The position numbers were made by a program, and so were the translations under genes. Shown here one piece after another: positions 1 through 64,000 of a DNA stretch of 64,000 bases. This DNA comes from Escherichia virus TH55, in the sequence record MT446421.1. One strand, written 5' to 3'. The notes beneath the pieces were generated by a model. That model was not told the origin of the DNA, made no database searches, and worked only from the letters and a program-made list of their open reading frames with translations. Numbering within the stretch: the stretch's first letter is position 1; every line of letters starts with the position of its first letter.

Positions 1-240
1 AAATTCATCACCAAAAATAAGACCGGTTCCATTACGACTATGGAAAGAAAATCCAGTTCCATCGATAGTACTAAATTCCGTCACAACATTTGCTTCCATC
101 TTGGTGACTGAAAACTCTTTGGTAGTAATCAAATCAATGATAGAGGTTCCTTGCTGGTTCAAAATGCAACCGGGCATACCGACATGTTTAAGGAAGCCAT
201 CTAAATCTTTAATGCAATAACTCTTTCCAATTTTAAACAT
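1..240 (-). CDS. hypothetical protein, 3' end cut by window edge
   Basis: ATG at 238-240 preceded by GAGGA; minus frame open to position 1 (MFKIGKSYCIKDLDGF...). Confidence 0.45.
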   Translation of the reverse strand, partial: MFKIGKSYCIKDLDGFLKHVGMPGCILNQQGTSIIDLITTKEFSVTKMEANVVTEFSTIDGTGFSFHSRNGTGLIFGDEF

Positions 241-247
241 AATATCC

Positions 248-508
248 TCATTCAAATCGGATGGTTGAATTCTTGAACAACAAACCAGAACAAACAGTTC
301 CTTCAACTTTCTTACCAGTTGGACCCACGGCCGTAAAGCCTGTGTGTTGGAAATCATCTTTACCACAAGAGAACCAATTATATCCGGTGATTTGGATTTG
401 CTCATAGCCGTTTGCATCTAATACACGAATGGCGTTATCTGCATCAGTACAACCAGCTAATGAAACTGCCAGAACCAGCGCAGCAATAGAACGATTAATG
501 TATTTCAT
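248..508 (-). CDS. putative lipoprotein
   Basis: 86-aa ORF; N-terminal signal peptide with lipobox LAGC. Confidence 0.55.
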   Translation of the reverse strand: MKYINRSIAALVLAVSLAGCTDADNAIRVLDANGYEQIQITGYNWFSCGKDDFQHTGFTAVGPTGKKVEGTVCSGLLFKNSTIRFE

Positions 509-514
509 AATTTC

Positions 515-691
515 TCACTTAGTCAGCAGGTCGTAAAAACCGCCATTAACATGTTTGGGAGCCGAGACTAACCGAACAGCCAGCCGATGACAATCAGGAC
601 AAACATCATTATCTCTTTCAGAGATTTTCTTGATTTTTTCGTATTCTTTCGCGCAGTCATCAGATTGGCATTTGTAATCATAAAGTGGCAT
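515..691 (-). CDS. FmdB-like zinc-ribbon small protein (58 aa)
   Basis: Not in ORF track (<60 aa); MPLYDYKCQSDDC...CPDCH CxxC/CxxC pattern; fills gap between neighbours. Confidence 0.45.
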   Translation of the reverse strand: MPLYDYKCQSDDCAKEYEKIKKISERDNDVCPDCHRLAVRLVSAPKHVNGGFYDLLTK

Positions 692-692
692 G

Positions 693-1064
693 TTATTCCT
701 TAAAGTGTGCTTTCAACATCTGGTAAACGGTCCAGGCTTCAGAGTTATTAGAAATGGTGATTTTAGTCAAAGGGAATTCGCTTGGTTCAGATGTAGCTGC
801 GTCTTCGCATTCATCTTCAGTATCGTCATCTTTTTCTTCTTCAAAGAAACGGAATTCGTCTTCCTTTATGAATAGACTCACAAATTCACCAGTTGATAAT
901 TCCATTTTATACACATCACCATCTTCAATTCTGACTGGTCTAAATCCCTCGCCATTGATTATAGCATTGGCTATATTATCATTATCTGTGCATAACAAAC
1001 GGAATCTGCTTTCAGCAACATTATCTTTAAAATAATACCACTTATCAGTTTCAAATTTAGACAT
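693..1064 (-). CDS. hypothetical acidic protein
   Basis: ORF 693..1187 trimmed to internal ATG (1062-1064) with AGGAGA SD; resolves overlap with 1057..1281. Confidence 0.5.
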   Translation of the reverse strand: MSKFETDKWYYFKDNVAESRFRLLCTDNDNIANAIINGEGFRPVRIEDGDVYKMELSTGEFVSLFIKEDEFRFFEEEKDDDTEDECEDAATSEPSEFPLTKITISNNSEAWTVYQMLKAHFKE

Positions 1065-1281
1065 TATAAATCTCCTTCCAAAAATCTGTACCATCTTCTG
1101 ATTCTTCGCGGAACAGCGCATAGCTAGGTAATTCTGCGTCTTTGTCTGCATACACATAAATGATATCAGTGGTGCAAAGAAATTCATTGATGTTTTTCTT
1201 CACAATCACTTTATCACTTTCAGCAGTGTCCCAAAACTCTTCAGCGGTCAGGGAAGTGGTCACACAATCTTCATTAAACAT
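1057..1281 (-). CDS. hypothetical protein
   Basis: 74-aa ORF, ATG with GAGGAG SD. Confidence 0.5.
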   Translation of the reverse strand: MFNEDCVTTSLTAEEFWDTAESDKVIVKKNINEFLCTTDIIYVYADKDAELPSYALFREESEDGTDFWKEIYNV

Positions 1282-1329
1282 AATATTCTCCTCATTGATA
1301 GGGCAAAATTACCCTATCATTTTTATAAT

Positions 1330-1821
1330 TTAGGCACGATGAATATCAGCATACTCAACGATAAAGCTTTCAGGAACCACCTTAAAGGTTCCAAGGAACA
1401 CAATGTTATAGAGCTTAACGCCTTCTTCAACCCACTGGTCTGTGATGTAACCAGACATGCTAGTGGTTTCATAAGTACCAAAAGGTTCGTCAACATATTC
1501 AAACGGTTTAGGTGAAACAAAAAAGACACCTTTGCCCAATTTCCATTTAAAATCAACCCCAACATGAGACTGGTCAATGGTTTCAACTTCTTCGGTCACA
1601 GGAGCGATGTACCCAGTAAATTCGGTTGATTCCAGGAATTTAGGATGCACATAAGCCAATTGAGTTTCAGTCTGACCATTTTTAGGAATAATACGCACTT
1701 TAACTTCTTTAATTCCACCTACTAAATTAGTGCGAAGACCCACAACCTCAACAAAACGACCAGCAGCTTTAGAACGAGATTCTTTAGAAACACGTACAAT
1801 ATCACCAGCTTCAACTTTCAT
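1330..1821 (-). CDS. hypothetical protein, paralog of 1900..2652
   Basis: 163-aa ORF; C-terminal ITDQWVEEGVKLYNIV block shared with next gene; own promoter motif upstream. Confidence 0.6.
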   Translation of the reverse strand: MKVEAGDIVRVSKESRSKAAGRFVEVVGLRTNLVGGIKEVKVRIIPKNGQTETQLAYVHPKFLESTEFTGYIAPVTEEVETIDQSHVGVDFKWKLGKGVFFVSPKPFEYVDEPFGTYETTSMSGYITDQWVEEGVKLYNIVFLGTFKVVPESFIVEYADIHRA

Positions 1822-1863
1822 AATTTTCTCTCTTGGTTAATAAGTTTATTCTCCAGTGGGGTC

Positions 1864-1892
1864 ATTATACTCTGACCCCAAGAGTTTGTACA
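1864..1892 (-). promoter_or_regulatory. early-type promoter (sigma70-like)
   Basis: -35 TGTACA 1887-1892, 17-bp spacer, -10 TATAAT 1864-1869; upstream of 1330..1821. Confidence 0.55.
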
Positions 1893-1899
1893 CTTAAAT

Positions 1900-2652
1900 T
1901 TAATTAAAAATTTCAACAACCATGGAACGTGGAACAACAGTAAATTCACCAGCATGAACAACGTTCAGGAGTTCAACGCCATCTTCAATCCACTGGTCTG
2001 TTACCCAACCACAAATGGAACTGTTAAATGGGCGTTTGATTTGAACTGGTTTACATAACAAGTCAATAGGGTCACCCAGTTCGCTAACTTCTTCCAGCAG
2101 TACAGATTCACGCGGATAAAGGATAGCTTCAAGATTGTCACCTGATTCATTGACCGCAGTAAATTCAAAGATGCTTTGGTGATTGTGGTACTTAACTGTT
2201 TTAACGGTAAATGGAGCAAATCCAAAAATACCTTTCAGTACGCGCCAACCGGCATTCAATGCATTAGTATTATCAAAATCACCATATCCAACAAGTTGAT
2301 AGATTTTGCCAACTTTGATAGGAGTTTCTTCAACTTCCTTGAAGAGCTCAATCTCAGCTTCATAAACAATAATTTTTTCTACTTCATTAGTATCAAGGCG
2401 ACGTGCATGCAGAATATATGCGTTATAAAACCAGTTACTTTTTACAAAAGTTTCAACAATAAATTCACCTTCACCTAAAGCATCAGCCAGAGTATTATAC
2501 CCAGAAATCATAGCTGCGTTTTGAGTAATAGGTTTAACCAGATGATAAGTTTTGTTAATTTCAATAGTCATATTTTGTTTCTCAAGTTTTAATGGTTTAA
2601 TTGGGCGAACATACATACTTACAACATCAAAGTCAATAAATTCTGGTTTCAT
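1900..2652 (-). CDS. hypothetical protein
   Basis: 250-aa ORF; C-terminal VTDQWIEDGVELLNVV block shared with 1330..1821. Confidence 0.6.
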   Translation of the reverse strand: MKPEFIDFDVVSMYVRPIKPLKLEKQNMTIEINKTYHLVKPITQNAAMISGYNTLADALGEGEFIVETFVKSNWFYNAYILHARRLDTNEVEKIIVYEAEIELFKEVEETPIKVGKIYQLVGYGDFDNTNALNAGWRVLKGIFGFAPFTVKTVKYHNHQSIFEFTAVNESGDNLEAILYPRESVLLEEVSELGDPIDLLCKPVQIKRPFNSSICGWVTDQWIEDGVELLNVVHAGEFTVVPRSMVVEIFN

Positions 2653-2909
2653 TATGCAACCTTATTGAACATCGCCAGTTGATTAGGTTGTACAACCATA
2701 ATTTCACGACGACCTTTGGCGTTTGACACGTTCAGGTAGATGCCTTTGTTCATGTCTGTTTCTTTATCATATACCGCAATTTTATTGACAGTAAAGATTT
2801 TACCACGAATATTTGTAAATGCACATTCAAACGCTTCAGTCAGACCTGCTTCAGCAGCTTGAAGAGCAGACATTTCATATTGTTGGCCAATTTCAAAAGA
2901 AGTAATCAT
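2652..2909 (-). CDS. hypothetical protein
   Basis: ORF 2652..2957 trimmed: upstream 48 nt is the promoter/leader motif; ATG 2907-2909 has GAGGA SD. Confidence 0.55.
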   Translation of the reverse strand: MITSFEIGQQYEMSALQAAEAGLTEAFECAFTNIRGKIFTVNKIAVYDKETDMNKGIYLNVSNAKGRREIMVVQPNQLAMFNKVA

Positions 2910-2940
2910 TTTGTTATCCTCATCAGTAGTTGATGAGATG

Positions 2941-2969
2941 ATTATGTCTCTTTCCATTGGCCTTGTACA
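2941..2969 (-). promoter_or_regulatory. early-type promoter
   Basis: -35 TGTACA 2964-2969, 17 bp, -10 CATAAT 2941-2946; conserved leader CATCAACTACTGATGAGGA. Confidence 0.55.
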
Positions 2970-2976
2970 CTACTTT

Positions 2977-3660
2977 TTATCGTTTTTTCGGTAAAGATAA
3001 CGGGTCTGCATCTTCTTCGGAAGGAACTTCATCTAAACCAAGAGCATAGCGCTGGGCGTACTTAAGCATCAAAATATCTTTCGCGCAGTCATGCACCGAA
3101 TCATGCGCCACAAATCCATCTAAAGTCCCCTTTGGTAATGGAGTTTCACACATCTTACGGACGAGTGATAGGGCTTCGATTGCTGTCCTGATATCTCGCT
3201 GGTTCCAGAATACAACCGGCTCCAGGCCATAGGTATTCAATTCACGCTCGGGAATACCCTCATTGCGCTGTAGGTCACGGATAAGGTCAACAAACAACGG
3301 GAAGTCAAAAGACATTCCACGACACCACATAAGGCTTTCGTATTTGTTAATTCCATTACCATTCAGATAATCAATTGCCTGTTGGATACCGGTCAGAGTA
3401 TCAACATCTTGCGCAGAAGGAGCCAAGTTAACACGGGCTTCTGCTGATTGCTTTTTCCACCAACCCATGGTTGTTGTATCGAACAGACGCTTACCTTTTT
3501 GGTATTCAAGGCTAAACTTGATACGTTTGCCGCGATTAACCAGGGTTTCGAATGATTCCACAATAGCAGGGTCAGATTCGAATGTAATCAGAGCCAGGTC
3601 AATAACGGCTCCCTTCGAGCCGTTTCCCAGAGTTTCAAAGTCAATAATAGCATCAATCAT
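2977..3660 (-). CDS. dexA: exonuclease A (DexA)
   Basis: 227 aa; near-colinear with recalled T4 DexA (MxDxIIDFET...GFVAHDSxHDCAKD...). Confidence 0.85.
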   Translation of the reverse strand: MIDAIIDFETLGNGSKGAVIDLALITFESDPAIVESFETLVNRGKRIKFSLEYQKGKRLFDTTTMGWWKKQSAEARVNLAPSAQDVDTLTGIQQAIDYLNGNGINKYESLMWCRGMSFDFPLFVDLIRDLQRNEGIPERELNTYGLEPVVFWNQRDIRTAIEALSLVRKMCETPLPKGTLDGFVAHDSVHDCAKDILMLKYAQRYALGLDEVPSEEDADPLSLPKKR

Positions 3661-3737
3661 CGCACATCTCTTTTAATTTTTGAATTTCACCAGCAACCAT
3701 CGCACATCTCTTTTAATTTCTGAATTTCACCAGCAAC
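3658..3737. repeat. 40-bp tandem direct duplication (2 copies, 1 mismatch)
   Basis: catcgcacatctcttttaattt[t/c]tgaatttcaccagcaac at 3658-3697 and 3698-3737; spans dexA start. Confidence 0.85.
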
Positions 3738-3932
3738 ATAGTCGGAGATAAAAATCCCTGGCTCTTCATTGTTAAAATATTCAATCGCGGCCATACGTTT
3801 CCGAATAAGATTCAGTTCCAGCAAAACGTAATTACCCTGCACGACGATAGTCGGATTATCTTCGAAAAATTCAACCGCGTCCTGAATACCATAGATAAGA
3901 TTATCTAAATCTTCTTTATGTACTTTATACAT
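3687..3932 (-). CDS. hypothetical protein (dda.1 position)
   Basis: ORF trimmed to ATG at 3930-3932 with GAGGT SD; 3' end lies in the 40-bp tandem repeat. Confidence 0.5.
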   Translation of the reverse strand: MYKVHKEDLDNLIYGIQDAVEFFEDNPTIVVQGNYVLLELNLIRKRMAAIEYFNNEEPGIFISDYVAGEIQKLKEMCDGCW

Positions 3933-5253
3933 AATATGCGTCGTACCTCGCTCGTGTGATTCCAACATAAGCCAACTGGCTCGCTAATGAAGCTTCGGCC
4001 ATATGGATGCATGGAGTATAGATGAATGCTTTGTCCACTGAAACGCCTTGGGCCTTGTGGATTGTACTGACCGGAAGAGCACGGACTTTCAAGAAGGTCC
4101 TGCGCGCTTTCCAGAAGTCTTTCCACTCTGGACGTTTACCAGCGGCTTTCATCTGTTTGTATGTGTCAGCAACTTTCGCCAGATATGCCTGGAATTTTGG
4201 TTGCTGGTCTTCTGGTAAAACTTTGATGCGGTCAACCTGATATTCTTCATCTTCATCAATTGACTCAACTTCCAGGTCCCAGTAATTAATCACTAACTGG
4301 TGCGATTCGCCTTTACAGCGGAGAATAGTGGAAGTGTATTTGCAATCCTTGATGCGAACCAACTGACCATTATTAAAAATGGTTTCGCTGAATTTCTTAC
4401 CTTCAAATTCCAGCTCTTTCATGTGCGGCTCTTGCATAACCAGGACTTCATACGGTAAAAATGCTTTATCCGTTTCATAGAGCTTGCGACGAATAATATT
4501 GTTCAGTTTTTCAACTGATTTATTCGTGTATGCATACATCCTGTTTTCCATCAACATATCAGCATCTTTTACAATACTGAAATAGTTTACCATGAAATCC
4601 TTTAAAGCGGTTTGTGAGGTGAAACCTTGCACGCCATGACCTTCATACATACAGTCACGGAACCAGCCGCCATTGCGAATTTCTGTCGCCACTTCAATGA
4701 TAGGAGCATTGCTTCGCATGACCTCAGTCAGATGAATCTGTTTGAACTTAGGATGCGTAAAGAACGGGCTTATCTTTTGCTGTGTGCTTCCCGGGTCAAC
4801 TGGCTGCAGCTGGTGCATATCACCAATTCCAAGAATAGTGCACCATTCAGGAACAGAGTTAAGAATAATCTTAAACAGAGACCCGTCATACATACTTGCT
4901 TCATCACAAACCAGAACATTGCATTTTGACATGTCAGGCATTTCGCGCTGTTCAAAAACGTTTTGGTCTTCATATGTCGTTGGGTTAATCTTCAAGATAC
5001 TATGGATTGTATTCGCTGTTTGACCAGACAATTTAGATAAAACTTTTTTCGCCTGGTGAGTTGGTGCAGCAAGCACAATTCCCATAACTCCATTACGCAC
5101 TAAGTGGTCAATGACAAATTTTGTCAGAGTGGTCTTACCTGTGCCAGCTGGACCATTCAGAGTGATACATTCCCCTGAACGTCGCTGAATAGCTTCAGTA
5201 ATATAATCAAAAGCTTCTTTTTGTCCTGTGTTCAAGTCTTCAAATTTAATCAT
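3925..5253 (-). CDS. dda: Dda DNA helicase (SF1)
   Basis: 442 aa; Walker A GPAGTGKTT; colinear with recalled T4 Dda. Confidence 0.9.
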   Translation of the reverse strand: MIKFEDLNTGQKEAFDYITEAIQRRSGECITLNGPAGTGKTTLTKFVIDHLVRNGVMGIVLAAPTHQAKKVLSKLSGQTANTIHSILKINPTTYEDQNVFEQREMPDMSKCNVLVCDEASMYDGSLFKIILNSVPEWCTILGIGDMHQLQPVDPGSTQQKISPFFTHPKFKQIHLTEVMRSNAPIIEVATEIRNGGWFRDCMYEGHGVQGFTSQTALKDFMVNYFSIVKDADMLMENRMYAYTNKSVEKLNNIIRRKLYETDKAFLPYEVLVMQEPHMKELEFEGKKFSETIFNNGQLVRIKDCKYTSTILRCKGESHQLVINYWDLEVESIDEDEEYQVDRIKVLPEDQQPKFQAYLAKVADTYKQMKAAGKRPEWKDFWKARRTFLKVRALPVSTIHKAQGVSVDKAFIYTPCIHMAEASLASQLAYVGITRARYDAYYV

Positions 5254-5549
5254 GCCAATTTTACTCGCTTAACATATAAAGTATCTAAAATTAATTTCAA
5301 TTCTCGTGCGTGTTCTTCAGTAGGAAAAACAGTTTTTGTTCCCCACTTATCAAACCACCATTTTCTAGGTGTGCATACTGTTTCAATACGTCCCATGCGT
5401 AAATAGCGGCTTGTAGTATATGAATAGTTGGCAAGTTCATATTCTGCGCCCACTTTTGTGGTGTATAAGGTAACCTTTCCATCATACTCCAATGGGTGTT
5501 CAAAACCATCTTTATCTTTGTGGACCAGCACATATGCGTAGTACATCAC
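5250..5549 (-). CDS. hypothetical protein
   Basis: 99-aa ORF abutting dda. Confidence 0.5.
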   Translation of the reverse strand: MMYYAYVLVHKDKDGFEHPLEYDGKVTLYTTKVGAEYELANYSYTTSRYLRMGRIETVCTPRKWWFDKWGTKTVFPTEEHARELKLILDTLYVKRVKLA

Positions 5550-5550
5550 A

Positions 5551-6297
5551 TTAACCTCTAATCAGTTTAAAAATTGACGCGTTCAAAGGCAGACCACGTT
5601 TCAGTTTTAATTTACCAATAAAACCAATCTTCTCAAAACGCTCAAGACCTTGAATGATTTTATCATAGCAATCAAAAAGCGTTTCAGCATTAGTTAATTT
5701 CTTGGTAACTTTCCAGTCATTACCTTTGAGCAAGACGTTCAATTTAGTAAGCTCATGACCTTCCGCAATACGGGAACCATCAATGCGAGCCTTCAGAGCA
5801 ACCATTTTTAATTGGTTTTCTTTGGACTGCTCTGATTTACTCATTTGAGCATAATGCTTAACGCGATTCTCACGTTTGTGTTGGATGTTCTTGATATGGG
5901 TATATGACTTTTTAATCTGTTCCCATTTCTCTGCAGTCAGATTTAACTTTTCAATCTTCTTGACAGATGGACGAGCAATTTTTACAGCAACATCATCACG
6001 ACGTTGTTTAAGCTCATCCAGGGACCAATCAGAACGCATGGTGTTGTATTTCTTTTTAACAGGAATAACATTACCTTTGATATAACCAATGTCATTGTTA
6101 AAACGCTCTAATGATAACTTCTCACCTTCAATAGAGTTATTAAATGTTTCACCAGAATAAGCACAAACTTTTTGGTCAAGAATGTTAACCAGGTAATTGA
6201 AATCCAGGTTAAAGTCCTTGCCACGACGTTTAGCAGAAGCTTGAGTGTGTTCCAGGCGACGTTTAACTTTCAGCGTTTTGGTTTTTGATAAAGTCAT
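5551..6297 (-). CDS. hypothetical basic protein (T4 srd position); weak HNH-like segment
   Basis: 248 aa; LSLERFNNDIGYIKGNVIPV resembles degenerate HNH_3 motif; position between dda and the ARTs. Confidence 0.5.
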   Translation of the reverse strand: MTLSKTKTLKVKRRLEHTQASAKRRGKDFNLDFNYLVNILDQKVCAYSGETFNNSIEGEKLSLERFNNDIGYIKGNVIPVKKKYNTMRSDWSLDELKQRRDDVAVKIARPSVKKIEKLNLTAEKWEQIKKSYTHIKNIQHKRENRVKHYAQMSKSEQSKENQLKMVALKARIDGSRIAEGHELTKLNVLLKGNDWKVTKKLTNAETLFDCYDKIIQGLERFEKIGFIGKLKLKRGLPLNASIFKLIRG

Positions 6298-6344
6298 GAT
6301 ATTTTTCTCATCTTACGGACGATTTGGTAACTCAGTATGAAATT

Positions 6345-6372
6345 ATTATACACCGTTCATCTTTCATGTACA
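6345..6372 (-). promoter_or_regulatory. early-type promoter
   Basis: -35 TGTACA 6367-6372, 16 bp, -10 TATAAT 6345-6350; leader TACTGAGTTACCAAA. Confidence 0.5.
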
Positions 6373-6432
6373 CCACTTTTTCGCCTTTAACGCTTTTATT
6401 TTTACTGTGTATAATGGTTCTAAGGTCTTTGG

Positions 6433-7047
6433 TTAGTTCAAAACAGTCAAATGCCAAACAGTATACAGGTTATTCAATGGGTGTGTTTCAATCAAGTCTA
6501 CGCGGAGCGTAGTCCCAGCGGGAAACATAAACTCATCTTCATCATTAACCAGGTGCAAGTTTGACTTCCTGGTTGCTTCTGGATATGCACCATTGAACTC
6601 TTCAGGAGGAGCACCACAAATCATTTTGAAGATTGCTTCCTGATAGTTATACGCATATGGTGCATTGTTTATGCAGAAAATATTCCTTGTTCCATAGAAA
6701 CTGTATGATGCGAAATTTCTTGCAACCTGCCAGTCCCTGGAAAAACTCATTACACGATTGAATTCAATCGTTGCACCAACATATCTTAAATCTTCCAGGT
6801 ATTCCATAGTTTTCTTTGATATACCACGGAACAACGCCGGGGGTGGTGCAGTATTCAGATTGTTGCGGATAATCCTGGACAAGTCTTCTTGAATCAGGTC
6901 AGGTTTATTTTCCATACACTGCCAGAGTACTGATTGCTCATTATCTGTATAAAGAGCATCAATCTCCGCTTGGCATTGGTTACGAAAAGACTCACTAGAA
7001 GCGGCAGTGTCAATAATTCCATTCAAAACGTCATCAGTGTACAGCAT
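6433..7047 (-). CDS. ADP-ribosyltransferase, ModA/ModB-like
   Basis: R-S-E triad: LFRG, MSFSRD, DEDEFMF; start trimmed to ATG 7045-7047 (GAGGA SD). Confidence 0.65.
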   Translation of the reverse strand: MLYTDDVLNGIIDTAASSESFRNQCQAEIDALYTDNEQSVLWQCMENKPDLIQEDLSRIIRNNLNTAPPPALFRGISKKTMEYLEDLRYVGATIEFNRVMSFSRDWQVARNFASYSFYGTRNIFCINNAPYAYNYQEAIFKMICGAPPEEFNGAYPEATRKSNLHLVNDEDEFMFPAGTTLRVDLIETHPLNNLYTVWHLTVLN

Positions 7048-7078
7048 TTTATTATCCTCATCAGTAGTTGATAGGAAC

Positions 7079-7107
7079 ATCTTAACGTGTCTTATTGCTC
7101 TTGTACA
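7079..7107 (-). promoter_or_regulatory. early-type promoter
   Basis: -35 TGTACA 7102-7107, 17 bp, -10 TAAGAT 7079-7084; upstream of ART gene. Confidence 0.5.
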
Positions 7108-7652
7108 CAGTCAAGAACATAATAATCATCAATAAATCCAGCATCAACTACCACGAATTTCTGGTCAACTGGAACAAACCATTCAAGCTCGGAATCAATC
7201 ATGTCCATGTATTCTTCACGCCTTAATGTAGCTGCCCGTGCGGAACCAGAAGCTGTATTGAAGAATTCAAGTGGAACATCAAGTGCGATTTTGCGCATCG
7301 CATCATGGTAACAAAAAGCTTTGGTCTGATTCAATCTGACGATAGTCCTAGTCACATATTCCATTGCAGCAAAATCCCTGGCAATACCATAGTCTTCTGT
7401 AAAGGAGGTTATCCGTCCAAATTCAAAAGGTTGCATTGATTCTTTTGCTTCATCTAACAAATCAATCTCTTGCTGGGTTACCCCGCGCCACAAGACTGTA
7501 TCGGGTATAGACAACCTTGACTTGATGATTGAGTTGACATTTGAATGCAAGGTCTTATCAACCTTTGATGTACGGCATTCAAATAATGAAGCTATCTCCA
7601 TTTCACTAAATTTTAACTGGTTGGGTTCGGTATCAGATTTGATGATGTTCAT
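7092..7652 (-). CDS. ADP-ribosyltransferase, ModA/ModB-like
   Basis: R-S-E triad: LWRG, ITSFTED, DSELEWF; tandem with 6433..7047. Confidence 0.65.
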   Translation of the reverse strand: MNIIKSDTEPNQLKFSEMEIASLFECRTSKVDKTLHSNVNSIIKSRLSIPDTVLWRGVTQQEIDLLDEAKESMQPFEFGRITSFTEDYGIARDFAAMEYVTRTIVRLNQTKAFCYHDAMRKIALDVPLEFFNTASGSARAATLRREEYMDMIDSELEWFVPVDQKFVVVDAGFIDDYYVLDCVQEQ

Positions 7653-7708
7653 AATGGTCTCTCTGTTGTAAGAAAGACCATTATGTCATTAGGAGGGGAG
7701 TAAGTAAA

Positions 7709-7978
7709 CTACTTAAACACTCCAAGTGGAACGCCAAAGACTGCAATGTCTACGGCCATACCAATCGGAGATTGGTATGATGGAGATTGATATGATGAGT
7801 AAGAACTTTTCGATTTTATCGGGGTTTCGACTTTAATTGTCTCGGATTCAGTCTTAAGCCTTTGTAAACGATTAATTTTTTGTTGCTCGATTTCCTTATG
7901 AGCATGTTTACGGTCGATATCCAGCGCCGATGTGGGAATATTTGTTAACCAGTTCATTGTTTCACCCATGGTGCCCAT
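7709..7978 (-). CDS. hypothetical protein
   Basis: 89-aa ORF. Confidence 0.45.
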   Translation of the reverse strand: MGTMGETMNWLTNIPTSALDIDRKHAHKEIEQQKINRLQRLKTESETIKVETPIKSKSSYSSYQSPSYQSPIGMAVDIAVFGVPLGVFK

Positions 7979-8133
7979 GGAGGTGGGTCATCGTAATATG
8001 AGGCCAGGTCGCGTAGAACTTCCATTGGGAGGCTAAAACCGTGCTTCTGTATAATCGCATCAAGTTCGTCAACTAGGTCCACACGGGCTTCCGTAGGAGC
8101 TTTAGGCTCTTCAAAAAGTTCAAATAAATCCAT
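7954..8133 (-). CDS. small acidic protein (59 aa)
   Basis: Not in ORF track; ATG overlaps upstream stop (TAATG). Confidence 0.3.
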   Translation of the reverse strand: MDLFELFEEPKAPTEARVDLVDELDAIIQKHGFSLPMEVLRDLASYYDDPPPWAPWVKQ

Positions 8134-8615
8134 TAGTAACCACCGATAGGGCCGTAACCATACATACGAGCTCGGACTTTAGTATCGTGCAGAGCTTCTT
8201 CTGTTAAAGTAAAGCGCAGACCAATATCAAAGTGTTTCCAAATCTGACGTTCGACTTCAGCAAGGTCGTCGGTAGTGGAAATCAGATATGTGCGACCTTG
8301 AAGACGTTCAGTGGCCATTTTATCTCTATCTTTATAGAAAATGGTATCTTCGCCATAAAGGTCTGGGTGACGATAGCCTTTGATGTGCAGAGCTTCAGAA
8401 ACAGTAAACGGACACCCTTCGGCAACATCAACGTTTTTTCTATGAAATACCTTCAGCATAACGTTTTCTGGCATCGTCAAGTTCATTAATTTTGTTTCCA
8501 ATGCAGTGACCGAATCCATGCCATTGTAAACCATGATAAGGCATGCGGTAGCATCGTAAGGTCGTGTTTGACCTGCCGAATCACGGACATAGAATTCTAA
8601 TTCATATACTTTCAT
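8133..8615 (-). CDS. hypothetical protein (T4 mrh position)
   Basis: 160-aa ORF; AAGAGGA SD. Confidence 0.5.
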
Positions 8616-8761
8616 AATGTTTTCCTCTTACCGACTAATGGACCATCAGGAACTTTATTTTCCTTGATGTACTTTTCGTTTTCTTCCATCATTTTACTGC
8701 CAATTTTCAAAAGCAAATCCAGTGCTTCTTTTGCTCGGCGTTCAGCATCTTCTTGTGTCAT
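8612..8761 (-). CDS. small protein (49 aa)
   Basis: Not in ORF track; ATGA stop/start overlaps at both ends. Confidence 0.3.
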
Positions 8762-8952
8762 GATTTATCTCCGTAGATATCACGCATCAGTTTAAGCGCT
8801 GCTCGTTCGGTCTTCTTTTCCTGCATGGCTTTAAGCCCGTTAACGGCCCATTCTTCGGCTTCGCGCTGCATTTCTTCCTCGGCTCTGGCCACCCAGGAAT
8901 CATCAATCCCTGGAGTAACCAACCAATCTTTAAGCCAACTTGTAATTCTCAT
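8758..8952 (-). CDS. hypothetical protein
   Basis: 64 aa; N-terminal SWLKDW similar to next gene (SWLKNL). Confidence 0.45.
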
Positions 8953-9294
8953 TTAATCACACGAGCTGGAAGACGAATCACAGCTTCCCGAATCATAGGA
9001 GGAATAAGACGAATCACCGGTCCACGAACTAACTGCGGCAGCGGTGACCACAATCGAAGTAGTATCGATACTGCTTTGCGCTTGGGCTCTTTGTTCTTGC
9101 AGTCGAGTTAAACGTTTTTGTAAGTCTTCTTCTGACATTGTAGAATATAGGTCTTTTGATTTCGATTTGACCACTTCTTCCATCATACCATCACCCATGT
9201 AAGCATATTCTCTTAGCTTAACATCTGGCGGGCTAACTGGAACCACGCCCTCGTTTGGTTTAGTCTTGAATAAATTCTTGAGCCAACTAATCAT
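8953..9294 (-). CDS. hypothetical Ser-rich protein
   Basis: 113-aa ORF. Confidence 0.45.
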   Translation of the reverse strand: MISWLKNLFKTKPNEGVVPVSPPDVKLREYAYMGDGMMEEVVKSKSKDLYSTMSEEDLQKRLTRLQEQRAQAQSSIDTTSIVVTAAAVSSWTGDSSYSSYDSGSCDSSSSSCD

Positions 9295-9488
9295 AGGAAA
9301 CCTCGTTTAAATTCAACTTGACCATCATCATAACTGATTTCAATATTGAATTCTAAAGAGTCATCGTCATGCATCATGAATGAATGTACGATAACTTCAT
9401 CAAACACACCCAGACCATACTTAAAATGGACATCATGCGCAATAATTTCATCTAAAGCTTTGTTTGGTTTAATCCAACGGTTTAACAT
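9291..9488 (-). CDS. hypothetical protein
   Basis: 65-aa ORF. Confidence 0.45.
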   Translation of the reverse strand: MLNRWIKPNKALDEIIAHDVHFKYGLGVFDEVIVHSFMMHDDDSLEFNIEISYDDGQVEFKRGFL

Positions 9489-9513
9489 AGTATTCTCCTC
9501 TGTAATTGAAATA

Positions 9514-9538
9514 ATTATACCGCTTCTATTAAAAGCAA
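9514..9538 (-). promoter_or_regulatory. possible middle-type promoter (MotA-box-like TTGCTT plus -10)
   Basis: -10 TATAAT 9514-9519 with TTTTTGCTTTTA about 11 bp upstream; no -35. Confidence 0.3.
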
Positions 9539-9541
9539 AAA

Positions 9542-9559
9542 GGGACTCCGAAGAGTCCC
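9542..9559 (-). terminator. rho-independent terminator after soc
   Basis: GGGACTC-TTCG-GAGTCCC hairpin followed by TTTTTGCTTTT on minus strand. Confidence 0.7.
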
Positions 9560-9564
9560 TATAA

Positions 9565-9798
9565 TTAAACTACTGGGGTAGGCGTAAACATCGCCGCGTT
9601 CTTAGTTCGCCAATCAGCTGCACTAGACGCTACGGTGACATAAGCGGCCTTTTCGGAAGGAAAAGTCTGATAGTGTGCATTTGCAATACGATGCTCATTT
9701 GAATAGATTTCAAACGGAACAGATACTTCAACACCTTTAACTTCTTTACCTTCACCAGCTGGATGCGTAAAGGTTTTGATATTAACGAAACCACCCAT
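9565..9798 (-). CDS. soc: small outer capsid protein Soc
   Basis: 77 aa; VNIKTF...HYQTFPSEKAAY matches recalled T4 Soc; TATAAATA late motif upstream. Confidence 0.85.
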   Translation of the reverse strand: MGGFVNIKTFTHPAGEGKEVKGVEVSVPFEIYSNEHRIANAHYQTFPSEKAAYVTVASSAADWRTKNAAMFTPTPVV

Positions 9799-9829
9799 AA
9801 TTAACTCCTTTGTTGTTTAATTACGGGTG

Positions 9830-9837
9830 TATTTATA
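9830..9837 (-). promoter_or_regulatory. T4-type late promoter motif TATAAATA upstream of soc
   Basis: Exact TATAAATA on minus strand about 32 nt upstream of soc ATG. Confidence 0.55.
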
Positions 9838-9839
9838 AC

Positions 9840-10358
9840 TTAATAACCCCGGTCCTGACGAGCAAAGTTCTCAGCGTTTTTCAGGTAATACAATTTAAAG
9901 ATTTCTTCTGCAGTCAGTCCAAGGCCATGGAACATGTTCAGAACAAAGTGCAGGATATCAATCATCTCAAATTTAATTTCGAGCTGGTCTTCGGGAGACA
10001 ACTCATCAATACGACGATTACGGAATTCAGCATGTTGGACTTTCCATGGTTTCCATACACTAGATGCAGCTTTCTCGCCATTAGACATACCACCGAGAGA
10101 AGTCAGAAGTTCACGGAATTCGTCGTCGACATAATCTTTCTGGTTACGAAGCCATGCAACAACATCACCTGCAGTAGCCAATTCATCTGGATGTGAGTTA
10201 TATTCTGGTTTTTCAGTAGCCAGACGAACTTGCAATGATTTCTGCATATCAAGCATAATCTGCAGCGGGTCAGTACCTTTTGTAATTGCATTGTCATAAG
10301 CTTCTTCAGCTTTATCAACACCGGCAATCAGTTGTGAACATTCATTAAAATGAGCCAT
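9840..10358 (-). CDS. 56: dCTP/dUTP pyrophosphatase gp56 (MazG-like)
   Basis: Trimmed to ATG 10356-10358 (AAGGAAA SD), 172 aa; MazG-like helical motifs; T4 gene 56 position. Confidence 0.7.
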   Translation of the reverse strand: MAHFNECSQLIAGVDKAEEAYDNAITKGTDPLQIMLDMQKSLQVRLATEKPEYNSHPDELATAGDVVAWLRNQKDYVDDEFRELLTSLGGMSNGEKAASSVWKPWKVQHAEFRNRRIDELSPEDQLEIKFEMIDILHFVLNMFHGLGLTAEEIFKLYYLKNAENFARQDRGY

Positions 10359-10443
10359 TATATTTTTCCTTATCAATTCATGTTATTTTGTATGTTAATT
10401 ATATCATATTGGTTTGAAGCATAAATACACGGAAGGAGGATAT

Positions 10444-10641
10444 ATGCTCAAACTATCTAGTCTAATTCAAGCCATCAAAGGCAGTCGTAAGCGAACGATT
10501 CTGGTCCTTTCGATACTCTGTTTAGTTCTACTCTGGAACTTCGTTGTTGCCCCTGTTGCATTGACACATGGTGTTATATTACCAGTCATTGCACTCGAAT
10601 CAGTTGTAGATATTTTACTGGCATTAATCGGCCTTATATAG
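10444..10641 (+). CDS. small hydrophobic protein on plus strand
   Basis: ATG 10444 preceded by GGAAGGAGGA; two hydrophobic helices; only plus-strand candidate, in the 56-61 gap. Confidence 0.35.
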   Translation: MLKLSSLIQAIKGSRKRTILVLSILCLVLLWNFVVAPVALTHGVILPVIALESVVDILLALIGLI

Positions 10642-10759
10642 ATGGAATAATGTGAATATTATTCCATCGGATTTGGAAATTAACCAGTAAGAAAGACAAG
10701 AAACATCATGGGCTTTTTAGCTCTTGATGTTTTTCTGTGGAACTTACCGGAATCCCTTC

Positions 10760-11788
10760 CTAAACTTTTGCGTACTTCGAAAGTCGCATTCTCGCCATCA
10801 ACCCTTGAGCAATGTTATCGGCCATATATGATTCGATTTGTTCAGGGGTTGCGCCCTCCGATTTAACCATCTCATTTATGTCTTTCGTATGCCATGGTGC
10901 ATTGTCCCAGAACATAACGGCTTCACCCGCTTCAACGAGCTTCTTCATACGTTTAATCGTATCCGGATGTCTTGGCTCGTTGTCCATTACCCATACTCGG
11001 GTTTCAGCATAAGGAACGGCTTCCAATGCTAATGTTCCACCGGTTATCGCAATGCTGTTAGGGATAAACAAACTATCAATCGGACCTTCCATTACCCACA
11101 CGCGCTTGCGCTCATCAATCTTGTCTACGCCATAGACTTTGGAAGCTTCTGGGTGAGCTTTGATTGTGATATATTTTTGTGGTGCATCTTTGCGAAGAGC
11201 TCGTCCTTGGAAAGATTCGATTTCTTTTTTGCCGTTGAAGATAGGAATAACCAAGCGTGGTTCATTCGTTTCATTCTTATACGTCCCAGGATTAACGGAG
11301 TTAACTAATGCAGGCCATTTGTTTGTAAACCATAACCGGTTCCAAACATTGCTCGGAATACACCGACTTTTCACATACTTAACTATCGGATGCGCTTCTG
11401 GTAAAGTATCGATTCTTTCGCAAAAAGCAAGCTCTTCAATAACCGGAGTTTTTTCTTGTTCTTTCGGAGCTTCTGCAACTTCATTACGTTGTCGACCGAA
11501 GGCGTTTTCCTTGTACTTCTCAACCATATATTCCCGGTGCAAATCCGGCTCAAACTCTTTTATGTATTTGCTTATATGCGTGGAGTAGTCACAGTTAAAA
11601 CATTTCACGTAAACCGCACCATCAGACGGATTGGTATACGCCCAGAATCGAGCCTTGTGCGAATCTTTCTGGGAGTCACCACAAACCTTGCAACGACAGT
11701 TTGCCTTAAATGTGCTCCCGGTGACTTCTCTATAACGTGGTTGATACGATAAAGCTCTGACTGCAAATTCTCTATCAATATATGACAT
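10760..11788 (-). CDS. 61: DNA primase gp61
   Basis: 342 aa; N-terminal Cys4 zinc-binding CRCKVCGD...CFNCDY; T4 gene 61 position and length. Confidence 0.85.
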   Translation of the reverse strand: MSYIDREFAVRALSYQPRYREVTGSTFKANCRCKVCGDSQKDSHKARFWAYTNPSDGAVYVKCFNCDYSTHISKYIKEFEPDLHREYMVEKYKENAFGRQRNEVAEAPKEQEKTPVIEELAFCERIDTLPEAHPIVKYVKSRCIPSNVWNRLWFTNKWPALVNSVNPGTYKNETNEPRLVIPIFNGKKEIESFQGRALRKDAPQKYITIKAHPEASKVYGVDKIDERKRVWVMEGPIDSLFIPNSIAITGGTLALEAVPYAETRVWVMDNEPRHPDTIKRMKKLVEAGEAVMFWDNAPWHTKDINEMVKSEGATPEQIESYMADNIAQGLMARMRLSKYAKV

Positions 11789-12007
11789 AGTTTCCTCATT
11801 TCAATGGCCCCGAAGGACCATTATACTGTAGGTTTATCGTCTTTATTCTTACGCTTTTTTGATGGGATTTGTTCAGGGCCTTTATTGACAACTGCCCCGG
11901 AAGTGGTACCTGTTGCGATATTAGTTGGGTTTCCACCTGCATCACCGGCAGCCATATCTTCGTTGATAAAATCTTTGAATGTTTTCATAACACCCCCTTT
12001 CCGCTAT

Positions 12008-12199
12008 TTATACAACGAAGATAGCTTTATCACCATTTGCATCAGTCACTTCATAAGTGTCTTCATGATACAACGGAATAATCCAGGTAACACCATCATC
12101 AGCGATAACATGGATTGCTTCTTGGTCTTGCGACACGATTTCATATTCTTCAAAAATCTGGAAGACCGAAATCTTAGAGCCCGTACACATTGCACTCAT
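12008..12199 (-). CDS. hypothetical protein
   Basis: 63-aa acidic ORF. Confidence 0.4.
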   Translation of the reverse strand: MSAMCTGSKISVFQIFEEYEIVSQDQEAIHVIADDGVTWIIPLYHEDTYEVTDANGDKAIFVV

Positions 12200-12395
12200 A
12201 TTGTTCCCTTCTTTTAATCAATTGACGATGTGCCTTTTTAAGTTTACGAATCTGACGTTTGGTCGGTCGTGCAACATAAGCTTGAGTAGTTACTCGTCCA
12301 AAAACTCCATACTTGGGAGACGGAGTATCAATAAAGACTTCCCACTGACAAGAGTAACTATATATTGCTTTAGAGAATTGGGTCAAAACAAACAT
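12174..12395 (-). CDS. small basic protein, PTKRQIR family
   Basis: 73 aa; W-E-V-F-I ... RPTKRQIRKLKK shared with 13548..13787 and 35532..35708. Confidence 0.5.
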   Translation of the reverse strand: MFVLTQFSKAIYSYSCQWEVFIDTPSPKYGVFGRVTTQAYVARPTKRQIRKLKKAHRQLIKRREQYECNVYGL

Positions 12396-12396
12396 A

Positions 12397-12756
12397 TTAA
12401 CCTCGCTTCATGAAGGCATTAAAAATCTGGTCATCAATATCAGTAGGCGGTTCTTGAGCTTTAACCCAAGCCCCTTCCAGAATGTCATTTGCTTCAGTAG
12501 ATATCATGACCCCAATTTCAGGGTTTCCGGTTATCCATACTGCACAATCGCGTACGTTCTTTTTATCAAATGGATAACCACGATTATCTTCACAAGGCCC
12601 ATTCATTGTCATAAACGAACGAGCCTTTATGATAACACCATCTTTAACGATGATATAACCAATCGCCTGATTATAACGGGGCTCACGAAATTCATAGTGA
12701 GCATTACCATTATTATTGCTCACCAGTTCAAAATTCAGAAAATTATAATAACTCAT
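12397..12756 (-). CDS. hypothetical protein
   Basis: 119 aa; C-terminus DDQIFNAFMKRG identical to that of next gene. Confidence 0.5.
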   Translation of the reverse strand: MSYYNFLNFELVSNNNGNAHYEFREPRYNQAIGYIIVKDGVIIKARSFMTMNGPCEDNRGYPFDKKNVRDCAVWITGNPEIGVMISTEANDILEGAWVKAQEPPTDIDDQIFNAFMKRG

Positions 12757-12757
12757 A

Positions 12758-13195
12758 CTAATCTCGCTTCATGAAGGCATTAAAAATCTGGTCGTCAACT
12801 GAATAAACAGGATTTTCCAGAATTTTCAAAAGACTGTTTTTGATGTACTTGCCAGGGATACCCATATTAACAATACTGTCATTCAATTCATTGTCAGGGT
12901 TGATGTCTTTAAATTCAAACCCTTCAAACTCAACCTTGTCAGGAATACCATCAGCGAAAAAATAAACCAATTGGTGCATTGTATTGCGCGAAAATAATTT
13001 AGACTTGACTGCAATAAGTTCTTTCCAATGGTTTAATTCTTTGTTAAGAAGTTTATGAGCAAACGTAATTCTATCATCACTATCAACAAGAAAATAACCC
13101 AGATATTGAATTTCGTCGCTCCAAAACACCCTGTATGCCTGCGCATTTGGATTTTTACAACGAAGTTTTTTGATAACCAAATTTCTGTTAATCAT
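12758..13195 (-). CDS. hypothetical protein
   Basis: Trimmed to ATG 13193-13195 (AGGTGA SD); C-terminus DDQIFNAFMKRD. Confidence 0.45.
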   Translation of the reverse strand: MINRNLVIKKLRCKNPNAQAYRVFWSDEIQYLGYFLVDSDDRITFAHKLLNKELNHWKELIAVKSKLFSRNTMHQLVYFFADGIPDKVEFEGFEFKDINPDNELNDSIVNMGIPGKYIKNSLLKILENPVYSVDDQIFNAFMKRD

Positions 13196-13196
13196 T

Positions 13197-13490
13197 TTAT
13201 TCACCTGTAACCCATTGAACAATTTTGCTATTGTCAAATGAAGCATCGCAATACAGAACATAGTTATACTGCATAACGTCACCAGAAGTCAATTGGTCAG
13301 ATACTTCTTTAACCATATCAGGGCGGTCACGTTTAGTAATATTCATGATGTCAGCGCGAATTTGAGTTTCAACATCAGTTTGGTCCGCAGTCATAGACCA
13401 CTCACAAAGGTTTTTATCAAGTCCAGCAGTAACTGGAGCTGTACCACATGATGCTACGGTAAGAATTGCCGCGATTAATAACTTTTTCAT
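13197..13490 (-). CDS. putative lipoprotein
   Basis: 97 aa; signal peptide with lipobox VASC; GGAG SD. Confidence 0.55.
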   Translation of the reverse strand: MKKLLIAAILTVASCGTAPVTAGLDKNLCEWSMTADQTDVETQIRADIMNITKRDRPDMVKEVSDQLTSGDVMQYNYVLYCDASFDNSKIVQWVTGE

Positions 13491-13518
13491 TTCAATCTCC
13501 TCAGTAGTTGATATGGAT

Positions 13519-13547
13519 AATATACAGCATTATCCCTTTGTTGTACA
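13519..13547 (-). promoter_or_regulatory. early-type promoter
   Basis: -35 TGTACA 13542-13547, 17 bp, -10 TATATT 13519-13524. Confidence 0.5.
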
Positions 13548-13787
13548 CTATTTTAATGCATCTTCCAGATAAATTTTACGGAATTTGCGTTTTGTCTGAC
13601 GAATCTGACGCTTGGTAGGTTTCACAGGAAATTCGAAGAACTCTACGTATTCTTGTTCATAACCGCCATGGTCTTCCGAAAGAACTAGTTCCCAGCTGCT
13701 TACGGTGCGTTGGATAAACATATTATGCTTACCAAAAGATTTATTCCAAAAAGAACTAGGGGTAGGTTTCATTAATGTGATATTCAT
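13548..13787 (-). CDS. small basic protein, PTKRQIR family
   Basis: 79 aa; ...KPTKRQIRQTKRKF. Confidence 0.5.
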   Translation of the reverse strand: MNITLMKPTPSSFWNKSFGKHNMFIQRTVSSWELVLSEDHGGYEQEYVEFFEFPVKPTKRQIRQTKRKFRKIYLEDALK

Positions 13788-13991
13788 TTAAATTTCCTCA
13801 ATGCGGGCATCATATTCAAAAACTTTATTGTCATTAACAAAGGCTTTAACCAGCGCATTATTCACTTCTGCATACTGCACTGTAACCCATTCAATCATAT
13901 TTTGGTCACTAACATCCAGCGCGGTTTCTTTGGTAAACATATTACCATTTTCAAACCAACCAATAAACACTACGTTCTCTAATTTATACAT
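13788..13991 (-). CDS. dmd: Dmd antitoxin (inhibitor of RnlA/LsoA)
   Basis: 67 aa; VVFIGWFENGNMFTKE...QYAEVNNALVKAF matches recalled T4 Dmd; sits between 61 and 41. Confidence 0.8.
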   Translation of the reverse strand: MYKLENVVFIGWFENGNMFTKETALDVSDQNMIEWVTVQYAEVNNALVKAFVNDNKVFEYDARIEEI

Positions 13992-14309
13992 TTAGATTTC
14001 CTCACAGAAGGCCCAGGCGGCGTGATAAACGGTTGCGCCTTTAGTATCATTTAAACAAACCACGTCAACAGGTGCAATCACACGATAAAGACGGGGTTCT
14101 CCTCCATATGAGCGAGCTGCTCTTCCTGCATAGATACGCGCCAAACCAATATCTTCAGTAAAAAACACACGCCCTAAATTTTTCTTACGCCCAACTTCTG
14201 ACAGAACACCAGTTGCATCAGGAGGGCAAAGCATATTTTGGATTCCAGCATTAGAGCTTGAGCCATGATAATAAACTTTGTATTCCGCCTTGCAATCAAT
14301 AGTTTTCAT
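13992..14309 (-). CDS. hypothetical protein with H-G-S motif (possible Arr/Tpt1-like ART fold)
   Basis: 105 aa; YYHGSSSN ... GRVFFTEDIGLARIYAG; functional call speculative. Confidence 0.45.
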   Translation of the reverse strand: MKTIDCKAEYKVYYHGSSSNAGIQNMLCPPDATGVLSEVGRKKNLGRVFFTEDIGLARIYAGRAARSYGGEPRLYRVIAPVDVVCLNDTKGATVYHAAWAFCEEI

Positions 14310-14353
14310 TTTATTCTCCAGTAGTTGATAGGGTCATTATAACATAAGAAAAA

Positions 14354-14368
14354 GGGGCCGTAAGCCCC
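14354..14368 (-). terminator. rho-independent terminator after gene 41
   Basis: GGGGC-loop-GCCCC hairpin with T-run. Confidence 0.65.
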
Positions 14369-14380
14369 TTTTAAAATATT

Positions 14381-15820
14381 TTAAAATTTCATTTGAGCAG
14401 CAAGGTCATCCAGGTCGCTCCTGTTGACCCTGGTTTGTCGATTCATTTCGGCCTGGCGATTCATCTCACCGGTGGCTTCTTTAACCGTAGGGCCTTGTTT
14501 AGGAGCCGAATCATCATCAACCTCATACCAGCGCTGATTACCTTTCTTAACACCCATCTTGAATTTATTATAGTAGTTCTTATCACCATAACGAGACTTA
14601 AGCTGTTTGATTAACTGCAGCCCCATTTGAGCGAATTCTTCGGTCTCAACAACACCCAGCATAAAGTCAGCCGTGTGAGCAATACCAAAGGATTCTGCAA
14701 TGTCAGCCATATCAATCTCGGCTGCAACGTTCGCGCCCCTGGTTGTCTGCGCTGCAGTCCACAAGACCACATTTTTCTCAACTGCCAGACCACGAAGTTC
14801 TTCTGCAACCATCTTAATCAGGCCGTAACTGTTTTCGGTAAACGTTTTCAGTCTTGAGCTTGCACAGATTGCCAGGTAGTCAACAATAATCACATCCGGT
14901 ACAAACCCTTGCTTCAGTTTGTACTCGTTCAGTAATGCACGGAAGGTATCCGCATGAGCACCACCAGTTGGATATTGTTTTATCTTCAGAGTCCCGAGAG
15001 TCCCGGAAGCACGCCATTTTTCCATCTTAGCTTTATATTCCGCCCATGATATATGACCTTCATCAATATCATCCAGAGATACATCCAGCAAGTTGGCATC
15101 AATACGTTTGGCACATACTTCTTCGGCCATTTCCATGCTTATATAAAGAACGTTATGACCAGTCTGAAGATAGTCAGCCGCTAACGAACAAAGCCCCAGA
15201 GATTTACCGACATTCGTCCCGGCTAGTAAAACGTTCTCTGTACCGTACTCAACCCCGCCTTTCGTAATTTTATTCAGGATGTTAATGCGGAACGGAACTT
15301 TCTTCGATTTGTTCAGATAAGTCTGGAATCGAGCCTCGTAATCGTTTAACCAGTCATGACCAAGGGCAGAATCAAAACAGATGGACAATGCATCACGCAT
15401 GATGTCAGGGATAGCACCGATATCCGGGATTCGTTTATCACGTTTATCTTTAGGAAGTTCGGCATTACTCTGGATTTCGATAATCCTGGATGTGGCATTG
15501 AACATCGCAGACTTCTGTACATACTTTTCGGTTTCTCTAACCAACCATTCCTGGTCTTCTGGAGTATCGGCCAGGACTCCTAAAAGTTTCTTTGTGCCTT
15601 CATATTCGACTTCAGAAAGGTCAGAGTTGTCAAGTGCAATATCAAGTGCAGTCTTAGTTGGTACAGCTTGATATTCTTTTACGTGTTCGTTAATCGTATT
15701 AAAAAGGGTCTTCGCGGGACCCTTTTCAAAATATGTGCTATTCAGATATGGCCAGACTTTAACAAAATATTCCTTGTTAAAGAGTAGCTGGGATAAAATA
15801 GTTTCTACCACTTCCACCAC
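14381..15820 (-). CDS. 41: replicative DNA helicase gp41 (DnaB-like)
   Basis: 479 aa; Walker A GTNVGKS; colinear with recalled T4 gp41. Confidence 0.9.
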   Translation of the reverse strand: MVEVVETILSQLLFNKEYFVKVWPYLNSTYFEKGPAKTLFNTINEHVKEYQAVPTKTALDIALDNSDLSEVEYEGTKKLLGVLADTPEDQEWLVRETEKYVQKSAMFNATSRIIEIQSNAELPKDKRDKRIPDIGAIPDIMRDALSICFDSALGHDWLNDYEARFQTYLNKSKKVPFRINILNKITKGGVEYGTENVLLAGTNVGKSLGLCSLAADYLQTGHNVLYISMEMAEEVCAKRIDANLLDVSLDDIDEGHISWAEYKAKMEKWRASGTLGTLKIKQYPTGGAHADTFRALLNEYKLKQGFVPDVIIVDYLAICASSRLKTFTENSYGLIKMVAEELRGLAVEKNVVLWTAAQTTRGANVAAEIDMADIAESFGIAHTADFMLGVVETEEFAQMGLQLIKQLKSRYGDKNYYNKFKMGVKKGNQRWYEVDDDSAPKQGPTVKEATGEMNRQAEMNRQTRVNRSDLDDLAAQMKF

Positions 15821-16149
15821 CTCTTTTTCATTTTAATCTTATCAATTTCATCTTGTATTTGCATTGTAACACACTTTTCTACATGCACTGCAAGCTCCGC
15901 TTTGCGGTCTTCAGAAGGGGTGCCGAAATCAACTGAAACTTTTCCAGATGGTTCAATTTTAATTCCGGTTACGTACACAATGTGATTGGACCCATCAGGG
16001 AGTGATAACAGAATTTCCTGTCGTACGGTTCCCATGGATTGCCGGATAATCTCCAAACTTTTTTCGTAGTAAGGCACAGAAGGAGCCTTAGCTCCCTCCG
16101 CATCTTTCTCGAAATTATCTAAATCAGATAAATCGATATCATTCATCAA
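15805..16149 (-). CDS. hypothetical protein (T4 gene 40 position)
   Basis: 114-aa ORF between 41 and uvsX; assignment positional only. Confidence 0.45.
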   Translation of the reverse strand: MMNDIDLSDLDNFEKDAEGAKAPSVPYYEKSLEIIRQSMGTVRQEILLSLPDGSNHIVYVTGIKIEPSGKVSVDFGTPSEDRKAELAVHVEKCVTMQIQDEIDKIKMKKRWWKW

Positions 16150-17317
16150 GGTCTTCCATCATATCTAAATCGTTTTCGATATCTGCCGCAGATGGTTTTG
16201 CCTTACCTTCAGGGGCAGAGTATTTTTCAACCTTGGAGGCAATAAGCGCATCAACTTCGGCGTCAACAACAGCATTGCTATCGATTGCACCCAGCTGGTA
16301 ATGTCGTTTGATTGCATCACGGAAAGGTTCGTGCTTGAACAATGGACCCCAGAATTCGGTACAGTTAGTATCTTTTGCACGCCATGATTTTTCTTCGCGG
16401 ACCATTTCACCGGTCTCAACATCAAGATATTCACGGTTATACCAACCAACTTTCGGTTTCACCACAAATCCAATTTCCATTGCCATATCAAGCAGGCCAG
16501 AATACGGGTCAATACCCCCATCGAATTTTACATCAATGAAGAATTTACTTTTCTCTTTGACCATACGAGATTTTTCGGCGTTCAGAACAAATTGGAAACC
16601 TTCAAGTTCTTTACCAGTTTCTTTAATCTGACGTTTACCGATAATGAATACGGTGTCTGCAGAATACATAACACCTGTACCACCGGTCATAACGGTTTTG
16701 CTGTACATCTCAATCGTCTCAATTGTATGGTTAACCGCGACACAAGGGATATCCTTGATACTAAAATATGGGGTAACAATACGGAATAGAGATTTCAGGG
16801 ATTTAGCGCGAGTCATATCGCCAACGACTTTTTCGTTCATCGCATCTTCTGTTTCTTTTTTAGACGCCATGTTACCGATTGAGTCAATAAAGATAATGAC
16901 TTTTTCACCACGCTCAATTGCTTCAAGCTGGTTAACCATATCAACTTTCAATTGTTCAACCGACTGGATTGGTGTGTGAATAACACGTTCCGGGTCAACT
17001 TTCATTGCACGAAGATATGCTTCTGTGATACCAAATTCTGAATCATAGAACAAACAGATTGCATCGGGGTATTTGTTCATATATGCAGAGACCATCGTTA
17101 AACCCATATTGGATTTAAAGTGTTTTGACGGACCAGCAAAAATAGTCAAACCTGACTGCATACCACCATCTAGTGCACCGCTGATTGCAATGTTCAGCAT
17201 CGGGATTTTTGTACGAACTACATCTTTATCATTAAAAAACTTGGACTTAGTAAGAGTCGCAGTCATTTTGGATGTAGAAGCTTTAATCAAACGGGATTTC
17301 AAATCTGCAATAGACAT
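16139..17317 (-). CDS. uvsX: UvsX recombinase (RecA-like)
   Basis: 392 aa; colinear with recalled T4 UvsX (MSIADLKSRLIKASTSK...GPSKHFKSN). Confidence 0.9.
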   Translation of the reverse strand: MSIADLKSRLIKASTSKMTATLTKSKFFNDKDVVRTKIPMLNIAISGALDGGMQSGLTIFAGPSKHFKSNMGLTMVSAYMNKYPDAICLFYDSEFGITEAYLRAMKVDPERVIHTPIQSVEQLKVDMVNQLEAIERGEKVIIFIDSIGNMASKKETEDAMNEKVVGDMTRAKSLKSLFRIVTPYFSIKDIPCVAVNHTIETIEMYSKTVMTGGTGVMYSADTVFIIGKRQIKETGKELEGFQFVLNAEKSRMVKEKSKFFIDVKFDGGIDPYSGLLDMAMEIGFVVKPKVGWYNREYLDVETGEMVREEKSWRAKDTNCTEFWGPLFKHEPFRDAIKRHYQLGAIDSNAVVDAEVDALIASKVEKYSAPEGKAKPSAADIENDLDMMEDLDE

Positions 17318-17402
17318 TCATTTTTTCCATAGGCACCATTATATTTTTCTCACAGGTTTAAGATAGGATAATTATATCACTGTATTTTTAGAGCAATTAA
17401 TG

Positions 17403-17906
17403 TTAGTTAATACCTTGGCGTGCTTTCTCTTTAGCTACACATTTATTAATATAGCTCAGACGGTTTTGAGCAGAACGCTGATACATATCGCGATACTCAT
17501 TAGCTTTTGGAGAACCAGCCTCTGCTGCCTGATAAGCTTCCGCGCGCATGATGTTTATCTGCATATTGATGTATGACATACAGACCTGTGAAATCTGGTT
17601 AACAGTATCCAAGTCATTTTGTCGCTTAGTTTCTGCTTCTAATTTAGCGATTACTTCATCATGCTTCGCAGCTTGCTCGCGTTTGTACTCAATTTCTTGT
17701 TGAGCATATTTCGCGCAGTTATTTCCACATTGATTGTTGTCGCGTTTGTAGATAAGTCCAGTACCACCTTTGAAATCAAAGGAACCATTATGCACCTGAC
17801 GGTCTGCAGCAATTCGCGCTTTACCAATCTCACTGGCATTAACTACATCACCCTGGTAAGCACAACCAGATAACAGTATAACAGCTGCGATAGCTAACTT
17901 TTTCAT
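17403..17906 (-). CDS. putative lipoprotein with coiled-coil
   Basis: Trimmed to ATG 17904-17906 (GAGGA SD); MKKLAIAAVILLSGC lipobox; sits where T4 has beta-gt/42. Confidence 0.55.
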   Translation of the reverse strand: MKKLAIAAVILLSGCAYQGDVVNASEIGKARIAADRQVHNGSFDFKGGTGLIYKRDNNQCGNNCAKYAQQEIEYKREQAAKHDEVIAKLEAETKRQNDLDTVNQISQVCMSYINMQINIMRAEAYQAAEAGSPKANEYRDMYQRSAQNRLSYINKCVAKEKARQGIN

Positions 17907-17916
17907 TGTATTTTCC

Positions 17917-18060
17917 TCAATTAAAACATTCATAGCGGGCTTGGAGCCCCAAAAATACCCAACCCAAAATTAAAGTTGGAATCATATGTGGAGTCATTAT
18001 TGCCCAATAGATTGACATACCAAAAAATGCAATCAGTACAATAATTGTAATCATCTTCAT
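17917..18060 (-). CDS. small membrane protein (47 aa)
   Basis: Not in ORF track; ATGA overlap with stop of 18057..18299; hydrophobic. Confidence 0.35.
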   Translation of the reverse strand: MKMITIIVLIAFFGMSIYWAIMTPHMIPTLILGWVFLGLQARYECFN

Positions 18061-18299
18061 TTGGTTTCCTTGATGATAATTACTTGTGCGTTTGATTTAC
18101 GTTCAGCAACGAGTGCCCAGATAAATGCAATAAACCACCCGACCATTGTCCAACCTAACAGGAGGTTAACAAAGAAGATTCCGCAATTACTTTTGGTTCC
18201 TCGCAGTAGCGCGATAATCCACGGCAGAAAATATGCCAGTGCAGCCAGGAAGAAAGAACCAGCACCAAGAACAACAGTACCTGCAATTAATGTTTCCAT
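18057..18299 (-). CDS. small inner-membrane protein, Imm-like (by position and size)
   Basis: 80 aa, two predicted TM helices, directly downstream of gene 43 as T4 imm. Confidence 0.45.
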   Translation of the reverse strand: METLIAGTVVLGAGSFFLAALAYFLPWIIALLRGTKSNCGIFFVNLLLGWTMVGWFIAFIWALVAERKSNAQVIIIKETK

Positions 18300-18339
18300 T
18301 TTAATATCCTTAATTTAATCATCAGTAGTTGATGGAGTA

Positions 18340-18368
18340 ATCATACGGCAATCCTTTGCCGTTGTAAA
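18340..18368 (-). promoter_or_regulatory. early-type promoter
   Basis: -35 TTTACA 18363-18368, 17 bp, -10 TATGAT 18340-18345; upstream of imm-like gene. Confidence 0.55.
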
Positions 18369-18371
18369 CAC

Positions 18372-21086
18372 TTAAAAGTCAAACATATCAAAAAGAGTTG
18401 CTTTCTTTTCGTAATCAACCTTTGCTGCTTCAGAGAACCCCGTTAACGGTTTGACAAAAGTCTTCTGGAACAGTGTGTTGTAGTCCATCCACTGCAGAAC
18501 CTGGTCACGAATTTCAATCGGGAGTTCAATCCCTGATGGCCATGCAATCACAGTTTCGCCAAACGGGTTACCAACTTTAAGAGGAAGCACATACACCTTT
18601 TCCCCTTCCATGATTTGTGGAACAGTCTTCAACCCTTTGGTTGCACGCATGTAAGCGAGCACGCCTTTGATATGAGCCGGACACTTAAATCCAGGGAAAC
18701 CACCCTCATTATATTTCTGGATGTTGTTAACCGATGATACACCTGCGATTGTCATGTAGTTAAGCTCATTAAATTCCTTATTGAATTCCTTGAAGTATGT
18801 CTGCAGAGATTCTTCACCTTCTTGCAGCATGCGACGGATACATTCTTTCAGGGCTTTCTGACATGCTTTTGGCGTACTCGACTTTTGAGTTTCCAGACCC
18901 ATGATTTTCAGTTTCGGAACAGCATATCGGGTGCCTTCCATATCGTACACGTTCAGAGCATAACGCTTCTTCGCCGTCCAGAATCCACCAACACCTTTAG
19001 AACCCAACGGAGGACATGCAATCGCTTCACGGTCCATAAACATAAGGTGCTGTTTGTTGTTCATGTATTCAGCCAGCTCACGGAAAGCTTTATCGATTGC
19101 TGGTTCCAGACGGTCTTTCGCAAACTTGTCCATGAAGTCAACCAGGTGGTTTGTATCGCGGAATTTAGATTCGCCACCAACCTTTTTAATCAGGTTATCG
19201 CACTGGATATAAATGGAGTCAGTATCGCCATAGAATACATATGTTTCACCACTTGTACCACAAACACTATCAAAATATTCGTTAACTTTACGCTCAATCC
19301 ACTGCAATGTAAGTTGTCCGAAAGATGTAATCGCGGTTGCATTTCGCAGGTCAAAGTAACGGAACCAGATATTACCCAGAGCGCCATAACAACTGTTGAT
19401 AAGCAGTTTACGGTTAATCTGTGCGGTCATGCCTGCAACTTCTTCCATCTGCGCTTTGTACAACATACCATTCAGAACTGTTTGATTCAGACCATGCAAG
19501 GTTGTTTTCATATTATCATCAAAGTCATAACGATAATCAACTTCAGGCTCGGTTGTACCAGTTCCTGGATTACGCAGGGCTTCCTTAATCAGTTCACCAT
19601 TACGTTGAGCCGCAAGCATATAACCTTTGTGCTCTTTACGCTGATTAAACACCTTGGTGACTTCTGTTGGAATAATACCCGCAACATCTTTAAAATACAT
19701 CATACCGTTTGGAGCACAACTAAATGTATCAGATGGACGGTCAGCAGTTCCTGCGATGTATTCGTACATTGGCGCTGGTGTAAATGACCCGGCAATCGTT
19801 TCTGGACTAATGTTAATCTGTCGGATGATGCTCGGATACAGAGATGTTAAGTCACAGCTCATAACGTATTTGTATGCGTTCGGAATCGGTTCCTTAACAA
19901 ATGCACCTGGGAACGATTGACGAACATGTGATTTGGTTTCCGGAATGACTTTATTTTGAGTCTTCAGGCTGTTAAAGATAATCGCATCCCAAGTTTTGAT
20001 TGGGCTGAATACAGACTGAATCTGCATTTTTGCATAATAACCCATTGACTGGCTAAGGTTAATAAACTGACGCTTACGGTCAATCTGTACAACACGATAA
20101 ACATCGATGATGTTATAAGAAATATACCGTTGGTGATTTGATTCGCGCAGTTTAGAAATCGGGCCATCATACGGGAGTTTACCAACACCCAGCTCAGATT
20201 CCGCAACATAATCCAACGAATAAGACGGTTGGTTTGTGAAGCTGAACTTTTTATACAGGTCCAGATAATCCAGAACAGAGATACCCAGAATCTGAACGAT
20301 TTCTTGTTCTTCACCGAAACCGTTGTTAATGACCTTAACTTTTGTACGACGATGTGGACTCAAACGTTTTGCCGTAGCTTCACCAAATACATTTTTAAGG
20401 CGGTTGTAGATATATGGAATATCAAACTTCTCGATGTTCCAACCAGTTAACATAACCGGAGTTTTCTCGTTCCAGAATACCAAATACTGTTGGAGCATTT
20501 CTTCTTCTGAATCGAAAGCCATATAAACAATTTTTTCCAGGATTTCTTCAGGGACTTCATCACCGCCATCTTCTTGCAGCTTAGCAGCAATATCGATAGA
20601 CCATTGCTCCACAGTGGCGTATGGTGAGCCCAAAAGGTCAAAGACATAGAATTTATCGTCTATCGAATCATAGTGCGTCAGGGCATCAATAGGGTGACGT
20701 GCTTCAGACGGCTCAGGGAACCCATCAGGAGATGTCACCTCGATATCGAAGTTAGCCACACGGATTTTACTTGAATCGTATTTGATTTCGTGCGGGTAAC
20801 GGTCGGACAAGTATGCGAGTTTAAAGTCATCCATACCCATAGCTTCGAGACCCATGTCATTCATTCGCTTCATCCACTGGGATGCATCACGCATGGAATC
20901 GAATTCTTTTTTCACGCAACCTTTATTATAGATGTCTGTATATTTTGCAGCTTGGTCTTCGCGGGCATGCATAAACAGGCATGGGGCATAGGGGATTTCA
21001 CGAACACGTTCATGACCATTCTTGTCAATGTATCGTTCGAGTAGGTTGTCACCGATTTGTTCGATAGTTAAATAAAATTCTTGCAT
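18372..21086 (-). CDS. 43: DNA polymerase gp43 (family B)
   Basis: 904 aa; colinear with recalled T4 gp43 including exonuclease and YGDTDS polymerase motifs. Confidence 0.95.
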   Translation of the reverse strand: MQEFYLTIEQIGDNLLERYIDKNGHERVREIPYAPCLFMHAREDQAAKYTDIYNKGCVKKEFDSMRDASQWMKRMNDMGLEAMGMDDFKLAYLSDRYPHEIKYDSSKIRVANFDIEVTSPDGFPEPSEARHPIDALTHYDSIDDKFYVFDLLGSPYATVEQWSIDIAAKLQEDGGDEVPEEILEKIVYMAFDSEEEMLQQYLVFWNEKTPVMLTGWNIEKFDIPYIYNRLKNVFGEATAKRLSPHRRTKVKVINNGFGEEQEIVQILGISVLDYLDLYKKFSFTNQPSYSLDYVAESELGVGKLPYDGPISKLRESNHQRYISYNIIDVYRVVQIDRKRQFINLSQSMGYYAKMQIQSVFSPIKTWDAIIFNSLKTQNKVIPETKSHVRQSFPGAFVKEPIPNAYKYVMSCDLTSLYPSIIRQINISPETIAGSFTPAPMYEYIAGTADRPSDTFSCAPNGMMYFKDVAGIIPTEVTKVFNQRKEHKGYMLAAQRNGELIKEALRNPGTGTTEPEVDYRYDFDDNMKTTLHGLNQTVLNGMLYKAQMEEVAGMTAQINRKLLINSCYGALGNIWFRYFDLRNATAITSFGQLTLQWIERKVNEYFDSVCGTSGETYVFYGDTDSIYIQCDNLIKKVGGESKFRDTNHLVDFMDKFAKDRLEPAIDKAFRELAEYMNNKQHLMFMDREAIACPPLGSKGVGGFWTAKKRYALNVYDMEGTRYAVPKLKIMGLETQKSSTPKACQKALKECIRRMLQEGEESLQTYFKEFNKEFNELNYMTIAGVSSVNNIQKYNEGGFPGFKCPAHIKGVLAYMRATKGLKTVPQIMEGEKVYVLPLKVGNPFGETVIAWPSGIELPIEIRDQVLQWMDYNTLFQKTFVKPLTGFSEAAKVDYEKKATLFDMFDF

Positions 21087-21150
21087 TTGGTTTCCTTTAT
21101 AGTCGAGTGATTGACTTTTGTTTATGACTTGATGTTATTATACTACAAAA

Positions 21151-21164
21151 GGGACCGAAGTCCC
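21151..21164 (-). terminator. rho-independent terminator after regA
   Basis: GGGAC-TTCG-GTCCC hairpin then TTTTGT. Confidence 0.65.
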
Positions 21165-21175
21165 TTTGCTTTAAA

Positions 21176-21544
21176 TTAATTGCCAATTGTGTATTTGGCT
21201 ACGAGCTTCCAGTCGTCTTTTTGTTTAAAGGAGATAACACGGAAGTTGTTTGTTACTGCAAACAATTCATTATGCTCTTCTTCTTTGATAGTGATTAAGC
21301 CCCAGTCTTCGAGCAGTTGAGCGATGGAATCACGGCGCTGATAGTCTTCACCATCAATATCCACCTGGCGGCCATCCATGCGCAGCATTTCTTTGAAGTG
21401 AACAATATAGTAACGGCCTTGCTTTTGGAGGATGTGACAGCTCTGGTAAAGTACACGGTCTTTATTATTTGCGATGCCCATACGGGTCAGAGTTTCTTTA
21501 ACTTTCAGGAAGTCTTCAGGTTGCTTTAATGTAATTTCAATCAT
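21176..21544 (-). CDS. regA: translational repressor RegA
   Basis: 122 aa; near-identical to recalled T4 RegA. Confidence 0.9.
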   Translation of the reverse strand: MIEITLKQPEDFLKVKETLTRMGIANNKDRVLYQSCHILQKQGRYYIVHFKEMLRMDGRQVDIDGEDYQRRDSIAQLLEDWGLITIKEEEHNELFAVTNNFRVISFKQKDDWKLVAKYTIGN

Positions 21545-21545
21545 T

Positions 21546-22124
21546 TTACCATTCCAATATTTGTTTTTTAATTTCTTTTTGTTCTTTCACATTACTGGTA
21601 ACGGTCTTTAAGAATTCATCCGTCACCAGACCTTTTGTCTTTTTCAAAACATCTTTAAGACTACCTTTGACTTTCAATGTTTCCATATACATCAAAGCAT
21701 CATCTGCATTAATTGTATAATATTTCATTAAAAGCTTTAACACAAGCTGGACGCTGACTACATCCGGCTCAGCCTTAGCCCATTTGCCATAACGCTTGCC
21801 TTGTGGAACCGCATGCAGCAAATAATTATAATGCTGTTGGTCTGTTAACCCGGAACCGATTAAGTTCATCACGTTCACCTGCATGATGCAATCGACATGT
21901 TGGCTCAATGCGTTTTCTAACCAGAATTTATTGTAGTTTTCCGATTGAATCAGGTTTCGTGGTTTTTTACTAACGGTTATGTCATTAAGAATCGCGAACA
22001 ATTCATTTTCTGCTTTCTCTTTGTATGAATCGGACAATTCCTGAATTTTGTTAAAGTCGCGTGATTTCCACGCAACCTCATGTTCGTTTAATTGAACGTC
22101 ATCATCAAAGAGACTTACAGCCAT
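21546..22124 (-). CDS. 62: clamp loader small subunit gp62
   Basis: 192 aa; colinear with recalled T4 gp62. Confidence 0.85.
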   Translation of the reverse strand: MAVSLFDDDVQLNEHEVAWKSRDFNKIQELSDSYKEKAENELFAILNDITVSKKPRNLIQSENYNKFWLENALSQHVDCIMQVNVMNLIGSGLTDQQHYNYLLHAVPQGKRYGKWAKAEPDVVSVQLVLKLLMKYYTINADDALMYMETLKVKGSLKDVLKKTKGLVTDEFLKTVTSNVKEQKEIKKQILEW

Positions 22125-23074
22125 TTCATTTCCCCAGCCAGTTGAGCAAACAGATAAGTCAAGTGAACTTCGGTATTGGCTGCAATGCCATGGTACTGAT
22201 TATTCTCACCCACAATCTCATACATACGGATGATGCTTGCACCAGTCAGTTTGCCATACATTTCATCAGCCAGCTTTGCAATGAAGCTTGAATAATCATT
22301 TGCATGCTTAGGAGCCAGGCCACGGAGAACTTTAAAGTTACGGTCTTTAAGGGCATCAATCACATCATCAATTGGTGTGCGATTGTTTGTCACGATGCTT
22401 AGAATACCAGAATCGATAACACCCTTTGCGGAGTAACGGTCAAGCTCATTAATTGTCTTACGCAGGTCCGGGAAATTATGCTTAACCAGAGCAGCAACAA
22501 CTTTCAGGTCTTCGATTTCAACGCCTTCGTTTTTACATATCGCGACTGCACGATGAATCATCTCTTTCATCATAGTGGTCTGGTCAGCTGGAGTTGCTTC
22601 ACCAAACTTAATTACGCGACAACGAGACTGCAGCGGAGTGATGATGCCATCGATATTGTTCGCGGTCATAATGATTGAACAGTTGCTCGAATAAGCTTCC
22701 ATAAAGCTACGAAGGTGTCGTTGTGATTCAGCCAGACCCGCGCGGTCGAACTCATCGATAACGATTACCTTGCGGCGACCTTCGATTGATTTAGATGATG
22801 CAAAGCGAGTCAATTCATTACGCACAAAGTCAATTCGGCAATCGGAGCCGTTAACAAACAGCATATCGGAATTTGTATCCGCACACATAGCTTTCGCAAC
22901 TGTTGTCTTACCAGTACCAGGGGAACTACTGACCAGAATCAAGTTGGGAATCAAACCTTTTTTAACAATCGCCTCTAATGTTTCTTTATCATGAGCCGGA
23001 AGAATACACTCTGATAATGTACCTGGGCGGTATTTTTGTTCCCACATGAATTCTTTGTCATTAACCGTTAACAT
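22115..23074 (-). CDS. 44: clamp loader ATPase gp44 (AAA+)
   Basis: 319 aa; Walker A SPGTGKTT, Walker B VIVIDEFD. Confidence 0.9.
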   Translation of the reverse strand: MLTVNDKEFMWEQKYRPGTLSECILPAHDKETLEAIVKKGLIPNLILVSSSPGTGKTTVAKAMCADTNSDMLFVNGSDCRIDFVRNELTRFASSKSIEGRRKVIVIDEFDRAGLAESQRHLRSFMEAYSSNCSIIMTANNIDGIITPLQSRCRVIKFGEATPADQTTMMKEMIHRAVAICKNEGVEIEDLKVVAALVKHNFPDLRKTINELDRYSAKGVIDSGILSIVTNNRTPIDDVIDALKDRNFKVLRGLAPKHANDYSSFIAKLADEMYGKLTGASIIRMYEIVGENNQYHGIAANTEVHLTYLFAQLAGEMKWL

Positions 23075-23130
23075 ATATTTTCCTCATATTAGTTTCTACT
23101 TTGTACTCCATGGGGCCGAAGCCCCATTTA

Positions 23131-23826
23131 TTAATCTTGGAATTCGTGGCTAGAGCCTTGTTCCATTGCAATCACATAGCTTGCTTGTGTGCCTTCAAAC
23201 TTCGTAGCAAATTTATCATCTTTCGCCCAAAGCATAACACGGTAATCGGCCGGAATCATTTTCATGTTCAGTTTGTTAATGATAAATTTAAACGCTGCAT
23301 CACCTTCGTAGTCGCCGCACACCAGGGAATACAATGGACGCGCTAACTCTTTATCTTCGAGCTGATTATAACCATGGATAACAATCTTACCGTCTTTGTT
23401 GGTGATTGCAAAAGTATCCAGAGACAAACCACCAGCCACACGCAGAAGCTGCTGCAGGTCACTACCTTTCAGGTCGAAGATAACCTTAGCTACCGGGAAA
23501 GGAATCTTCTTAGCAGGGAACACGATAGTGCTCGGGTCTGCTGCAGGCCAGTGAATCGTTGAACGTTGGTCTTTGATAATGATGTTTGATGCGTCTTCAG
23601 CCAGAGATACTTCAGCTTGGTCAGTTACCAGGCTAAGAATACTTAAGAAGCCGTTCAAGTCATAAATTGCAGCTTCAAAGTCAATTGTATCATTGATTTC
23701 GGCTTCGCCGTATGACGCTCCAGTTACGGAACGAGTCAGGATGGTATTACCTGGCTTAAGCATAATGCCAGAGTAAATGGAAGTGAAGTTTTTCAGAACT
23801 GTGATAGTGTCTTTAGAGAATTTCAT
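23131..23826 (-). CDS. 45: sliding clamp gp45
   Basis: 231 aa; colinear with recalled T4 gp45. Confidence 0.9.
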   Translation of the reverse strand: MKFSKDTITVLKNFTSIYSGIMLKPGNTILTRSVTGASYGEAEINDTIDFEAAIYDLNGFLSILSLVTDQAEVSLAEDASNIIIKDQRSTIHWPAADPSTIVFPAKKIPFPVAKVIFDLKGSDLQQLLRVAGGLSLDTFAITNKDGKIVIHGYNQLEDKELARPLYSLVCGDYEGDAAFKFIINKLNMKMIPADYRVMLWAKDDKFATKFEGTQASYVIAMEQGSSHEFQD

Positions 23827-23856
23827 TTAATTACCTTTTATTCAAATCAAAATTAA

Positions 23857-24288
23857 TTAAGCAACAACTGCCATTTGTTTGCGGATAGCTTCCGGAAGAG
23901 ATTCAATATACTCTGGAAGTTGCGCAGCAATAATAGAACCAGCTTGCACCAGATGGTCGTCAGAATTAACACAATAATCATCTTCAAGACGTTCGGAACC
24001 GTCACGGTCGATAACCAGTTTAGCACCAGCAGCCAGTGAATCGTTGTAGTGATTACGCATCAGTTCAATCCACTTATCAGATACATCAGTATCAATCACA
24101 CCGTACAGCATGAATTTAATTTCTTGCGGCAGAGACTGCAGACGGGTAGCAGATGCTTCATCACAGGCCAGAACCCAGGATTTGCGCACACGGTTTTGGT
24201 TATGTGGGTTAGCGTCGGTGCGGATGGTTTTAACTTGGATATCTTTAGCAGTTACGTTGTTCATAATATTCTCTCTATTCATTATCAA
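23857..24288 (-). CDS. rpbA: RNA polymerase-binding protein RpbA-like (positional)
   Basis: ORF between 45 and 46 as T4 rpbA; TTG-initiated in track, true start probably ATG at 24282 or 24264. Confidence 0.5.
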   Translation of the reverse strand: MIMNRENIMNNVTAKDIQVKTIRTDANPHNQNRVRKSWVLACDEASATRLQSLPQEIKFMLYGVIDTDVSDKWIELMRNHYNDSLAAGAKLVIDRDGSERLEDDYCVNSDDHLVQAGSIIAAQLPEYIESLPEAIRKQMAVVA

Positions 24289-24540
24289 TTAATCAAAGTA
24301 TTCATATGCGAACCAGGCATTGTGTCTGTTCGCGATTATTTTAACATATTCTTCACCGAAAGCGTTTTGCAAGTCACGTTCAGTGACAAGGTGTTCATCT
24401 TTCGAAAAGGTATTAACTAACACATACCGTTTAATTTCAGGGACAGCCAGTAAATGCTGCCCGGTTAAGAAGTCAGCCATAATAGCCTCTATTATAACAT
24501 CCTTGTTTAAAGCATTATTCCATAACAGTGAATCGACCAA
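24289..24540 (-). CDS. hypothetical protein (45.2 position)
   Basis: 83-aa ORF; 5' end overlaps gene 46 by 26 nt, start uncertain. Confidence 0.45.
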   Translation of the reverse strand: MVDSLLWNNALNKDVIIEAIMADFLTGQHLLAVPEIKRYVLVNTFSKDEHLVTERDLQNAFGEEYVKIIANRHNAWFAYEYFD

Positions 24541-26197
24541 CTTTTTTCATCTGGAGATGTTGCCCGTATGCTTCCGGGTCATGGTCTCGGTGGCTGATGA
24601 TAAAGATGTTGGTGTCTTCCAATTTGTTCAGGATGGTAGCAATTGCTTTAACACCCTCTACGTCAGTGGCCGAGTCAAAAACTTCATCCAGAATCAATGT
24701 GTTAATATTAACACCAGATACTTTCGCAGCAATATCGCGCCATGTAAACAGCAATGCAATATCTATACGAGCTTTTTCACCCTGGCTAAATGATGCATAA
24801 CTAAAGTCTTCACGACCACGAGATTTAATCGTTTCGTTGAACTCTTCATCTAACGTAAAGCTATAATCAGCTTCCATAACTTTAAGATAAGCGTTTATCT
24901 GCTTATTAAAGATAGGAATATATTTCTTAATAATCGCGCCCTTAATACCAGAATCTTTCAGCATATCCGTTAGGATACCACGTTGATATTTTTCCATCAC
25001 AAGGTCGGATTTCTGTTTGACTATTTTATCAAGCTGGTCTTGAAGCATTTTAATGTCTGCTGCATGGTCAATAAATTCTGACTTAGCTTGCTCGATTAAT
25101 GCTTTAACCTTTTTAGCTTTTTCGACAGTCTGGACTAAGGTTTGTTTCTTAGTTTGAATGTCTTGAGCTATTGTACGCTGGTTTTGTCTTGCCTTGGTAT
25201 ACGCATCAAATTGCTCTTGAACAGCATTCTGGCGAGCTTTATGCTTATCAGCTGATGCATTACATTCTTCAATCTTTGACTCAATCCTGGCGACAATAGG
25301 GTCTCCTGGATGCAACTGACTGGCACAAGTCTGACAACAACCGCCCTTCTCGTACAGACCAACAACCTTTCGGTAATCGTCAATCTTCGATTTAATCAGG
25401 AATGATTCCTGCTTTAACTTTGTGAGTTCGTGCTCGGGGTCTTCTCCCAAAATTATCTCGGTCAGTCTTGTTGTTGCTTCTTCGATAGTTGCCTTGATTC
25501 CACGTGCTTCTGTAGCAAGTTCATCATACATCGTTTGCAGCCGCAACAGATTATCACCTGACAATTTTCTTTGACGGTCTTCGTTGTCCTGATAGATTTT
25601 AATCTGTTGAACGATACCATCATGCTGCACATCCATTACCTGGATTTGACTATTGACTTCGCGGATAAGAGATTTGTTCAGCTTATCCATATCGGCCAGT
25701 ACAGAAACCTCTAACAGGTCTTCGACGAGTTTTCTTCTTGCAGGAGTGGATAGGCCCATAAAAGGGGTATATCCAGCTGTGCCGAGTACGACAATTTGTT
25801 TGAAGCTTGCGTAGGACATTCCGATAAGCTGTTCAAATTCCGCTTGGAAGTCTTTACTGCTGGCAGATTCATCAAGACGTTTACCGCCACAAGAGATTTC
25901 AAAAACATTGGGTTTTTGCCCGCGTTTGATATAGTATTCTTTTCCATCATATTCCATCCACAATTCAACGAGCATATCTTTTTTGTTGCTCGAGTTAATC
26001 AGCTGACCTTTCTTTACATCACGGAAAGGCTTACCGAACATAGCAAAGGTAACCGCTTCAAGGAACGTAGATTTACCTGCGCCATTCTTGCCAGTTACAA
26101 GAGTTTTCTGGACTTTATCCAGTTCAACAGTAATCGGTTGAGCACCAACCGACATAATATTTTTATAGATAACTTTCTTAAGCTTAAAAGTCTTCAC
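24515..26197 (-). CDS. 46: recombination nuclease subunit gp46 (Rad50/SbcC-like)
   Basis: 560 aa; Walker A GKNGAGKST, coiled-coil, CxxC hook, C-terminal signature/D-loop. Confidence 0.9.
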   Translation of the reverse strand: MKTFKLKKVIYKNIMSVGAQPITVELDKVQKTLVTGKNGAGKSTFLEAVTFAMFGKPFRDVKKGQLINSSNKKDMLVELWMEYDGKEYYIKRGQKPNVFEISCGGKRLDESASSKDFQAEFEQLIGMSYASFKQIVVLGTAGYTPFMGLSTPARRKLVEDLLEVSVLADMDKLNKSLIREVNSQIQVMDVQHDGIVQQIKIYQDNEDRQRKLSGDNLLRLQTMYDELATEARGIKATIEEATTRLTEIILGEDPEHELTKLKQESFLIKSKIDDYRKVVGLYEKGGCCQTCASQLHPGDPIVARIESKIEECNASADKHKARQNAVQEQFDAYTKARQNQRTIAQDIQTKKQTLVQTVEKAKKVKALIEQAKSEFIDHAADIKMLQDQLDKIVKQKSDLVMEKYQRGILTDMLKDSGIKGAIIKKYIPIFNKQINAYLKVMEADYSFTLDEEFNETIKSRGREDFSYASFSQGEKARIDIALLFTWRDIAAKVSGVNINTLILDEVFDSATDVEGVKAIATILNKLEDTNIFIISHRDHDPEAYGQHLQMKKVGRFTVME

Positions 26198-26412
26198 AAA
26201 AGATTCCTTTTAATGTATCTTTTAGACCATTCTATCATATCATCATAATCTAAAAAGCATTCATCAAATTCAGCCATGCAAACCACTCCCTGCGCCGTTT
26301 TTGATGTGATATAAATTATTCCGACATATCTAGAATCTTCTTCGGTATAATCAATATTTGCTACAAATTCATCATCAAGATTAAATTCAAAAGTCTTCAT
26401 CGTAATAAGCAT
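26194..26412 (-). CDS. hypothetical protein
   Basis: 72-aa acidic ORF. Confidence 0.45.
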   Translation of the reverse strand: MLITMKTFEFNLDDEFVANIDYTEEDSRYVGIIYITSKTAQGVVCMAEFDECFLDYDDMIEWSKRYIKRNLL

Positions 26413-26650
26413 CCTTGATGCATGATTCAGCCATATGAATTAATGTCTCTGGAGTATCATCTTCCATTACATTAAAACTAAATTCTACGGCCCAATCGGT
26501 GACTACATAGACTTTGATAAGTTGACCGGTTTCCCGGTCAGTGATAGCTTCAAACCAATACTTAATAGTATTCGGTTGATTATCGTCGTCAACCACATCA
26601 CATTCGCGGATATGTTCAAGCCCCGCTTCATTAAAATCATAAAGTCTCAC
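26387..26650 (-). CDS. hypothetical protein
   Basis: 87-aa acidic ORF. Confidence 0.45.
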   Translation of the reverse strand: MRLYDFNEAGLEHIRECDVVDDDNQPNTIKYWFEAITDRETGQLIKVYVVTDWAVEFSFNVMEDDTPETLIHMAESCIKDAYYDEDF

Positions 26651-27666
26651 GGTTGCACCTCAAGATATAATTTGTTGGCCAATGCTTTAAGAGCTTTTGA
26701 TTCTTTCTCATTGGTGTCAGGTAATGCATCAATATATTCTGCCATCATATCAGTTAAGCGTTTTATGTCTAACTCTTCTTCGGAGTCAGTCGTATCAACA
26801 CTGTTATCAACCTTATTGACAACACGCAATTCATGTACACGCTTTTCTAATTCAGATTCGAACTTGGTCAGGTCTTTATCGACTTTTTCTACAATAACAC
26901 GGACTGATAAGTCTTTGAAGTCGTCGTAGTTAATAGTTTCGTTTGGATAGAAAATCTTCCGATGCCAAGTGGTTTCATTCGGAATAAATTTCATCTCTTC
27001 GGTTTCTGTATCAAATTCCCAGAATCCGCGCGGGTCATTCTCATCACCTGCTGTTAATGTCCATGGCGTTCCTATGTACTTAACGTTCGCAGCTTCCGAA
27101 ATGGTATGGAAGTGCCCAGACCAAACTTGCTTGTACTTCTTAAGGAAATCAGGCTCAAGCCCGTGGGATTTCAATCCTTTATAGAAATAAAACCCGGTTA
27201 ATTCCCAGTGACCGATGCAATATTCGGCACCAGAAGTTTTGATGTGTTGATGAATGTCAGTCGCGTTCTCGTCACACATCCATGGAATCATATCAATCTG
27301 ACAACCGTCAAAATCAACAGTCGTTGGCTTGTCGTAGATTTTAACATGGTCATACTTATTCAGGAGTTCGGTGATAGCATTAGGATGAATCTTATTCTTC
27401 AGATTCATGTCATGGTTCCCGACTATCGTGTGCATAGTAATTCCTGCTTCACGAAGGAGTTCCATAATCTCGCGGCTGAATTCCATTGTCTTATGCGTTA
27501 CAGCCTTACGGACGTCAAAAATATCACCATATTGAATCCAGACTTTAATTCCATTTGCTTTGGAATATGCAATCGCCTGTAAAATACCATCACGTTGAAT
27601 GTTTTGAGCCCATGGGTCGTCAGCTTTGACACCCAAGTGCCAATCACCTAAATTTAAAATTTTCAT
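26647..27666 (-). CDS. 47: recombination nuclease subunit gp47 (Mre11/SbcD-like)
   Basis: Trimmed to ATG 27664-27666 (MKILNLGDWHLG); phosphoesterase motifs GDxxD, GNHD. Confidence 0.9.
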   Translation of the reverse strand: MKILNLGDWHLGVKADDPWAQNIQRDGILQAIAYSKANGIKVWIQYGDIFDVRKAVTHKTMEFSREIMELLREAGITMHTIVGNHDMNLKNKIHPNAITELLNKYDHVKIYDKPTTVDFDGCQIDMIPWMCDENATDIHQHIKTSGAEYCIGHWELTGFYFYKGLKSHGLEPDFLKKYKQVWSGHFHTISEAANVKYIGTPWTLTAGDENDPRGFWEFDTETEEMKFIPNETTWHRKIFYPNETINYDDFKDLSVRVIVEKVDKDLTKFESELEKRVHELRVVNKVDNSVDTTDSEEELDIKRLTDMMAEYIDALPDTNEKESKALKALANKLYLEVQP

Positions 27667-27806
27667 AAGCCAAGCGCCGTTATCGCAGTGCAAAATAAAA
27701 TTATTGAAATGAACCCGTCAGGAGTAGAAAAGAATCCTATCCAACAAGCTCGTGTGAATGTGTAGAATGCCATGAATAACACAACATATCCTAAAAATAA
27801 TTCCAT
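27663..27806 (-). CDS. small membrane protein (47 aa)
   Basis: Not in ORF track; GAGGAG SD; stop overlaps gp47 ATG (ATGA). Confidence 0.4.
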   Translation of the reverse strand: MELFLGYVVLFMAFYTFTRACWIGFFSTPDGFISIILFCTAITALGL

Positions 27807-27855
27807 ATAATCTCCTCAGTTGGTTCATTTTATCATCCCGAATATAAAGCAAAAA

Positions 27856-27872
27856 GGAAGCACTAGGCTTCC
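27856..27872 (-). terminator. terminator-like hairpin
   Basis: GGAAGC-loop-GCTTCC followed by TTTTT on minus strand. Confidence 0.5.
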
Positions 27873-28036
27873 TTTCCAATTAATACACCATACAGAGGTT
27901 CGCGATTAGACTTGAACTTGATTTTCTTATGGGTAATAGTACCTTCATTTTCTGCTTTAATACGAGCGGCTTCAAATTGAAGTATCATCTCATTTTTATC
28001 AGATTTAATCTTATCAAAATCCGTCGAATTCGTCAT
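27863..28036 (-). CDS. small protein (57 aa)
   Basis: Not in ORF track; GAGGT SD; stop lies in loop of terminator hairpin. Confidence 0.3.
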   Translation of the reverse strand: MTNSTDFDKIKSDKNEMILQFEAARIKAENEGTITHKKIKFKSNREPLYGVLIGKEA

Positions 28037-28191
28037 TCATATGACCTCTTAAAAATCAGGATGTTCGTCTTGAAATATATTACCCAATCGTTTTAATTCG
28101 TCGGAAGTAAGAATATTTACATCATCAATAGTCATAATACACCTCTTAAACTTTTTCGTATTCGTCATTCATTAACCGGCAGTCCATGTTA

Positions 28192-28392
28192 TCATCGTTG
28201 CCACCACTTCTTAAGTTGATGTGAATCCACCCAAACCTTGGCTACAGGCTCAATCCGAAAAATTTCATCGGAATACTGCCCAACCATTTTATATTCGGTT
28301 TCAGTCTGCTTGATACAGATATTACCATATGAGCGAAGTCTGAAAGCGGCTCCAACAAGAAGCCGTTTAAAAGGTTTATTTACTAATGCCAT
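28192..28392 (-). CDS. hypothetical basic protein
   Basis: 66-aa ORF. Confidence 0.4.
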   Translation of the reverse strand: MALVNKPFKRLLVGAAFRLRSYGNICIKQTETEYKMVGQYSDEIFRIEPVAKVWVDSHQLKKWWQR

Positions 28393-28687
28393 TTACGATT
28401 TCCCAAATTTGTTTGCGAGTAGTTTCCCACATCAACTTAATCAGGTCTTCCGTAACTGGTTGGCGGTAAATTCCACGCAGTTTAACTAAAGCATATTTGT
28501 ATGCTTCAAAATTGTTTTCCAGCACTGCCCCTTGAGCATGCTTATTCAGTCGTGCAATTTCACGAGCATTCTTTTTCAGAATCTTTGCCGCTTGACTCTG
28601 TGCTTCGAGTGCGTTCGCTTCTTCGAGACGTTCCTGTGCTTCTTCAATCTGCTTATCGGTCAGTTGAGAAATATCTGGAGCTTGCAT
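28376..28687 (-). CDS. hypothetical coiled-coil protein
   Basis: 103-aa ORF. Confidence 0.5.
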   Translation of the reverse strand: MQAPDISQLTDKQIEEAQERLEEANALEAQSQAAKILKKNAREIARLNKHAQGAVLENNFEAYKYALVKLRGIYRQPVTEDLIKLMWETTRKQIWEIVNGISK

Positions 28688-28688
28688 A

Positions 28689-28940
28689 TTAATCCTTGGG
28701 AGTTAACTCAATTGTAAAATATAGATTAGCATTATCTACATGATAACGGTAATCAACGTTATTATCCGGTGAAGTAAATTCCAGATTCCGGACGTTTAAA
28801 GGGTCGATATCAATTGGAAGACCTTTTATGTCTCGCAGATAAAGTTTAATGAAATATGGGAGCGCAGTAAAGTCTTCCTCGATTTTATCTAAAAAATCGG
28901 TAATATCAAATTGATGTTCCATATAAAAAATCCAAATCAC
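28689..28940 (-). CDS. hypothetical protein
   Basis: 83-aa ORF; 5' end overlaps gene 55, start uncertain. Confidence 0.45.
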
Positions 28941-29463
28941 CTTCTTTATCTTTGGCGCTCTTATCAGACCCTGGCGCTTTAACTAAAGAGGATTCGTACT
29001 GTGTCATTTTGTCATAGATGTCCTGGATAAATGTTTCATCAGCCAGAGCCACCATATCGTCATCACGTGAATCATACACGTTATGGACGAAGTAGCTATA
29101 TTTCTTTGCCATTTCTTTACGTTCTTTTTTGATACGCTGAACGAAAGCATTGAAGCAAGCCATTGTTATGTAAGCATGTGGATTATCGTATTTTGTTTCG
29201 TCGAAGTTGTGAAGACCTTTTATTGCGGCCTCAATTCCGTCTGCAATCATTTCTTGCTTCCAGGATTGGGTATATCCGGAGAAGTTGAAACGTTTGCTAA
29301 GACCTTCGGCTATAAGCATAATTGCCAGACCAATAACGTCGTTCTGGCGAATAATTTTATTCGGGTCGGTGTTCGCATTCAGCTTCTGTTTCCACTCCGA
29401 AATAGCTTTCAGAAGCTCTTTATTATTTACATAGTTATTCTTGGTTAATTTAATTTCGTTCAT
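28906..29463 (-). CDS. 55: late-transcription sigma factor gp55
   Basis: 185 aa; NYVNNKELL...[36 protein letters not shown] matches recalled T4 gp55. Confidence 0.9.
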
Positions 29464-29511
29464 ATCGCCTCGCTTAGTATATGAATATTATATCATCCTT
29501 AATACAAAGCA

Positions 29512-29778
29512 TTAGCGAAGTAAACAGTAAGCCTGAAAGACCTTCTCCATAATTGCCTTAAATTCATGAATGTCAATATAAGGGATAACCTCGGCATCGC
29601 TAATGAATTCCATCAGGCGGTCATGTTCGTTGCGGTATTGCCCTTCATTCAGCATACTAATATGGGACTCCCAAGAGCCGTACCCTTCTGCGTGCGGGAA
29701 GAATGTTATTTTCATAAATTCATCCACCCAAAACGTTCCCAGGTCCTGGACGGATATCATTGTATGATTGATGTGCAT
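29512..29778 (-). CDS. hypothetical protein
   Basis: 88-aa ORF. Confidence 0.45.
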   Translation of the reverse strand: MHINHTMISVQDLGTFWVDEFMKITFFPHAEGYGSWESHISMLNEGQYRNEHDRLMEFISDAEVIPYIDIHEFKAIMEKVFQAYCLLR

Positions 29779-30044
29779 CAGTACACCATCTGAGCAGCTT
29801 CTAAAACATCGTCAAGCTTATCAAACTGGTCAACATAATCAATCCCACCTACTTCATCTTTAGCATACAACCAATACTGATGAAATTCATATTCAATAAT
29901 AAAGTGGTCACCTTCAATCTGGAGGACACCAACATCATTGACACAAACAGCATAACCTGCCAGACGTACATCATTCAGGAGTTCTTCTTTCATAGCAATC
30001 ATTTCCAGGTTTTTCTCATAATGAGAGAGTTTAATTTTAATCAT
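29778..30044 (-). CDS. hypothetical protein
   Basis: 88-aa ORF. Confidence 0.45.
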   Translation of the reverse strand: MIKIKLSHYEKNLEMIAMKEELLNDVRLAGYAVCVNDVGVLQIEGDHFIIEYEFHQYWLYAKDEVGGIDYVDQFDKLDDVLEAAQMVY

Positions 30045-30294
30045 TTAAGTAGTCCAGGAATTCGTCTAATGTCATACCTTCCCCCCAAGCTTCCCAAGCA
30101 TCGATTTTAGTGTACTTGGTTTTAGTACACATAGGATAGATTCTGAATTCATATCCCATTGAAATGAAATAATTTAAAATCCTTTGTAAATAGTAACCGT
30201 GACTAATTTTATGAGCTCGGCGAATTCCATTAGCATACTTGTAAGATACTATTACCGCAACACCTTCAGGTAATTCAATAGCAGGACACATCAT
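30037..30294 (-). CDS. hypothetical protein
   Basis: 85-aa ORF. Confidence 0.45.
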   Translation of the reverse strand: MMCPAIELPEGVAVIVSYKYANGIRRAHKISHGYYLQRILNYFISMGYEFRIYPMCTKTKYTKIDAWEAWGEGMTLDEFLDYLND

Positions 30295-30617
30295 TTCGCA
30301 CCCTTAACAATTTTCAGGTCAACAAACCCCTTCTTGCGCTGGGCCTTCATACGCTTGATAGCTTTATCAGAAACTTCTTTGTTTTCACGCAGAAGCGGTA
30401 AACCAAACGCTACTACATCAAATTCATTCAGGATATACTGGACAAGGCTTTCACGAATACGCGCTTTGCCCATTGTCTGACCTTCTGCAATAATCAGTTT
30501 CTGTACATCGCCTTCCCACTGGTCCAGAATCTCAGGAGTAACAAAACCAGATTTCATCAGAGTGTTAACTTTAGCAAATGCGAAATTAGCGATGATGTTA
30601 GTGATAGATGCAGTCAT
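30291..30617 (-). CDS. hypothetical protein
   Basis: 108-aa ORF. Confidence 0.5.
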   Translation of the reverse strand: MTASITNIIANFAFAKVNTLMKSGFVTPEILDQWEGDVQKLIIAEGQTMGKARIRESLVQYILNEFDVVAFGLPLLRENKEVSDKAIKRMKAQRKKGFVDLKIVKGAK

Positions 30618-30689
30618 GATATATTCCTCAGTCTCATTAAATTAAAATTTTATTATCCTAGGGTCATTATACCATGACCCCGTTGGTTT

Positions 30690-30887
30690 TTACTGCGCTT
30701 TAGCGCCTTTCCAGCCTTCGTACATCAATGCGGCCGATAATAATATTGTTCCTGCACATTTTGAATAATAGAGATTCCAAAACCAGTTCAGAAAAACTTC
30801 ATCATCAATACCTTGAGCTATCATATTTTCAAAGAACTGACGACGAGATTCAGCAATTCGCTGTGATAATTTAGATTCAGGATTCAT
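30690..30887 (-). CDS. hypothetical protein
   Basis: 65-aa ORF. Confidence 0.45.
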   Translation of the reverse strand: MNPESKLSQRIAESRRQFFENMIAQGIDDEVFLNWFWNLYYSKCAGTILLSAALMYEGWKGAKAQ

Positions 30888-31019
30888 TTAAATTTTCCAG
30901 TTACCGTTTTCATCAATAAATTTAATCCAGTCATTTACTGACCACTTAGTTGTATCGCCTTTTGGAGCAGAATTTAAAGCGTATAATCCTTGTTTAAAAA
31001 GCATTCGTTTGATATTCAT
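30888..31019 (-). CDS. small protein (43 aa)
   Basis: ORF 30888..31112 trimmed to ATG 31017-31019 with GAGGA SD. Confidence 0.35.
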   Translation of the reverse strand: MNIKRMLFKQGLYALNSAPKGDTTKWSVNDWIKFIDENGNWKI

Positions 31020-31026
31020 GTTTTCC

Positions 31027-31320
31027 TCAGCTGTAACGATAGCACTCGTTTGATTTACGTTTTGCAACAAGATGAGAAGTATTATAATCCAAATCATCCT
31101 CAACGTATACATCTTTTTTCAACTGACGAACTTCTTTACGCAGTTGACGATTCATCTCATTCTTGACTTCTGAATCAACGCCACGCATACGCTTCCATTT
31201 GTCTGAACGGAAGATATTTTCGTTTAAAGTTTCTTCTGATACACCATCAGGCGCTTTACGTCTAGCTATGCAATTAAAATCTTTAGAAGACAAATCTTTA
31301 CGACGAATAGTTTTACCCAT
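31027..31320 (-). CDS. hypothetical basic protein
   Basis: 97-aa ORF. Confidence 0.45.
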   Translation of the reverse strand: MGKTIRRKDLSSKDFNCIARRKAPDGVSEETLNENIFRSDKWKRMRGVDSEVKNEMNRQLRKEVRQLKKDVYVEDDLDYNTSHLVAKRKSNECYRYS

Positions 31321-31322
31321 AG

Positions 31323-31577
31323 TTACCTCAACAGTTTGTATCCAATAAGATTTTTAATGTACTGAATATCTTTGACATCCAAATCCAACTTAAGGTCTTT
31401 CAGACGGTCGCACAGGGTCAAAAAGGTTACATGCTTCCAATTCTTCACTGGGCAACAATAAGTCTTAGGACCATTTGCAATTTCAATATTCTTATCAGTG
31501 ACGGTGAGAAAAATTAGGCGCTCATCATCCAGATTAAGGGTAATGATATTTTTCATTGAGTGTAATTTCAGGCTCAT
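31323..31577 (-). CDS. hypothetical protein
   Basis: 84-aa ORF. Confidence 0.45.
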   Translation of the reverse strand: MSLKLHSMKNIITLNLDDERLIFLTVTDKNIEIANGPKTYCCPVKNWKHVTFLTLCDRLKDLKLDLDVKDIQYIKNLIGYKLLR

Positions 31578-31750
31578 AATTTAATTTCCTTAGCTATCGA
31601 ACAAAACACTCCACGGTCACAAATCATTTTAATACCAAGGTCAATTATGGTATACCACACATCCAGGCTAGATATTTCAGTTACTAAAACAGCTTTGCCG
31701 TTGATTGAATAATACTGGTTGACTTTAATTTCTTTATCTTCAATAACCAT
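31574..31750 (-). CDS. small protein (58 aa)
   Basis: ORF 31574..31828 trimmed: upstream part is the promoter/leader motif; ATG 31748-31750 with GAGGA SD. Confidence 0.45.
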   Translation of the reverse strand: MVIEDKEIKVNQYYSINGKAVLVTEISSLDVWYTIIDLGIKMICDRGVFCSIAKEIKL

Positions 31751-31781
31751 TTTGTTTTCCTCATCAGTAGTTGATGGGATA

Positions 31782-31810
31782 ATGATACACCGTTCAAAGG
31801 GGCTTGTACA
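31782..31810 (-). promoter_or_regulatory. early-type promoter
   Basis: -35 TGTACA 31805-31810, 17 bp, -10 TATCAT 31782-31787. Confidence 0.55.
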
Positions 31811-31817
31811 CCCCTTT

Positions 31818-32135
31818 TTAATCTTCAATTAAGTCCTGGTCGTACCCCAGGGATATCAGTTTTGTTTTAAAGGCAGGAATATTGGTCATTTTTTCATCAT
31901 TGACAAAAATCACCGGGTAACGAATGTTAAGAGTAGGATATCCACCACGCTTAGCCAAAGACACGATTAAAGGCCTGTCATAAGCGATTTCAGAGCCTTG
32001 TTTGTTAAGGACTGAATAGAATGTATAAGGAAGGTTTAAGGAGCCCAGAAGGCTCCTGACGTGCATACAACCAGGGCATCGACCGACTTCTTCGGGGATA
32101 CCATAGATTTCAATCTTAGTCGAGTTTTGGCCCAC
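31818..32135 (-). CDS. nrdH: glutaredoxin/NrdH-like redoxin
   Basis: 105 aa; CPGC active-site motif; adjacent to nrdG/nrdD. Confidence 0.6.
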   Translation of the reverse strand: MGQNSTKIEIYGIPEEVGRCPGCMHVRSLLGSLNLPYTFYSVLNKQGSEIAYDRPLIVSLAKRGGYPTLNIRYPVIFVNDEKMTNIPAFKTKLISLGYDQDLIED

Positions 32136-32415
32136 AGGAAATCACTCCTTGGTAGTTCCAGGTTTTAATAACTTCTTCATCGCTGGCGGTTGCATACGGG
32201 ACATAAACCTGAATAAGGAAACCTGTGTCATCGAAAGAGAAATAAACCGTCGGTTTGATTCCATGAATCTCAGATAGAGCATAGATATCTTTAAGGTCTT
32301 CTTCTTTATCAGCAAAGAATTTCGGGTCCAAGTCACAGTCATGGAAGTACCATTCATCACCGAACTTGTCCCATGCGGTCCAATTAGTAGCTACATATTC
32401 TTCGAAACGTTTCAT
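32116..32415 (-). CDS. hypothetical protein
   Basis: 99-aa ORF. Confidence 0.45.
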   Translation of the reverse strand: MKRFEEYVATNWTAWDKFGDEWYFHDCDLDPKFFADKEEDLKDIYALSEIHGIKPTVYFSFDDTGFLIQVYVPYATASDEEVIKTWNYQGVISCGPKLD

Positions 32416-32651
32416 TCTTTCACCTTCATCATTTTAGCAATAACACTATGGACAGCCTGGATTCGTTTGTCGAACTCAGACCCTTCAAGGCCCTTTTCAG
32501 TACTCAGGGCACCAATCATCACAAACAGCAATCCAAATGGGATAACCAGGATTAAAAGGCACACAATAAACAGGACAAATGTAATATTGGCCAGGATATC
32601 AGAAACAGCATTACGAAATTTATTCATATTTACCCTTAATTGATTAACCAA
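32412..32651 (-). CDS. small membrane protein
   Basis: 79 aa; central hydrophobic helix. Confidence 0.45.
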   Translation of the reverse strand: MVNQLRVNMNKFRNAVSDILANITFVLFIVCLLILVIPFGLLFVMIGALSTEKGLEGSEFDKRIQAVHSVIAKMMKVKE

Positions 32652-32741
32652 GCATTGATAAGCACTAAACTATACTGCGAATAAAATTCTGGACCAAAAT
32701 GAAAAATCATATCATTTATAGTATCCATAATATAATTAAAT

Positions 32742-33212
32742 TTAATCATGTTTCCACACCCCATCGGTATTTGACCAAAGTCGCTGATTATCTGACCCTC
32801 GCCACAGTTTTTTGGTCGGAAGATTTTTCTCATACTTCCCATCAATAATAACATCAACATATTTAAGCATTTCTAGTTGTTTAATATCTTCAAACTTATA
32901 TCCTGTCCACATCCAAATGCTTTTATTTGGATAAAGATTTTTAACAGTTTGAACCACAGAGTGAATAACATCTCGGTTATCAGGATAGAGAGGGTCTCCT
33001 CCAGTTATAGTTAATCCTTCTATATAATCATTATTCAAACATTCAATTAATTGTTCTAGTGTTTCACCAGTGAATGGAACCCCATTTCTAGCATTCCATG
33101 TTGATTTATTATAACACCCTTCACATTTATGCAAACAACCTGTAACGAAAAGAACGACCCTGCATCCAGGGCCATTCACAAAATCACAAGGATAAAATCT
33201 ATCATAATTCAT
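32742..33212 (-). CDS. nrdG: anaerobic ribonucleotide reductase activase NrdG (radical SAM)
   Basis: 156 aa; CxxxCxxC cluster CLHKCEGC. Confidence 0.85.
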   Translation of the reverse strand: MNYDRFYPCDFVNGPGCRVVLFVTGCLHKCEGCYNKSTWNARNGVPFTGETLEQLIECLNNDYIEGLTITGGDPLYPDNRDVIHSVVQTVKNLYPNKSIWMWTGYKFEDIKQLEMLKYVDVIIDGKYEKNLPTKKLWRGSDNQRLWSNTDGVWKHD

Positions 33213-35026
33213 TGGTGTTTAACCCTATGCATGATTTCTTTATTTTTGCCGAGATTAAATCCACGTTCGTTCGGATTTCCCAAATAACCGCAAGTTCTTC
33301 TTATTGTGTTCATCTTTTTAGGGTCAGTTTCTCCACAAATAGAACAAACAAATCCGTTTTCAGTAGGAGTCATTTCATGGGTACTTCCACACGTAAAACA
33401 TTTATCTACTGGCATATTAACACCAAAATAATCTAAATGTTGCGCGGCATAATCCCATACAGCCTCAAGACCTTTTAAGTTATTTTTCATATCAGGAAGT
33501 TCAACATAAGAAATGTGACCACCTGTCGCAATGAAATGATATGGGGCTTCGCGAGAAATCTTTTCAAACGGAGTAATATTTTCTTCTACTGAAACGTGGA
33601 AACTGTTAGTGTACCATCCTTTATCGGTAACATCTTTTACACTTCCATATTTTTCAGTATCAAGTTTACAGAAGCGATAACAAAGGTTTTCAGCAGGTGT
33701 AGAATACAAACTAAAAGCAAAACCGGTTCTTTCAGTCCACTGCTTAAGACGAGCATTCATTTTAGTTAAAATTTCTTGCCCAATATCACGACCGGCAAGA
33801 ATATTCAATTCGTGAATACCAATGTATCCCAAAGACACTGAACTTCTACCGTTTTTAAATAACTCAATTATATCATCATCAGGTTTAAGACGAACCCCGA
33901 ATGCACCTTCTTGGTAAAGAATAGGAGCAACAGTCGCTTTAACTCCTTTTAAAGAACTAATTCTACACATCAAAGCTTCAAAACACAAATCCATTCGCTC
34001 ATTGAACAATTCGATAAATTTCTGTTCATTGAACTGTGTTCCAATATAAGAATCTAACGCAATGCGAGGAAGATTCAGTGTTACAACACCAAGATTATTA
34101 CGTCCATCAAGAATTTCATTACCAGTCGAATCTTTCCATACGCCCAAGAAACTACGGCAACCCATTGGAGAAACAGGAATAGATGAACCAGTGATAGCTT
34201 TATTGTTCTTAGCTGAAATAATATCAGGATACATTCTTTTGCTTGCACACTCTAGAGCAAGCTGCTTAATATCATAGTTCGGGTCGTCTTTATAAAGATT
34301 AACACCTTCTTCAACGAACATAACAAGTTTAGGGAAAATAGGAGTTATCCCATCGCGACCAAGACCTTTGATACGATTTTTCAGAATTGCTTTCTGAATC
34401 ATTCGTTCAGTCCAGTCAGTTCCCGTGCCAAACGTAATTGTCACAAAAGGCGTTTGCCCATTTGAACTAAAGAGCGTATTTACTTCATATTCATAAGCTT
34501 GGAATGCATCGTATACGTCTTTTTCTGTTTTAGATTGGGCATAATTCAATGCATCAGTGATTTGCCATTTTTCTGCATCTTCAATATGTTTTGCGTATGT
34601 ACGTTTAACATAAGGAGAAAATACTTTGTCTACATTAGCAAAAGTCGTTCCGCCATATTGGTGAGAAGCAACCTGTGCAGTAATTTGTGCCATAATTGCA
34701 GTAGCAACACCGATTGATTTAGGAGTTTCAATCTGTGCATTACCAAGCTTAAATCCGTTCTCAAGCATTCCTTTTAAATCTACTAAACAGCAATTAGTAA
34801 ATGGAAGAGCAGGGGAATAATCAATATCATGGAAATGAATAATTCCACTTTCATGTGCTTTCATAATAAAAGACGCGACCATATTTTTGGCAATGTGTTT
34901 AGATACAATACCAGCCATAAGGTCCCGTTGAGTTGGAAAAACACGAGAATCTTTATTAGCATTCTCGTTTAAAAGGTCTTTATTAGTTTTATGAATCAAT
35001 CCTTCAATTTCGTTTTCAATTGTCAT
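33209..35026 (-). CDS. nrdD: anaerobic ribonucleoside-triphosphate reductase NrdD
   Basis: 605 aa; C-terminal glycyl-radical motif RTCGYLG; Cys4 zinc ribbon; uninterrupted (no intron). Confidence 0.9.
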   Translation of the reverse strand: MTIENEIEGLIHKTNKDLLNENANKDSRVFPTQRDLMAGIVSKHIAKNMVASFIMKAHESGIIHFHDIDYSPALPFTNCCLVDLKGMLENGFKLGNAQIETPKSIGVATAIMAQITAQVASHQYGGTTFANVDKVFSPYVKRTYAKHIEDAEKWQITDALNYAQSKTEKDVYDAFQAYEYEVNTLFSSNGQTPFVTITFGTGTDWTERMIQKAILKNRIKGLGRDGITPIFPKLVMFVEEGVNLYKDDPNYDIKQLALECASKRMYPDIISAKNNKAITGSSIPVSPMGCRSFLGVWKDSTGNEILDGRNNLGVVTLNLPRIALDSYIGTQFNEQKFIELFNERMDLCFEALMCRISSLKGVKATVAPILYQEGAFGVRLKPDDDIIELFKNGRSSVSLGYIGIHELNILAGRDIGQEILTKMNARLKQWTERTGFAFSLYSTPAENLCYRFCKLDTEKYGSVKDVTDKGWYTNSFHVSVEENITPFEKISREAPYHFIATGGHISYVELPDMKNNLKGLEAVWDYAAQHLDYFGVNMPVDKCFTCGSTHEMTPTENGFVCSICGETDPKKMNTIRRTCGYLGNPNERGFNLGKNKEIMHRVKHQ

Positions 35027-35496
35027 TTTAAACTCTTTCTAAGCTGCTTCTTAAATGAAGCCATTAATTGTGTTTTGGTGTCAGATTCATTATAAGTCAT
35101 ACCATTCAAAAGCATTTCCCGAATCATTTCTTCTTTCCCCAGACGACCGAACTCTTTGGCTTTGTCTGTTACAAAATTGGGGTGAATATTGTTTTCGGTA
35201 TAATCAGATTTCAGATAGACAAGCAAACTCTCTAACCATTCCAGGTAGTCAACATCGCGACTTTTCAGACCCGAACGGCTGAACTTATGCTTCATTTGTC
35301 CTTCTGTCCCATTGCACAGATTGCATAGTAACCCGCGAACCTTACCAGCTTTTGGCCCGTTCAATTCGTGGTCATGGTCAAGATGGTTGGCCTGAACATC
35401 GGAGTCCAAATCACGGTGGCAAATTGGACACTTACCAGCTTGTGCATCATAAAGTTTTTGTTTTTCTTCTTTGTATAATTTGCCAGTCAACAACAT
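35023..35496 (-). CDS. 49: recombination endonuclease VII gp49
   Basis: 157 aa; zinc-binding CPICHRDL...HLDHDH...CNLCN. Confidence 0.85.
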   Translation of the reverse strand: MLLTGKLYKEEKQKLYDAQAGKCPICHRDLDSDVQANHLDHDHELNGPKAGKVRGLLCNLCNGTEGQMKHKFSRSGLKSRDVDYLEWLESLLVYLKSDYTENNIHPNFVTDKAKEFGRLGKEEMIREMLLNGMTYNESDTKTQLMASFKKQLRKSLK

Positions 35497-35531
35497 AATA
35501 AACCCTTACCATTATTAGATAAGGGTATTTA

Positions 35532-35708
35532 TTAAATCTTATAAAACGCGCGGTGTAACCGTTTAAATTGACGAATCATCTTTTTAGTAGGACGAGTATA
35601 CAATCCTACACAGGTGGCCATAAACTGGTCGGTAGGACTTCCTTTAATAAGAAGTTTCCAGACCTTGACACCATTTAACTTTTCGGTATAGACTAATGCA
35701 GTTTTCAT
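35532..35708 (-). CDS. small basic protein, PTKRQIR family (58 aa)
   Basis: Not in ORF track; ...RPTKKMIRQFKRLHR; ATGA overlap with upstream stop. Confidence 0.4.
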   Translation of the reverse strand: MKTALVYTEKLNGVKVWKLLIKGSPTDQFMATCVGLYTRPTKKMIRQFKRLHRAFYKI

Positions 35709-36007
35709 GCGACCTCAAATTCATTATCATCGTTAGTCCAAAAACACCAGAATGAAGCTTTAGTATCTTCAAACATTTCTTTAGTGTATTCGTATACCTT
35801 ACCATTGAATTCGATAGCAGTTACGCCAATGATTTCAGGATTGCCCCATGGAGAAATCTCCACCTTCAAGATTTTAACTTCAGCACCTTCACAGAGCTCG
35901 CCTGACTCAAAACCGCGATTGCCGTTTAATTCAGGCCAGTCAACATAATGGTCAACATCTTCTTCAGTAATACGAACAGTTTTACCTTCAAATTCAAATA
36001 AATTCAT
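35705..36007 (-). CDS. hypothetical acidic protein
   Basis: 100-aa ORF. Confidence 0.5.
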   Translation of the reverse strand: MNLFEFEGKTVRITEEDVDHYVDWPELNGNRGFESGELCEGAEVKILKVEISPWGNPEIIGVTAIEFNGKVYEYTKEMFEDTKASFWCFWTNDDNEFEVA

Positions 36008-36180
36008 CAGAAGGCCTCATCAGCAAAGCGAAGTTGAGCTTCAAGCCAATGGATATAATCCGCCGCGGCAAAAATTAAAGCAGATTCTTCATCAGGTAAC
36101 TTACGGGAATCCGACAGTTCATAAAGTGATTTTTCAATCAGGCGGCCTTTATGACGGCCAATTTCAATTTTGGTACTCAT
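36007..36180 (-). CDS. small protein (57 aa)
   Basis: Not in ORF track; stop overlaps downstream ATG. Confidence 0.3.
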   Translation of the reverse strand: MSTKIEIGRHKGRLIEKSLYELSDSRKLPDEESALIFAAADYIHWLEAQLRFADEAF

Positions 36181-36297
36181 ATCCAAACTCCATATCGATT
36201 AAATCATTGTTTGAAGGTTCATTATAATCTATTTCGGAATCGTTGTAAACAGGTTCCTCTGGCTCGACGGTTTCCCATCGAGCGGTATACCATGGTT

Positions 36298-36618
36298 TTA
36301 TAGCGTAATCCATTCTCTGATAGTTTGGGTTACGACACGTTCTTGGAGCTTAACCAGTTCAACAGTCGGGACCATATGGTCCCAGTCGGTATGATAAGAA
36401 CCGGTACGAGTTTCGTTTACAGCCACATGCACATTATGTTTTTTGCTGAAATAAATTGCCTGGCGATATTGGTATTTGCCGGTTTGTGTCCATTCGCCTA
36501 ATTCAACCGGAACCAGGTAGTCCGAAAATTCAAACTCGTATGATTCAGTAAACGCATCATGGTCTTCAATGATTTCGCTTAAAACAGCATCAACATCTAA
36601 TTCATTTTCAATAGTCAT
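36298..36618 (-). CDS. hypothetical acidic protein
   Basis: 106-aa ORF. Confidence 0.5.
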   Translation of the reverse strand: MTIENELDVDAVLSEIIEDHDAFTESYEFEFSDYLVPVELGEWTQTGKYQYRQAIYFSKKHNVHVAVNETRTGSYHTDWDHMVPTVELVKLQERVVTQTIREWITL

Positions 36619-36923
36619 TGGTCACTCCAATAGCTTGATACTTCAAAATCAGGCTCGCCGTCGTCCCAGTACCAGGGACCCACCGGATGCCAATCGCCAT
36701 GCTTATCTTCTTCATATTCTATAGATTCAAGCCCAACGTATTGCCATTGGACTTCATAAGCAGTGCCACCAATTACAACAGTGTTCTCACCATACGGGTT
36801 AGCCACAGCAAAGTCAATACCTTCTTCCTTTGCCAGGGCGACCATGTATTCGTATAGTTTATATTCCAGGTCGTCTTCGTTGCCATCGCCCAGATAAATT
36901 GTTTGTCCGTCTAATTCACTCAT
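36615..36923 (-). CDS. hypothetical acidic protein
   Basis: 102-aa ORF. Confidence 0.5.
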   Translation of the reverse strand: MSELDGQTIYLGDGNEDDLEYKLYEYMVALAKEEGIDFAVANPYGENTVVIGGTAYEVQWQYVGLESIEYEEDKHGDWHPVGPWYWDDGEPDFEVSSYWSDQ

Positions 36924-37096
36924 AATTCCACCATAAATTCAAATAACTGGTCGCGTACACAAGTATCAGTCCAACCCCATTCGTTGGCTTCTTCTTTTAA
37001 CCAATCCGGGAGATTTGCCAATACGGTTTCTTTACTAGGCGCAGGAGTATCAAACTCTCTTGCGCAGGTTTTATAAGCCATATCAAATTCGGTCAT
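36920..37096 (-). CDS. small acidic protein (58 aa)
   Basis: Not in ORF track; ATGA overlap with downstream start. Confidence 0.3.
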   Translation of the reverse strand: MTEFDMAYKTCAREFDTPAPSKETVLANLPDWLKEEANEWGWTDTCVRDQLFEFMVEL

Positions 37097-37260
37097 TTAA
37101 AGTTCCAGAATGAAGCACCAACCAGAAATAAAGGCCAACAAATCATAGACGTCAGCCACCAGCAAAAGTCACCTGCACCGAAATCATCTAATTTAGCTAG
37201 GGTCTTAGCATAACCAATACCGATGATAAGATACAAAACACCCAACGATAATTCAATCAT
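37093..37260 (-). CDS. small membrane protein (55 aa)
   Basis: Not in ORF track; ATG overlaps nrdC stop; two hydrophobic segments. Confidence 0.3.
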   Translation of the reverse strand: MIELSLGVLYLIIGIGYAKTLAKLDDFGAGDFCWWLTSMICWPLFLVGASFWNFK

Positions 37261-37520
37261 TTAAAATATTCTCGCAGTTGGTCAAAGCCGCCAATATGAC
37301 TTCCGTCAGGAGCAAATACTTGCGGCATGGTCAAACCAATTTGAGATTCGCGACCAAGTGCAGCCAGGAGTTGGGCAATCTTCTCATCATCAAACACACC
37401 TTTTTCTGGCATAACGTTGATGAACTCGTAAGGTTGTTTTTTAACATCCAAAAAACGTTTTGCATTATCGCAGAATACACAGCGATGAATAGATGAATCA
37501 TAACCATATACTTTAAACAT
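37257..37520 (-). CDS. nrdC: thioredoxin/glutaredoxin NrdC
   Basis: 87 aa; near-colinear with recalled T4 NrdC (MFKVYGYDS..C.(F/Y)CDNAKR). Confidence 0.85.
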   Translation of the reverse strand: MFKVYGYDSSIHRCVFCDNAKRFLDVKKQPYEFINVMPEKGVFDDEKIAQLLAALGRESQIGLTMPQVFAPDGSHIGGFDQLREYFK

Positions 37521-37521
37521 A

Positions 37522-37779
37522 TTATTCCTTAATTCCTAATACTTGTTTGAAGGTCTCAGTATAATCGGGGTATTGACCGGTTTGTTCTTTATGTTTGACC
37601 ATAATACCATAAACTTCTGAACGCATATTATTATATGAACGAGTTAAAGCAGATTTCAATACTGAATAACTATCCGGAAGTTTACCGTGTTCTTTATAAT
37701 AGGCCAGAGTTAATTCACGGACCGCCTTATCAGCAGTCTCAAGATATTCTTTACGCTTTGCCATTTTCGTCTCGCTCAA
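37522..37779 (-). CDS. hypothetical protein
   Basis: 85-aa ORF. Confidence 0.45.
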
Positions 37780-38044
37780 ATTTGTGTTTACAATGTCTGC
37801 ATTTGTAACGAAGAGTACTAGTCTGCCAATGGACTAACTGGACCTGTTCAGTTCCACATTCTGGACAGTTAGGAACGCTCTTAGAAGCACGTTCACGGCG
37901 GCGAACCATAGCCATTACCATATCCCAATCGGGAACCTGACTATAATCATCAGTCCAGTTTATAAGACCTTTATTAAACCCCGCTGCGGGGGTCCATTCT
38001 GGAAATGCAGTTTCTGCAATATCTTCAGCTAAACGTTGTTTCAT
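37751..38044 (-). CDS. zinc-ribbon protein
   Basis: 97 aa; CPECG...CRHCKH Cys4 pattern. Confidence 0.5.
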
Positions 38045-39030
38045 TTCAGTAGCTCCAGAGCCTGTTCCAGTTTATCCAGACGATTAGTTGATTCTTCCCA
38101 AAGTCGCTTGGCTTTGGTATAGTCTTCAGTTGCCTTTTTATTAACAGCAAGAGCTTTATTATACGCCATTTCCAGAGCAACAATTTCAGGCGCTTTTTGT
38201 TCCACTGGCTCATTATTCAGATTATCAATCAGGTCTTCAAGGGTGGTTTCTTGCGGAGCATTCATAATTTCCTCACTTTTCTTTTTATAAATTTCTGCAT
38301 CAGTTGGTTGTTTTGCGCATTTAACTTCGCGTAATGTCACCACAATTTTCCAACCTTTCCAACCATGAGTACTGGTGATAGGGTCTACTTTAATTTTTTC
38401 AACAGTGCGCATATAGTTAAGGGCGCACTGCATCTGTGAAGTAAGCGTGCTCGCGGCATCAAGATACTTTTTGACATTTTCTGGAGTAGCTACCGGCGTA
38501 AAGAATTCATACTTAACTGTAATAATTACCTGGTTTTCACCAGACTCTTTAACATTTATCATGTGCTCAGCCAAATGGGAGATAGTGCGATAATCGCTAC
38601 CCATCAATTTTGTCGCTGATTTGATGATAGACATTTTGTTATCTCTGAATTCACGAGCCCAGCAATTTGCGAATTCAGAAACAGTATAGCCTTGTTTATC
38701 AAGGTAGTATTTTTCAACATCACCAAACCAATGATATCCAATTGTACCTTTACCATGTCTGGATTCAACGCCAAACTTATTAAGAAGGTCTTTATTAACC
38801 AGGTATGCCAGGACTCGGGAACCTTTAAAAGTTTTCTTGATATCATCTTTACCGGCACGGCTCGCAATAGTCGCAATGTCTTTCTTGAAGCGCCCGGATG
38901 CAACAATCGTCGAGTCAATCTGATTTAACCAGTAATTGATAATTAAAAGGATAGCCGATTCACCTATTAATGGTTTTACTTTTGCATCGATAGTGGTGTT
39001 AAAGGCCTGGATATATTCGTTACGTGTCAT
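38041..39030 (-). CDS. hypothetical protein
   Basis: 329-aa ORF; C-terminal coiled-coil. Confidence 0.55.
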   Translation of the reverse strand: MTRNEYIQAFNTTIDAKVKPLIGESAILLIINYWLNQIDSTIVASGRFKKDIATIASRAGKDDIKKTFKGSRVLAYLVNKDLLNKFGVESRHGKGTIGYHWFGDVEKYYLDKQGYTVSEFANCWAREFRDNKMSIIKSATKLMGSDYRTISHLAEHMINVKESGENQVIITVKYEFFTPVATPENVKKYLDAASTLTSQMQCALNYMRTVEKIKVDPITSTHGWKGWKIVVTLREVKCAKQPTDAEIYKKKSEEIMNAPQETTLEDLIDNLNNEPVEQKAPEIVALEMAYNKALAVNKKATEDYTKAKRLWEESTNRLDKLEQALELLK

Positions 39031-39088
39031 AGTGTTCTCCTCATAAAGTAGGAATTCATTATACTCCCTCCATCCTTGGAAGTAAACA

Positions 39089-39970
39089 TTATTTTAATGC
39101 TAAAATCGCCGCCTGCAATTTATTGCGTTGTGTTTCCATATTCTTGATGCGATTCAGAACATCCTGAATACCCTTTTTCTCATCTTCAATCAGACCGTTT
39201 AAGCGGTTGACTGATTCCTGGATAGCATCAGCATGATAGCTCTCAATAGGCTTCATTGGTGGGTTAAAGATTTCAAGAGAGCTGTTTGGCTGGATTTTCC
39301 ATTGATACATATTTTTAACTTCCAGTGGTGAAATTTTAGCCTGGTCGTAAGATTTAAACTGACCTGTAACTGCTGGGTTATATGTCGCAGTAGGGATATG
39401 TTCTGCCATTTCTGGTTCCTTTTTCTCTTGATAAGGTGCATAAGACAAAAGATATTCTTTAGTTAATTTAATATCAATGACTATAGTTTTAAGGAATTTT
39501 TCCGTTTGGTGGATATAATTTGTATCTTCTTCAAACGTGTATGCTTCAACAGCATGGCGCATATAAAACAGCGCGATACCCATAACCTCTTTAAAGGTAT
39601 CACAAAGAGCAACGTCGCCCTTGGTGGTTGGTTTGAACTTAATCTGTATACCATCATTCTTGATATTGATAATCAAGTTGTCAGAGTTAAAATTATAGTT
39701 CTTGATGTTAACCGGAGCCTTGCGAATACGAAGCCCGCCAGCCAGGATTTCCTTAATGCTCTTACGAACTGTGGCACCAAACAAAAACGCAGGGCGGCGG
39801 CAGTAATCATTCAGAGAGTTAATTCTTACAATACGTTGCCCATACCCCTGGGTGGCAGAACCTGATTTGATTTTACCAAAGTTAACCAGAGAATTCATCG
39901 CGATAAGACGGGTTGCACGACCTTCACGCTGTTCAAATCGAGAATATTCTTTACGTGTTTTAATGTTCAT
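39089..39970 (-). CDS. hypothetical protein
   Basis: ORF trimmed to ATG 39968-39970; C-terminal coiled-coil. Confidence 0.5.
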   Translation of the reverse strand: MNIKTRKEYSRFEQREGRATRLIAMNSLVNFGKIKSGSATQGYGQRIVRINSLNDYCRRPAFLFGATVRKSIKEILAGGLRIRKAPVNIKNYNFNSDNLIINIKNDGIQIKFKPTTKGDVALCDTFKEVMGIALFYMRHAVEAYTFEEDTNYIHQTEKFLKTIVIDIKLTKEYLLSYAPYQEKKEPEMAEHIPTATYNPAVTGQFKSYDQAKISPLEVKNMYQWKIQPNSSLEIFNPPMKPIESYHADAIQESVNRLNGLIEDEKKGIQDVLNRIKNMETQRNKLQAAILALK

Positions 39971-39971
39971 A

Positions 39972-40208
39972 TCATAATCCAAATAATTTTTTATAGAGTT
40001 TAGCAAAAGGCCAGGCCACACACATTATAACAGCGACTACCCAGAATATAGGCCAGCAAAATGTTGTGAACACCGCATCATACTCGTCCCCACTTTCGTA
40101 GGGACTATCAAACTTGTGAAGTAACAGGGTAGTAATAAAACCTATCACAAGATAACCAAAAATAATGCTGATAATCAAAATAGTCATATTAATCCTTAAG
40201 CAATTCAA
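39972..40208 (-). CDS. small membrane protein
   Basis: 78 aa; two hydrophobic helices. Confidence 0.45.
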   Translation of the reverse strand: MNCLRINMTILIISIIFGYLVIGFITTLLLHKFDSPYESGDEYDAVFTTFCWPIFWVVAVIMCVAWPFAKLYKKLFGL

Positions 40209-41034
40209 TAACGTTCATCAGTTTCTGACGTTCGGCTTTCGCCGCGTTATTCAGTCCCGACAGACGGAAAATTTCATCATCTTGCTGCTGGATGGTGATG
40301 TTAAGCTCTTCAATCTGTTTAGTGAAAAGCTCAATTTGCTCTGAATATTTTTCATTGCTTCGCACTGGAACAGGTTCCATTTTAGGAGCTTGTTCTGAAG
40401 GGCTGACTTCAAATTGGTCTTTAATTTGACATAGTTTAATACGCTGGACGCCTCCAGTTTTAACATCATAAAAGGTAAGAACACCATGGCATTCCAGTAC
40501 AGACAATGCCAAACGAAGATGGAATTTCCAATTATCATATTGACATCCACTAAAAGAAGAAATACTGTATTCACCTTCTTTTTGACCTTTAATAACATTA
40601 AATAGTTTATAATCTAAAGAATTATTGGTTTTAAAGGTCATTTGTTTATCTTGACCGCTTGCTAAACGAGCGCCTAATGCCAATAAACGGCGCTGGTTTT
40701 TCCAAAGGTCTTTAACCACTTCATCAAACGTCATGGTGCTAATCGCACGACCATAAAGGTCATAGCCTTTGTTATAATTTTTAAGTAGAATTTTGGCATT
40801 AGCACGAGACAACATACCTGAACGATGAAGAGATTTCATGACTCGGTCTTCTAATGTAAGAAGACCAGTGGTCTTTTCAAAGATTTTAGTGAATTCAGCG
40901 GAATTAGTACAAACATTGAACTTATTCCACATCATATATAGAACATTTAAAACCACATCTTTAGTGCTTGGAATACTGTTAAATTTAACAACTTTTTTAA
41001 CTTCAGAACGAATTTCATTAATTGCTTGTGACAT
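40189..41034 (-). CDS. hypothetical protein
   Basis: 281-aa ORF; AGGAAA SD; C-terminal coiled-coil. Confidence 0.55.
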   Translation of the reverse strand: MSQAINEIRSEVKKVVKFNSIPSTKDVVLNVLYMMWNKFNVCTNSAEFTKIFEKTTGLLTLEDRVMKSLHRSGMLSRANAKILLKNYNKGYDLYGRAISTMTFDEVVKDLWKNQRRLLALGARLASGQDKQMTFKTNNSLDYKLFNVIKGQKEGEYSISSFSGCQYDNWKFHLRLALSVLECHGVLTFYDVKTGGVQRIKLCQIKDQFEVSPSEQAPKMEPVPVRSNEKYSEQIELFTKQIEELNITIQQQDDEIFRLSGLNNAAKAERQKLMNVIELLKD

Positions 41035-41097
41035 AATAATTTCCTCAATAGATTAATCAAAGGTCAGAACCATTATACCATCCTTGGTATAAAGCGT

Positions 41098-41622
41098 TTA
41101 TGCGAGAACCGTCTTTAAACGCTCTTCAAACTTCTGAAGGAGTACCTGGCGCTCTGCTCTTTGTTTGGTATAGGTTTCAATACGCTCTGAAGTGAGATTG
41201 TATTGTTCATTAACTGATTCCCTCATGAATTCAGGAATCTCTTTACATGCTTTGATTTCATTGAACTTATCAAGCACCGCTTGTTGTTCAGCAATCAGAC
41301 CATCATAATATTGGATATCTGATTTGATGTTTTGTACATCAGATTCAGTAGGCATATTTTTCTTCGCTCTTGTCGCCTGATACTCAGCATTAGTCTCTCT
41401 TGACCAGAACAGGGAGCGGTTTTTATTGGTGTTTTTATACACATCAACAATACCAACTGAATCAACAGTCACAATCCAGTTCCAGGCGTTTTTATAAGTT
41501 TGACCACCTGATACTGTAATCTCACCCGCACAAGCAACATCATTAAAGAACTTGCTTTGTGCTTCTGATTTAAAATTACCATTATTGTAATTAATCAGAT
41601 TAAAGATTGATTTAGCTTCCAT
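41098..41622 (-). CDS. hypothetical protein
   Basis: 174-aa ORF with own promoter motif. Confidence 0.55.
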   Translation of the reverse strand: MEAKSIFNLINYNNGNFKSEAQSKFFNDVACAGEITVSGGQTYKNAWNWIVTVDSVGIVDVYKNTNKNRSLFWSRETNAEYQATRAKKNMPTESDVQNIKSDIQYYDGLIAEQQAVLDKFNEIKACKEIPEFMRESVNEQYNLTSERIETYTKQRAERQVLLQKFEERLKTVLA

Positions 41623-41658
41623 TTTATTCTCCAGTATTTGGTAACTCAGTATGGGAAC

Positions 41659-41687
41659 ATTATACGTCTATCCCCATACCATGTACA
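41659..41687 (-). promoter_or_regulatory. early-type promoter
   Basis: -35 TGTACA 41682-41687, 17 bp, -10 TATAAT 41659-41664. Confidence 0.55.
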
Positions 41688-41690
41688 CAT

Positions 41691-41993
41691 TTAATTAAAA
41701 GTTCTTTCAGTATTTTCACCACTGAACCAGACGCTCTTAACGGCTTGCTGGGCGCGATGGAGCTGCTCTGCCATATAAACACCAAGGGCCTCAGCTTTAC
41801 GTGCCCTGTGAGCTTCTGCGGCGACTATTTGCAACTTATCCATCATGATAAGAGCTTTACATTTCTCCTTCAGAGCATATCGCTTCTTCTCTTCTGGAGT
41901 TTTGACCATTCCTCTTAACTTGTGCATTTTCAACTTAAAATGGTCAGCAGATTTCAGACATGCGTCAGTCATGTCAAGTTCATACTTTTTCAT
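41691..41993 (-). CDS. hypothetical basic helical protein
   Basis: 100-aa ORF. Confidence 0.5.
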   Translation of the reverse strand: MKKYELDMTDACLKSADHFKLKMHKLRGMVKTPEEKKRYALKEKCKALIMMDKLQIVAAEAHRARKAEALGVYMAEQLHRAQQAVKSVWFSGENTERTFN

Positions 41994-41999
41994 AATTCC

Positions 42000-42206
42000 T
42001 CACTTGCGACGACGTTTTGGTAATGGTTTAGGGAAGAACATTGCTTTACCTGCAGGGGTCAAAGTCACACGCAAAGCATTACCAATACCAAGGGATGCTT
42101 TAACCAGACCTTTGGCTTTTAACTCACCAAATGCTTGACGTTGTTCGGGGTCACGAGTGTTAACCATCAGACCTTTTTCACCAGCAGCTTTGATTAATTC
42201 TAACAT
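42000..42206 (-). CDS. hypothetical protein
   Basis: 68-aa ORF; GGAGA SD; own promoter motif. Confidence 0.5.
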   Translation of the reverse strand: MLELIKAAGEKGLMVNTRDPEQRQAFGELKAKGLVKASLGIGNALRVTLTPAGKAMFFPKPLPKRRRK

Positions 42207-42255
42207 TTTATTCTCCGTTTGTTCGTTTGTTTATTTGGTAACTCAGTATGGAATC

Positions 42256-42284
42256 ATTATGCATCATGACCATCTGGTTGTACA
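42256..42284 (-). promoter_or_regulatory. early-type promoter
   Basis: -35 TGTACA 42279-42284, 17 bp, -10 CATAAT 42256-42261; just downstream of terminator. Confidence 0.55.
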
Positions 42285-42304
42285 CTACTTTTTAAAATAA
42301 AAAA

Positions 42305-42320
42305 GGACCCCGAAGGGTCC
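42305..42320 (-). terminator. rho-independent terminator
   Basis: GGACCC-TTCG-GGGTCC hairpin followed by TTTTTTATTTT. Confidence 0.75.
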
Positions 42321-42563
42321 TTAGATTACACTCCAAAAATTATGGAAGCGGATATCATCGATAGCCCAGTTAACAAACATGCGAGTTTGTTTGGGTGTTG
42401 GTTTACATGAGTACTTGTTATTGACCCGACGACCAGTTTCTCGACAGACTGCTTCGAGATACCATCGGCGGCCTTTATGAGGTCTTCCGTATGATAAGAA
42501 GACCTTGATTTCTTTGTTAACGATAATAGGAATTGTGGTTGTCAAGGTATACCTCTTCAACAA
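42321..42563 (-). CDS. hypothetical basic protein
   Basis: 80-aa ORF followed by strong terminator; 5' end overlaps upstream gene. Confidence 0.45.
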   Translation of the reverse strand: MLKRYTLTTTIPIIVNKEIKVFLSYGRPHKGRRWYLEAVCRETGRRVNNKYSCKPTPKQTRMFVNWAIDDIRFHNFWSVI

Positions 42564-43527
42564 ACTTGTCCCAGAACTTCATGTCCACCTTCACAGGCAT
42601 ACCATTCTTAGCAGCCTGGATGGCCAGAACTTCAACTAAATCGACAGTATCTTCAAGAAGTTCTTGAACTTCTTTAAATGGTAATTCACCAGCTTTAATC
42701 AGCTTAATGATAGAGGCTTCACGCAATGGGAATACCAAGTCACCTGTTTGGTAGATTTCCATCAATTGATACCCTGCACGATATGCATGGCTCAGTGCTT
42801 TCCAGTCAATACCTTCATTAGCTTCAGCCTTACGAGCACGTTCACCATATTCGGCGTCGAGTTTATTCAGAGATTGCTTGAGCTCGATTAATGATAGAGT
42901 AGTTTGGTATTTACGACCGAGGACAGTATAGAACGTTTGAGGACCTGTTTTCTCATGGTTATGAAATACCCATTCGCAGAACTCGTTTTCAGGGAGCCTG
43001 TGTTTGATATCTTCTACCTTAGTACGTCGTTGCTTAGTGGAACCATCTTCTTGATAATCAACCCATTGTTCAGGAATCTGGTTAACAATTTCCAATACAC
43101 CACGCAGTGCAGCCAATCGAGAACCTTTAACACCATATTTGGAAGCTTGCTTACGGACGTACCCCAAATAGGCTTTCATGTTAGTTGTATAGAACCGCGA
43201 ACGGTTGTCTTGAATAAACTTCCATACATCTGGTAAATCGGATTTGACTACCAGGTCAGCCGGTGTGTGAATCATATCCAGAGCAACGGTTTCGCCTTCG
43301 GCTGCCAGTTTAAAGAAATATTTCAGGCTATAAAGTTCATGGTCAACATCATCTTTTGTATTTTTGGTAGCCGTGTTATTCGTGTTCAGGTTGGTATGGT
43401 TCATCGCGGTTCCGAGCAGGATATCTCGCGGATGAGGAACAAAGATTTCTTTAAAATCAACATCAGATTCCGGAGTGCTTGTTCCATAAAGATGGCTACC
43501 GAAGTAGCCTTTCATAACTGTTCTCAT
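42517..43527 (-). CDS. predicted nucleotidyltransferase (pol-beta superfamily fold)
   Basis: 336 aa; N-terminal GSHLYGTSTPESDVD fits hG[GS]x9-13Dh[DE] motif. Confidence 0.5.
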   Translation of the reverse strand: MRTVMKGYFGSHLYGTSTPESDVDFKEIFVPHPRDILLGTAMNHTNLNTNNTATKNTKDDVDHELYSLKYFFKLAAEGETVALDMIHTPADLVVKSDLPDVWKFIQDNRSRFYTTNMKAYLGYVRKQASKYGVKGSRLAALRGVLEIVNQIPEQWVDYQEDGSTKQRRTKVEDIKHRLPENEFCEWVFHNHEKTGPQTFYTVLGRKYQTTLSLIELKQSLNKLDAEYGERARKAEANEGIDWKALSHAYRAGYQLMEIYQTGDLVFPLREASIIKLIKAGELPFKEVQELLEDTVDLVEVLAIQAAKNGMPVKVDMKFWDKFVEEVYLDNHNSYYR

Positions 43528-43976
43528 TTCTTCGCCTCAAAATGGATTACCGGGCACATCTTAGATTTACGAGCTTTGATATATTGAATGAAAACGTTTT
43601 CTTTAATTTCCTTTCCTTCGCGTTTGGCTAGAATGCGTTGCCATTCCTTTTCTTCTTTACGTAAATCATACCAGGACCATAAATTCATTAGACCGTACAT
43701 AATGCCAAAGGATACCACTAGAATAAGGGCCAGTGTAGCCAGTCCTAAAATAAATCCTAAGCTTAAACCAACCGGCATGCTTAATACAAAGAAATGCTCT
43801 AATACACCAGCCCCCGCGACAGTTAATCCAAAAACCATACTACCGATAAAAACGGCACAAACAAAACAAGCCCAAACCATTTTCCAGAAGTAAGCACACA
43901 AAGAGTGTGGTCGAGAATGACGGTCATAAAAACGGTCGTGTAATTTAACGTGCCAAGAGTTTGCATTGATAATCAT
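43524..43976 (-). CDS. membrane protein
   Basis: 150 aa; multiple hydrophobic helices. Confidence 0.5.
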   Translation of the reverse strand: MIINANSWHVKLHDRFYDRHSRPHSLCAYFWKMVWACFVCAVFIGSMVFGLTVAGAGVLEHFFVLSMPVGLSLGFILGLATLALILVVSFGIMYGLMNLWSWYDLRKEEKEWQRILAKREGKEIKENVFIQYIKARKSKMCPVIHFEAKK

Positions 43977-43986
43977 AATATTTTCC

Positions 43987-44547
43987 TTAAGAGTTCATAG
44001 TTGGGATAACAGAGTTCAGATAAGAGACTAAAACTTTTAGCTCGTCCTTAGTAAATACCACTTCATTAAAACCATCGTGTACTTGGGTAATACATAGTTG
44101 GTCACGACCGTCATGTTGAACAACAGTCAGTTCAGTATTATAATTTAATTCTTCTTCGTCGCCGTCAAAGGTTTCGCTGGAGCGAATCAGTGCATCTTGG
44201 CCTGGTACTTTCCATTCGACTTCTGGCTTACATTCTTCCTGGAACAGTTTGAAAATACAATCAAAGAATTTATCAGAATCGCTAATGCTCAGACATTTTT
44301 CATCTGTTTCAATATTAAACCCACCATCGTGCTTATAAATGCGAGCGCATACATCATCGTTAATATCAAATACACCACTAAAACTACCGCTAAGATAATC
44401 CTGTTTATCTAAAACCTTTAAAGCATAAAGTGGTTTAATATCTTGGATAGTCAGTACGATTTTATCGTCTTCTTGACAAAGCTCAATTGCATTATTAACT
44501 ACTTCAGCGGTCAGTTCGCCAAACAATTCAGTTGTTTCAATAATCAT
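43987..44547 (-). CDS. hypothetical acidic protein
   Basis: 186-aa ORF. Confidence 0.5.
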   Translation of the reverse strand: MIIETTELFGELTAEVVNNAIELCQEDDKIVLTIQDIKPLYALKVLDKQDYLSGSFSGVFDINDDVCARIYKHDGGFNIETDEKCLSISDSDKFFDCIFKLFQEECKPEVEWKVPGQDALIRSSETFDGDEEELNYNTELTVVQHDGRDQLCITQVHDGFNEVVFTKDELKVLVSYLNSVIPTMNS

Positions 44548-44557
44548 TTTCTGTTCC

Positions 44558-44842
44558 TCAACGGTTATGTTTTAAAATACTATAAAGTGCTTCTACTTGG
44601 CTTGCATCCAGGTAAATAACATCATCATCTTGCTCAATGGAAATCCCACCGGTATTACCTTTAACAAAATTACATTCGCATACTTCAACTGGGCGGTATA
44701 CGTCACCAACTGGATGCTCAGGCTCCAGAACAATCACACCATTTTCAGAATTGCCGCTTGGGTCATATAACATTACATTTTCCTCACTAACCACGAAAAG
44801 AATAAACCGATTAAAATAGGACCTATAATCATTGTTGACCAA
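44558..44842 (-). CDS. hypothetical protein
   Basis: 94-aa ORF. Confidence 0.45.
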   Translation of the reverse strand: MVNNDYRSYFNRFILFVVSEENVMLYDPSGNSENGVIVLEPEHPVGDVYRPVEVCECNFVKGNTGGISIEQDDDVIYLDASQVEALYSILKHNR

Positions 44843-44864
44843 GCCCAGGGTTCTAAGTAATAAA

Positions 44865-45122
44865 TCATCTCATGCTCCTGTGCCAACAATTTCTTGGTTC
44901 ACGTTTAAAAATTTCATCATGCATTGATTGACAACCAACACAATATATCACACCTTTAATCGCTTGTCTCCGCGCTTCAGGAATTTTTTCGTCGCAGTCA
45001 AAACAGAATTCAGCAGACTCCCTTTCAACTGCAACTTGTGCTCGTGCGTGAACGATAGCGGCTTGGACAACCGCTTCCATCTCTAACTGTTCAGCACCAT
45101 CTTTTGCAAATCCAACAGCCAT
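44865..45122 (-). CDS. TraR/DksA-family C4 zinc-finger protein
   Basis: 85 aa; CFDC-x17-CVGC with IPEARRQA core typical of TraR/DksA. Confidence 0.65.
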   Translation of the reverse strand: MAVGFAKDGAEQLEMEAVVQAAIVHARAQVAVERESAEFCFDCDEKIPEARRQAIKGVIYCVGCQSMHDEIFKREPRNCWHRSMR

Positions 45123-45304
45123 TATTCTTTCAACTCATTCAGATAAGCAATTAATTCTTCTTTAGAACTATTCAAATCACGCTTGCACTGTTCTATTCCA
45201 GAATATGAATAACCTTCACAATATTCAACAGCCAGGTCATTGGATGCATTTTCAATGTGCCAGGCGAGTTTGATAATTTTTTCAATCTGTTCAGTAGTTA
45301 ACAT
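45122..45304 (-). CDS. hypothetical protein
   Basis: 60-aa ORF. Confidence 0.4.
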   Translation of the reverse strand: MLTTEQIEKIIKLAWHIENASNDLAVEYCEGYSYSGIEQCKRDLNSSKEELIAYLNELKE

Positions 45305-45308
45305 AATA

Positions 45309-45545
45309 TCACCAGTATTTTTTGATAGTAGAAATTAATTCTTGGACTTGAGTGGTCTTCAGCTTACACCCACAACCTTTTAAGGTGTCTTTAAGGAGCC
45401 ATGGCTCTTTGAGCTCATCCTTTTCCAGGCGAATTCTATATCCGCGGTAATCAGCAAATATGCTTCCGTCATCAAATATCTTAATTTCAAGAATATGATT
45501 ATTGGTTTCATATTCCAATGAAACCATGGTATTTGTAAGTTTCAT
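45309..45545 (-). CDS. hypothetical protein
   Basis: 78-aa ORF. Confidence 0.45.
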   Translation of the reverse strand: MKLTNTMVSLEYETNNHILEIKIFDDGSIFADYRGYRIRLEKDELKEPWLLKDTLKGCGCKLKTTQVQELISTIKKYW

Positions 45546-45748
45546 TATTCCACCACATATGATAATGAGAAAATTGCTGATGAAAGATGAGTAGCATCTT
45601 CTTCACACAGTTCAAATGGAGCTTTCTGCAAGAGTTCAACAACTTCTTCATCAGTGGCACTGTCCATAAAGATTGCATAATCATTAAGATAGATAACAAC
45701 CTCATCACCAGTATTAACTGCATCAATCTTGATATTTTTAATTCTCAT
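45545..45748 (-). CDS. hypothetical acidic protein
   Basis: 67-aa ORF with own promoter motif. Confidence 0.45.
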   Translation of the reverse strand: MRIKNIKIDAVNTGDEVVIYLNDYAIFMDSATDEEVVELLQKAPFELCEEDATHLSSAIFSLSYVVE

Positions 45749-45776
45749 TGTATTCTCCTCAGTAGTTGATGGGATA

Positions 45777-45805
45777 ATAGTACACCCTTTTTATGAGGAT
45801 GTAAA
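45777..45805 (-). promoter_or_regulatory. early-type promoter
   Basis: -35 TTTACA 45800-45805, 17 bp, -10 TACTAT 45777-45782. Confidence 0.5.
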
Positions 45806-45848
45806 CCCCTAAATGAAAAAAGGCCCACCCGAAGGCAGACCTTTTGAA

Positions 45849-46232
45849 TTACTCTAGTGTTAACAGATACTTAGTCTGAAAGAAAACTCCAACGATATCG
45901 TCCAGAGTCGATTGAATAGCCTTAGGTACAACTTTATAGACTCTTTCCGAGCTTTTAATCATTTCATCTAAAAACAAAATTGTATCTTTCGGCAAGTCCG
46001 AGGCGGACGGTAATGCAGCTTTGTATTGTTTCCCGCTGTAACCTAACCATTGCTCACTGAACTGGTCGAGTGGACCTTGGATTTCTGTGAAGTAGAAATC
46101 ATAAGCTTTATGGCGGGCGTAACTTTTGGTTTCAAGATGGGCGGATTTAAAATAAGCCAAAGAGACTAACAACCACCCAATATATGAATCCACCTCAGAC
46201 CCACGACCCGTTACGAAATCATCAAATTTCAT
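45849..46232 (-). CDS. hypothetical protein (rI.-1 position)
   Basis: 127-aa ORF downstream of rI. Confidence 0.5.
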   Translation of the reverse strand: MKFDDFVTGRGSEVDSYIGWLLVSLAYFKSAHLETKSYARHKAYDFYFTEIQGPLDQFSEQWLGYSGKQYKAALPSASDLPKDTILFLDEMIKSSERVYKVVPKAIQSTLDDIVGVFFQTKYLLTLE

Positions 46233-46515
46233 CTTCCAATTTTACCTTCATTAATTTAGCGTATTCGACTGCAGCAGCACGGCCATCAATTTGACATGTG
46301 ATTTCATTTACACATTGACTCTTATTGTTCCATTCAGTTTTAATAAAAGCCCAAAATTGTTCGGACTGCTCGACGCTGGGTTCTTTGAATTGCGAATAGA
46401 TTTGCATCGCACTATCTGCATACTGGGTAAATTTACCATCTGTCGCAGAGGACATATTTGGGCCTAAACAGCCCATTAGTAATAGACTTAGAGAAAGTCC
46501 TCGAATAAGGTCCAT
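46222..46515 (-). CDS. rI: lysis-inhibition regulator RI (antiholin)
   Basis: Trimmed to ATG 46513-46515 (AAGGAG SD), 97 aa; signal-anchor plus C-terminal region resembling recalled T4 RI. Confidence 0.7.
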   Translation of the reverse strand: MDLIRGLSLSLLLMGCLGPNMSSATDGKFTQYADSAMQIYSQFKEPSVEQSEQFWAFIKTEWNNKSQCVNEITCQIDGRAAAVEYAKLMKVKLEDEI

Positions 46516-46589
46516 AAAGGACTCCTTATTGTTGGTCATGATTACGCTTTGCAGCCTTAACATAGCGGAATACTAGTTAGTAACTGTAT

Positions 46590-46865
46590 TTATAATCTTT
46601 TAAATTTGAAACAATACATTGCAAATAAATCAGAAAAATGTCTATCAACCCATATTCTTTGCACTGGACTAGTCACAGTCAGCATATAATGTGATTTTTG
46701 TAAATTTATTCCATTTTTATTCGGGCATTCTTTATTAACAGAATGGTACGTGCTTGCTACTATTTCAATTTCCCTTTCATATCTCTCGCTATCTGTTTGT
46801 GTGGGAATAAATGCAATTCCAGCAATAACAAAAATAGAGATATACGTCCAAACCTTGTATACCAT
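46590..46865 (-). CDS. membrane-anchored protein
   Basis: 91 aa; N-terminal TM helix. Confidence 0.45.
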   Translation of the reverse strand: MVYKVWTYISIFVIAGIAFIPTQTDSERYEREIEIVASTYHSVNKECPNKNGINLQKSHYMLTVTSPVQRIWVDRHFSDLFAMYCFKFKRL

Positions 46866-46872
46866 GCGAACC

Positions 46873-47445
46873 TCAGCTTGTTAATTCGAGCCAGTGTTTT
46901 CTGCATAAAGATACGTACGATTCATTCCCACCGACTAACACTTGCTCGCCGTCCTTTACAGCAGCACCGTCGATTACTCTCGCGGTCATGGTTGCTTTCC
47001 GGCCGCAATGACAGACGCCCTTTAATTCAACCAGTTTATCCGAAATAGCCAGAAGTCTGGCTGAACCGGGAAATAATTGACCCCGAAAATCTGTTCTTAA
47101 CCCGTAACACATAACGGGGATATTGTAATTATCAACCACTTGAGCTAACTGGTCAATTTGCTCTGGTAACAAAAATTGAGCTTCATCGACCAGGACACAA
47201 TGGATATCCTTTTGAGACTCGGCCCATTTATAGAATTCAAACAGGTTCATGTCGGCCGTTACCAGGTTTGCTTCCTGGCTAATACCAATACGTGATTTAA
47301 TTTCAGATTCCGAGTCCCGATTATCAATAACAGGTTTTAGCAAAAGCACACTCATTCCACGCTCTTTATAGGAATAAGCTGCAGTCAGCAATGAAGCTGT
47401 TTTGCCTGCATTCATTGCTGCGTAATGATAAATTAAACTCGCCAT
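46873..47445 (-). CDS. tk: thymidine kinase
   Basis: 190 aa; P-loop AAMNAGKT, C-terminal Cys/His zinc site CHCGRKA. Confidence 0.9.
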   Translation of the reverse strand: MASLIYHYAAMNAGKTASLLTAAYSYKERGMSVLLLKPVIDNRDSESEIKSRIGISQEANLVTADMNLFEFYKWAESQKDIHCVLVDEAQFLLPEQIDQLAQVVDNYNIPVMCYGLRTDFRGQLFPGSARLLAISDKLVELKGVCHCGRKATMTARVIDGAAVKDGEQVLVGGNESYVSLCRKHWLELTS

Positions 47446-47454
47446 ATCACCTTC

Positions 47455-47640
47455 TTAAAGCGTATTCACATAAGCTATTAATTCGTTTTCTTTCGCATCA
47501 AATCGATTAGCAAATTCTTCTTGCTGTTCGGGAGATAGCGGGCCATATTCATCGTAAAAAGCGTTTGCTTCTGTATGCTCATCCAAAAGCTCATGGATAA
47601 GCTCAAACAATCTACTTTTCTGACTAATACTTAAACTCAT
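47455..47640 (-). CDS. hypothetical acidic protein
   Basis: 61-aa ORF. Confidence 0.4.
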   Translation of the reverse strand: MSLSISQKSRLFELIHELLDEHTEANAFYDEYGPLSPEQQEEFANRFDAKENELIAYVNTL

Positions 47641-47843
47641 TTCGGTTCACCATATCGCACAAATTTAGGATGTTCGCAATAACCAGAATGAAAACCTTCA
47701 CCCTTATGATTAGAACATCCTTTATTAGAACAGTACCACCAGTAATCAAATTCACATTCCATTTCGTCGTTGCATAAAGCTGCGATTACTGGCCATTCGC
47801 ATTTTTCACATTTGGCCGTTTTAAGAATTCGGGCTTGACTCAT
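47637..47843 (-). CDS. Cys-rich small protein
   Basis: 68 aa with 8 Cys (CEKCEW...CSNKGC...). Confidence 0.45.
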   Translation of the reverse strand: MSQARILKTAKCEKCEWPVIAALCNDEMECEFDYWWYCSNKGCSNHKGEGFHSGYCEHPKFVRYGEPK

Positions 47844-48016
47844 AATTCAATTCCATCCATAACCAAAATTCTTTTTCGTTGGGTCTTGAGAGCTTCGTTA
47901 GCCCGGTCATAATCTTCTTGACTACCGCTAGGCTGTAAAGCCGCTACCTTTTTGGCCAAGTGAATAAGCTTATCCAAGTTTTCAACAATACGTTCTTGTT
48001 CTTCATTCAGGCTCAT
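47840..48016 (-). CDS. small protein (58 aa)
   Basis: Not in ORF track; ATGA overlap with downstream start. Confidence 0.3.
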   Translation of the reverse strand: MSLNEEQERIVENLDKLIHLAKKVAALQPSGSQEDYDRANEALKTQRKRILVMDGIEL

Positions 48017-48467
48017 AATCCACCACTATTAAATCAATATCAGGAGTAAACATGTCGATTAATTTAGAAACCTTTTCCCAATCTCCACCTGCAATACCAC
48101 AACCAATGCGAGGAATGTAAATTACCGGTTTAAACAAAAGGGTTTCTGCTTGTAGATTTAATTCTATCATACAATTTACTAAAGCACCATAATCAAGATT
48201 AGGGCCCGGTTCATATTGAGTGTACAAATTATAACACATACCAAACCCAGTAGGTTTATGTTTAAAAACAATAGACATATCGCCTAATTTATCACGAGAA
48301 CCATATTCAGTGGTGGTTTTATCTATTTCTAAAACTTTTGGATAGGCCTTCGCCAACTGTCCAGCTACACCAGAACCCATTGTGTGGAAGCAGTTACAAC
48401 CATGAGCAATAATATTGCCTTGAAGAAAGAGGGCGACGATATCGCCCTTAATATACTGGGTAATCAT
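48003..48467 (-). CDS. macro-domain-like protein (possible ADP-ribose binding/processing)
   Basis: 154 aa; IAHGCNC...MGSGVAG and IGCGIAGG glycine-rich segments resemble macro-domain motifs; tentative. Confidence 0.5.
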   Translation of the reverse strand: MITQYIKGDIVALFLQGNIIAHGCNCFHTMGSGVAGQLAKAYPKVLEIDKTTTEYGSRDKLGDMSIVFKHKPTGFGMCYNLYTQYEPGPNLDYGALVNCMIELNLQAETLLFKPVIYIPRIGCGIAGGDWEKVSKLIDMFTPDIDLIVVDYEPE

Positions 48468-48823
48468 TTAGAGTTCAATCCTCTATTATATGAATCCACT
48501 AACCTGTCAACCATACTGGTGCAGGCCGCCTTATATTTTGCACTTGAAAGAATGCAATCCATTTCAAATAATTTCTTTTCATATTTGTTGGATAATACAT
48601 TCTTTTTCAAAAGTGTATGTTCAACATCATTTTGGCCATCTTTATATGCCGCGGTGAGCTTGGCGCTGAACTGGATTACACAATCCACATTGCTTGGTGC
48701 GCAATAATCTTTAGCCGTCCTCGTTGCATATTCTATGATGCTGTTGTTGTCATCGCTCTGTACTGAAGCTATTCCTCCCATGCTGAATACTAACCCTATG
48801 GCTAAAGTGATAACTCTTACCAT
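48464..48823 (-). CDS. secreted/periplasmic protein
   Basis: 119 aa; N-terminal signal peptide. Confidence 0.5.
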   Translation of the reverse strand: MVRVITLAIGLVFSMGGIASVQSDDNNSIIEYATRTAKDYCAPSNVDCVIQFSAKLTAAYKDGQNDVEHTLLKKNVLSNKYEKKLFEMDCILSSAKYKAACTSMVDRLVDSYNRGLNSK

Positions 48824-48825
48824 TT

Positions 48826-49368
48826 TTAATCCACCGTTTTTAATAGGCCTCGTGATTTTAAGTAGTTAGCTTTTTCTAGGACCTGTGAAGCATACGTATT
48901 ACCAGCTTTCACATTCCATCCTGCGTTATATGATGATAGTGTTTTCCTTATATCCCCCTTATGAATATTCAACCAGTATGAAAGCTCAATGTAAGCCCAG
49001 CGTGCACTGTTCTCTCTCTTGCTTATCATTTTGATTATTTCTTTATCTGTCATTGTCCACCCAACCTGTTTCACGCGTTCGCGCACGGTTGGAAGATAAT
49101 TTTGGAATATACCATATGCATGATGCTTATCTTTATTTAATCCAGTATTAATCCCAGCAGAACTCTCCTGCCAGGTTAAACCAGCCATGATATATCCCAA
49201 ACCATTATGTTGGTGCGGATTTTCTTTGTACTTACCATTTTTCTGGAACTGTTCTCCAAACGCATAAGCATATTGGAGGTTTTCCATTTGTTCATTACTG
49301 AAAGTAGGCTCTACGCTATGGGCAGACATACTAACTGTCAATAGTAAGGTGGCGATTACTTTTTTCAT
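48826..49368 (-). CDS. lytic transglycosylase-like periplasmic protein (SLT domain)
   Basis: 180 aa; signal peptide; TWQESSAG ... GIFQ catalytic-motif pattern. Confidence 0.6.
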   Translation of the reverse strand: MKKVIATLLLTVSMSAHSVEPTFSNEQMENLQYAYAFGEQFQKNGKYKENPHQHNGLGYIMAGLTWQESSAGINTGLNKDKHHAYGIFQNYLPTVRERVKQVGWTMTDKEIIKMISKRENSARWAYIELSYWLNIHKGDIRKTLSSYNAGWNVKAGNTYASQVLEKANYLKSRGLLKTVD

Positions 49369-49378
49369 GAATTCCCCA

Positions 49379-49837
49379 TTAGATATAAATCACTTTTGTG
49401 CTAATTTTTCCTTCCAGACGATTAGAGTTAACAAACGCCATACGACAACACATGGTCGGAGACTTCCCAGGAATAGCGGGGTTAACTGTCATTCCTAACC
49501 ATAGGTTCTTGTCCGTGATTTCCAGACGAAGTGGACGGTAGTTCACATTCGGGTCAATTTGTGCTTCAACTTCCGGGAGTGGTTTCATCTCCAAGAATTC
49601 AACGATTTCTTTTACATGTGGTGTGATTTTTCCAAACAAGTCAAAAACATATTGTTCATCAATTTCACGCTGGATTGCACGGTCCAACAGGTGTGGACTG
49701 TACTTAATGAAGAATGCCTCAAGGCCTGCTTCTTTACAAGCCTTGTTGATAGCATTATTAATTTTGAGGAACTCCGTTTCAAAAATGCGACGAAGTTTAT
49801 TGCGGCGAATGTAAACACTTGAATCGATAGTAGTCAT
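49379..49837 (-). CDS. regB: endoribonuclease RegB
   Basis: Trimmed to ATG 49835-49837 (AAGGAGA SD), 153 aa; VYIRRNKLRR...HLLDRAIQREIDE matches recalled T4 RegB. Confidence 0.85.
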   Translation of the reverse strand: MTTIDSSVYIRRNKLRRIFETEFLKINNAINKACKEAGLEAFFIKYSPHLLDRAIQREIDEQYVFDLFGKITPHVKEIVEFLEMKPLPEVEAQIDPNVNYRPLRLEITDKNLWLGMTVNPAIPGKSPTMCCRMAFVNSNRLEGKISTKVIYI

Positions 49838-49864
49838 GATTATCTCCTTTTGTTTGATGGGATA

Positions 49865-49893
49865 ATCATAACTCATTTCAATCTGCTTGTACA
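49865..49893 (-). promoter_or_regulatory. early-type promoter upstream of regB
   Basis: -35 TGTACA 49888-49893, 17 bp, -10 TATGAT 49865-49870. Confidence 0.55.
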
Positions 49894-50473
<580 letters not shown>

Positions 50474-50477
<4 letters not shown>

Positions 50478-50692
50478 TTCACTTCCTCATCAGATGCAAT
50501 ATCATATTCTACAAAACGAAGGCCATCATATCCACCCCGAACAGAGATATACGTAGTCGGGTAAACAATTTCTTTACCATTCCATTGGCCACCGTCCCAA
50601 CATTCCATAAAGCCTTGTTCGCCCTGTTCGTGGAACCAGTCAACAAACATCTTCAGAGCTTCTTCAGAACCTTCAATAGTCAATTTAGACAT
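50474..50692 (-). CDS. hypothetical protein
   Basis: 72-aa ORF. Confidence 0.45.
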
Positions 50693-50981
50693 ATTTTTTC
50701 CAGTCAGAAATCATGTGAATCTCCTGGTCATATGCCAGGAGACTGCGAGTAATAATACCCTTACAAGGTCCAGAAATAAATTCCAGAGTAAAGTAAGGAA
50801 CCTGTTTCATTAATCGGATACTTGGAGCATGACATCTAAAACGAGAGCCCTTAAAGGGCCCTGACATGAATACATATTCTAATGGATAGAAATAAGCATA
50901 TTCAAAATTAACGGTAAGGTCCTCTCTTCGGACCTTACGTGAGAAATAGCAAAACTCAAAAAGTTCTTCATCAGTCATCAT
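50685..50981 (-). CDS. hypothetical protein
   Basis: 98-aa ORF. Confidence 0.45.
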   Translation of the reverse strand: MMTDEELFEFCYFSRKVRREDLTVNFEYAYFYPLEYVFMSGPFKGSRFRCHAPSIRLMKQVPYFTLEFISGPCKGIITRSLLAYDQEIHMISDWKKYV

Positions 50982-51505
50982 TGCATTCCTATCACAAAGA
51001 ACAACGGCAAAGGCTTATCACCTTGACACATAAATTTATTCATCATTACCTGATAAGCTTCATAGAACTTATCCATTGCAGGGAGGCGAATAGGTTCTTC
51101 AATAATGATTAAAAGACGCGTAAAACGCAATCCACGGTACTTATGGAAATTATCTTCATCAAGGAAACTGCGTACAGTATCATAGACAACGAATCCAGGT
51201 CGTTCAACTTGAAGATGTGGTTGTGCCTTAGAAACCCGCTTTATTATATTACAGATTTCTCGTGAGCGATGCGAAGAACTCGACATAACAATCACATCAT
51301 TACCTTTAGAAACCCAATCCGCAGCAAACTGCGCAATAGCACTTGTTTTACCTGTTTGTCTTCCACCATCAAGTCTAAGAGTACCAAACTCTTGCATTCT
51401 TGAAGCGGGTTCATACCAGGTGTATTGGTCTGAATCTAAACGTTCAATGGCGCGTTCAGCGAAGGCGTGCATTAAGGTTAGATAAATGGGAGTTAAAAAT
51501 TTCAT
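50978..51505 (-). CDS. P-loop NTPase
   Basis: 175 aa; Walker A GGRQTGKT, Walker B-like LLIIIEE. Confidence 0.55.
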   Translation of the reverse strand: MKFLTPIYLTLMHAFAERAIERLDSDQYTWYEPASRMQEFGTLRLDGGRQTGKTSAIAQFAADWVSKGNDVIVMSSSSHRSREICNIIKRVSKAQPHLQVERPGFVVYDTVRSFLDEDNFHKYRGLRFTRLLIIIEEPIRLPAMDKFYEAYQVMMNKFMCQGDKPLPLFFVIGMQ

Positions 51506-51666
51506 AGTTGTCTCTTAATTGTGGGGCCATTCCTTGGCACATTAATTCGTCCATGTATCCGTATGTAAACCCTTTACCGCACTTGGGCTCGACCTTATTA
51601 CAGGTAGGGAAAGGTCCATCACTCAGAGGACGCGACGTTCATGAGGAGAGGGCCGGCTTGCCTTTA

Positions 51667-51966
51667 TTAGAAAGAACCAGAACCTTTAATTGTGTTCTGG
51701 CGACCTTTATTTTCTAATTCAGAATGGTCGATTTCGTATGCTTGTGCTACACCAAAGGCCTTTTTAACTTTAGCTAAAGAGCCTTTAGATGTGACAATAT
51801 TAAAAGTATTGCCTTTAGTAAAATCAACCAAATCCACTTGTACACCCTGTTTACCGAGGCTTGCTACAATAGCATCAACATATTGTTGGTCTAAATTGCC
51901 CTGGACTCCGATTTGAAATGCTTTGGGAGCTTTGGCTTCAGTAATAAATTCTTGATAAGTTTTCAT
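51667..51966 (-). CDS. internal protein (IP) with capsid-targeting sequence
   Basis: Trimmed to Met of MKTYQEFITEAK, the T4 IP capsid-targeting N-terminus. Confidence 0.6.
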   Translation of the reverse strand: MKTYQEFITEAKAPKAFQIGVQGNLDQQYVDAIVASLGKQGVQVDLVDFTKGNTFNIVTSKGSLAKVKKAFGVAQAYEIDHSELENKGRQNTIKGSGSF

Positions 51967-52014
51967 TTTATATTCCATTGTTTGGTTAATAAAATCATTA
52001 TACAACCTTTTTAG

Positions 52015-52431
52015 TTAAGCGTACACAGCTTTCCCATAGTATTTGTACCAAGCAGGCTTTTGAGAAATTTTCTCATTCAGTCTAGCTTGACTGATTTCAA
52101 TTGACCAGATTGATGGTTGATAATCATTCTTCCATTCATCAGGAATATCAGTTAAATCTTGGGTAGAAATATCTTTTATGTTAAACCCTCGCTTTAAACA
52201 TTCCGCAATAAGTTCTTGATGCCGGTTTTTAAGGAACAAAAGCTTATCATAAAAGAAGGTGACATGACCAGTCCCTAAAAGGAAAGATGATGGGATTTTA
52301 AAGTCAGAAACCTTTTTACCATTTTGTACATGCTTACGAACAGCACCAAACACGCGAGGAAGCTCACGATATTCAGCCATAAGATGTTGGTCAGCGAGTT
52401 CAGATACCAGGGTTAAGTTAATGCGAGTCAT
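52015..52431 (-). CDS. denV: endonuclease V (pyrimidine-dimer glycosylase) DenV
   Basis: 138 aa; N-terminal [35 protein letters not shown] near-identical to recalled T4 endo V. Confidence 0.9.
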
Positions 52432-52457
52432 GTTTGTTCTCCGTAGTTGATAGGGTC

Positions 52458-52486
52458 ATTATAACCCTATCATTTGGAGATGTACA
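52458..52486 (-). promoter_or_regulatory. early-type promoter upstream of denV
   Basis: -35 TGTACA 52481-52486, 17 bp, -10 TATAAT 52458-52463 in loop of GATAGGGT/ACCCTATC inverted repeat. Confidence 0.55.
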
Positions 52487-52756
52487 TCATTTCTTAGAGT
52501 ATTGACCCATAAGTTTAGCGATATCACCCAATTTCTGATTAAACAAATAATCCACTTCTTTGCCAGATTTATCTACAATTTGCCACTGACCATTTCCTTT
52601 GTTGCCAAAGGTCCAATCACCGACTTTAAATGAAGTTCCATTAACTTTTTTAATAGAAGTAAACTCAAAGCCTTCTTTCTTAGCTAAAAATGCCATGCGG
52701 CTTTCATCTGATTCATTTAATACAGATTCAGCCAAAAATTCTTGATACGTTTTCAT
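52487..52756 (-). CDS. internal protein (IP) with capsid-targeting sequence
   Basis: 89 aa; N-terminal MKTYQEFLAE capsid-targeting motif. Confidence 0.65.
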   Translation of the reverse strand: MKTYQEFLAESVLNESDESRMAFLAKKEGFEFTSIKKVNGTSFKVGDWTFGNKGNGQWQIVDKSGKEVDYLFNQKLGDIAKLMGQYSKK

Positions 52757-52764
52757 ATTTTACC

Positions 52765-53256
52765 TTATTTGTATGCGTCAAAAGTTCCGGTGCGGAAAGT
52801 TTCAATAACTCGTTTAGCCCGGTTCGGAGTCTGGACTTTATACCATCTTGAGTCTGCCAGTTCCTTGGCAGCCGCTTCCCATGATTTAGCCTTCAGCAAT
52901 CGCATACCCTTAGGAAAACCCGCAACACCAGCAACACCCATCTGGAATACCATATTAATGAGTGCACAACGACGAACTTCATCAAGTACATCATAAACAG
53001 GTTTTAAGACAGGATGTCTCAAGATTCCGGCTTTAGCCTTTTCGACCGAACGGTTAAACAGTGTTTCGGCTTCGTGTTGGGTTATACGACCATTACAGAC
53101 GCGACCCATGAGCTTATCGAGCTCGGCGCGAGCAACATCTTTAGATGGGTTCTTAGTTATCAGTTGCCCGATGCCAATGGTCCAATAGCCTTCAGTATCT
53201 TTATACAAATCCAACTTACAACCTTCATCTATGCGTAACATTTCGAATATATTCAT
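52765..53256 (-). CDS. e: lysozyme (endolysin), T4 e-type
   Basis: 163 aa; near-colinear with recalled T4 lysozyme ([12 protein letters not shown]...catalytic E11/D20/T26). Confidence 0.95.
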
Positions 53257-53258
53257 AA

Positions 53259-53278
53259 TACCCCCTTATATAGGGGTA
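53259..53278 (-). promoter_or_regulatory. RBS-sequestering hairpin at lysozyme start
   Basis: Inverted repeat UACCCC/GGGGUA with 8-nt loop; SD AAGGGGG in 3' arm; AATAAATA overlaps 5' arm. Confidence 0.5.
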
Positions 53279-53282
53279 TTTA

Positions 53283-53741
53283 TTATCCGAAAATTTGAGT
53301 CATTACCTTGTACATCGATTTGCCCATCACATACTGCCATTGACTCGGTTTAATCAGAGCAAATGCATCGAACTCTGGAACCGAACTACCATCCGGGAAG
53401 GTATGATAGGCAGAGCATTTACTATGTCTAAACTGCTCATGCTCAACCGGAACCGTGTACAAAAACAGGTGAAGATTTTTGTTATCTGAATAACGGAACT
53501 CACCCAGGTCCTTTAAGAATGCCGGGTCGTATTGGGTAAACCCGGTTTCTTCTTCGGTTTCACGGATAGCCGCTTCAATCGGGGATTCACCAGCTTCAAC
53601 ATGGCCCTTAGGGATGTCCCATTTATGTGCAGGCATACCTGGTTTACGAGAACAAGTCACACGACCCATGAATAACTCTTTATCTTCAGTCATGAAAATA
53701 ATGCCAGCAGATAATTCTTTCACCTTGTTTTTCTTACTCAT
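53283..53741 (-). CDS. nudE: Nudix hydrolase NudE
   Basis: Trimmed to internal ATG; Nudix box GHVEAGESPIEAAIRETEEETG. Confidence 0.8.
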   Translation of the reverse strand: MSKKNKVKELSAGIIFMTEDKELFMGRVTCSRKPGMPAHKWDIPKGHVEAGESPIEAAIRETEEETGFTQYDPAFLKDLGEFRYSDNKNLHLFLYTVPVEHEQFRHSKCSAYHTFPDGSSVPEFDAFALIKPSQWQYVMGKSMYKVMTQIFG

Positions 53742-53970
53742 CGTCACGTTTCCATGATTGGTTAAAAATATCACTCATTAAAAATTCAAGTCTATTTTCC
53801 AATGAAGGGCTTTCACTACTAGAAACTTGAACCATGTAGTCGGAAATAGGTCGGAACATATCCAAGTCAGTTTCTAAATCATCTTTGATTTTCTCTTCTG
53901 ATGTACCTGTATCATAGGAATACAGATAAGAATCACATGACTCTGATTTAATATAAATTGCAATACTCAT
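53734..53970 (-). CDS. hypothetical acidic protein
   Basis: 78-aa ORF. Confidence 0.45.
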   Translation of the reverse strand: MSIAIYIKSESCDSYLYSYDTGTSEEKIKDDLETDLDMFRPISDYMVQVSSSESPSLENRLEFLMSDIFNQSWKRDDE

Positions 53971-54554
53971 TTACGGCATTCCTCAATAAAGGAGTTCAAT
54001 GTATTTTTCTTAGTGATATCGTCATATACCTTTTTAACTTTAGAAATACGAAAAGGTACTTCAATAACCATAGTCCATAAAAATGATGCAATAAGTCCAG
54101 CAAGAGCAGTAGAAAAGCACGCACCCATTACAGCTACGGGTGCTTCATTTTTGCCTGTCAAGAAAAACCACAGGAATGGTAAAAATAAGATTCCAGCCCA
54201 GGCATAAAACCTGGAACAAATTAACTTATCAAATTCATCACTCCAGGTACGAAATCCATATTTCTTGCTATAAGAAATTAATGGGTCGGGTGTCTGTTCT
54301 TTGAGTGGTTCTGGTTGATACCCATTAATGATATATCCCATTTTATATTCCTTAATTAAAAGCTCTTTCACATGACGATTGCATCGCGACCAATCAACAT
54401 TTTCCACCTTGATTCCTTCATCACCATCATCAAGGTTCGCCCAATATTTTTTGGTAATCATAAATTCATCTCTTGATACAATTATACCTGCATTTTCCGA
54501 CCGACGGATGAAGTTTACATCAACACCCATACAACCCGGCTCATAAAGGGCCAT
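53967..54554 (-). CDS. membrane protein, FI-x-EC-K/R tail family
   Basis: 195 aa; TM helices; C-terminus ...NSFIEECRK. Confidence 0.5.
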   Translation of the reverse strand: MALYEPGCMGVDVNFIRRSENAGIIVSRDEFMITKKYWANLDDGDEGIKVENVDWSRCNRHVKELLIKEYKMGYIINGYQPEPLKEQTPDPLISYSKKYGFRTWSDEFDKLICSRFYAWAGILFLPFLWFFLTGKNEAPVAVMGACFSTALAGLIASFLWTMVIEVPFRISKVKKVYDDITKKNTLNSFIEECRK

Positions 54555-55240
54555 TACCAGCCCTCCATAGGGAATTCCAGATATACTTGAGCATTAACGC
54601 GGATTTCATTTGTAATCTTTTTAACACGGTCGGTATTACGAGACACACGACCAAACCAGCGCCAACCGTTACTTACTGCGCGAGAACCTGTATGCCATGT
54701 CTGCCAATCAAACTGGAGCAACGTGCGGTCAGGAGCATCCCACTTGGCTAATTCATTGGACTCAATTTTTTCCAGAACTTCTTTATGCCACTGACGATAG
54801 ATAAGTTCGCCTTCAGGAATCTGACTAAATTGTGCAGTTCCGGTTGCAAAATAAGTAGGACACACATCAGCGTTAACAAGACCAAGAATATGTTCAGAAT
54901 GGTAACGAGGATTATCATAATCAGGTTGCCCTGCAGTAATAAAGTGTTGACCAACCGGAATATCCGGGCGTGGTACATCGTCATGGTGATAACCTGGGAT
55001 AGCAGGATACCAACCAGGCATCAGCATATGAACCCGAGAATCAAATACAACCTGGTCGGTGTTCCAATCATCCGGCAGACTCATAATAAAGCTACGAGTA
55101 ATAGGACCGCCATTGTCAAAAGCGAAAGCCAATGAGCTGTTGAAGAACATAGTTTCGTTTTTGATTTTATCATTAGAAATTTTACCAGCGAAACTGCCTA
55201 CTGCATGAGCTTGAGAATTAAAAGTTTTTGGACCGTTCAT
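54554..55240 (-). CDS. hypothetical protein
   Basis: 228-aa ORF; GAGGA SD; His/Asp-rich, no confident family call. Confidence 0.5.
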   Translation of the reverse strand: MNGPKTFNSQAHAVGSFAGKISNDKIKNETMFFNSSLAFAFDNGGPITRSFIMSLPDDWNTDQVVFDSRVHMLMPGWYPAIPGYHHDDVPRPDIPVGQHFITAGQPDYDNPRYHSEHILGLVNADVCPTYFATGTAQFSQIPEGELIYRQWHKEVLEKIESNELAKWDAPDRTLLQFDWQTWHTGSRAVSNGWRWFGRVSRNTDRVKKITNEIRVNAQVYLEFPMEGW

Positions 55241-55267
55241 AATATTTTCCTCATTGATTGTGGGACC

Positions 55268-55296
55268 ATTGTGTCATAGTCCCACTTGGATGTACA
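55268..55296 (-). promoter_or_regulatory. early-type promoter (weak -10)
   Basis: -35 TGTACA 55291-55296, 17 bp, -10 CACAAT 55268-55273. Confidence 0.35.
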
Positions 55297-55299
55297 CAC

Positions 55300-56280
55300 T
55301 TATTTTTCGAAAGGACGAATTAAATGTTGGTTAGCCTTGAAACGTTTAACATAGTCTTCGTGACCCAGGGTGTTGTACATATTAACCACTTCCTGGTAAT
55401 GTTCCCAGGCATACTCGCGGAACCATCCAGAAGTAATGGAGGTGCAGACTTTTTCCAGCGCAATATGGAAGCTCACGGATGGAGAGATATTGAACTCATT
55501 GGGAACCTGCGAACGCTCCAGAGCGAGTACACATGCTTCTTCATAAACCCCTGCCAGTTTAATAATCTCAGGGAGTGCTTCAAATTTTTCACGCGAGGTC
55601 ATAACTTCTGAATCATCTTTCATATAGAACTTATATGCAGGCTTATCAGCAAGCGCCACGGCCTCGTGGATGGAGTCATGGTCAAGGGTATAGATTGTAT
55701 CATTAAAGAAAGTTTTCTTGCCCACGTCTAGTTTAGGGTGACTATATGACAATGTTTCTGCCTGGCGCTGCAGCATGATTTTATGCAGTTCGTCATTAAG
55801 AACAACCCCCTTATTGCGAAGGTAATTAATATGACTCATGGTCTTCAGGAAGAATGGATTGTTCTTCAGGTAACGATGAGACAATTTAATTGCCAGACAA
55901 ATATCAGGAGTCGCCCAGTAAAAACCAGATAGACGGTCTTTCTGAATATTTGCCTTCGCATATTTGAGTAAACGATAACTGGAGGTAAAATCTTCCTCTT
56001 GTAGCTCATCAGTCAGCTCACGAACACTTGTCAATGCGCGGACGATGTACGCTTCAAAATAGGTTTCTTTACCATTGTGCATACATTTAAAAGCTTGAAC
56101 ATCTGGGTTATCCACATGCACATGTTGTCCCATCATCTGGGTTTTAAAGCTATTCCAGGAGCCCTGGTCAGCGATAAAGTCCCAATCAGAGTTTTCAATT
56201 TTCTGACTTTCAATCAGACCAGCGTTATGTAATGCACGAGAACCAATAACTAACATCATAATATTTTCCTCAAATAACAC
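55300..56280 (-). CDS. hypothetical protein
   Basis: 326-aa ORF. Confidence 0.55.
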   Translation of the reverse strand: MLFEENIMMLVIGSRALHNAGLIESQKIENSDWDFIADQGSWNSFKTQMMGQHVHVDNPDVQAFKCMHNGKETYFEAYIVRALTSVRELTDELQEEDFTSSYRLLKYAKANIQKDRLSGFYWATPDICLAIKLSHRYLKNNPFFLKTMSHINYLRNKGVVLNDELHKIMLQRQAETLSYSHPKLDVGKKTFFNDTIYTLDHDSIHEAVALADKPAYKFYMKDDSEVMTSREKFEALPEIIKLAGVYEEACVLALERSQVPNEFNISPSVSFHIALEKVCTSITSGWFREYAWEHYQEVVNMYNTLGHEDYVKRFKANQHLIRPFEK

Positions 56281-56511
56281 TTAAATTTCAGCAGCAGAGA
56301 TATTAGATTCATCTATCATCTCAGAGGCGGACCCCTTAACGATAGGAACCAATTTGCCATAGAGGTCTTCATTATAAGGGTCGTTGATACAGTGTGCATC
56401 TTCAAAACGAACACCGTAATCAGACTTCTTATAAACGAGACCGTAAATCTTTGTAAACTTAGCACGACTAATTTTTACAGGCTCATCAGTCATTGGGGCG
56501 TAATACCACAT
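56281..56511 (-). CDS. hypothetical protein
   Basis: 76-aa ORF with own promoter motif. Confidence 0.45.
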   Translation of the reverse strand: MWYYAPMTDEPVKISRAKFTKIYGLVYKKSDYGVRFEDAHCINDPYNEDLYGKLVPIVKGSASEMIDESNISAAEI

Positions 56512-56539
56512 AATGTTTTCCTCATTAGTTGACGAAATA

Positions 56540-56568
56540 ATGATACTACATTTCTTTAGGCTTGTACA
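56540..56568 (-). promoter_or_regulatory. early-type promoter
   Basis: -35 TGTACA 56563-56568, 17 bp, -10 TATCAT 56540-56545. Confidence 0.55.
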
Positions 56569-56614
56569 CTAAATTTCTGCACATAAGTCCTCCTATCACA
56601 TCCTTGTGATTAAA

Positions 56615-56842
56615 TTATTTTCCTAACGAAATACGAGTAGGTTTTTTACCGAAATATTCTTCATAGGAACCATCTAAACGACCTGCTTTAGACCGACAGT
56701 ATGAATCATACTTTTTGTAATAAGTCAACTCTGTATTGTAACGTGGATGTCTATCAGCCATAATAATACTTAACGGCCAGCCTTTAGCATAATCGATAAG
56801 ACCATTTATTTTACGAATATATCTTTTCTTTAATTTTAGCAT
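56615..56842 (-). CDS. hypothetical basic protein
   Basis: 75-aa ORF. Confidence 0.45.
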   Translation of the reverse strand: MLKLKKRYIRKINGLIDYAKGWPLSIIMADRHPRYNTELTYYKKYDSYCRSKAGRLDGSYEEYFGKKPTRISLGK

Positions 56843-57069
56843 GAGCTTGGGTACCAGATTTTACCATCGGCACGAGCAACGAAGGTGCGACCAGCTTCTT
56901 CACCATAACAAGAGCTGTTCAACCAGTCTTCAAGACGGACTTCGCCGTCATAATCATCAAGCTCGACACCGAAATCTTGAGCAGAAGCCATATCTTTTAC
57001 TTTCTTATACAGCGCGGCCAGTTCAAGGGCAGCTTTTTCTAATTCAGCATGTTCAACAGCAGTAGTCAT
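56836..57069 (-). CDS. small acidic protein, WxSSxC-tail paralog 1
   Basis: 77 aa; AAGGTGA SD; C-terminus ...GKIWYPSSC. Confidence 0.55.
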   Translation of the reverse strand: MTTAVEHAELEKAALELAALYKKVKDMASAQDFGVELDDYDGEVRLEDWLNSSCYGEEAGRTFVARADGKIWYPSSC

Positions 57070-57078
57070 TTTATCACC

Positions 57079-57309
57079 TTAGCAAGTCATAGAGGAGTTA
57101 AACCAGAAACCCTGGCCATCATTGATGCCGTAATCACTGCGAATCCAGTCATATTCTTCATATTCTTCGCTAGAAGCCGGAATATAACGTTGGAAACGGT
57201 CTGCGGCGTGTAAATTAAAAATTTCACCGGTTTTATCGGCTAACTGCTCACCTTCACAGATTAGTGCACGGATTTGGTCTTCAATTTCTTTAACAGTTTT
57301 AGTAGTCAT
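57079..57309 (-). CDS. small acidic protein, WxSSxC-tail paralog 2
   Basis: 76 aa; AAGGT SD; C-terminus ...GFWFNSSMTC. Confidence 0.55.
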   Translation of the reverse strand: MTTKTVKEIEDQIRALICEGEQLADKTGEIFNLHAADRFQRYIPASSEEYEEYDWIRSDYGINDGQGFWFNSSMTC

Positions 57310-57318
57310 TTTATAACC

Positions 57319-57516
57319 TTAGCATTCATAAGAGGAGGACACCCAAGAGGTACCGCTAATAGTAATACAACCATTATAAAGCGTAATATGTTGTTCCAGA
57401 TTACGCTGACCGTCAATATAGATATCAGCTTCTTCGCGTTCTTCTTTGCAAATCTGGATAACGTTTTCAATAGCTGCCGCGGCAGTACGGATTGCACAAT
57501 CTAATTCACGAGACAT
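57319..57516 (-). CDS. small acidic protein, WxSSxC-tail paralog 3
   Basis: Trimmed to ATG 57514-57516 (AAGGAA SD); C-terminus ...GTSWVSSSYEC. Confidence 0.55.
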   Translation of the reverse strand: MSRELDCAIRTAAAAIENVIQICKEEREEADIYIDGQRNLEQHITLYNGCITISGTSWVSSSYEC

Positions 57517-57524
57517 ATAATTCC

Positions 57525-57806
57525 TTAACATTCAGAAGAGGAGGACACCCAACCGCCATTTTCTAGGTCGGTTGTGTAGTCATGAGTATTAACAATAGCC
57601 CATTCAGGATGACCATCTTCTTCCCAATGAGCAAGGTCAGCTTTCAAGGCGCCAGGAGAATAATAGTCACCGCCCATACCGCGAGCAGGGTATATATTAA
57701 AATGAGTCTCATATTTGTCTGCAATTTCCTCAGCACGGCGAATGGCTTCATGGATTTCTTTTACTGCGGCCAGAAGCTCTGGTTGGTTATGGTTATCATT
57801 CATCAT
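57525..57806 (-). CDS. small acidic protein, WxSSxC-tail paralog 4
   Basis: Trimmed to MMNDNHN start abutting upstream stop; C-terminus ...GGWVSSSSEC. Confidence 0.55.
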   Translation of the reverse strand: MMNDNHNQPELLAAVKEIHEAIRRAEEIADKYETHFNIYPARGMGGDYYSPGALKADLAHWEEDGHPEWAIVNTHDYTTDLENGGWVSSSSEC

Positions 57807-57807
57807 A

Positions 57808-58098
57808 TTAGCACATCTCAGAAGAGGAAACCCAGGCACCAACAGTAACAACGCCGTTTTCAACTCGCCCGCCGTTGTTTTCAATATGGTGAGCGAACCA
57901 TTCGGAACATTCATAACCAACTGGATGATATGTACGGCCGGTGCCGTAATCACCAGTGCTGAATTCGATACCATATTCATCTGCGATTTCTTCACAGTGT
58001 TTTTCAATTTCAGAGGTCTTATTTAGAAGAGAATAGATGGCTTTTTCTGCAGATTTCTCATCATAATACTTGGGGATAGCAATTTCAATTTTATTCAT
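57808..58098 (-). CDS. small acidic protein, WxSSxC-tail paralog 5
   Basis: 96 aa; AAGGAA SD; C-terminus ...GAWVSSSEMC. Confidence 0.55.
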   Translation of the reverse strand: MNKIEIAIPKYYDEKSAEKAIYSLLNKTSEIEKHCEEIADEYGIEFSTGDYGTGRTYHPVGYECSEWFAHHIENNGGRVENGVVTVGAWVSSSEMC

Positions 58099-58448
58099 GA
58101 TTTACATTCCTTAATAAAGGTTTCAAGGTCATTACGTTTTGTTTTGTCTAGGAACTTATTATACTCAGCCATTGCCAAAGCGTATCTCTTTCGGCTGGGA
58201 GCATTCACGGCATTTGTGTGACAGATATCATACACAACCGGGATAAAATAAGCCACAACAGCCGGAGCAATTATCATAAAGAAGCCCATCTCAATAGGCA
58301 TGACTCCCTCGATTGCAGCCATAACCGTGGTCATTACCAGACCAACCAAACCACCAAGCATGGCAGTGACAATCCCCAATAATAAATTGCCGCCAATATC
58401 ATATTCAGCCAATTGATAAACATGTGATGCAAGACTAGGCCGTTCCAT
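58095..58448 (-). CDS. membrane protein, FI-x-EC-K/R tail family
   Basis: Trimmed to ATG 58446-58448 (AAGGAGG SD); TM helices; C-terminus ...LETFIKECKS. Confidence 0.5.
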   Translation of the reverse strand: MERPSLASHVYQLAEYDIGGNLLLGIVTAMLGGLVGLVMTTVMAAIEGVMPIEMGFFMIIAPAVVAYFIPVVYDICHTNAVNAPSRKRYALAMAEYNKFLDKTKRNDLETFIKECKS

Positions 58449-58794
58449 TACGAACCTCCTTAATAAATTCTTCGGCACATTTAATTTTGTGCTCTTCTTG
58501 TAGGGAAACACATTTTTGTTCCCACTCTTTAACTCGTCCACGGTATCCTTTATTCATATGATTTTGATGCCACACATTTATCAAAATCATACTCAGGACT
58601 GTAATAAAAGGAGCTGCGATTATTAGCGCCCAGGCAACTCCAACACTAATGATACTCATATCCCCACAAAGCACCATCATTATAACCCCAACGATGCATA
58701 TGGACAGGGCCCCAAATGCTGGCATAAGGTCTTTATCAATTTTGTCTGCGTATACAAATTTTTCTGGTTTACTTGGCAGATATAACGTTCGCAT
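58435..58794 (-). CDS. membrane protein, FI-x-E tail family
   Basis: Trimmed to ATG 58792-58794 (AAGGGG SD); TM helices; C-terminus ...AEEFIKEVRNGTA. Confidence 0.5.
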   Translation of the reverse strand: MRTLYLPSKPEKFVYADKIDKDLMPAFGALSICIVGVIMMVLCGDMSIISVGVAWALIIAAPFITVLSMILINVWHQNHMNKGYRGRVKEWEQKCVSLQEEHKIKCAEEFIKEVRNGTA

Positions 58795-59341
58795 TTTGAA
58801 CCCCTTTAGCATATTCACGACATTCAGCAATAAAACGATTAAGCTTACGTTTCCGTTTACGACCCTCTAATGTATACTCAGCCGCCAAATCAAGAAGCTC
58901 ATCTTTATCATAATTTTTAATATCAGTATAAGTTGGGCGGCGGTCAACCATTCCAAAGTGGTCACCATTTTCCAACATCAAATAACACACCAAATGGTCA
59001 TCATCGTCCGCATTAATAAGCTGCTTATAATCACTTGGTTCATTTAACGCATACACAGAATAACTCAGCCCAGCGAATTCCACTCGTTGAATACCCAGAT
59101 TTACGTCAATAATTTCCAAGGCATCTGCAAAAGAAAGGTCTTCAGCTAAAGCAAAAATAAAAGGCAATTTGGTAGTATCGCCGCGACTTGTTGTTCTTCT
59201 TAAGAAATCATTGGAATAGCCCAAGTCGCGGCGGATTCTATAAAGAACTGTGTTAGTTTCAGTGGCAAGACCACTACCGCCAAACCATTCCACATTTGAT
59301 AAAAGATTATCATATAAAGTCATAATTTTCTCCTCTCCCAA
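58769..59341 (-). CDS. hypothetical protein with FI-x-EC-R motif
   Basis: 190 aa; C-terminal KRKRKLNRFIAECREYAKG. Confidence 0.5.
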   Translation of the reverse strand: MGEEKIMTLYDNLLSNVEWFGGSGLATETNTVLYRIRRDLGYSNDFLRRTTSRGDTTKLPFIFALAEDLSFADALEIIDVNLGIQRVEFAGLSYSVYALNEPSDYKQLINADDDDHLVCYLMLENGDHFGMVDRRPTYTDIKNYDKDELLDLAAEYTLEGRKRKRKLNRFIAECREYAKGVQNANVISAK

Positions 59342-59365
59342 TTAGGGGGCTTTGCCCCCTTTATC

Positions 59366-59959
59366 TTACTTAAGTGAATTGATGTATTCTTCAATGTCAG
59401 CGGACGTGGTATCCACACCAACCTGTGGACCTTTGAAGGTTTCAACACGCATCAAGGTGTCTTCAATATCAATCTTAGTCAATGCAGCGATTTCAACAAC
59501 ATCATCTGCAGTCGCAATACCCAGGGCAGATACCTTACGGGTTTCGCGGATGTATTCCAGTTTAACAGCTAGTTCCTGACGAGAATCATCCAGCTCTTTA
59601 ACTTTCAATTTAATTTCATTACGCATTTCAACATAATCGTCTGCCTTCTTACGAAGTTGTTTAGCAGTGCGACGATACAGGAGACCCAGTTTAGCATGGA
59701 CCTGGACATCAGCACCATCAGCAATCAGTTTGCGGATTTCACGCTCTTTTGAGGCGGCGAGTTGGTCTTTTTCATTCGCTAACTCGCGGATGCGTTTTTC
59801 TTCATTAACAGACTTAACGTGGGCGGTCTGGAGCTCAGTAATCTTGTCAATCAGGGTAGACGCCGCTTGAGTATATTGGTCTTCAATAGACAGGTTTTTT
59901 GCCATTGCAGTACCCAGTTTGGAGCGGATGAATTCAACAAGTTTCTTTAAAGTATTCAT
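59366..59959 (-). CDS. coiled-coil protein
   Basis: 197 aa; extended heptad-like helical sequence. Confidence 0.5.
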
Positions 59960-60031
59960 GGTATTTCCTTCAGTTGGTTAATGTTTTATTATCCAGGGAA
60001 CATACTATCATGTTCCCATTAAAGCACTAAT

Positions 60032-60337
60032 TTAGATTTTGTTTTCCTGCACACCATAGTAAAGTTCATCAGACACAATATCCAGGATGCGGCGAACATA
60101 TTCATCATGGTATTGGCAGTCAAAATCAAATGCAACAGTAGTTTCCGCTTCACGAGTGAATTTAACTTGCACATTCAGGTGATTAACAACGTTAGTTAAT
60201 TTATCAGTAAAGAACTCTTTTGCTACCGCCTGTTGGACTTGTACTTTGAACTTGGTGTTGCGAATCATATTTTCAGCAGATGCGAAATTACCAGTTTTAT
60301 CAAAGTCAACAAGCGCCAGGTTGATGATGAATTTCAT
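60032..60337 (-). CDS. hypothetical protein
   Basis: 101-aa ORF; own promoter motif. Confidence 0.5.
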   Translation of the reverse strand: MKFIINLALVDFDKTGNFASAENMIRNTKFKVQVQQAVAKEFFTDKLTNVVNHLNVQVKFTREAETTVAFDFDCQYHDEYVRRILDIVSDELYYGVQENKI

Positions 60338-60378
60338 TTTATTCTCCAGTGTTTTATTTGGTAACTCAGTATGGAATC

Positions 60379-60407
60379 ATTATGCCTTAAAGCAGGGGGC
60401 TTGTATA
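60379..60407 (-). promoter_or_regulatory. early-type promoter
   Basis: -35 TATACA 60402-60407, 17 bp, -10 CATAAT 60379-60384; leader TACTGAGTTACCAAA. Confidence 0.5.
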
Positions 60408-60423
60408 CCCCCCCCTTTTTGAA

Positions 60424-60867
60424 TTAAATTTCAAATTCTTTGCGGAAGTTGGAAGCATAAGACTGAACTGATGCTTTGTTGAACCCAAACTCACGCACAA
60501 TCATATCAATAACAGCTCTGCGAGCAGCACCATTAGACATATTAACAGTTTTGAACATATCATAGCATAAATCTTTGTTGCTCATACCGGAGCGTTTAGG
60601 TGCCTTACGTTCAGCTTTTGGTTCAGCTTTAGGAGTAGGTTTAACTTCTGGTTTAACCTGTCCATCATTCAGACCTTTAAAAATTTTACCTGCCAGAGTT
60701 GCCAGTTTAGCAGCTTCGCCACGAGTGATACCAAATACTGCCGGGTTAAATGAAATACCTTCAGCTGTCAGACGTTTGAAGAACATACGGGCTGCGGATT
60801 GTGCTTCAGCTTCAGAAGAGTTGTTTAATGCCAGTTTAACGTACTTAACCAGTTTTGAAGTTTTCAT
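60424..60867 (-). CDS. hypothetical protein, paralog of 60951..61376
   Basis: Trimmed to MKTSKLVKYV start; shared C-terminal GAARRAxIDxxV...VQSYASNFRK. Confidence 0.5.
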   Translation of the reverse strand: MKTSKLVKYVKLALNNSSEAEAQSAARMFFKRLTAEGISFNPAVFGITRGEAAKLATLAGKIFKGLNDGQVKPEVKPTPKAEPKAERKAPKRSGMSNKDLCYDMFKTVNMSNGAARRAVIDMIVREFGFNKASVQSYASNFRKEFEI

Positions 60868-60909
60868 TTTATTATCCCGTTTGTTTATTTGGTAACTCAG
60901 TATGGGATA

Positions 60910-60938
60910 ATTATACATTATCCCACCTGGAAGTAAAA
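60910..60938 (-). promoter_or_regulatory. early-type promoter
   Basis: -35 TTTTAC 60933-60938, 17 bp, -10 TATAAT 60910-60915. Confidence 0.5.
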
Positions 60939-60950
60939 CACTTTTCTCAA

Positions 60951-61376
60951 TTATTTTTGAGCTTTGCGGAAGTTGGAAGCATATGACTGAACAACAGTCT
61001 TTTTGATATCATGGGTGTTAACCAGAACATCAATCAGAGCGCGACGAGCTGCACCATCTGCCATATCAATTTCTGCAAATGCCTGGAAGCAAATGTCACG
61101 AGCATTACCAGATTTTGACTGGATTTTTTCTTCTTTAACTTCTTCAATTGGGAATTCAATCATTTCAGCTTGGATTAATTCAATGATAGATTCTTTTGAC
61201 TGTTTGGTGTTTACCTTCAGTTCAGAATTAAGGGACTTGGCGATGGCAACAATCTGGGTTGAAGTCAGATGAATAAGTGCATCTTCACGAATGCAGATTT
61301 CACATACTTCATCGGCAACCATTTTGTTGGTGATGCGGGTAACAGAGAATGCAGAGGTCAGGGTCAGGAAGTTCAT
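60951..61376 (-). CDS. hypothetical protein, paralog of 60424..60867
   Basis: Trimmed to ATG 61374-61376 (GGAGA SD); shared C-terminal domain. Confidence 0.5.
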   Translation of the reverse strand: MNFLTLTSAFSVTRITNKMVADEVCEICIREDALIHLTSTQIVAIAKSLNSELKVNTKQSKESIIELIQAEMIEFPIEEVKEEKIQSKSGNARDICFQAFAEIDMADGAARRALIDVLVNTHDIKKTVVQSYASNFRKAQK

Positions 61377-61427
61377 TTTATTTCTCCAAAGTTTTGTTTG
61401 ATTCAGTGTGTAACTCAGTATGGAATC

Positions 61428-61456
61428 ATTATGCATCCAGTCAATTCGGATGTACA
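61428..61456 (-). promoter_or_regulatory. early-type promoter
   Basis: -35 TGTACA 61451-61456, 17 bp, -10 CATAAT 61428-61433. Confidence 0.55.
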
Positions 61457-61500
61457 CTACTTTTTGAAGAAAATTTCAAATTTATTCGGGGTATAAAAAA

Positions 61501-61515
61501 GCCCGCAATGCGGGC
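61501..61515 (-). terminator. rho-independent terminator
   Basis: GCCCG-loop-CGGGC hairpin followed by TTTTTT. Confidence 0.65.
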
Positions 61516-61517
61516 TG

Positions 61518-62072
61518 TTAGTTCTTATAAAAGCGGAACGGATTTATATGAAAGGCGAGCATAGCCTTAGGGATTGGTCGGGACAGAAGGCTCTTGAGCT
61601 TCCAACCACAATAAACGCGCAGATAAAAGGTGATTCCACCGACCTTGAGATAAGGAACAGAAGCAAAAACACCCCAGGCATTATCCGTCCACATCCAGAG
61701 CCATCCGTGATGAGCTTTATCCGGGGAACCGGATTCAACATCAGGATTGCCTTTATAATGGAATTCTGAATTGCAATCACGACCGAGCTTGTGGTAAGCA
61801 AAATTGTATGCTTTGTTTCGCCAGAGCCAAGCTACTCGTTGGAAGTAAACACCTAACGGCCATTTTCGGATTTTTGACCAACGTTTGACATGACCCCGGT
61901 CACCATCAATCGGATTATCATAAGTCATCATCCAATCAAACCCGAACGGAAGTTTACCAGTCTTTTTATTATAGAATGGAACTACAAATGGAGCCAGGAT
62001 AACGGCCAGAATCATGGAGATAAAATCCAGTGGAACTAACAGAATCCAACTCAAATATTTTAACAGTTTCAT
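61518..62072 (-). CDS. membrane-anchored protein
   Basis: Trimmed to ATG 62070-62072; N-terminal TM helix; Trp/His-rich. Confidence 0.5.
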   Translation of the reverse strand: MKLLKYLSWILLVPLDFISMILAVILAPFVVPFYNKKTGKLPFGFDWMMTYDNPIDGDRGHVKRWSKIRKWPLGVYFQRVAWLWRNKAYNFAYHKLGRDCNSEFHYKGNPDVESGSPDKAHHGWLWMWTDNAWGVFASVPYLKVGGITFYLRVYCGWKLKSLLSRPIPKAMLAFHINPFRFYKN

Positions 62073-62101
62073 ACGTTTCTCTTTAGTTGATTTATAAAAA
62101 A

Positions 62102-62123
62102 GCCCCAACCTTTCGGAAGGGGC
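62102..62123 (-). terminator. rho-independent terminator
   Basis: GCCCC...GGGGC interrupted hairpin followed by TTTTTT. Confidence 0.6.
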
Positions 62124-62161
62124 TATACCTTGTCGGGGTTCCACCTGCAAGGCAAGTGTTC

Positions 62162-62557
62162 TTATCCGCGAGCGAATGCCATTGCAGCGCGTTCGTTAGC
62201 ACGGTCGGTGATGTTCAAGAATTTATCACGAGCGATTTCGATTGGAGCACCAACCCAGTCAGCAGCACCATTACCTGGAGACTGTTTAGGGCGAACCATA
62301 TAAGTTGAAACTTTGGAACCGGCTAGTTTGGCACCAGGTGCCGCGGCATTTTTAACGTCTTTAGCTTTGATGCCAAACCCAGTTACGATACCCCAAGAAA
62401 CGCCATTAACTGGTTTCTTGAACATAACACGGTCACCAATTGAAACACCGGCTTTTTCTGGAGCCACTAAAGAAAATTTACCAGCTTCAGTCAGTACGGA
62501 TTCGGTGATGGTATTGCGATTTAAAAATTCTGCATATGTAAGCATTTTGTTTTCCAT
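62162..62557 (-). CDS. hypothetical protein, possible internal/virion protein
   Basis: 131 aa; N-terminus MLTYAEFLN loosely resembles IP targeting sequence; TATAAATA late motif upstream. Confidence 0.45.
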   Translation of the reverse strand: MENKMLTYAEFLNRNTITESVLTEAGKFSLVAPEKAGVSIGDRVMFKKPVNGVSWGIVTGFGIKAKDVKNAAAPGAKLAGSKVSTYMVRPKQSPGNGAADWVGAPIEIARDKFLNITDRANERAAMAFARG

Positions 62558-62575
62558 TATTAGGGTTGTTGTTAA

Positions 62576-62583
62576 TATTTATA
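62576..62583 (-). promoter_or_regulatory. T4-type late promoter motif TATAAATA
   Basis: Exact TATAAATA on minus strand 19 nt upstream of ATG 62557. Confidence 0.4.
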
Positions 62584-62594
62584 TTCCATAGTAC

Positions 62595-62643
62595 CGGATG
62601 CACCATCCGCTCGGATTTCTCATACTACCGGACGCACCGTCCG
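62595..62643. repeat. two tandem related stem-loops in ORF-free region
   Basis: CGGATG-CAC-CATCCG (62595-62609) and CGGACG-CAC-CGTCCG (62629-62643), each within a ~30-bp repeated unit. Confidence 0.6.
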
Positions 62644-62781
62644 CTCTGGAAAAACTCCGTAAAAGGGTGCGCCGTTTCAGCTGTGATATAAGGGGGCATC
62701 AACAAATCGTAAAGATTTATTAATGCCAGTCCTTAAACAGGGAACTTCAGTCCGACGACTTACCGGTAGCGACCCGGTTTC

Positions 62782-63021
62782 TCATTCAATTGTAATAGCT
62801 AATTTGACTTTAACAACCTTATAATTGGAATCAAGGTCATTGAATTCCATAAAATTTGTTGCTAATCTGCGAGTCGGGAAACTTAGATATTTATTATGCT
62901 CAGGTGGAGCGGTTAATGCAAACCATGGGACTTGTTTATCATTTTCATCAAACTCATCAAAGCTATAAACCAACTCGTTGTTGGTTATATCCATAACTGC
63001 ATATGATTCACTAATAACCAT
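62782..63021 (-). CDS. hypothetical acidic protein
   Basis: Trimmed to ATG 63019-63021 (GAGGA SD); track N-terminal extension runs through tRNA-Arg. Confidence 0.45.
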   Translation of the reverse strand: MVISESYAVMDITNNELVYSFDEFDENDKQVPWFALTAPPEHNKYLSFPTRRLATNFMEFNDLDSNYKVVKVKLAITIE

Positions 63022-63036
63022 AATATCCTCGGTAAT

Positions 63037-63113
63037 TGGTCGGGGTGGTGGGATTCTAACCCACAACCTACGGTTTAGAAGACCGTTGCTCTATACAATT
63101 GAGCTACACCCCG
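63037..63113 (-). tRNA. tRNA-Arg (anticodon UCU)
   Basis: Hand-folded cloverleaf: acceptor CGGGGTG/CACCCCG, anticodon stem ACGGT/ACCGT, loop CTTCTAA, T-arm GTGGG/CCCAC, encoded CCA. Confidence 0.75.
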
Positions 63114-63189
63114 GGTGGCCCCATCCGGACTTGAACCGGAAACCTGCCAGTTATGAGCCGGATGCTCTAACCAATTGAGCTACAGGGCC
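63114..63189 (-). tRNA. tRNA with CAU anticodon (Met or lysidine-type Ile)
   Basis: Hand-folded: acceptor GGCCCTG/TGGGGCC, D-arm GCTC/GAGC, loop CTCATAA, T-arm TCCGG/CCGGA; abuts tRNA-Arg. Confidence 0.7.
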
Positions 63190-63194
63190 TAAAA

Positions 63195-63464
63195 TTAAAT
63201 TACAAATCCAGCGGGAGCATTATCATCTTTAACCATATGCTGAATTGTATGATAAGTCATTTCTTCTGGTGCAACCAGATAAGCCGCAGTGTTAACCAAC
63301 GGGATTAATTTGACTTTATTGAATGTTGAACAACCAATTGACATAAAGGTTTCGCCTGTTGGATGCTGAATTTCGCCAAATTGGCACTCATACGAAATAG
63401 AGCAACGTTTGGTAGTGGTTGTCTTTGTTTTAGGGTCGTAAAAAGCTAATTTTAATACTAACAT
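63195..63464 (-). CDS. hypothetical protein
   Basis: 89-aa ORF upstream of tRNA pair. Confidence 0.45.
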   Translation of the reverse strand: MLVLKLAFYDPKTKTTTTKRCSISYECQFGEIQHPTGETFMSIGCSTFNKVKLIPLVNTAAYLVAPEEMTYHTIQHMVKDDNAPAGFVI

Positions 63465-63584
63465 AACACCTCAAATAAAATTAAGTAAAGTAAGTTTGAT
63501 TAATAGCACATGCTATTATGAAAGGTTCTTTGAGGGAAGAACCTTTGGTAATAGAGGGTACTTATTAATAATAACGCGTTTTTA

Positions 63585-64000
63585 TTAAAGCATATCAAGC
63601 GCTTTAACAGATGGGATTTGGATTTCTTCTTCGATTATATATAGCTTAACATAAGAAATTACACGCATGAAATCACCATCATTTTCACAAGCCATGCCTA
63701 AAAGTTCGGTCAGGGCTTCATTCAGGTAGTATTCTTCATCATCGCCATTTAGCAATGCATCTAAATCTTCTACACCCAGAACCTTACTTAAAAATTCATG
63801 GGTTAACTGACCAGATTTTACACCAGATGCAATGTAGTCGATAACCAAGTGTTTAACCACATCCCATTCTGAATTACCACATTTGTTGCGGTTATTGCAA
63901 TGCGAACCATAGAAAAGTTCCAGGATATATTTGTACTGTTGTATTTCTTGTTCTTCTACACCAAATACAGTCTGGGTTTTATAATTATCACCATCATTTT
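63585..64000 (-). CDS. hypothetical protein, 5' end cut by window edge
   Basis: Frame stays open upstream of the GTG at 63860 to position 64000. Confidence 0.45.
   Translation of the reverse strand, partial: NDGDNYKTQTVFGVEEQEIQQYKYILELFYGSHCNNRNKCGNSEWDVVKHLVIDYIASGVKSGQLTHEFLSKVLGVEDLDALLNGDDEEYYLNEALTELLGMACENDGDFMRVISYVKLYIIEEEIQIPSVKALDML

Follow-up and report, generated by a model that had tools for sequence, protein, structure and literature searches.

The interval between genes 47 and 55 of Escherichia virus TH55 is an ordinary T4-type early/middle gene block in a configuration that lacks the alpha-glucosyltransferase gene, a-gt. We place at roughly 90% the probability of the joint reading that this locus, within the 64,000-nt stretch of DNA analyzed here (the window), is a conserved T4-type block, that its empty a-gt slot holds a single stem-loop/promoter cassette, and that the phage has no substrate for a-gt. 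This corrects a misreading of the interval as a gene-replacement site; it is a conserved block without a-gt cargo. The window derives from a Gaprivervirus, and its sequence over the locus is 100% identical to those of TH22 and UPEC07, of which TH22 is a relative with a separate genome that matches the window at 99% identity over 44 kb only. The loci of VR20 (NC_028894 gp059-063) and SP18 (NC_014595 gp059-062) are 95-96% identical to the window at the DNA level, and their annotation already identifies the small genes, by homology, with T4 47.1 and a-gt.2 to a-gt.5, although the SP18 record leaves 47.1 unannotated where the VR20 RefSeq record describes it as 'similar to T4 gp47.1'. The a-gt-less block is already known, the finding being covered by RefSeq annotation and two comparative papers.

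The block is anchored on the left by gene 47 (26647-27666, minus strand), which encodes an SbcD-like recombination nuclease subunit with 72% identity to T4 gp47 over 337 aa, and on the right by gene 55 (28906-29463, minus strand), which encodes the late sigma factor (80% identity to T4 gp55). Reading leftward on the minus strand, the gene order is 55, a-gt.5, a-gt.4, a-gt.3, a-gt.2, 47.1, and 47. The corresponding T4 block (NC_000866, 35428-40157) runs 47, 47.1, a-gt, mobB, a-gt.2, a-gt.3, a-gt.4, a-gt.5, and 55, and has in common with the window the flanking genes, the five small genes, their order and orientation, an ATGA overlap of the gene 47 start codon with the 47.1 stop codon that points to translational coupling, and a 17-nt overlap of a-gt.5 with the 3' end of gene 55. 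In both phages a stem-loop and a Mot-box promoter directly follow a-gt.2. Compared with T4, the window is without a-gt (400 aa) and mobB (264 aa) and carries one cassette rather than two; its a-gt.2 product lacks the ~10-residue N-terminal extension of the T4 protein, and between a-gt.3 and a-gt.2 a further 97 nt, inserted relative to T4, contain a mini-ORF that T4 does not have.

The small ORFs of the interval, the largest of which is 103 aa, can be assigned by sequence comparison as orthologues of T4 47.1, a-gt.2, a-gt.3, a-gt.4, and a-gt.5, and are not substitutes for a-gt. All five lie on the minus strand. The 47.1 orthologue (27663-27806) encodes a 47-aa hydrophobic peptide with two segments that is 78% identical to its T4 counterpart (blastp E 1.7e-27; PHROG 6693, E 1e-30), annotated in the T4 record as a predicted membrane protein. 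The a-gt.2 orthologue (27863-28036; 57 aa, DUF5486) shares 57% identity with the T4 protein (blastp E 2e-20; PHROG 2140) and scores 68.9 bits with Pfam PF17588 (gathering cut-off 27). The a-gt.3 orthologue (28192-28392; 66 aa) is 43% identical (blastp E 4e-18; PHROG 1648, E 6e-29), as is the a-gt.4 orthologue (28376-28687; 103 aa, DUF2654; blastp E 1e-27), which reaches 87 bits against the Pfam family PF10849 (cut-off 25). The a-gt.5 orthologue (28689-28922; 77 aa, DUF5491) has 39% identity (blastp E 8e-17) and scores 48 bits with PF17595 (cut-off 27). Its ORF extends to 83 aa (28689-28940) with a GTG start and to 77 aa with the ATG at 28922, of which the ATG is the more likely start; SP18 annotates 234 nt. 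Searches against PHROG placed the five ORFs in families 6693, 2140, 1648, 951, and 1169 at E values of about 1e-29 to 1e-40, while a search of NCBIfam gave no matches.

These assignments bear on how the locus was first described. The preliminary description had listed a 47-aa hydrophobic peptide, a 57-aa ORF, three further ORFs of 66-103 aa, and a hairpin, all of which are indeed present on the minus strand. It had gone on to propose that unrelated small accessory genes had replaced a-gt at a plastic locus, an idea with which the absence of a-gt and the small indels at the locus (the 97-nt insertion, and a truncated 47.1 in OLB35) would agree. However, each of the listed ORFs has a T4 orthologue that adjoins a-gt in T4 itself and stands in T4 order; the blastp matches, at E 1.7e-27 to 8e-17, speak against unrelatedness, and a-gt and mobB alone are missing relative to T4. 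The block is also conserved across genera, and a-gt.4 is among the ORFs conserved in distant T4-like phages (PMC1524935). Replacement by unrelated genes is refuted by the T4 matches, and we regard it as very improbable. The related characterization of a plastic, accessory locus applies only in a narrow sense: presence of a-gt and mobB depends on the genus, the 97-nt insertion occurs in a Gaprivervirus subclade, and 47.1 is truncated in one Mosigvirus, OLB35, whereas a-gt.2 to a-gt.5 stay together as a block in five or more Tevenvirinae genera whose hosts are of the E. coli type, and a-gt.4 (DUF2654) extends to T4-like phages of Acinetobacter, Aeromonas, and Serratia.

The same evidence leaves almost no room for the five ORFs to have stayed open by chance in AT-rich DNA between genes. 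None is longer than 103 aa, the shortest has 47 aa, and the region has other overlapping ORFs of like length, but their proteins are conserved with those of T4 despite strong divergence of the DNA, they match curated families in both Pfam and PHROG, and their start/stop overlaps are conserved. By contrast, an overlapping 53-aa ORF (27718-27879), an alternative frame over 47.1, lacks homologues and is therefore rejected as spurious. The chance-frame reading is thus refuted for the five genes, though the mini-ORF of 28 or 39 aa may still be such a frame. In the annotation of UPEC07, part of the 53-aa frame is given instead of 47.1.

Structural comparison yielded no assignment of function. Sequence searches of a-gt.2 to a-gt.5 against the PDB gave nothing significant, and their best matches (HIV RT, LmuB, and a cytokine; E 0.3 to 0.9) were set aside as chance. 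A single-sequence AlphaFold2 model of a-gt.4 has three predicted helices (pLDDT 86); a Foldseek search with it against the PDB returned nothing below E 0.75, and its significant matches in BFVD were only to uncharacterized proteins of other T4-like phages. The single-sequence model of a-gt.3 (pLDDT 57) was discarded. Our best guess is that the membrane peptide and the four soluble proteins (57-103 aa) might be factors expressed alongside the 46/47 nuclease, with an early host-takeover or an accessory role.

The mini-ORF, which does not appear in the preliminary description, lies at 28049-28168 on the minus strand within the ~97-nt insertion and has no T4 counterpart. It encodes 39 aa from its first ATG, but its real length is more likely 28 aa (28049-28135), beginning at an internal ATG preceded by AAGAGGTG. 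SP18 carries the insertion, and there the 28-aa frame alone is open. Searches of the mini-ORF against Pfam, PHROG, and NCBIfam gave no matches. The insertion, flanked by direct repeats of ~25 nt (GACGAA...TTTAAGAGG), is absent in VR20, MN01, and MX01 and was found in only eight phage records, all of them Gaprivervirus and all at the same site. Since it is confined to this one site, we rejected a mobile dispersed element as its identity.

Between a-gt.2 and 47.1, two elements stand back to back. The first is a terminator-like stem-loop (27850-27878, minus strand) with an 11-bp stem and a 5-nt loop followed by a U-run, which overlaps the a-gt.2 stop codon and has a predicted free energy of -13.2 kcal/mol (z = -3.4; 200 shuffles gave no fold as stable). 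Its pairing is kept in Dhakavirus MX01 with altered sequence (GGAGC/GCTCC versus GGAAGC/GCTTCC). The second, directly past the hairpin and likewise absent from the preliminary description, is a MotA-type middle-promoter motif, TGCTTTA-N12-TAAAAT (27827-27851, minus strand), with the GAGGAG Shine-Dalgarno sequence and the ATG of 47.1 ~20 nt farther downstream. With the pattern defined as a TGCTT Mot box separated by 11-13 nt from a downstream TAnnnT -10 element, as the motif at 27851-27827 has it, the window contains eight matches against 1.5 expected, a count reached in none of 100 shuffles, and seven of the eight are on the coding strand. In MX01 the Mot box and its spacing are kept while the spacer sequence has diverged, and the same geometry is conserved in MX01, Kc304, T4, and KpV477. 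Moreover, TH22, the relative in which these genes were checked as they lie outside the window, encodes both MotA (32% identity, E 1e-27) and AsiA (53%, E 9e-23). Together, the stem-loop and promoter can be classed as a composite terminator/middle-promoter cassette, which corresponds to the PmSL of Comeau et al. 2014. The stem-loop is predicted to end the a-gt.2 transcript, and immediately after it a MotA/AsiA-dependent middle promoter would restart transcription into 47.1, 47, and 46.

The cassette sits exactly in the slot that mobB and a-gt occupy in T4. Two cassettes border a-gt in T4 (one after a-gt.2 and one after a-gt), VIPECOOM01, and KpV477, the last a Klebsiella Jiaodavirus with a-gt in the same slot as T4; the slot cargo is mobB plus a-gt in T4 and a-gt in Jiaodavirus. 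The comparison thus offers a clean example of a DNA-modification gene carried as cargo: in T4 and Jiaodavirus it lies between two stem-loop/middle-promoter cassettes, and four other genera have one cassette where the slot is empty. The a-gt-less layout is found in Gaprivervirus SP18, VR20, MN01, and EAWsc9, Dhakavirus MX01, Mosigvirus OLB35, and Winklervirus Kc304. Conversely, 657 phage records contain an a-gt homologue, almost all of them from Tequatrovirus (502 records, at least 90% identity) or from phages of the Klebsiella Jiaodavirus type (143 records, 60-80%), and none of the 657 is a Gaprivervirus. The window has genomic position alone in common with the a-gt locus of T4, with no homologous sequence, and it cannot be filed as a functional a-gt locus.

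Because the empty slot is common to Gaprivervirus, Dhakavirus, Mosigvirus, and Winklervirus, it was most likely inherited rather than created in this lineage. That two cassettes bracket the cargo in a-gt carriers suggests that gain or loss of a-gt could have come about by recombination between them. The direction of the event could be either a gain in Tequatrovirus and Jiaodavirus or a loss elsewhere, and the identities between T4 and KpV477 (66% for a-gt, 69% for gp47, and 76% for gp55) fit both. One tentative possibility, to which we give somewhat less than even odds, is that the slot held a-gt in the common ancestor and that the Dhakavirus/Gaprivervirus lineage and, independently, Mosigvirus each deleted the gene through recombination of the flanking cassettes that left a hybrid cassette behind. 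The identical slot in two genera about as distant as any pair compared, an a-gt divergence near that of its core neighbours, as vertical descent predicts, and the two cassettes that flank a-gt are all consistent with such a history. It requires at least two independent losses, however, and two gains, or one gain and a transfer by homologous recombination through the conserved flanks, would be equally economical; moreover, the 56-nt spacer of the window holds no a-gt remnant.

As the preliminary description had it, the 400-aa T4 enzyme is absent from the interval. That description had also named a search of the interval for a glucosyltransferase homologue as its test; the search was run and found none. 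Specifically, tblastn of T4 a-gt, b-gt, gp42, and mobB against the 64-kb window (word size 2, low-complexity filter off) gave only noise at E > 0.39; the best E values for a-gt and b-gt were above 0.8, and the a-gt search (best E 1.8) gave nothing inside the interval. Likewise, tblastn of a-gt, b-gt, gp42, dam, and the modification cluster of Dhakavirus QL01 against the TH22 genome found no homologue, while the positive controls gp56 (68% identity) and uvsX (79%) were recovered; both sets of searches detect sequence similarity only, so that a non-homologous transferase would escape them. A weak thymidylate synthase (TS)-like match in TH22 (E 0.07, ~65.1-65.4 kb) was judged to be noise, and the 163-aa ORF at this place, which adjoins the large terminase gene, probably encodes the small terminase subunit. 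When the ten largest window ORFs without an assignment were scanned against Pfam, no glycosyltransferase domain was found, the matches being to DUF7235, DUF7275/7277, an RlaP-type nucleotidyltransferase, motB, and the dUTPase family. Finally, the uvsX-imm locus (17318-18056, minus strand), which holds segA, b-gt, and gene 42 in T4 and the arabinosyl-5-hydroxycytosine cluster in Dhakavirus, encodes in the window no more than a lipoprotein-like protein of 176 aa (ORF 17403-17933) and a 47-aa peptide (17917-18060).

These absences suggest why a-gt is missing: it would have no substrate in a genus that lacks gene 42, b-gt, and the arabinosyl-5-hydroxycytosine cluster of the sister genus Dhakavirus. 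The two cytosine pathways known in Tevenvirinae, that of gene 42 and the glucosyltransferases and that of 5-hydroxycytosine synthase and the arabinosyltransferases, have both been lost from Gaprivervirus, and its lack of all known enzymes for non-canonical bases is a published puzzle (PMC8056088, PMC12115623). The missing a-gt belongs to a wider question, the identity of the base that Gapriverviruses incorporate in their DNA. We consider it highly improbable that glucosyltransferase function persists elsewhere in the genome or in a protein unrelated to a-gt and b-gt. The genus does keep dCTPase, DenA, DenB, and Alc, which presuppose modified cytosine in T4 (PMC8056088), and many hypothetical ORFs remain in which a transferase might reside. 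Set against this are the lack of a-gt, b-gt, gp42, and Dhakavirus glycosylation-cluster homologues in the window and TH22 by tblastn, the lack of a glycosyltransferase domain in the largest unassigned ORFs, and the lack of any hydroxymethylase or hydroxylase that could make the acceptor hydroxyl.

A lead toward the base used by these phages lies outside the window, in the thymidylate synthase gene td. In all the Gaprivervirus phages examined (TH22, SP18, VR7, and CJ20) the protein reads LPFDIGSYG, with Asp at the position of E. coli ThyA residue 177, where those of Dhakavirus, Mosigvirus, Jiaodavirus, and T4 read LPFNIASYA; T4 gp42 and the TS homologue of QL01 have Asp in this column too. Among the 120 best td homologue clusters, four have D-IGSYG, one has D-IASYA, and 114 have N. 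The Asn177Asp change of the E. coli enzyme (Asn229Asp in L. casei) is the known switch of specificity from dUMP to dCMP, yielding dCMP methylases. The Gaprivervirus td protein resembles these mutants in having the Asp while keeping the TS catalytic motifs and C-terminus; it differs in being a natural T4-type orthologue, whereas the Asn177Asp enzyme is a laboratory mutant. Xanthomonas phage XP12 supplies a further close comparison with its dCMP methylase. It is possible, with a chance that we put only just short of even, that Gaprivervirus td has been re-tooled by Asn177-to-Asp into a dCMP methylase, and that the DNA contains 5-methylcytosine or a derivative in place of cytosine. 5-methylcytosine has no hydroxyl to glycosylate, which would explain why no sugar transferase has been kept, and DNA containing it would explain the retained dCTPase, DenA, DenB, and Alc. 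dTMP could then be supplied by host ThyA, by residual dUMP activity, or by the phage dCMP deaminase acting on 5-methyl-dCMP. The empty a-gt slot may be just one sign that DNA chemistry differs throughout the genus. We found no published proposal of this answer to the Gaprivervirus puzzle in the literature searched. The identity of the base would bear on evasion of restriction and CRISPR, on predictions of generalized transduction for phage therapy, and on the sequencing and cloning of Gapriverviruses.

Indels mediated by PeSLs and PmSLs have been described in T4-like phages (Arbiol 2010, PMC2839356; Comeau 2014, PMC4122927). The PeSLs on which the definition was based come from RB49 and phi1 and mostly have early sigma-70 promoters; PmSLs were defined in vibriophage nt-1, and neither paper discusses the a-gt slot. 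The cassette in the window, predicted from sequence, resembles these elements in its stem-loop, T-run, and promoter (here a TGCTT Mot box and a -10 box), in its intergenic location at the boundary of an indel, and in the duplicate copies found around variable cargo.

Between gene 47 (26647-27666) and gene 55 (28906-29463), which lie on the minus strand like all genes near the interval, the largest ORF encodes 103 aa, and tblastn with the T4 alpha-glucosyltransferase (a-gt) finds nothing either there or in the whole 64-kb window. The five small ORFs and the terminator hairpin of the preliminary description are all present. By blastp against the T4 47-55 proteins, each ORF has a single clear partner: 47 aa (27663-27806, minus) with 47.1 (78% identity, E 1.7e-27), 57 aa (27863-28036, minus) with a-gt.2 (57%, E 2e-20), 66 aa (28192-28392, minus) with a-gt.3 (43%, E 4e-18), 103 aa (28376-28687, minus) with a-gt.4 (43%, E 1e-27), and 77 or 83 aa (28689-28940, minus) with a-gt.5 (39%, E 8e-17). 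This last orthologue has 83 aa if it starts at a GTG and 77 aa from the ATG at 28922, the start used in the SP18 annotation. The T4 order is 47.1, a-gt, mobB, a-gt.2, a-gt.3, a-gt.4, and a-gt.5, from which the window lacks only a-gt and the homing endonuclease mobB. The junctions are also alike in both phages: 47.1 and gene 47 overlap stop to start (ATGA), and a-gt.5 overlaps the 3' end of gene 55 by 17 nt.

Because the ORFs match T4 47.1 and a-gt.2 to a-gt.5, the earlier view that unrelated small genes had replaced a-gt is wrong: nothing took its place, and the same small genes stand beside it in T4. Moreover, a-gt.4 is among the ORFs conserved across distant T4-like genomes (PMC1524935), and the idea of a plastic, accessory locus therefore applies to the a-gt/mobB cargo and not to the block as a whole, with its conserved synteny. 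The original observation is thus confirmed and its interpretation largely wrong. The locus is ordinary and its annotation already public, with RefSeq labels in Gaprivervirus VR20 for genes similar to T4 gp47.1, a-gt.2, a-gt.3, a-gt.4, and a-gt.5, and labels in the SP18 record for a-gt.2 to a-gt.5 as T4 homologues, 47.1 being left unannotated. In UPEC07 (MW250787; 2719-3688 of our stretch L003), the labels 'prohead core protein protease' for a-gt.2 and 'hemolysin' for a-gt.4 are probable errors, as is a 36-aa wrong-frame ORF annotated instead of 47.1.

All five small ORFs matched PHROGs, each a family of unknown function, and three exceeded Pfam gathering scores for families built on T4 proteins (DUF5486, DUF2654, and DUF5491). 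Gene 47.1 is coupled to gene 47 and encodes a hydrophobic peptide of two segments. A three-helix protein is predicted for a-gt.4 (pLDDT 86); its model has no PDB neighbour, and its structural neighbours are only uncharacterised orthologues from Serratia, Acinetobacter, and Aeromonas phages. NCBIfam and PDB sequence searches gave no informative matches for a-gt.2, a-gt.3, or a-gt.5, and the a-gt.3 structural model was too poor and was set aside. As a working guess, these small proteins may be accessory factors of the early or middle class, expressed together with the 46/47 nuclease.

Region 27500-29100 of the window matches Escherichia phages TH22 (MT446396) and UPEC07 at 100% identity and Shigella phage SP18 at 95%, all members of Gaprivervirus (Tevenvirinae). 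Compared to TH22 over its full length, the window shows 99% identity at 1-44256 and 89-96%, with gaps, over most of 44257-64000, which suggests a mosaic, recombinant right-hand part. A 97-nt insertion with a mini-ORF (28045-28168) separates a-gt.3 from a-gt.2; it is edged by direct repeats of ~25 nt (GACGAA...TTTAAGAGG) and occurs in only eight records, all Gaprivervirus and always at this site. The mini-ORF is 39 aa long, or 28 aa if it starts at an internal ATG, which has a strong Shine-Dalgarno sequence. At its C-terminus the peptide has DEHPDF, a match to what was the N-terminal extension of a-gt.2 of T4 type.

Synteny comparison across T4-like genomes showed that the a-gt-free layout recurs in several genera, being common to Dhakavirus MX01, Mosigvirus OLB35, Winklervirus Kc304, and all Gapriverviruses examined. 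A distant-mode search found short 47-to-55 spans in many more T4-like phages (Enterobacter, Citrobacter, Klebsiella (F48), Acinetobacter, and Krischvirus). Homologues of a-gt occur in 657 phage records: 502 at ≥90% identity (Tequatrovirus), 143 at 60-80% (Klebsiella/Raoultella phages of Jiaodavirus type), and a few distant ones. Jiaodavirus KpV477 carries a-gt in exactly the same slot as T4, at 66% identity, comparable to gp47 (69%) and gp55 (76%). The history may have been one of ancient presence followed by several losses, or a-gt may have entered this one slot by gain or transfer. Although mobB is absent from the 47-55 interval, TH22 encodes two mobB-like HNH endonuclease homologues elsewhere in its genome, outside the window (84066-86329; 49% identity over the first 107 aa of T4 MobB).

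On the coding strand, the elements of the 56-nt spacer from a-gt.2 to 47.1 are, in order, a stem-loop (GGAAAGGAAGC-CTAGT-GCTTCCTTTTT), TGCTTTA, 12 nt, TAAAAT, ~20 nt, GAGGAG, and the ATG of 47.1. The hairpin (27850-27878, minus) has an 11-bp stem with dG -13.2 kcal/mol (z = -3.4 vs 200 shuffles). The Mot-box/-10 pattern TGCTTYA-N11-13-TAnnnT occurs at eight sites in the window, seven of them on the coding strand, against 1.5 expected (~5-fold over shuffles; 0/100 shuffles reach eight). Only the a-gt.2/47.1 site has a strong hairpin directly before the Mot box; other minus-strand matches lie at 10398-10421, 24491-24514, 25023-25047, 48161-48186, 60002-60026, and 63568-63592. The one at 24491, after gene 46, and the one at 10398 lie between genes and have good -10 boxes. 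The stem of Dhakavirus MX01 differs in sequence with pairing kept, and the Mot box and its 12-nt spacing to a TACAAT box persist in a diverged spacer. The near-identical TH22 encodes both MotA and AsiA. The element is, as predicted from its sequence, the composite terminator/middle promoter named PmSL by Comeau et al. (PMC4122927).

Two cassettes of this kind are present in each of the aligned a-gt carriers (T4, VIPECOOM01, and KpV477). The first T4 copy lies between a-gt.2 and the mobB/a-gt pair, the second between a-gt and 47.1; VIPECOOM01, a Tequatrovirus lacking mobB, and KpV477 share this arrangement. The cargo is therefore bracketed by repeats of a regulatory cassette, a layout that has been put forward as a driver of insertions and deletions in T4-like genomes (PMC2839356). 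The architecture is directly visible in the alignments; from it we infer cassette activity and recombination between copies. In OLB35 (1242-1300 of stretch L007), only the C-terminal half of 47.1 (...FISVVLICIAITALDL*) is left, directly after a hairpin identical to that of the window, the promoter and the 5' half of 47.1 being deleted. VIPECOOM01, with a-gt present and mobB absent, has a broken, unannotated a-gt.2 (2640-2905 of stretch L008), in which the T4-type start gives MVATVKDEHPDF before running into a stop.

The missing a-gt is a genus-wide, already reported trait of Gaprivervirus. Between uvsX and imm, T4 carries segA, b-gt, and gene 42; the window (17318-18056) has neither gene 42 nor b-gt at this locus, only a 47-aa hydrophobic peptide and a 176-aa ORF that bears a lipoprotein signal (MKKLAIAAVILLSGC; PHROG 1754). 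Dhakavirus QL01 carries there a divergent thymidylate synthase (TS) homologue, a nucleotide kinase, a sugar isomerase, and further genes, none of which is in the window; this cluster type makes up the arabinosyl-5-hydroxycytosine system that was described not long ago in RB69 and its relatives (PMC13326640). Neither the QL01 cluster proteins nor T4 a-gt, b-gt, gp42, and dam have a homologue in the window or the TH22 genome, where positive controls were found readily (gp56 68%, uvsX 79% identity). Without hydroxymethyl- or hydroxylcytosine, a sugar transferase has no substrate. TH22 nevertheless keeps dCTPase, DenA (71%), DenB (46%), Alc (56%), Ndd, and dCMP deaminase (87%), and the same contradiction has been flagged for Gaprivervirus, with an unknown non-canonical base suggested (PMC8056088, PMC12115623). 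After Alc, which inhibits transcription on cytosine DNA, SP18 (2072-2822 of stretch L022) and TH22 (23224-23965) have a second copy that is an N-terminal fragment ('alca'/'alcb').

The TH22 td orthologue (MT446396, 16350-17207) lies outside the window, is intronless and directly downstream of frd, and matches the two exons of T4 td at 68% and 59% identity. At the equivalent of E. coli ThyA Asn177, Gaprivervirus td has Asp (LPFDIGSYG), whereas all non-Gaprivervirus T4-like td checked, from T4, Dhakavirus, Mosigvirus, and Jiaodavirus, have Asn (LPFNIASYA). Asp is also found in this column in two enzymes that act on dCMP, T4 gp42 and the TS homologue of QL01. The Asp occurs in TH22, SP18 (L022:8069-8926), VR7 (98% identical), and the CJ20/TH40/YenM_P8 lineage (only 86% identical); UPEC07 td is 100% identical to that of TH22. 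Among the best 120 homologue clusters of a 5.8-billion-protein search, the four of Gaprivervirus type have Asp, 114 have Asn, and one is a metagenomic protein, P0060 (292 aa, 5.4-kb contig; PFDIASYA; 67% identical to TH22 td), which is a second, independent Asp-bearing T4-like td homologue. Between Gaprivervirus and Dhakavirus, td is only 69% identical, compared to 90% for gp55 and 94% for a-gt.3, both taken as neighbouring markers.

Replacement of Asn177 by Asp is documented to shift TS from dUMP to dCMP as substrate, with 5-methyl-dCMP as the product (PMC8670742, which cites Hardy & Nalivaika 1992, Liu & Santi 1992, and Graves et al. 1992). Since Gaprivervirus td keeps the TS catalytic motifs and C-terminus, we predict a methylase rather than a hydroxymethylase, which may account for the absence of gene 42 and of glycosyltransferases. 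As a caveat for the 5mC reading, McrBC of E. coli K-12 should attack DNA that is fully 5mC; no homologue of T4 Arn was found in TH22, yet a K-12 host is on record for one Gaprivervirus. We found no paper proposing the role of this Asp in the searchable literature, paywalled work aside. Tracing the missing a-gt has thus led to a specific hypothesis on this genus that is cheap to test.

Follow-up and report, generated by a model that had tools for sequence, protein, structure and literature searches.

Bacteriophage T4, with its Pnkp and Rnl1 enzymes, provides the classic example of viral RNA repair. [quoted passage not shown] It owes its name to a link with RNA ligases, and its predicted task is to put back, ahead of ligation, nucleotides that RNA ends have lost (Burroughs and Aravind 2016, cited through PMC12776372 and PMC7824862). 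The same repair role has been predicted for the RlaPs of phages (PMC7824862). A 2025 preprint describes two Pseudomonas enzymes, PfRlaP and PaRlaP, which extend the 3′-OH of RNA by one or two NMPs (or dNMPs), prefer Mn2+, and are inactive on DNA or protein (PMC12776372). When presented with a nicked tRNA mimic, PfRlaP favours the 3′ end of the 5′-half over the acceptor 3′ end, and the Pseudomonas enzymes partly restore aminoacylation to a tRNA repaired after the loss of one nucleotide (PMC12776372). RlaPs also label E. coli RNAs of the sizes of rRNA, full-length tRNA and cleaved tRNA, with little NTP specificity; the authors of the preprint consider that an enzyme lacking base specificity would render faithful repair inefficient, and note that the 3′-OH product suits 5′-phosphate ligases (PMC12776372). 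Structurally, these proteins combine an N-terminal nucleotidyltransferase (NTase) domain with a C-terminal helical domain (PMC12776372).

With regard to T4-like phages, nrdC.11 orthologs were matched to the COG3541 nucleotidyltransferases as early as 2006 (PMC1524935), and T4 NrdC.11 itself has been marked as an RlaP ‘of unknown function’ (PMC12776372). In a sequence-similarity network it falls within cluster 5 of PF10127, apart from the characterised enzymes of cluster 1a (PMC12776372). Viable genome-reduced T4 mutants are known that lack the nrdC.11–mobD.3 region (PMC9825161). Herein, an ortholog of this gene is analysed within a window of 64,000 nt from Escherichia virus TH55 (MT446421.1), in which a 336-aa protein had previously been proposed, from the letters of the DNA alone, to be a Pol-beta-type NTase.

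The TH55 gene and its expression signals

The 336-aa ORF of the original prediction was recovered intact, with its ATG at 43527 and the end at 42517 taking in the stop codon; to this can be added that it lies on the minus strand (Table 1), inside a long series of minus-strand early-region genes. The start codon overlaps the TGA stop of the preceding 150-aa membrane-protein ORF as ATGA, which suggests translational coupling of the two. A scan for promoters and terminators returned no convincing promoter specific to the gene. The same scan shows a strong terminator-like hairpin directly 3′ of the 80-aa ORF downstream, which may end a transcription unit containing nrdC.11.

Table 1. Coordinates of the TH55 nrdC.11 ortholog, its parts and other features of the window
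Feature	Position	Strand	Basis or remark
nrdC.11 ortholog, 336-aa RlaP-family (PF10127) Pol-beta nucleotidyltransferase	42517..43527	-	ORF, PF10127, PHROG 388
Ribosome-binding region	43528..43539	-	GAGG 7 nt 5′ of the nrdC.11 ATG, read from the sequence
N-terminal alpha/beta NTase core, ~residues 1–96	43240..43527	-	AlphaFold2, conservation, hhalign
Beta-rich middle subdomain, ~residues 151–208	42904..43077	-	AlphaFold2; hypervariable, many indels across the family
C-terminal helical domain, ~residues 213–335	42520..42891	-	Conserved R230, K243, H247, R250, P267
Upstream neighbours: 150-aa membrane protein (phrog_944), then MobD.1 (PF24449/PF24448)		-	Minus-strand gene run; membrane protein at 43524-43976
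Downstream neighbours: 80-aa DUF7279 ORF, 68-aa ORF (phrog_6001), then NrdC.9 (DUF7203), NrdC.8			Syntenic position of T4 nrdC.10 is 42000-42563
Terminator-like hairpin	42303-42322	-	AAGGACCCTTCGGGGTCCTT then TTTTATTTTA
nrdC.1–nrdC.11 ORFs	38041-43527		Often labelled ‘thioredoxin’ in databases
Motif match inside 904-aa ORF, non-NTase	18372-21086	-	Regular expression
Motif match inside antisense ORF, non-NTase	39554-39865	+	Regular expression
Macro-domain protein (T4 Tk.4 type)	~48004-48468	-	~4.5 kb upstream of nrdC.11
tRNA-Arg(TCT) and tRNA-Met(CAT), two adjacent genes	63037-63189	-	

The signature on which the NTase proposal had been founded, hG[GS]x9-13Dh[DE], is indeed present at the N-terminus, where residues 9–24 read FGSHLYGTSTPESDVD. 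Taken alone, however, this motif is weak and non-specific evidence, because the same expression also matches an unrelated 904-aa ORF and an antisense ORF. Counting ORFs of 100 aa or longer, of which the window has 84, it matches three times, two of the matches being in these non-NTase ORFs, and it arises in 1.1 % of shuffles of the 336-aa protein itself. The assignment as a Pol-beta-type NTase is nonetheless firm, as it derives from a PF10127 score above threshold, a match to PHROG 388 and the conservation of individual residues, each of which is described below.

Orthology with T4 NrdC.11 and distribution amongst phages

Positions 41000–45000 of the window match, at 100 % identity, Escherichia phage UPEC07 (MW250787.1), a T4-like member of the Straboviridae, Tevenvirinae, genus Gaprivervirus, in which the identical protein (QUL77657.1, 100 % match) is annotated as a ‘putative nucleotidyltransferase’. 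The ortholog in phage VR7 carries the name nrdC.11. Alignment to T4 NrdC.11 (NP_049709.1, 55435-56445, 336 aa, RefSeq product ‘nucleotidyltransferase’) is gapless and shows 81 % identity over 336/336 residues, and the protein matches PHROG 388, ‘nucleotidyltransferase’, with an E-value of 3.7e-131 across residues 1–335. The T4 and UPEC07 genes occupy the same early-gene block, running from nrdC.x to rI-tk, such that length, position and catalytic residues are shared between the T4 and TH55 proteins. This high-identity, full-length match, along with a gene order conserved in the Tevenvirinae, directly supports the placement of the TH55 protein in the orthologous group of T4 NrdC.11. Beyond these examples, 1534 phage records contain the protein according to tblastn, with hosts including Escherichia, Klebsiella, Shigella, Aeromonas, Acinetobacter and Vibrio, amongst others.

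The immediate neighbours differ between the two phages. Whilst T4 has the mobD homing endonuclease gene upstream of nrdC.11 and nrdC.10 (325 aa) downstream, the TH55 phage has the 150-aa membrane protein in place of mobD, and two small ORFs, of 80 and 68 aa, at the syntenic position from which nrdC.10 is missing. Variation is also apparent within the gene itself. A 159.7-kb ‘T4’ record (OL964745.1) retains only residues 302–336 of nrdC.11, or approximately its last 35 codons, and this remnant would be consistent with deletion of a dispensable gene. For the RB49/JSE-type phages (NC_012740.1), the match occurs in two pieces that together cover 65 % of the protein, which indicates that the middle subdomain has, judging from this alignment, diverged or been lost.

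Annotation of the family in public databases is irregular. Many GenBank and UniRef entries call both the NTase and the unrelated ORFs of the nrdC.1–nrdC.11 series ‘thioredoxin’, which looks like an error propagated from the ‘NrdC.x’ locus names. Other labels found on nrdC.11 orthologs are ‘putative HNH homing endonuclease’ and ‘ArsR family regulator’, in one record each, and ‘hypothetical’.

Family membership and conservation

A search of Pfam assigns the protein to PF10127 (RlaP, ‘RNA repair pathway DNA polymerase beta family’), one of the families against which a check had been proposed, with 48.1 bits and an E-value of 1.6e-12 over residues 8–133; this exceeds the gathering score of 23 bits, with the match spanning only profile positions 25–141 of 249. 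Individually, 145 of 146 members of the clade match the same profile. When 1.84 billion cluster representatives were searched with HMMER, 3205 clusters were recovered at E ≤ 1e-3 and 835 at ≤ 1e-30, nearly all of them full-length proteins of 300–350 aa. Membership of NrdC.11 in the RlaP family is close to certain.

Conservation was assessed in 59 relatives (33–50 % identity) and in a wider set of 146 sequences. Within the former, G10, S11, G15, S21, D22, D24, Y131, R230, K243, H247, R250, P267 and G280 are invariant, with N56, D60, D62, D84, K130 and others conserved in at least 90 %. In the wider set, G10, D22, D24, Y131, H247, R250 and P267 remain invariant, and S11, D60, D62 and D84 are retained in at least 90 % of sequences. 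The orthologs therefore keep the G[GS] and DxD residues, the loss of which had been named as grounds for abandoning the NTase proposal, and the 146 sequences together display the catalytic signature of the Pol-beta superfamily, comprising hG[GS], DxD and a third conserved carboxylate.

Predicted structure

AlphaFold2, supplied with the 146-sequence alignment, returned a model with a pLDDT of 93.8 and a pTM of 0.81, in which an NTase core, the presence of which was likewise a point on which the original prediction depended, is present. The core contains strands at residues 2–9, 23–30, 44–48 and 61–67. G10 and S11 form the turn after the first of these, D22 and D24 open strand 23–30, D62 opens strand 61–67, and D84 resides in a helix at 80–85. 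Strands of the middle subdomain fall at residues 154–158, 164–168, 184–191, 195–202 and 205–208, coinciding with the heavily gapped columns 200–300 of the alignment; inferred from the difference in length, this subdomain is apparently absent from the canonical RlaPs of ~255 aa. [quoted passage not shown] Family, conserved catalytic residues and the NTase fold are all directly supported by these data.

The nearest solved folds are those of HalB, 3c18, kanamycin nucleotidyltransferase ANT(4′) and LinB, rather than cGAS or DncV. Each of the four has 10–14 % identity to NrdC.11 and no relationship to it at the sequence level; they also differ from it in substrate (oligo-dA synthesis, antibiotics) and in genomic context. 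In a Foldseek comparison with viral models (BFVD), there were 32 matches at E ≤ 1e-3, many of which are phage ‘nucleotidyltransferases’ of 230–290 aa, with alignments that exceed 300 columns. Amongst the 32 is a match from Klebsiella phage Eowyn, which has a homolog of canonical RlaP. Sequence searches of the PDB, using the protein and the 146-sequence profile, gave only a chance match to SAMTOR (E 0.5–1.5), and the PfRlaP crystal structure was not detected in the PDB copies searched.

Comparison with canonical RlaPs

Canonical RlaPs, such as those encoded in the RtcB-RlaP-RtcA operons of Pseudomonas fluorescens and P. aeruginosa (PMC12776372), share with NrdC.11 the GS and DxD elements, as well as further acidic residues. 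An N-terminal NTase followed by a C-terminal helical portion also appears to be common to both, when the AlphaFold2 model is set against the published description (PMC12776372), and both types of protein occur in RNA-repair operons. The two also differ: one canonical RlaP reaches 261.6 bits across the whole PF10127 profile, as compared to 48.1 bits for the TH55 protein, and NrdC.11 differs in its beta-rich hypervariable insert, with only ~90 N-terminal residues aligning significantly. For a comparison of profiles, 13 canonical RlaPs from cellular loci were aligned. Against these, the NrdC.11 clade was matched by hhalign with 94.8 % probability and an E-value of 5e-8 across 87 N-terminal columns, pairing D22, D24, D62, D84 and P89 with the invariant D42, D44, D75, E97 and P102 of the canonical proteins.

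The C-terminal halves of the two clades align with E-values of 0.16–0.2, which is not significant. This non-significant alignment sets K243, H247, R250 and P267 against canonical K152, Y156, R159 and P175, so that the K-x3-[Y/H]-x2-R…P spacing of the helical domain lines up in both. Together with full-length Foldseek alignments, the spacing of these lysine, aromatic, arginine and proline residues makes C-terminal homology a suggestion, and it stays one because the hhalign result falls short of significance. The TH55 protein is, as judged from its sequence, a divergent and longer subfamily of RlaP (~80 residues above the canonical length), a placement that agrees with the published network (PMC12776372).

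The two clades are also distributed differently amongst viruses, with canonical RlaP found in jumbo phages and the NrdC.11 clade in T4-like phages. Canonical RlaP was identified in 78 phage records, most of them jumbo phages (phiKZ-like, Caulobacter, Burkholderia, Brevundimonas), and no T4-like phage appears among the 30 such records listed or in the organism tally.

Pol-beta NTases that act on RNA ends are known outside of this family. The CCA-adding enzymes, which belong to the same superfamily, extend the 3′-OH of RNA and thereby restore tRNA function. No match of NrdC.11 to the class I or class II CCA-adding enzymes was found by sequence model or by fold, and RlaPs, unlike these enzymes, add 1–2 nt with little base specificity (PMC12776372).

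Genomic context in phages and cells

No neighbour of phage nrdC.11 points to a defence or signalling module. Elsewhere, the UPEC07 genome contains RnlA, polynucleotide kinase (Pnkp) and a second, Rnl2-type RNA ligase; these genes lie ~60–90 kb from nrdC.11, and pseT, rnlA and rnlB are not adjacent to it. The window also contains two adjacent tRNA genes (Table 1).

Cellular relatives present a different setting. One genome per prokaryotic species was scanned, which yielded 156 stretches with relatives; 80 loci were retained for study. Canonical RlaP occurs near the NrdC.11-type gene in 17 of these; where the position of neighbours was analysed (70 loci), it is the next co-oriented gene downstream in 14. 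RtcB and Pnkp (kinase-phosphatase-ligase) are each found in eight of the 80 loci, and a Ro60-vWA-like gene in four; overall, at least 28 have one or more neighbours of an RNA-repair type, many of the contigs being short. Cellular representatives of the NrdC.11 clade are hence found together with genes for RNA ligases and end-healing enzymes. These repair neighbourhoods are matters of direct observation, as is the fact that the phage encodes Pnkp, Rnl1 and an Rnl2-type ligase. Two loci illustrate the arrangement. In Nitrosospira (L032, 1807-16626), a divergent RtcR gene is followed by Ro60/TROVE, RtcB, RtcA, the NrdC.11-type gene, canonical RlaP, Hen1 and an AAA protein, with Pnkp further along; in Asticcacaulis (L050, 5338-10277), the order is Pnkp, NrdC.11-type, RlaP and Macro.

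The frequent occurrence of NrdC.11-type and canonical RlaP genes in tandem means that they are probably not interchangeable. It suggests that the two are non-redundant, possibly with different substrates or chemistry; where one operon holds both types, they may divide the labour between them. The tandem genes often overlap. As a separate observation, the Macro-domain gene of the Asticcacaulis locus (L050:9813-10277) lies directly after the Pnkp-NrdC.11-type-RlaP cluster, and a Macro-domain protein is also encoded upstream of phage nrdC.11; it may be an RNA-repair accessory common to both.

Proposed role and alternative explanations

For the NrdC.11 clade we infer an RNA substrate, the addition of 1–2 nt and an anti-nuclease role. 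In the proposed mechanism, a two-metal Pol-beta active site would be formed by D22 and D24 along with a third carboxylate, for which D62 is the best candidate, D84 lying nearby, and the broken RNA would be held in a basic cleft lined by R230, K243, H247 and R250. As modelled on the Pseudomonas RlaPs, one or two NMPs would be moved from NTPs onto the 3′-OH of the broken RNA, with little base specificity. During infection, this activity could refill tRNA nucleotides excised by ‘smart’ host anticodon nucleases, for example RloC, after which Pnkp, along with Rnl1 or Rnl2 (5′-phosphate ligases accepting a 3′-OH), would heal and seal the molecule to give a functional tRNA. Regarding the separate elements of this scheme, RNA 3′-end addition by NrdC.11 is likely and an anti-nuclease role plausible; the explanation as a whole, namely RlaP-type addition of 1–2 nt to RNA 3′ ends in the service of tRNA repair after anticodon nucleases, we would regard as probable on balance, albeit by no great measure. 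Several of the observations speak against it: the PF10127 match is confined to part of the profile, the C-terminal halves of the two clades do not align significantly, bacteria often keep a canonical RlaP beside the NrdC.11 type, and phage nrdC.11 lies away from pseT, rnlA and rnlB. T4 without nrdC.11–mobD.3 is, moreover, viable under laboratory conditions (PMC9825161), and low base specificity would make accurate repair inefficient.

A general tailing of RNA 3′ ends, apart from repair of the anticodon loop, is rather unlikely. The enzyme might in this case act on truncated CCA ends of tRNA, or place 1–2-nt tags on host or phage transcripts so as to alter their stability. Such a function would sit well with the labelling of RNAs of several sizes and the limited NTP specificity of characterised RlaPs (PMC12776372), and with the physical separation of phage nrdC.11 from the ligase and kinase genes. 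Against it are the operons for end healing and sealing in which cellular members of the clade reside alongside RtcB, RtcA, Pnkp and Hen1, and the preference of PfRlaP for the 5′-half end of a nicked tRNA over its acceptor end (PMC12776372). A further explanation would see the NrdC.11 type as a distinct second NTase. In bacteria it would be the obligate tandem partner of canonical RlaP within RtcB or Pnkp-Hen1 islands, with another acceptor, choice of NTP or product (e.g. short oligonucleotides); in T4-like phages it would have been co-opted for stand-alone counter-defence, whether by rounding off the Pnkp/Rnl1 repair of damage from wobble-excising nucleases or, more radically, by making HalB-like oligonucleotide decoys. 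This we hold to be improbable. Nucleotidylation of a protein or small molecule (AMPylation), as performed by MntA antitoxins and the aminoglycoside or lincosamide nucleotidyltransferases, seems more doubtful still.

The remaining candidates concern defence and signalling. Primer-independent synthesis of oligonucleotides in the manner of Hailong HalB, for example of oligo(dA)-like decoys that silence host defence, would draw on the fold similarity noted above, but at 13 % identity this resemblance is as expected between any two-domain Pol-beta NTases. In addition, no PADLOC model scores below an E-value of 0.004, no HalA-like partner is present, and the family is that of RlaP, whose characterised members extend an existing RNA 3′-OH by 1–2 nt, and not DNA (PMC12776372); we therefore view HalB-like activity as very improbable. 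The least credible of all is synthesis of cyclic oligonucleotide second messengers by a cGAS/DncV-like (CD-NTase) enzyme, an explanation which has in its favour only the generic hG[GS]…DxD motif common to all Pol-beta NTases. No such family emerged from the Pfam scan, the PADLOC search gave only weak hits to PDC-S09 (E 0.004), and the neighbours are T4-type small early genes and a membrane protein, with no effector or Cap genes of the kind expected for CBASS. Similarly, the suggestion that minimal NTases be considered leads to a match with the MntA model of the type VII MntA-HepT systems (NCBIfam NF047752) of 16.5 bits over residues 8–25 only, far below its cut-off of 60, and no HEPN match was found amongst the nrdC.11 neighbours. 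As neither NCBIfam nor PADLOC offers a usable match, CD-NTase, MntA and known-defence assignments are rejected. From the original prediction, then, the interpretation as an NTase and the connection to PF10127 stand, whilst cGAS-like nucleotide signalling finds no support.

Significance

NrdC.11 is a known and already annotated gene, and its identification in TH55 adds no new concept, because repair of this kind has already been suggested in print (Burroughs and Aravind 2016, cited through PMC12776372; PMC7824862). Possibly new, and only modestly so, are the tandem of NrdC.11-type and canonical RlaP genes in cellular RNA-repair islands and the finding that one clade occurs in T4-like phages and the other mostly in jumbo phages. 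The analysis places a gene that is routinely mis-annotated (‘thioredoxin’, ‘hypothetical’) in the RlaP family, and documents its clade within cellular RNA-repair operons, frequently beside canonical RlaP. To our knowledge, there is no demonstrated route by which T4-like phages withstand nucleases such as RloC, which remove a nucleotide besides cutting. Were NrdC.11 to replace the lost nucleotide, the Pnkp/Rnl1 pathway would gain a third enzyme, one that over 1500 sequenced phages possess.

What the first reader, a model, noticed from the sequence alone, without database searches (positions are those of the whole stretch)
48003..48467. Macro-domain-like protein upstream of the lytic transglycosylase and regB
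Glycine-rich segments IAHGCNC...MGSGVAG and IPRIGCGIAGG resemble the ADP-ribose-binding loops of macro domains. Phage macro domains can remove ADP-ribose or degrade ADP-ribose-derived defence signals, so this is a plausible anti-defence candidate. The call is tentative.
Basis: inference. Interest (0 to 1): 0.45.

Follow-up and report, generated by a model that had tools for sequence, protein, structure and literature searches.

The report
Phage macrodomain: T4 Tk.4/AdfM ortholog
This is a real macro-domain (ADP-ribose-handling) gene in a T4-like E. coli phage; its T4 counterpart was recently shown to protect the phage from the DarTG2 DNA-ADP-ribosylating defence, so the call is right but already known.

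Summary
The 154-aa ORF at 48003..48467 lies on the minus strand and contains both quoted glycine-rich loops. It passes Pfam Macro (33.2 bits; cut-off 22). The AlphaFold2 model is confident (pLDDT 95). Its best structural matches are TARG1, BT1257, DarG, Poa1p and SCO6735.

The window is 100% identical to Escherichia phage UPEC07 (Gaprivervirus), where this gene is already annotated "macro domain-containing protein". It is the syntenic ortholog of T4 Tk.4 (57% identity; same regB–vs.1–vs–tk.4–tk order). A 2025 preprint named tk.4 adfM because deleting it makes T4 sensitive to DarTG2.

The most likely function is removal of ADP-ribose that DarT2 places on thymidines of phage ssDNA. This step is inferred; no T4-type protein has been assayed.

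The protein is not a DarG. It has an invariant Gln84 where DarG and TARG1 have the catalytic lysine, as in SCO6735, and it has no DarT-binding domain.

The main rival is ADPR-1''-phosphate phosphatase activity, shown for homologs (Adpp) inside phage NARP1 operons. This phage has no NARP1 genes.

Interest: low.

The parts
48003..48467 (-). Macro-domain ORF, 154 aa; ortholog of T4 Tk.4 (AdfM); identical to QUL77641.1 of Escherichia phage UPEC07
   Evidence: ORF. Pfam Macro 33.2 bits against a cut-off of 22. PHROG 335, E 1.7e-70. 100% DNA identity to UPEC07, annotated 'macro domain-containing protein'. 57% identity to T4 Tk.4, E 2e-69. Model pLDDT 95.1.
48363..48404 (-). Loop 1, residues 22-35 (HGCNCFHTMGSGVA): the catalytic and phosphate-binding loop of the macro fold. 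It includes H22, N25 and the G31-x-G33 motif.
   Evidence: H22, G23, N25 and C26 in 118/118; G33 and A35 in 120/120 homologs. Aligns with SCO6735 H24-V25-C26-N27...G33-K34-G35. The SCO6735 N27S mutant is nearly inactive (PMC9411070).
48216..48230 (-). N80-L-Y-T-Q84 strand end. Gln84 occupies the position of the catalytic Lys of TARG1 (K84) and DarG (K80), and of Gln85 in SCO6735.
   Evidence: N80, Y82 and Q84 in 120/120 homologs. The profile alignment places family 'tq' on TARG1 'TK' and on BT1257 'GQ'. SCO6735 'IGQ85' aligns likewise. SCO6735 Q85A is inactive.
48078..48113 (-). Loop 2, residues 119-130 (PRIGCGIAGGDW): the diphosphate-binding glycine loop
   Evidence: P119 in 119/119, G122 and G124 in 118/118, W130 in 119/119. 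Aligns with TARG1 PRIGCGLDRLQW, BT1257 PRIGCGLAGGKW and SCO6735 PRIG126CG128LAGGTW.
48464..48823 (-). Context: vs (valyl-tRNA synthetase modifier), immediately 5' of the macro gene. Its stop overlaps the macro start as ATGA.
   Evidence: PHROG 1256, E 8.5e-33. Sequence read directly. GenBank annotation.
48826..49368 (-).
   Evidence: PHROG 600, E 2e-67. Pfam SLT only 14.4 bits, below its cut-off. T4 Vs.1 lies at the same position.
49379..49894 (-). Context: regB endoribonuclease
   Evidence: Pfam REGB_T4, E 3.2e-72.
46873..47445 (-). Context: tk thymidine kinase. The three small ORFs between it and the macro gene (47455..47640, 47637..47843, 47840..48016) occupy the T4 tk.1-tk.3 positions.
   Evidence: Pfam TK, E 5.7e-58. 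Phage_zn_bind, E 1.6e-29, for 47637..47843. T4 gene order.

Best explanation
The gene encodes a stand-alone, catalytically competent macrodomain of the ALC1/TARG1-like class. It is the ortholog of phage T4 Tk.4, recently named AdfM (anti-DarT factor, macrodomain).

Proposed mechanism. When the phage infects a host carrying the DarTG2 toxin-antitoxin defence, the DarT2 toxin uses NAD+ to attach ADP-ribose to thymidines in TNTC motifs of single-stranded phage DNA, which blocks replication. The phage macrodomain binds the ADP-ribose through its two glycine-rich loops and hydrolyses the bond at C1'' of the distal ribose. This releases free ADP-ribose and restores unmodified DNA. It acts as an orphan antitoxin-like eraser.

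Chemically it should work like SCO6735 rather than DarG. Gln84, held by Asn25, positions the distal ribose, and a water molecule attacks. There is no catalytic lysine.

What is shown here: the macro fold, the conserved active-site residues, and orthology and synteny with T4 tk.4. What is shown elsewhere: the T4 tk.4 knockout loses DarTG2 resistance, and Gln-type SCO6735 removes ADP-ribose from thymidine. What is inferred: that this ortholog has the same phenotype, and that the mechanism is direct de-ADP-ribosylation of DNA.
For: 1. Fold and family. Pfam Macro is above threshold. The model has pLDDT 95.1 and pTM 0.90. The top Foldseek PDB matches are TARG1 4j5r (E 6.5e-9, TM 0.74-0.81), BT1257, Thermus DarG 5m31, Poa1p, M. 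tuberculosis DarG 5m3i and SCO6735 5e3b, all at probability 1.00. Sequence searches of the PDB return the same set.

2. Orthology. The protein is 57% identical to T4 Tk.4 over 153 residues with no gaps, E 2e-69. The gene order regB-vs.1-vs-tk.4-tk.3/2/1-tk is the same.

3. Function of the ortholog. tk.4 was the only significant hit when a T4 transposon library infected a DarTG2 host, and a clean knockout sensitised T4 (10.1101/2025.11.20.689424). Independently, T4 lacking adfA and adfN stayed fully DarTG2-resistant, which predicted a further factor (PMC11825919).

4. Active site. H22, N25, Q84, G122 and G124 are invariant in 120 homologs. They map onto SCO6735 H24, N27, Q85, G126 and G128. SCO6735 Q85A is dead and N27S nearly dead. 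SCO6735 cleaves thymidine-linked ADP-ribose on ssDNA and rescues DarT toxicity (PMC9411070).

5. Consistency check. Phage T5, which is DarTG2-sensitive, has no homolog (tblastn E > 0.6; the family HMM finds nothing at E <= 10).

6. Precedent. A stand-alone phage macrodomain does counter DarT2 by removing ADP-ribose from DNA in vitro (PhiKZ gp104; PMC13309987).
Against: No T4-type protein has been assayed biochemically. The preprint infers hydrolysis from structural similarity to DarG.

The window protein is only 57% identical to T4 Tk.4 and comes from a different genus, so its phenotype is extrapolated.

Two lysines that position DNA in SCO6735 are missing. K34 (K34E nearly inactive) corresponds to Ser32, a position that is A, S or G and never K or R in 120 homologs. 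The loop that carries K89 is about 7 residues shorter here.

The same homologous family contains proven ADPR-1''-phosphate phosphatases, and the active-site residues do not distinguish the two activities.

The T5 correlation is a single case.
Confidence: 0.68

Rival explanations
1. The protein is an ADPR-1''-phosphate phosphatase (Adpp- or Poa1p-like). It would convert ADPR-1''-P, the product of RES-domain NADases such as the aRES defence, into ADP-ribose. This could be its main role or a second activity of the same active site.
For: PHROG 335 is labelled 'phosphatase', and the T4 record notes an 'A1pp phosphatase motif'. Yeast Poa1p is a PDB sequence hit (E 1.5e-9) and a fold hit. Homologs at 35-39% identity in Vibrio phage River4 and Acinetobacter phage Aci01-1 lie between Adps-like and Namat-like genes and share H22, N25, Q84, G122 and G124. 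The NARP1-associated macrodomain of Vibrio phage Gary converts ADPR-1P to ADPR in vitro and is needed to overcome aRES (10.64898/2026.01.28.702374).
Against: In that work the phosphatase was tested only as part of the three-gene operon, which lost activity when any gene was inactivated. The whole UPEC07 genome has no Adps or Namat homolog (tblastn E > 0.9). The T4 ortholog's only reported phenotype is against DarTG2. The NARP1-linked homologs keep K/R at position 32 and a longer basic loop after Q84, both of which the T4-type clade lacks. They therefore look like a separate subgroup.
Confidence: 0.15
2. The protein erases or tunes the phage's own ADP-ribosylation (Alt, ModA, ModB), or removes host protein ADP-ribosylation.
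For: The phage encodes ModA and ModB in this window (about 6433..7652, minus strand) and an Alt-like RNA polymerase ADP-ribosylase elsewhere. TARG1 and SCO6735 also remove Glu/Asp-linked protein ADP-ribose.
Against: From established knowledge, Alt and ModA modify arginine, a linkage macrodomains are not known to cleave. The macro gene is about 40 kb from modA/modB with no operon link. The T4 screen hit was specific to DarTG2.
Confidence: 0.07
3. The protein degrades or sequesters ADP-ribose-derived immune signals such as Thoeris cyclic ADPR isomers.
For: This was proposed on general grounds for viral macro domains (PMC9503650). The fold binds ADP-ribose.
Against: No experiment or gene context links this family to signal degradation in anything read here. 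No hit to any anti-Thoeris family was seen. A specific DarTG2 phenotype already accounts for retention of the gene.
Confidence: 0.05
4. The protein is a non-catalytic ADP-ribose reader or a direct DarT2-binding inhibitor.
For: Some macrodomains are readers only. The DNA-positioning lysines of SCO6735 are absent.
Against: The residues required for catalysis in SCO6735 (N27, Q85, G128) are invariant here. In DarG, toxin binding is done by a separate C-terminal domain, which this 154-aa protein lacks (PMC11825919).
Confidence: 0.05

Closest known systems
Phage T4 Tk.4 = AdfM (anti-DarT factor, macrodomain; bioRxiv 10.1101/2025.11.20.689424)
   Same: 57% identical over the full length with no gaps. 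Same length (154 against 155 aa). Same position between vs and the small tk.x genes. Same invariant H22, N25 and Q84 and the same G-loops.
   Different: Different genus (Gaprivervirus against Tequatrovirus). Loop 2 here is the family consensus GCGIAGGDW, whereas T4 has GAGIGKGNW. No phenotype has been measured for this ortholog.
Streptomyces coelicolor SCO6735 (PDB 5e3b) and Bacteroides BT1257 (2fg1/2afc): Gln-type ALC1-like macrodomains
   Same: Gln replaces the catalytic Lys. The Asn, His and Gly residues of the active site are conserved. Both are stand-alone domains of about 150 aa. BT1257 is the best PDB sequence hit (E 9e-11; profile E 9e-21).
   Different: 26-30% identity. The 'mobile loop' after the Gln is about 7 residues shorter here, and the DNA-contacting K34 and K89 are absent. 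Those proteins are cellular, not viral.
DarG antitoxin macrodomain of DarTG2 (Thermus 5m31/5m3e, M. tuberculosis 5m3i)
   Same: Same fold class (Foldseek E about 1e-7, TM about 0.72). Same predicted job of reversing thymidine ADP-ribosylation by DarT2.
   Different: Gln84 in place of the catalytic Lys80. No C-terminal DarT-binding domain. No adjacent darT. The NCBIfam DarG score is 30.7 against a cut-off of 250.
PhiKZ gp104, also named AdfM (PMC13309987)
   Same: A stand-alone phage macrodomain that counters DarTG2. Removal of ADP-ribose from DarT2-modified DNA is shown in vitro.
   Different: It is a DarG-type macrodomain with the FPTK lysine motif. BLASTP to the window protein finds only two short local matches (E 1e-3). 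It is imported into the phage nucleus. The two proteins share a name but belong to different subfamilies.
Adpp, the NARP1-associated ADPR-1''-phosphate phosphatase (Vibrio phage Gary; bioRxiv 10.64898/2026.01.28.702374), and yeast Poa1p
   Same: NARP1-embedded homologs of the same broad family are 35-39% identical to the window protein and share its core motifs. Poa1p is a significant PDB hit.
   Different: Adpp genes lie inside Adps-Namat operons, and this phage has none. They keep K/R at position 32 and a longer basic loop. Poa1p F152 corresponds to Ala126 here.
Human TARG1 (OARD1)
   Same: Best Foldseek match (E 6.5e-9). TARG1 also removes thymidine-linked DNA ADP-ribose.
   Different: The Lys84/Asp125 catalytic dyad is replaced by Gln84/Ala126.

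Membership tests
Macro domain superfamily (Pfam PF01661) | Profile score at or above Pfam's gathering cut-off | tested here: met
   33.2 bits against 22, E 5.6e-8, profile positions 2-117 of 118
Macro domain superfamily (Pfam PF01661) | Three-layer alpha/beta/alpha macro fold | tested here: met
   Model pLDDT 95.1, pTM 0.90. 125 PDB matches at E <= 0.001, and the top 50 listed are macrodomains or scaffolds built on them.
Macro domain superfamily (Pfam PF01661) | Two glycine-rich ADP-ribose-binding loops, conserved in homologs | tested here: met
   G31 in 110/120, G33 in 120/120, G122 and G124 in 118/118
Macro domain superfamily (Pfam PF01661) | Binds ADP-ribose | not testable with these tools
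   Needs ITC or a co-crystal structure
T4 Tk.4 / AdfM orthologous group | Full-length similarity to T4 Tk.4 | tested here: met
   57% identity over 153 of 154 residues, E 2e-69
T4 Tk.4 / AdfM orthologous group | Conserved position between vs and the tk.x genes of the regB-tk block | tested here: met
T4 Tk.4 / AdfM orthologous group | Required for phage growth on DarTG2 hosts | not testable with these tools
   Shown only for T4
DarG antitoxin (NCBIfam NF048014, PADLOC DarG) | Family profile score above the curated cut-off | tested here: not met
   30.7 bits against 250. PADLOC DarG 30.8 bits over the macro part only.
DarG antitoxin (NCBIfam NF048014, PADLOC DarG) | Catalytic lysine (Lys80) in the PTK motif | tested here: not met
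   Gln84 in YTQ, with no Lys between residues 72 and 112
DarG antitoxin (NCBIfam NF048014, PADLOC DarG) | C-terminal DarT-binding domain and an adjacent darT gene | tested here: not met
   The protein ends at residue 154. Its neighbours are vs and a 58-aa ORF.
Gln-type ALC1-like macrodomains (SCO6735 / BT1257) | Gln at the TARG1-K84 / DarG-K80 position, supported by the loop-1 Asn | tested here: met
   Q84 and N25 are invariant and align to SCO6735 Q85 and N27
Gln-type ALC1-like macrodomains (SCO6735 / BT1257) | Extended basic mobile loop (K89, K93) and K34 for ssDNA positioning | tested here: not met
   Ser32 in place of K34. The loop after Q84 is about 7 residues shorter.
Gln-type ALC1-like macrodomains (SCO6735 / BT1257) | Hydrolysis of thymidine-linked ADP-ribose on ssDNA | not testable with these tools
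   Needs a gel-shift assay on a DarT2-modified oligonucleotide
TARG1 | Lys84/Asp125 catalytic dyad | tested here: not met
   Gln84/Ala126
Adpp (NARP1-AP phosphatase) | Encoded within or next to an Adps-Namat (NARP1) operon | tested here: not met
   No Adps or Namat homolog anywhere in the 170-kb genome (tblastn E > 0.9)
Adpp (NARP1-AP phosphatase) | ADPR-1''-phosphate phosphatase activity | not testable with these tools
   Needs LC-MS with purified ADPR-1P, as
PhiKZ-type AdfM (gp104) | DarG-like sequence including the FPTK motif | tested here: not met
   BLASTP finds only two short local matches, E 1e-3. The motif is absent.

The most novel reading that the evidence does not exclude
The T4-type clade (Gln84, Ser/Ala32, short loop after the Gln) may be a mechanistically distinct eraser. 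It lacks both the catalytic Lys of DarG and the DNA-positioning lysines of SCO6735. It may therefore engage ADP-ribosylated DNA in a new way. Alternatively, it may be a generalist C1''-hydrolase that acts both on thymidine-linked DNA ADP-ribose (anti-DarTG2) and on small molecules such as ADPR-1''-phosphate (the aRES product). That would make one small protein a multi-system anti-defence enzyme.
Probability: 0.2. Interest if true: 0.5.

Novelty: already known. Interest (0 to 1): 0.2.

Why it matters
The finding confirms that a sequence-only reading can pick out a genuine phage counter-defence enzyme. The gene itself adds little. It is already annotated as a macro domain in GenBank, macro domains occur in about 41% of myoviruses (PMC9503650), and the T4 ortholog already has a name and a phenotype.

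What remains open is biochemical. No T4-type AdfM has been shown to de-ADP-ribosylate DNA. The family also spans two demonstrated anti-defence roles (anti-DarTG2 and ADPR-1P phosphatase) with the same core active site, so substrate specificity within it is worth measuring.

Tried and rejected
1. DarG membership. Rejected: profile scores are far below the cut-off, there is no catalytic Lys, no second domain and no darT neighbour.

2. Equivalence with the PhiKZ 'AdfM'. Rejected: it belongs to a different, Lys-type subfamily and shares only the name.

3. Adpp/NARP1-AP role. I scanned the whole UPEC07 genome, fetched in five pieces, for Adps and Namat with two divergent queries each. Nothing was found.

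4. Net charge as a clue to DNA binding. Uninformative: the protein is net -6, the same as PhiKZ gp104, which does act on DNA.

5. Own promoter or terminator. Promoter-like and terminator-like sites in 46500..50500 are no more frequent than in shuffles (9 against 12.8; 4 against 3.0). The one promoter-like site near the start has its -10 hexamer inside the ORF. The gene is most likely co-transcribed and translationally coupled with vs.

6. A NADAR (AdfN) or AdfA partner among ten ORFs in window 1-13300. No NADAR was found, and only a sub-threshold AdfA C-terminal match. The rest of the window was not scanned for NADAR.

7. MAFFT of distant references placed a 2-residue gap before Q84, so Q84 fell one residue beyond the KK pair rather than on TARG1 K84. 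I relied instead on the HMMER profile alignments and on the published structural alignment.

Full report
**Observation.** An ATG-initiated ORF of 154 aa lies at 48003..48467 on the minus strand. All genes in this block are on the minus strand. The order of transcription is regB (49379..49894), vs.1 (48826..49368), vs (48464..48823), the macro gene, three small ORFs, then tk (46873..47445). The macro gene is therefore downstream of regB and of the transglycosylase-like vs.1. Its direct 5' neighbour is vs, whose TGA overlaps the macro ATG as ATGA. Promoter-like and terminator-like sites in the region are no more frequent than in shuffled sequence. Co-transcription and translational coupling with vs is the simplest reading.

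**Is it a macro domain?** Yes.
- Pfam Macro PF01661 scores 33.2 bits against a gathering cut-off of 22 (E 5.6e-8) over nearly the whole profile.
- PHROG 335 matches at E 1.7e-70.
- An AlphaFold2 model built on 47 homologs has mean pLDDT 95.1 and pTM 0.90.
- Foldseek against the PDB gives probability-1.00 matches. The best are TARG1 (4j5r, E 6.5e-9, TM 0.74-0.81), BT1257, Thermus and M. tuberculosis DarG, Poa1p and SCO6735.
- Sequence searches of the PDB give the same set. This places the protein in the ALC1/TARG1-like class.
H22, G23, N25 and C26 are 118/118. G33 and A35 are 120/120. G122 and G124 are 118/118. W130 is 119/119.

**Identity of the window and the gene.** The window is 100% identical over its whole length to Escherichia phage UPEC07 (MW250787; Straboviridae, Tevenvirinae, Gaprivervirus). 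There the gene is QUL77641.1, already annotated 'macro domain-containing protein'. It is 57% identical, without gaps, to T4 Tk.4 (E 2e-69). T4 has the same order regB-vs.1-(vs)-tk.4-tk.x-tk. This is a syntenic ortholog.

**What is known about the ortholog.** A November 2025 preprint (10.1101/2025.11.20.689424) infected a DarTG2-expressing host with a T4 transposon library. It found tk.4 as the single significant hit, and a clean knockout sensitised T4 to DarTG2. The authors named the gene adfM. They inferred, from structural similarity to DarG, that it removes ADP-ribose from DNA. This fits earlier work in which T4 lacking adfA and adfN remained fully DarTG2-resistant (PMC11825919).

A separate study gave the same name to PhiKZ gp104 and showed in vitro removal of ADP-ribose from DarT2-modified DNA (PMC13309987). 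I translated gp104. It is a DarG-type macrodomain with the FPTK lysine motif. BLASTP against the window protein finds only two short local matches (E 1e-3). The two 'AdfM' proteins are therefore different subfamilies.

**Active site.** DarG and TARG1 use a catalytic lysine, K80 and K84 respectively. I checked my recalled DarG sequence against the PDB; the TARG1 stretch containing K84 appears in the alignment. In the window protein that position is Gln84, in an N-x-Y-T-Q motif that is 120/120 conserved. TARG1's Asp125 corresponds to Ala126.

This is the arrangement described for SCO6735 and BT1257. In SCO6735, Gln85 replaces the lysine, Q85A is inactive, and N27S is nearly inactive. The enzyme still cleaves thymidine-linked ADP-ribose on ssDNA and rescues DarT toxicity, through a proposed water-mediated mechanism (PMC9411070). 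Using the 5e3b sequence recovered, SCO6735 H24, V25, N27, Q85, G126 and G128 map to window H22, G23, N25, Q84, G122 and G124. The catalytic apparatus of a Gln-type thymidine-ADP-ribose hydrolase is therefore present.

There are two differences. SCO6735 K34 (K34E nearly dead on DNA) is Ser32 here, and this position is never K or R in the 120 homologs. The loop carrying K89 is about 7 residues shorter. How the T4-type proteins hold DNA is therefore not explained by the SCO6735 model.

**A second documented function in the same family.** Two tblastn hits had striking neighbours. In Vibrio phage River4 and in Acinetobacter phage Aci01-1, the homolog lies between a PRPP-synthetase-like gene and a NAMPT-like gene. 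A January 2026 preprint (10.64898/2026.01.28.702374) explains this arrangement. About 15% of phage NARP1 operons (Adps plus Namat, which rebuild NAD+ from ADP-ribose and nicotinamide) include a Poa1p-like macrodomain, Adpp. It dephosphorylates ADPR-1''-phosphate, the product of the aRES RES-domain defence, and this was shown in vitro for Vibrio phage Gary.

These NARP1-embedded homologs are 35-39% identical to the window protein and share H22, N25, Q84, G122 and G124. They keep K/R at position 32 and a longer basic loop.

To weigh this rival I fetched the entire UPEC07 genome. I searched it with Adps-like and Namat-like proteins from both phages and found nothing (E > 0.9). The macro gene is the only family member in the genome. 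Adpp was shown to work only within its three-gene operon, so an Adpp role is unlikely to be the reason this phage keeps the gene. The activity itself cannot be excluded from sequence.

**Consistency check.** T5 is the DarTG2-sensitive control in both DarTG papers. Its full genome has no homolog of this family or of DarG-type macrodomains (tblastn E > 0.6; the family HMM finds nothing at E <= 10). This is a single case, but it goes in the expected direction.

**Conclusion.** The gene is the Gaprivervirus ortholog of T4 Tk.4/AdfM. It most likely counters DarTG2 by removing ADP-ribose from thymidines of phage ssDNA, using a Gln-type, lysine-independent active site (confidence about 0.68). The main rival is ADPR-1''-phosphate phosphatase activity (about 0.15). 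Smaller rivals are erasing the phage's own or host protein ADP-ribosylation, acting on ADPR-derived signals, and non-catalytic binding.

The protein is not a member of the DarG family: profile score, catalytic Lys, second domain and darT linkage were all tested and not met. It does plausibly work like DarG. The gene is already annotated and its ortholog already characterised genetically, so novelty is 'already known' and interest is low. The open points are direct biochemistry for the T4-type clade and the substrate range across this two-function family.

Noticed in passing
L005:3132-6191 (Vibrio phage River4) and L006:904-4474 (Acinetobacter phage Aci01-1): Homologs of the window macrodomain (35-39% identity) lie directly between or next to a PRPP-synthetase-like gene and a NAMPT-like gene. 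This is the NARP1-AP arrangement (Adps-Adpp-Namat) described in bioRxiv 10.64898/2026.01.28.702374. In GenBank they are still 'hypothetical protein'.
   Followed up: yes
window 6433..7080 (-) and 7092..7652 (-): ORFs annotated in UPEC07 as the ModA and ModB ADP-ribosyltransferases. Neither gave any Pfam hit at E <= 0.01. The phage therefore carries both ADP-ribose writers and an eraser, about 40 kb apart.
   Followed up: partly
window 12397..12756 (-) and 12758..13282 (-): At the gene 61.x position, where T-even phages carry adfA, the 119-aa ORF has only a sub-threshold match to the last 14 positions of Pfam AdfA (E 3e-4, 20.7 bits against 27). The 174-aa ORF has no Pfam hit. AdfA may be divergent, split or absent in this phage.
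   Followed up: no
window 8133..8615 (-), and many others in the UPEC07 record: Several GenBank product names in UPEC07 look like T4 gene symbols misread as functions. Window 8133..8615 is Pfam T4_MRH (E 2e-43) but is annotated 'molybdenum ABC transporter, periplasmic molybdenum-binding protein'. ORFs in the region where T4 has MobD.x ORFs are called 'molybdopterin-guanine dinucleotide biosynthesis protein MobD'. A run of eight ORFs is labelled 'thioredoxin'. A second 'thymidine kinase' and several 'endoribonuclease' labels sit on small ORFs.
   Followed up: partly
window 1..625: Window 1-625 matches the start of the UPEC07 record, and window 535 onward matches its end. Bases 535-625 (91 bp) are therefore present at both ends of the linear 'partial genome' record. 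This looks like an assembly overlap of a circularly permuted genome.
   Followed up: partly
window 48430..48448 (-): An 8-bp GC-rich hairpin followed by a T-rich run (AGGGCGATATCGTCGCCCT CTTTCTT) lies inside the 5' end of the macro ORF. The count of terminator-like sites in the region is not above shuffles (4 against 3.0), so it is probably chance.
   Followed up: no
window 47840..48016 (-): The 58-aa ORF just 3' of the macro gene overlaps it by 14 nt (T4 tk.3 position, PHROG 3452). It has a weak sub-threshold Pfam SLATT_4 match (E 0.0023, 18.1 bits against 27), most likely spurious.
   Followed up: no
L012:6447-8094 (phage T5, T5.102-T5.105): T5 lacks any homolog of this macro family. It does carry two genes annotated Sir2-like in one early block, so it has other NAD+/ADP-ribose-related genes. 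I did not examine them.
   Followed up: no
L009:4152-4607 (UPEC07 record 104152-104607, outside the window): A gene annotated 'RNA ligase/cyclic nucleotide phosphodiesterase'. From memory, this may correspond to a 2H-phosphoesterase of the anti-CBASS Acb1 kind. That would be another nucleotide-directed counter-defence gene in the same phage.
   Followed up: no
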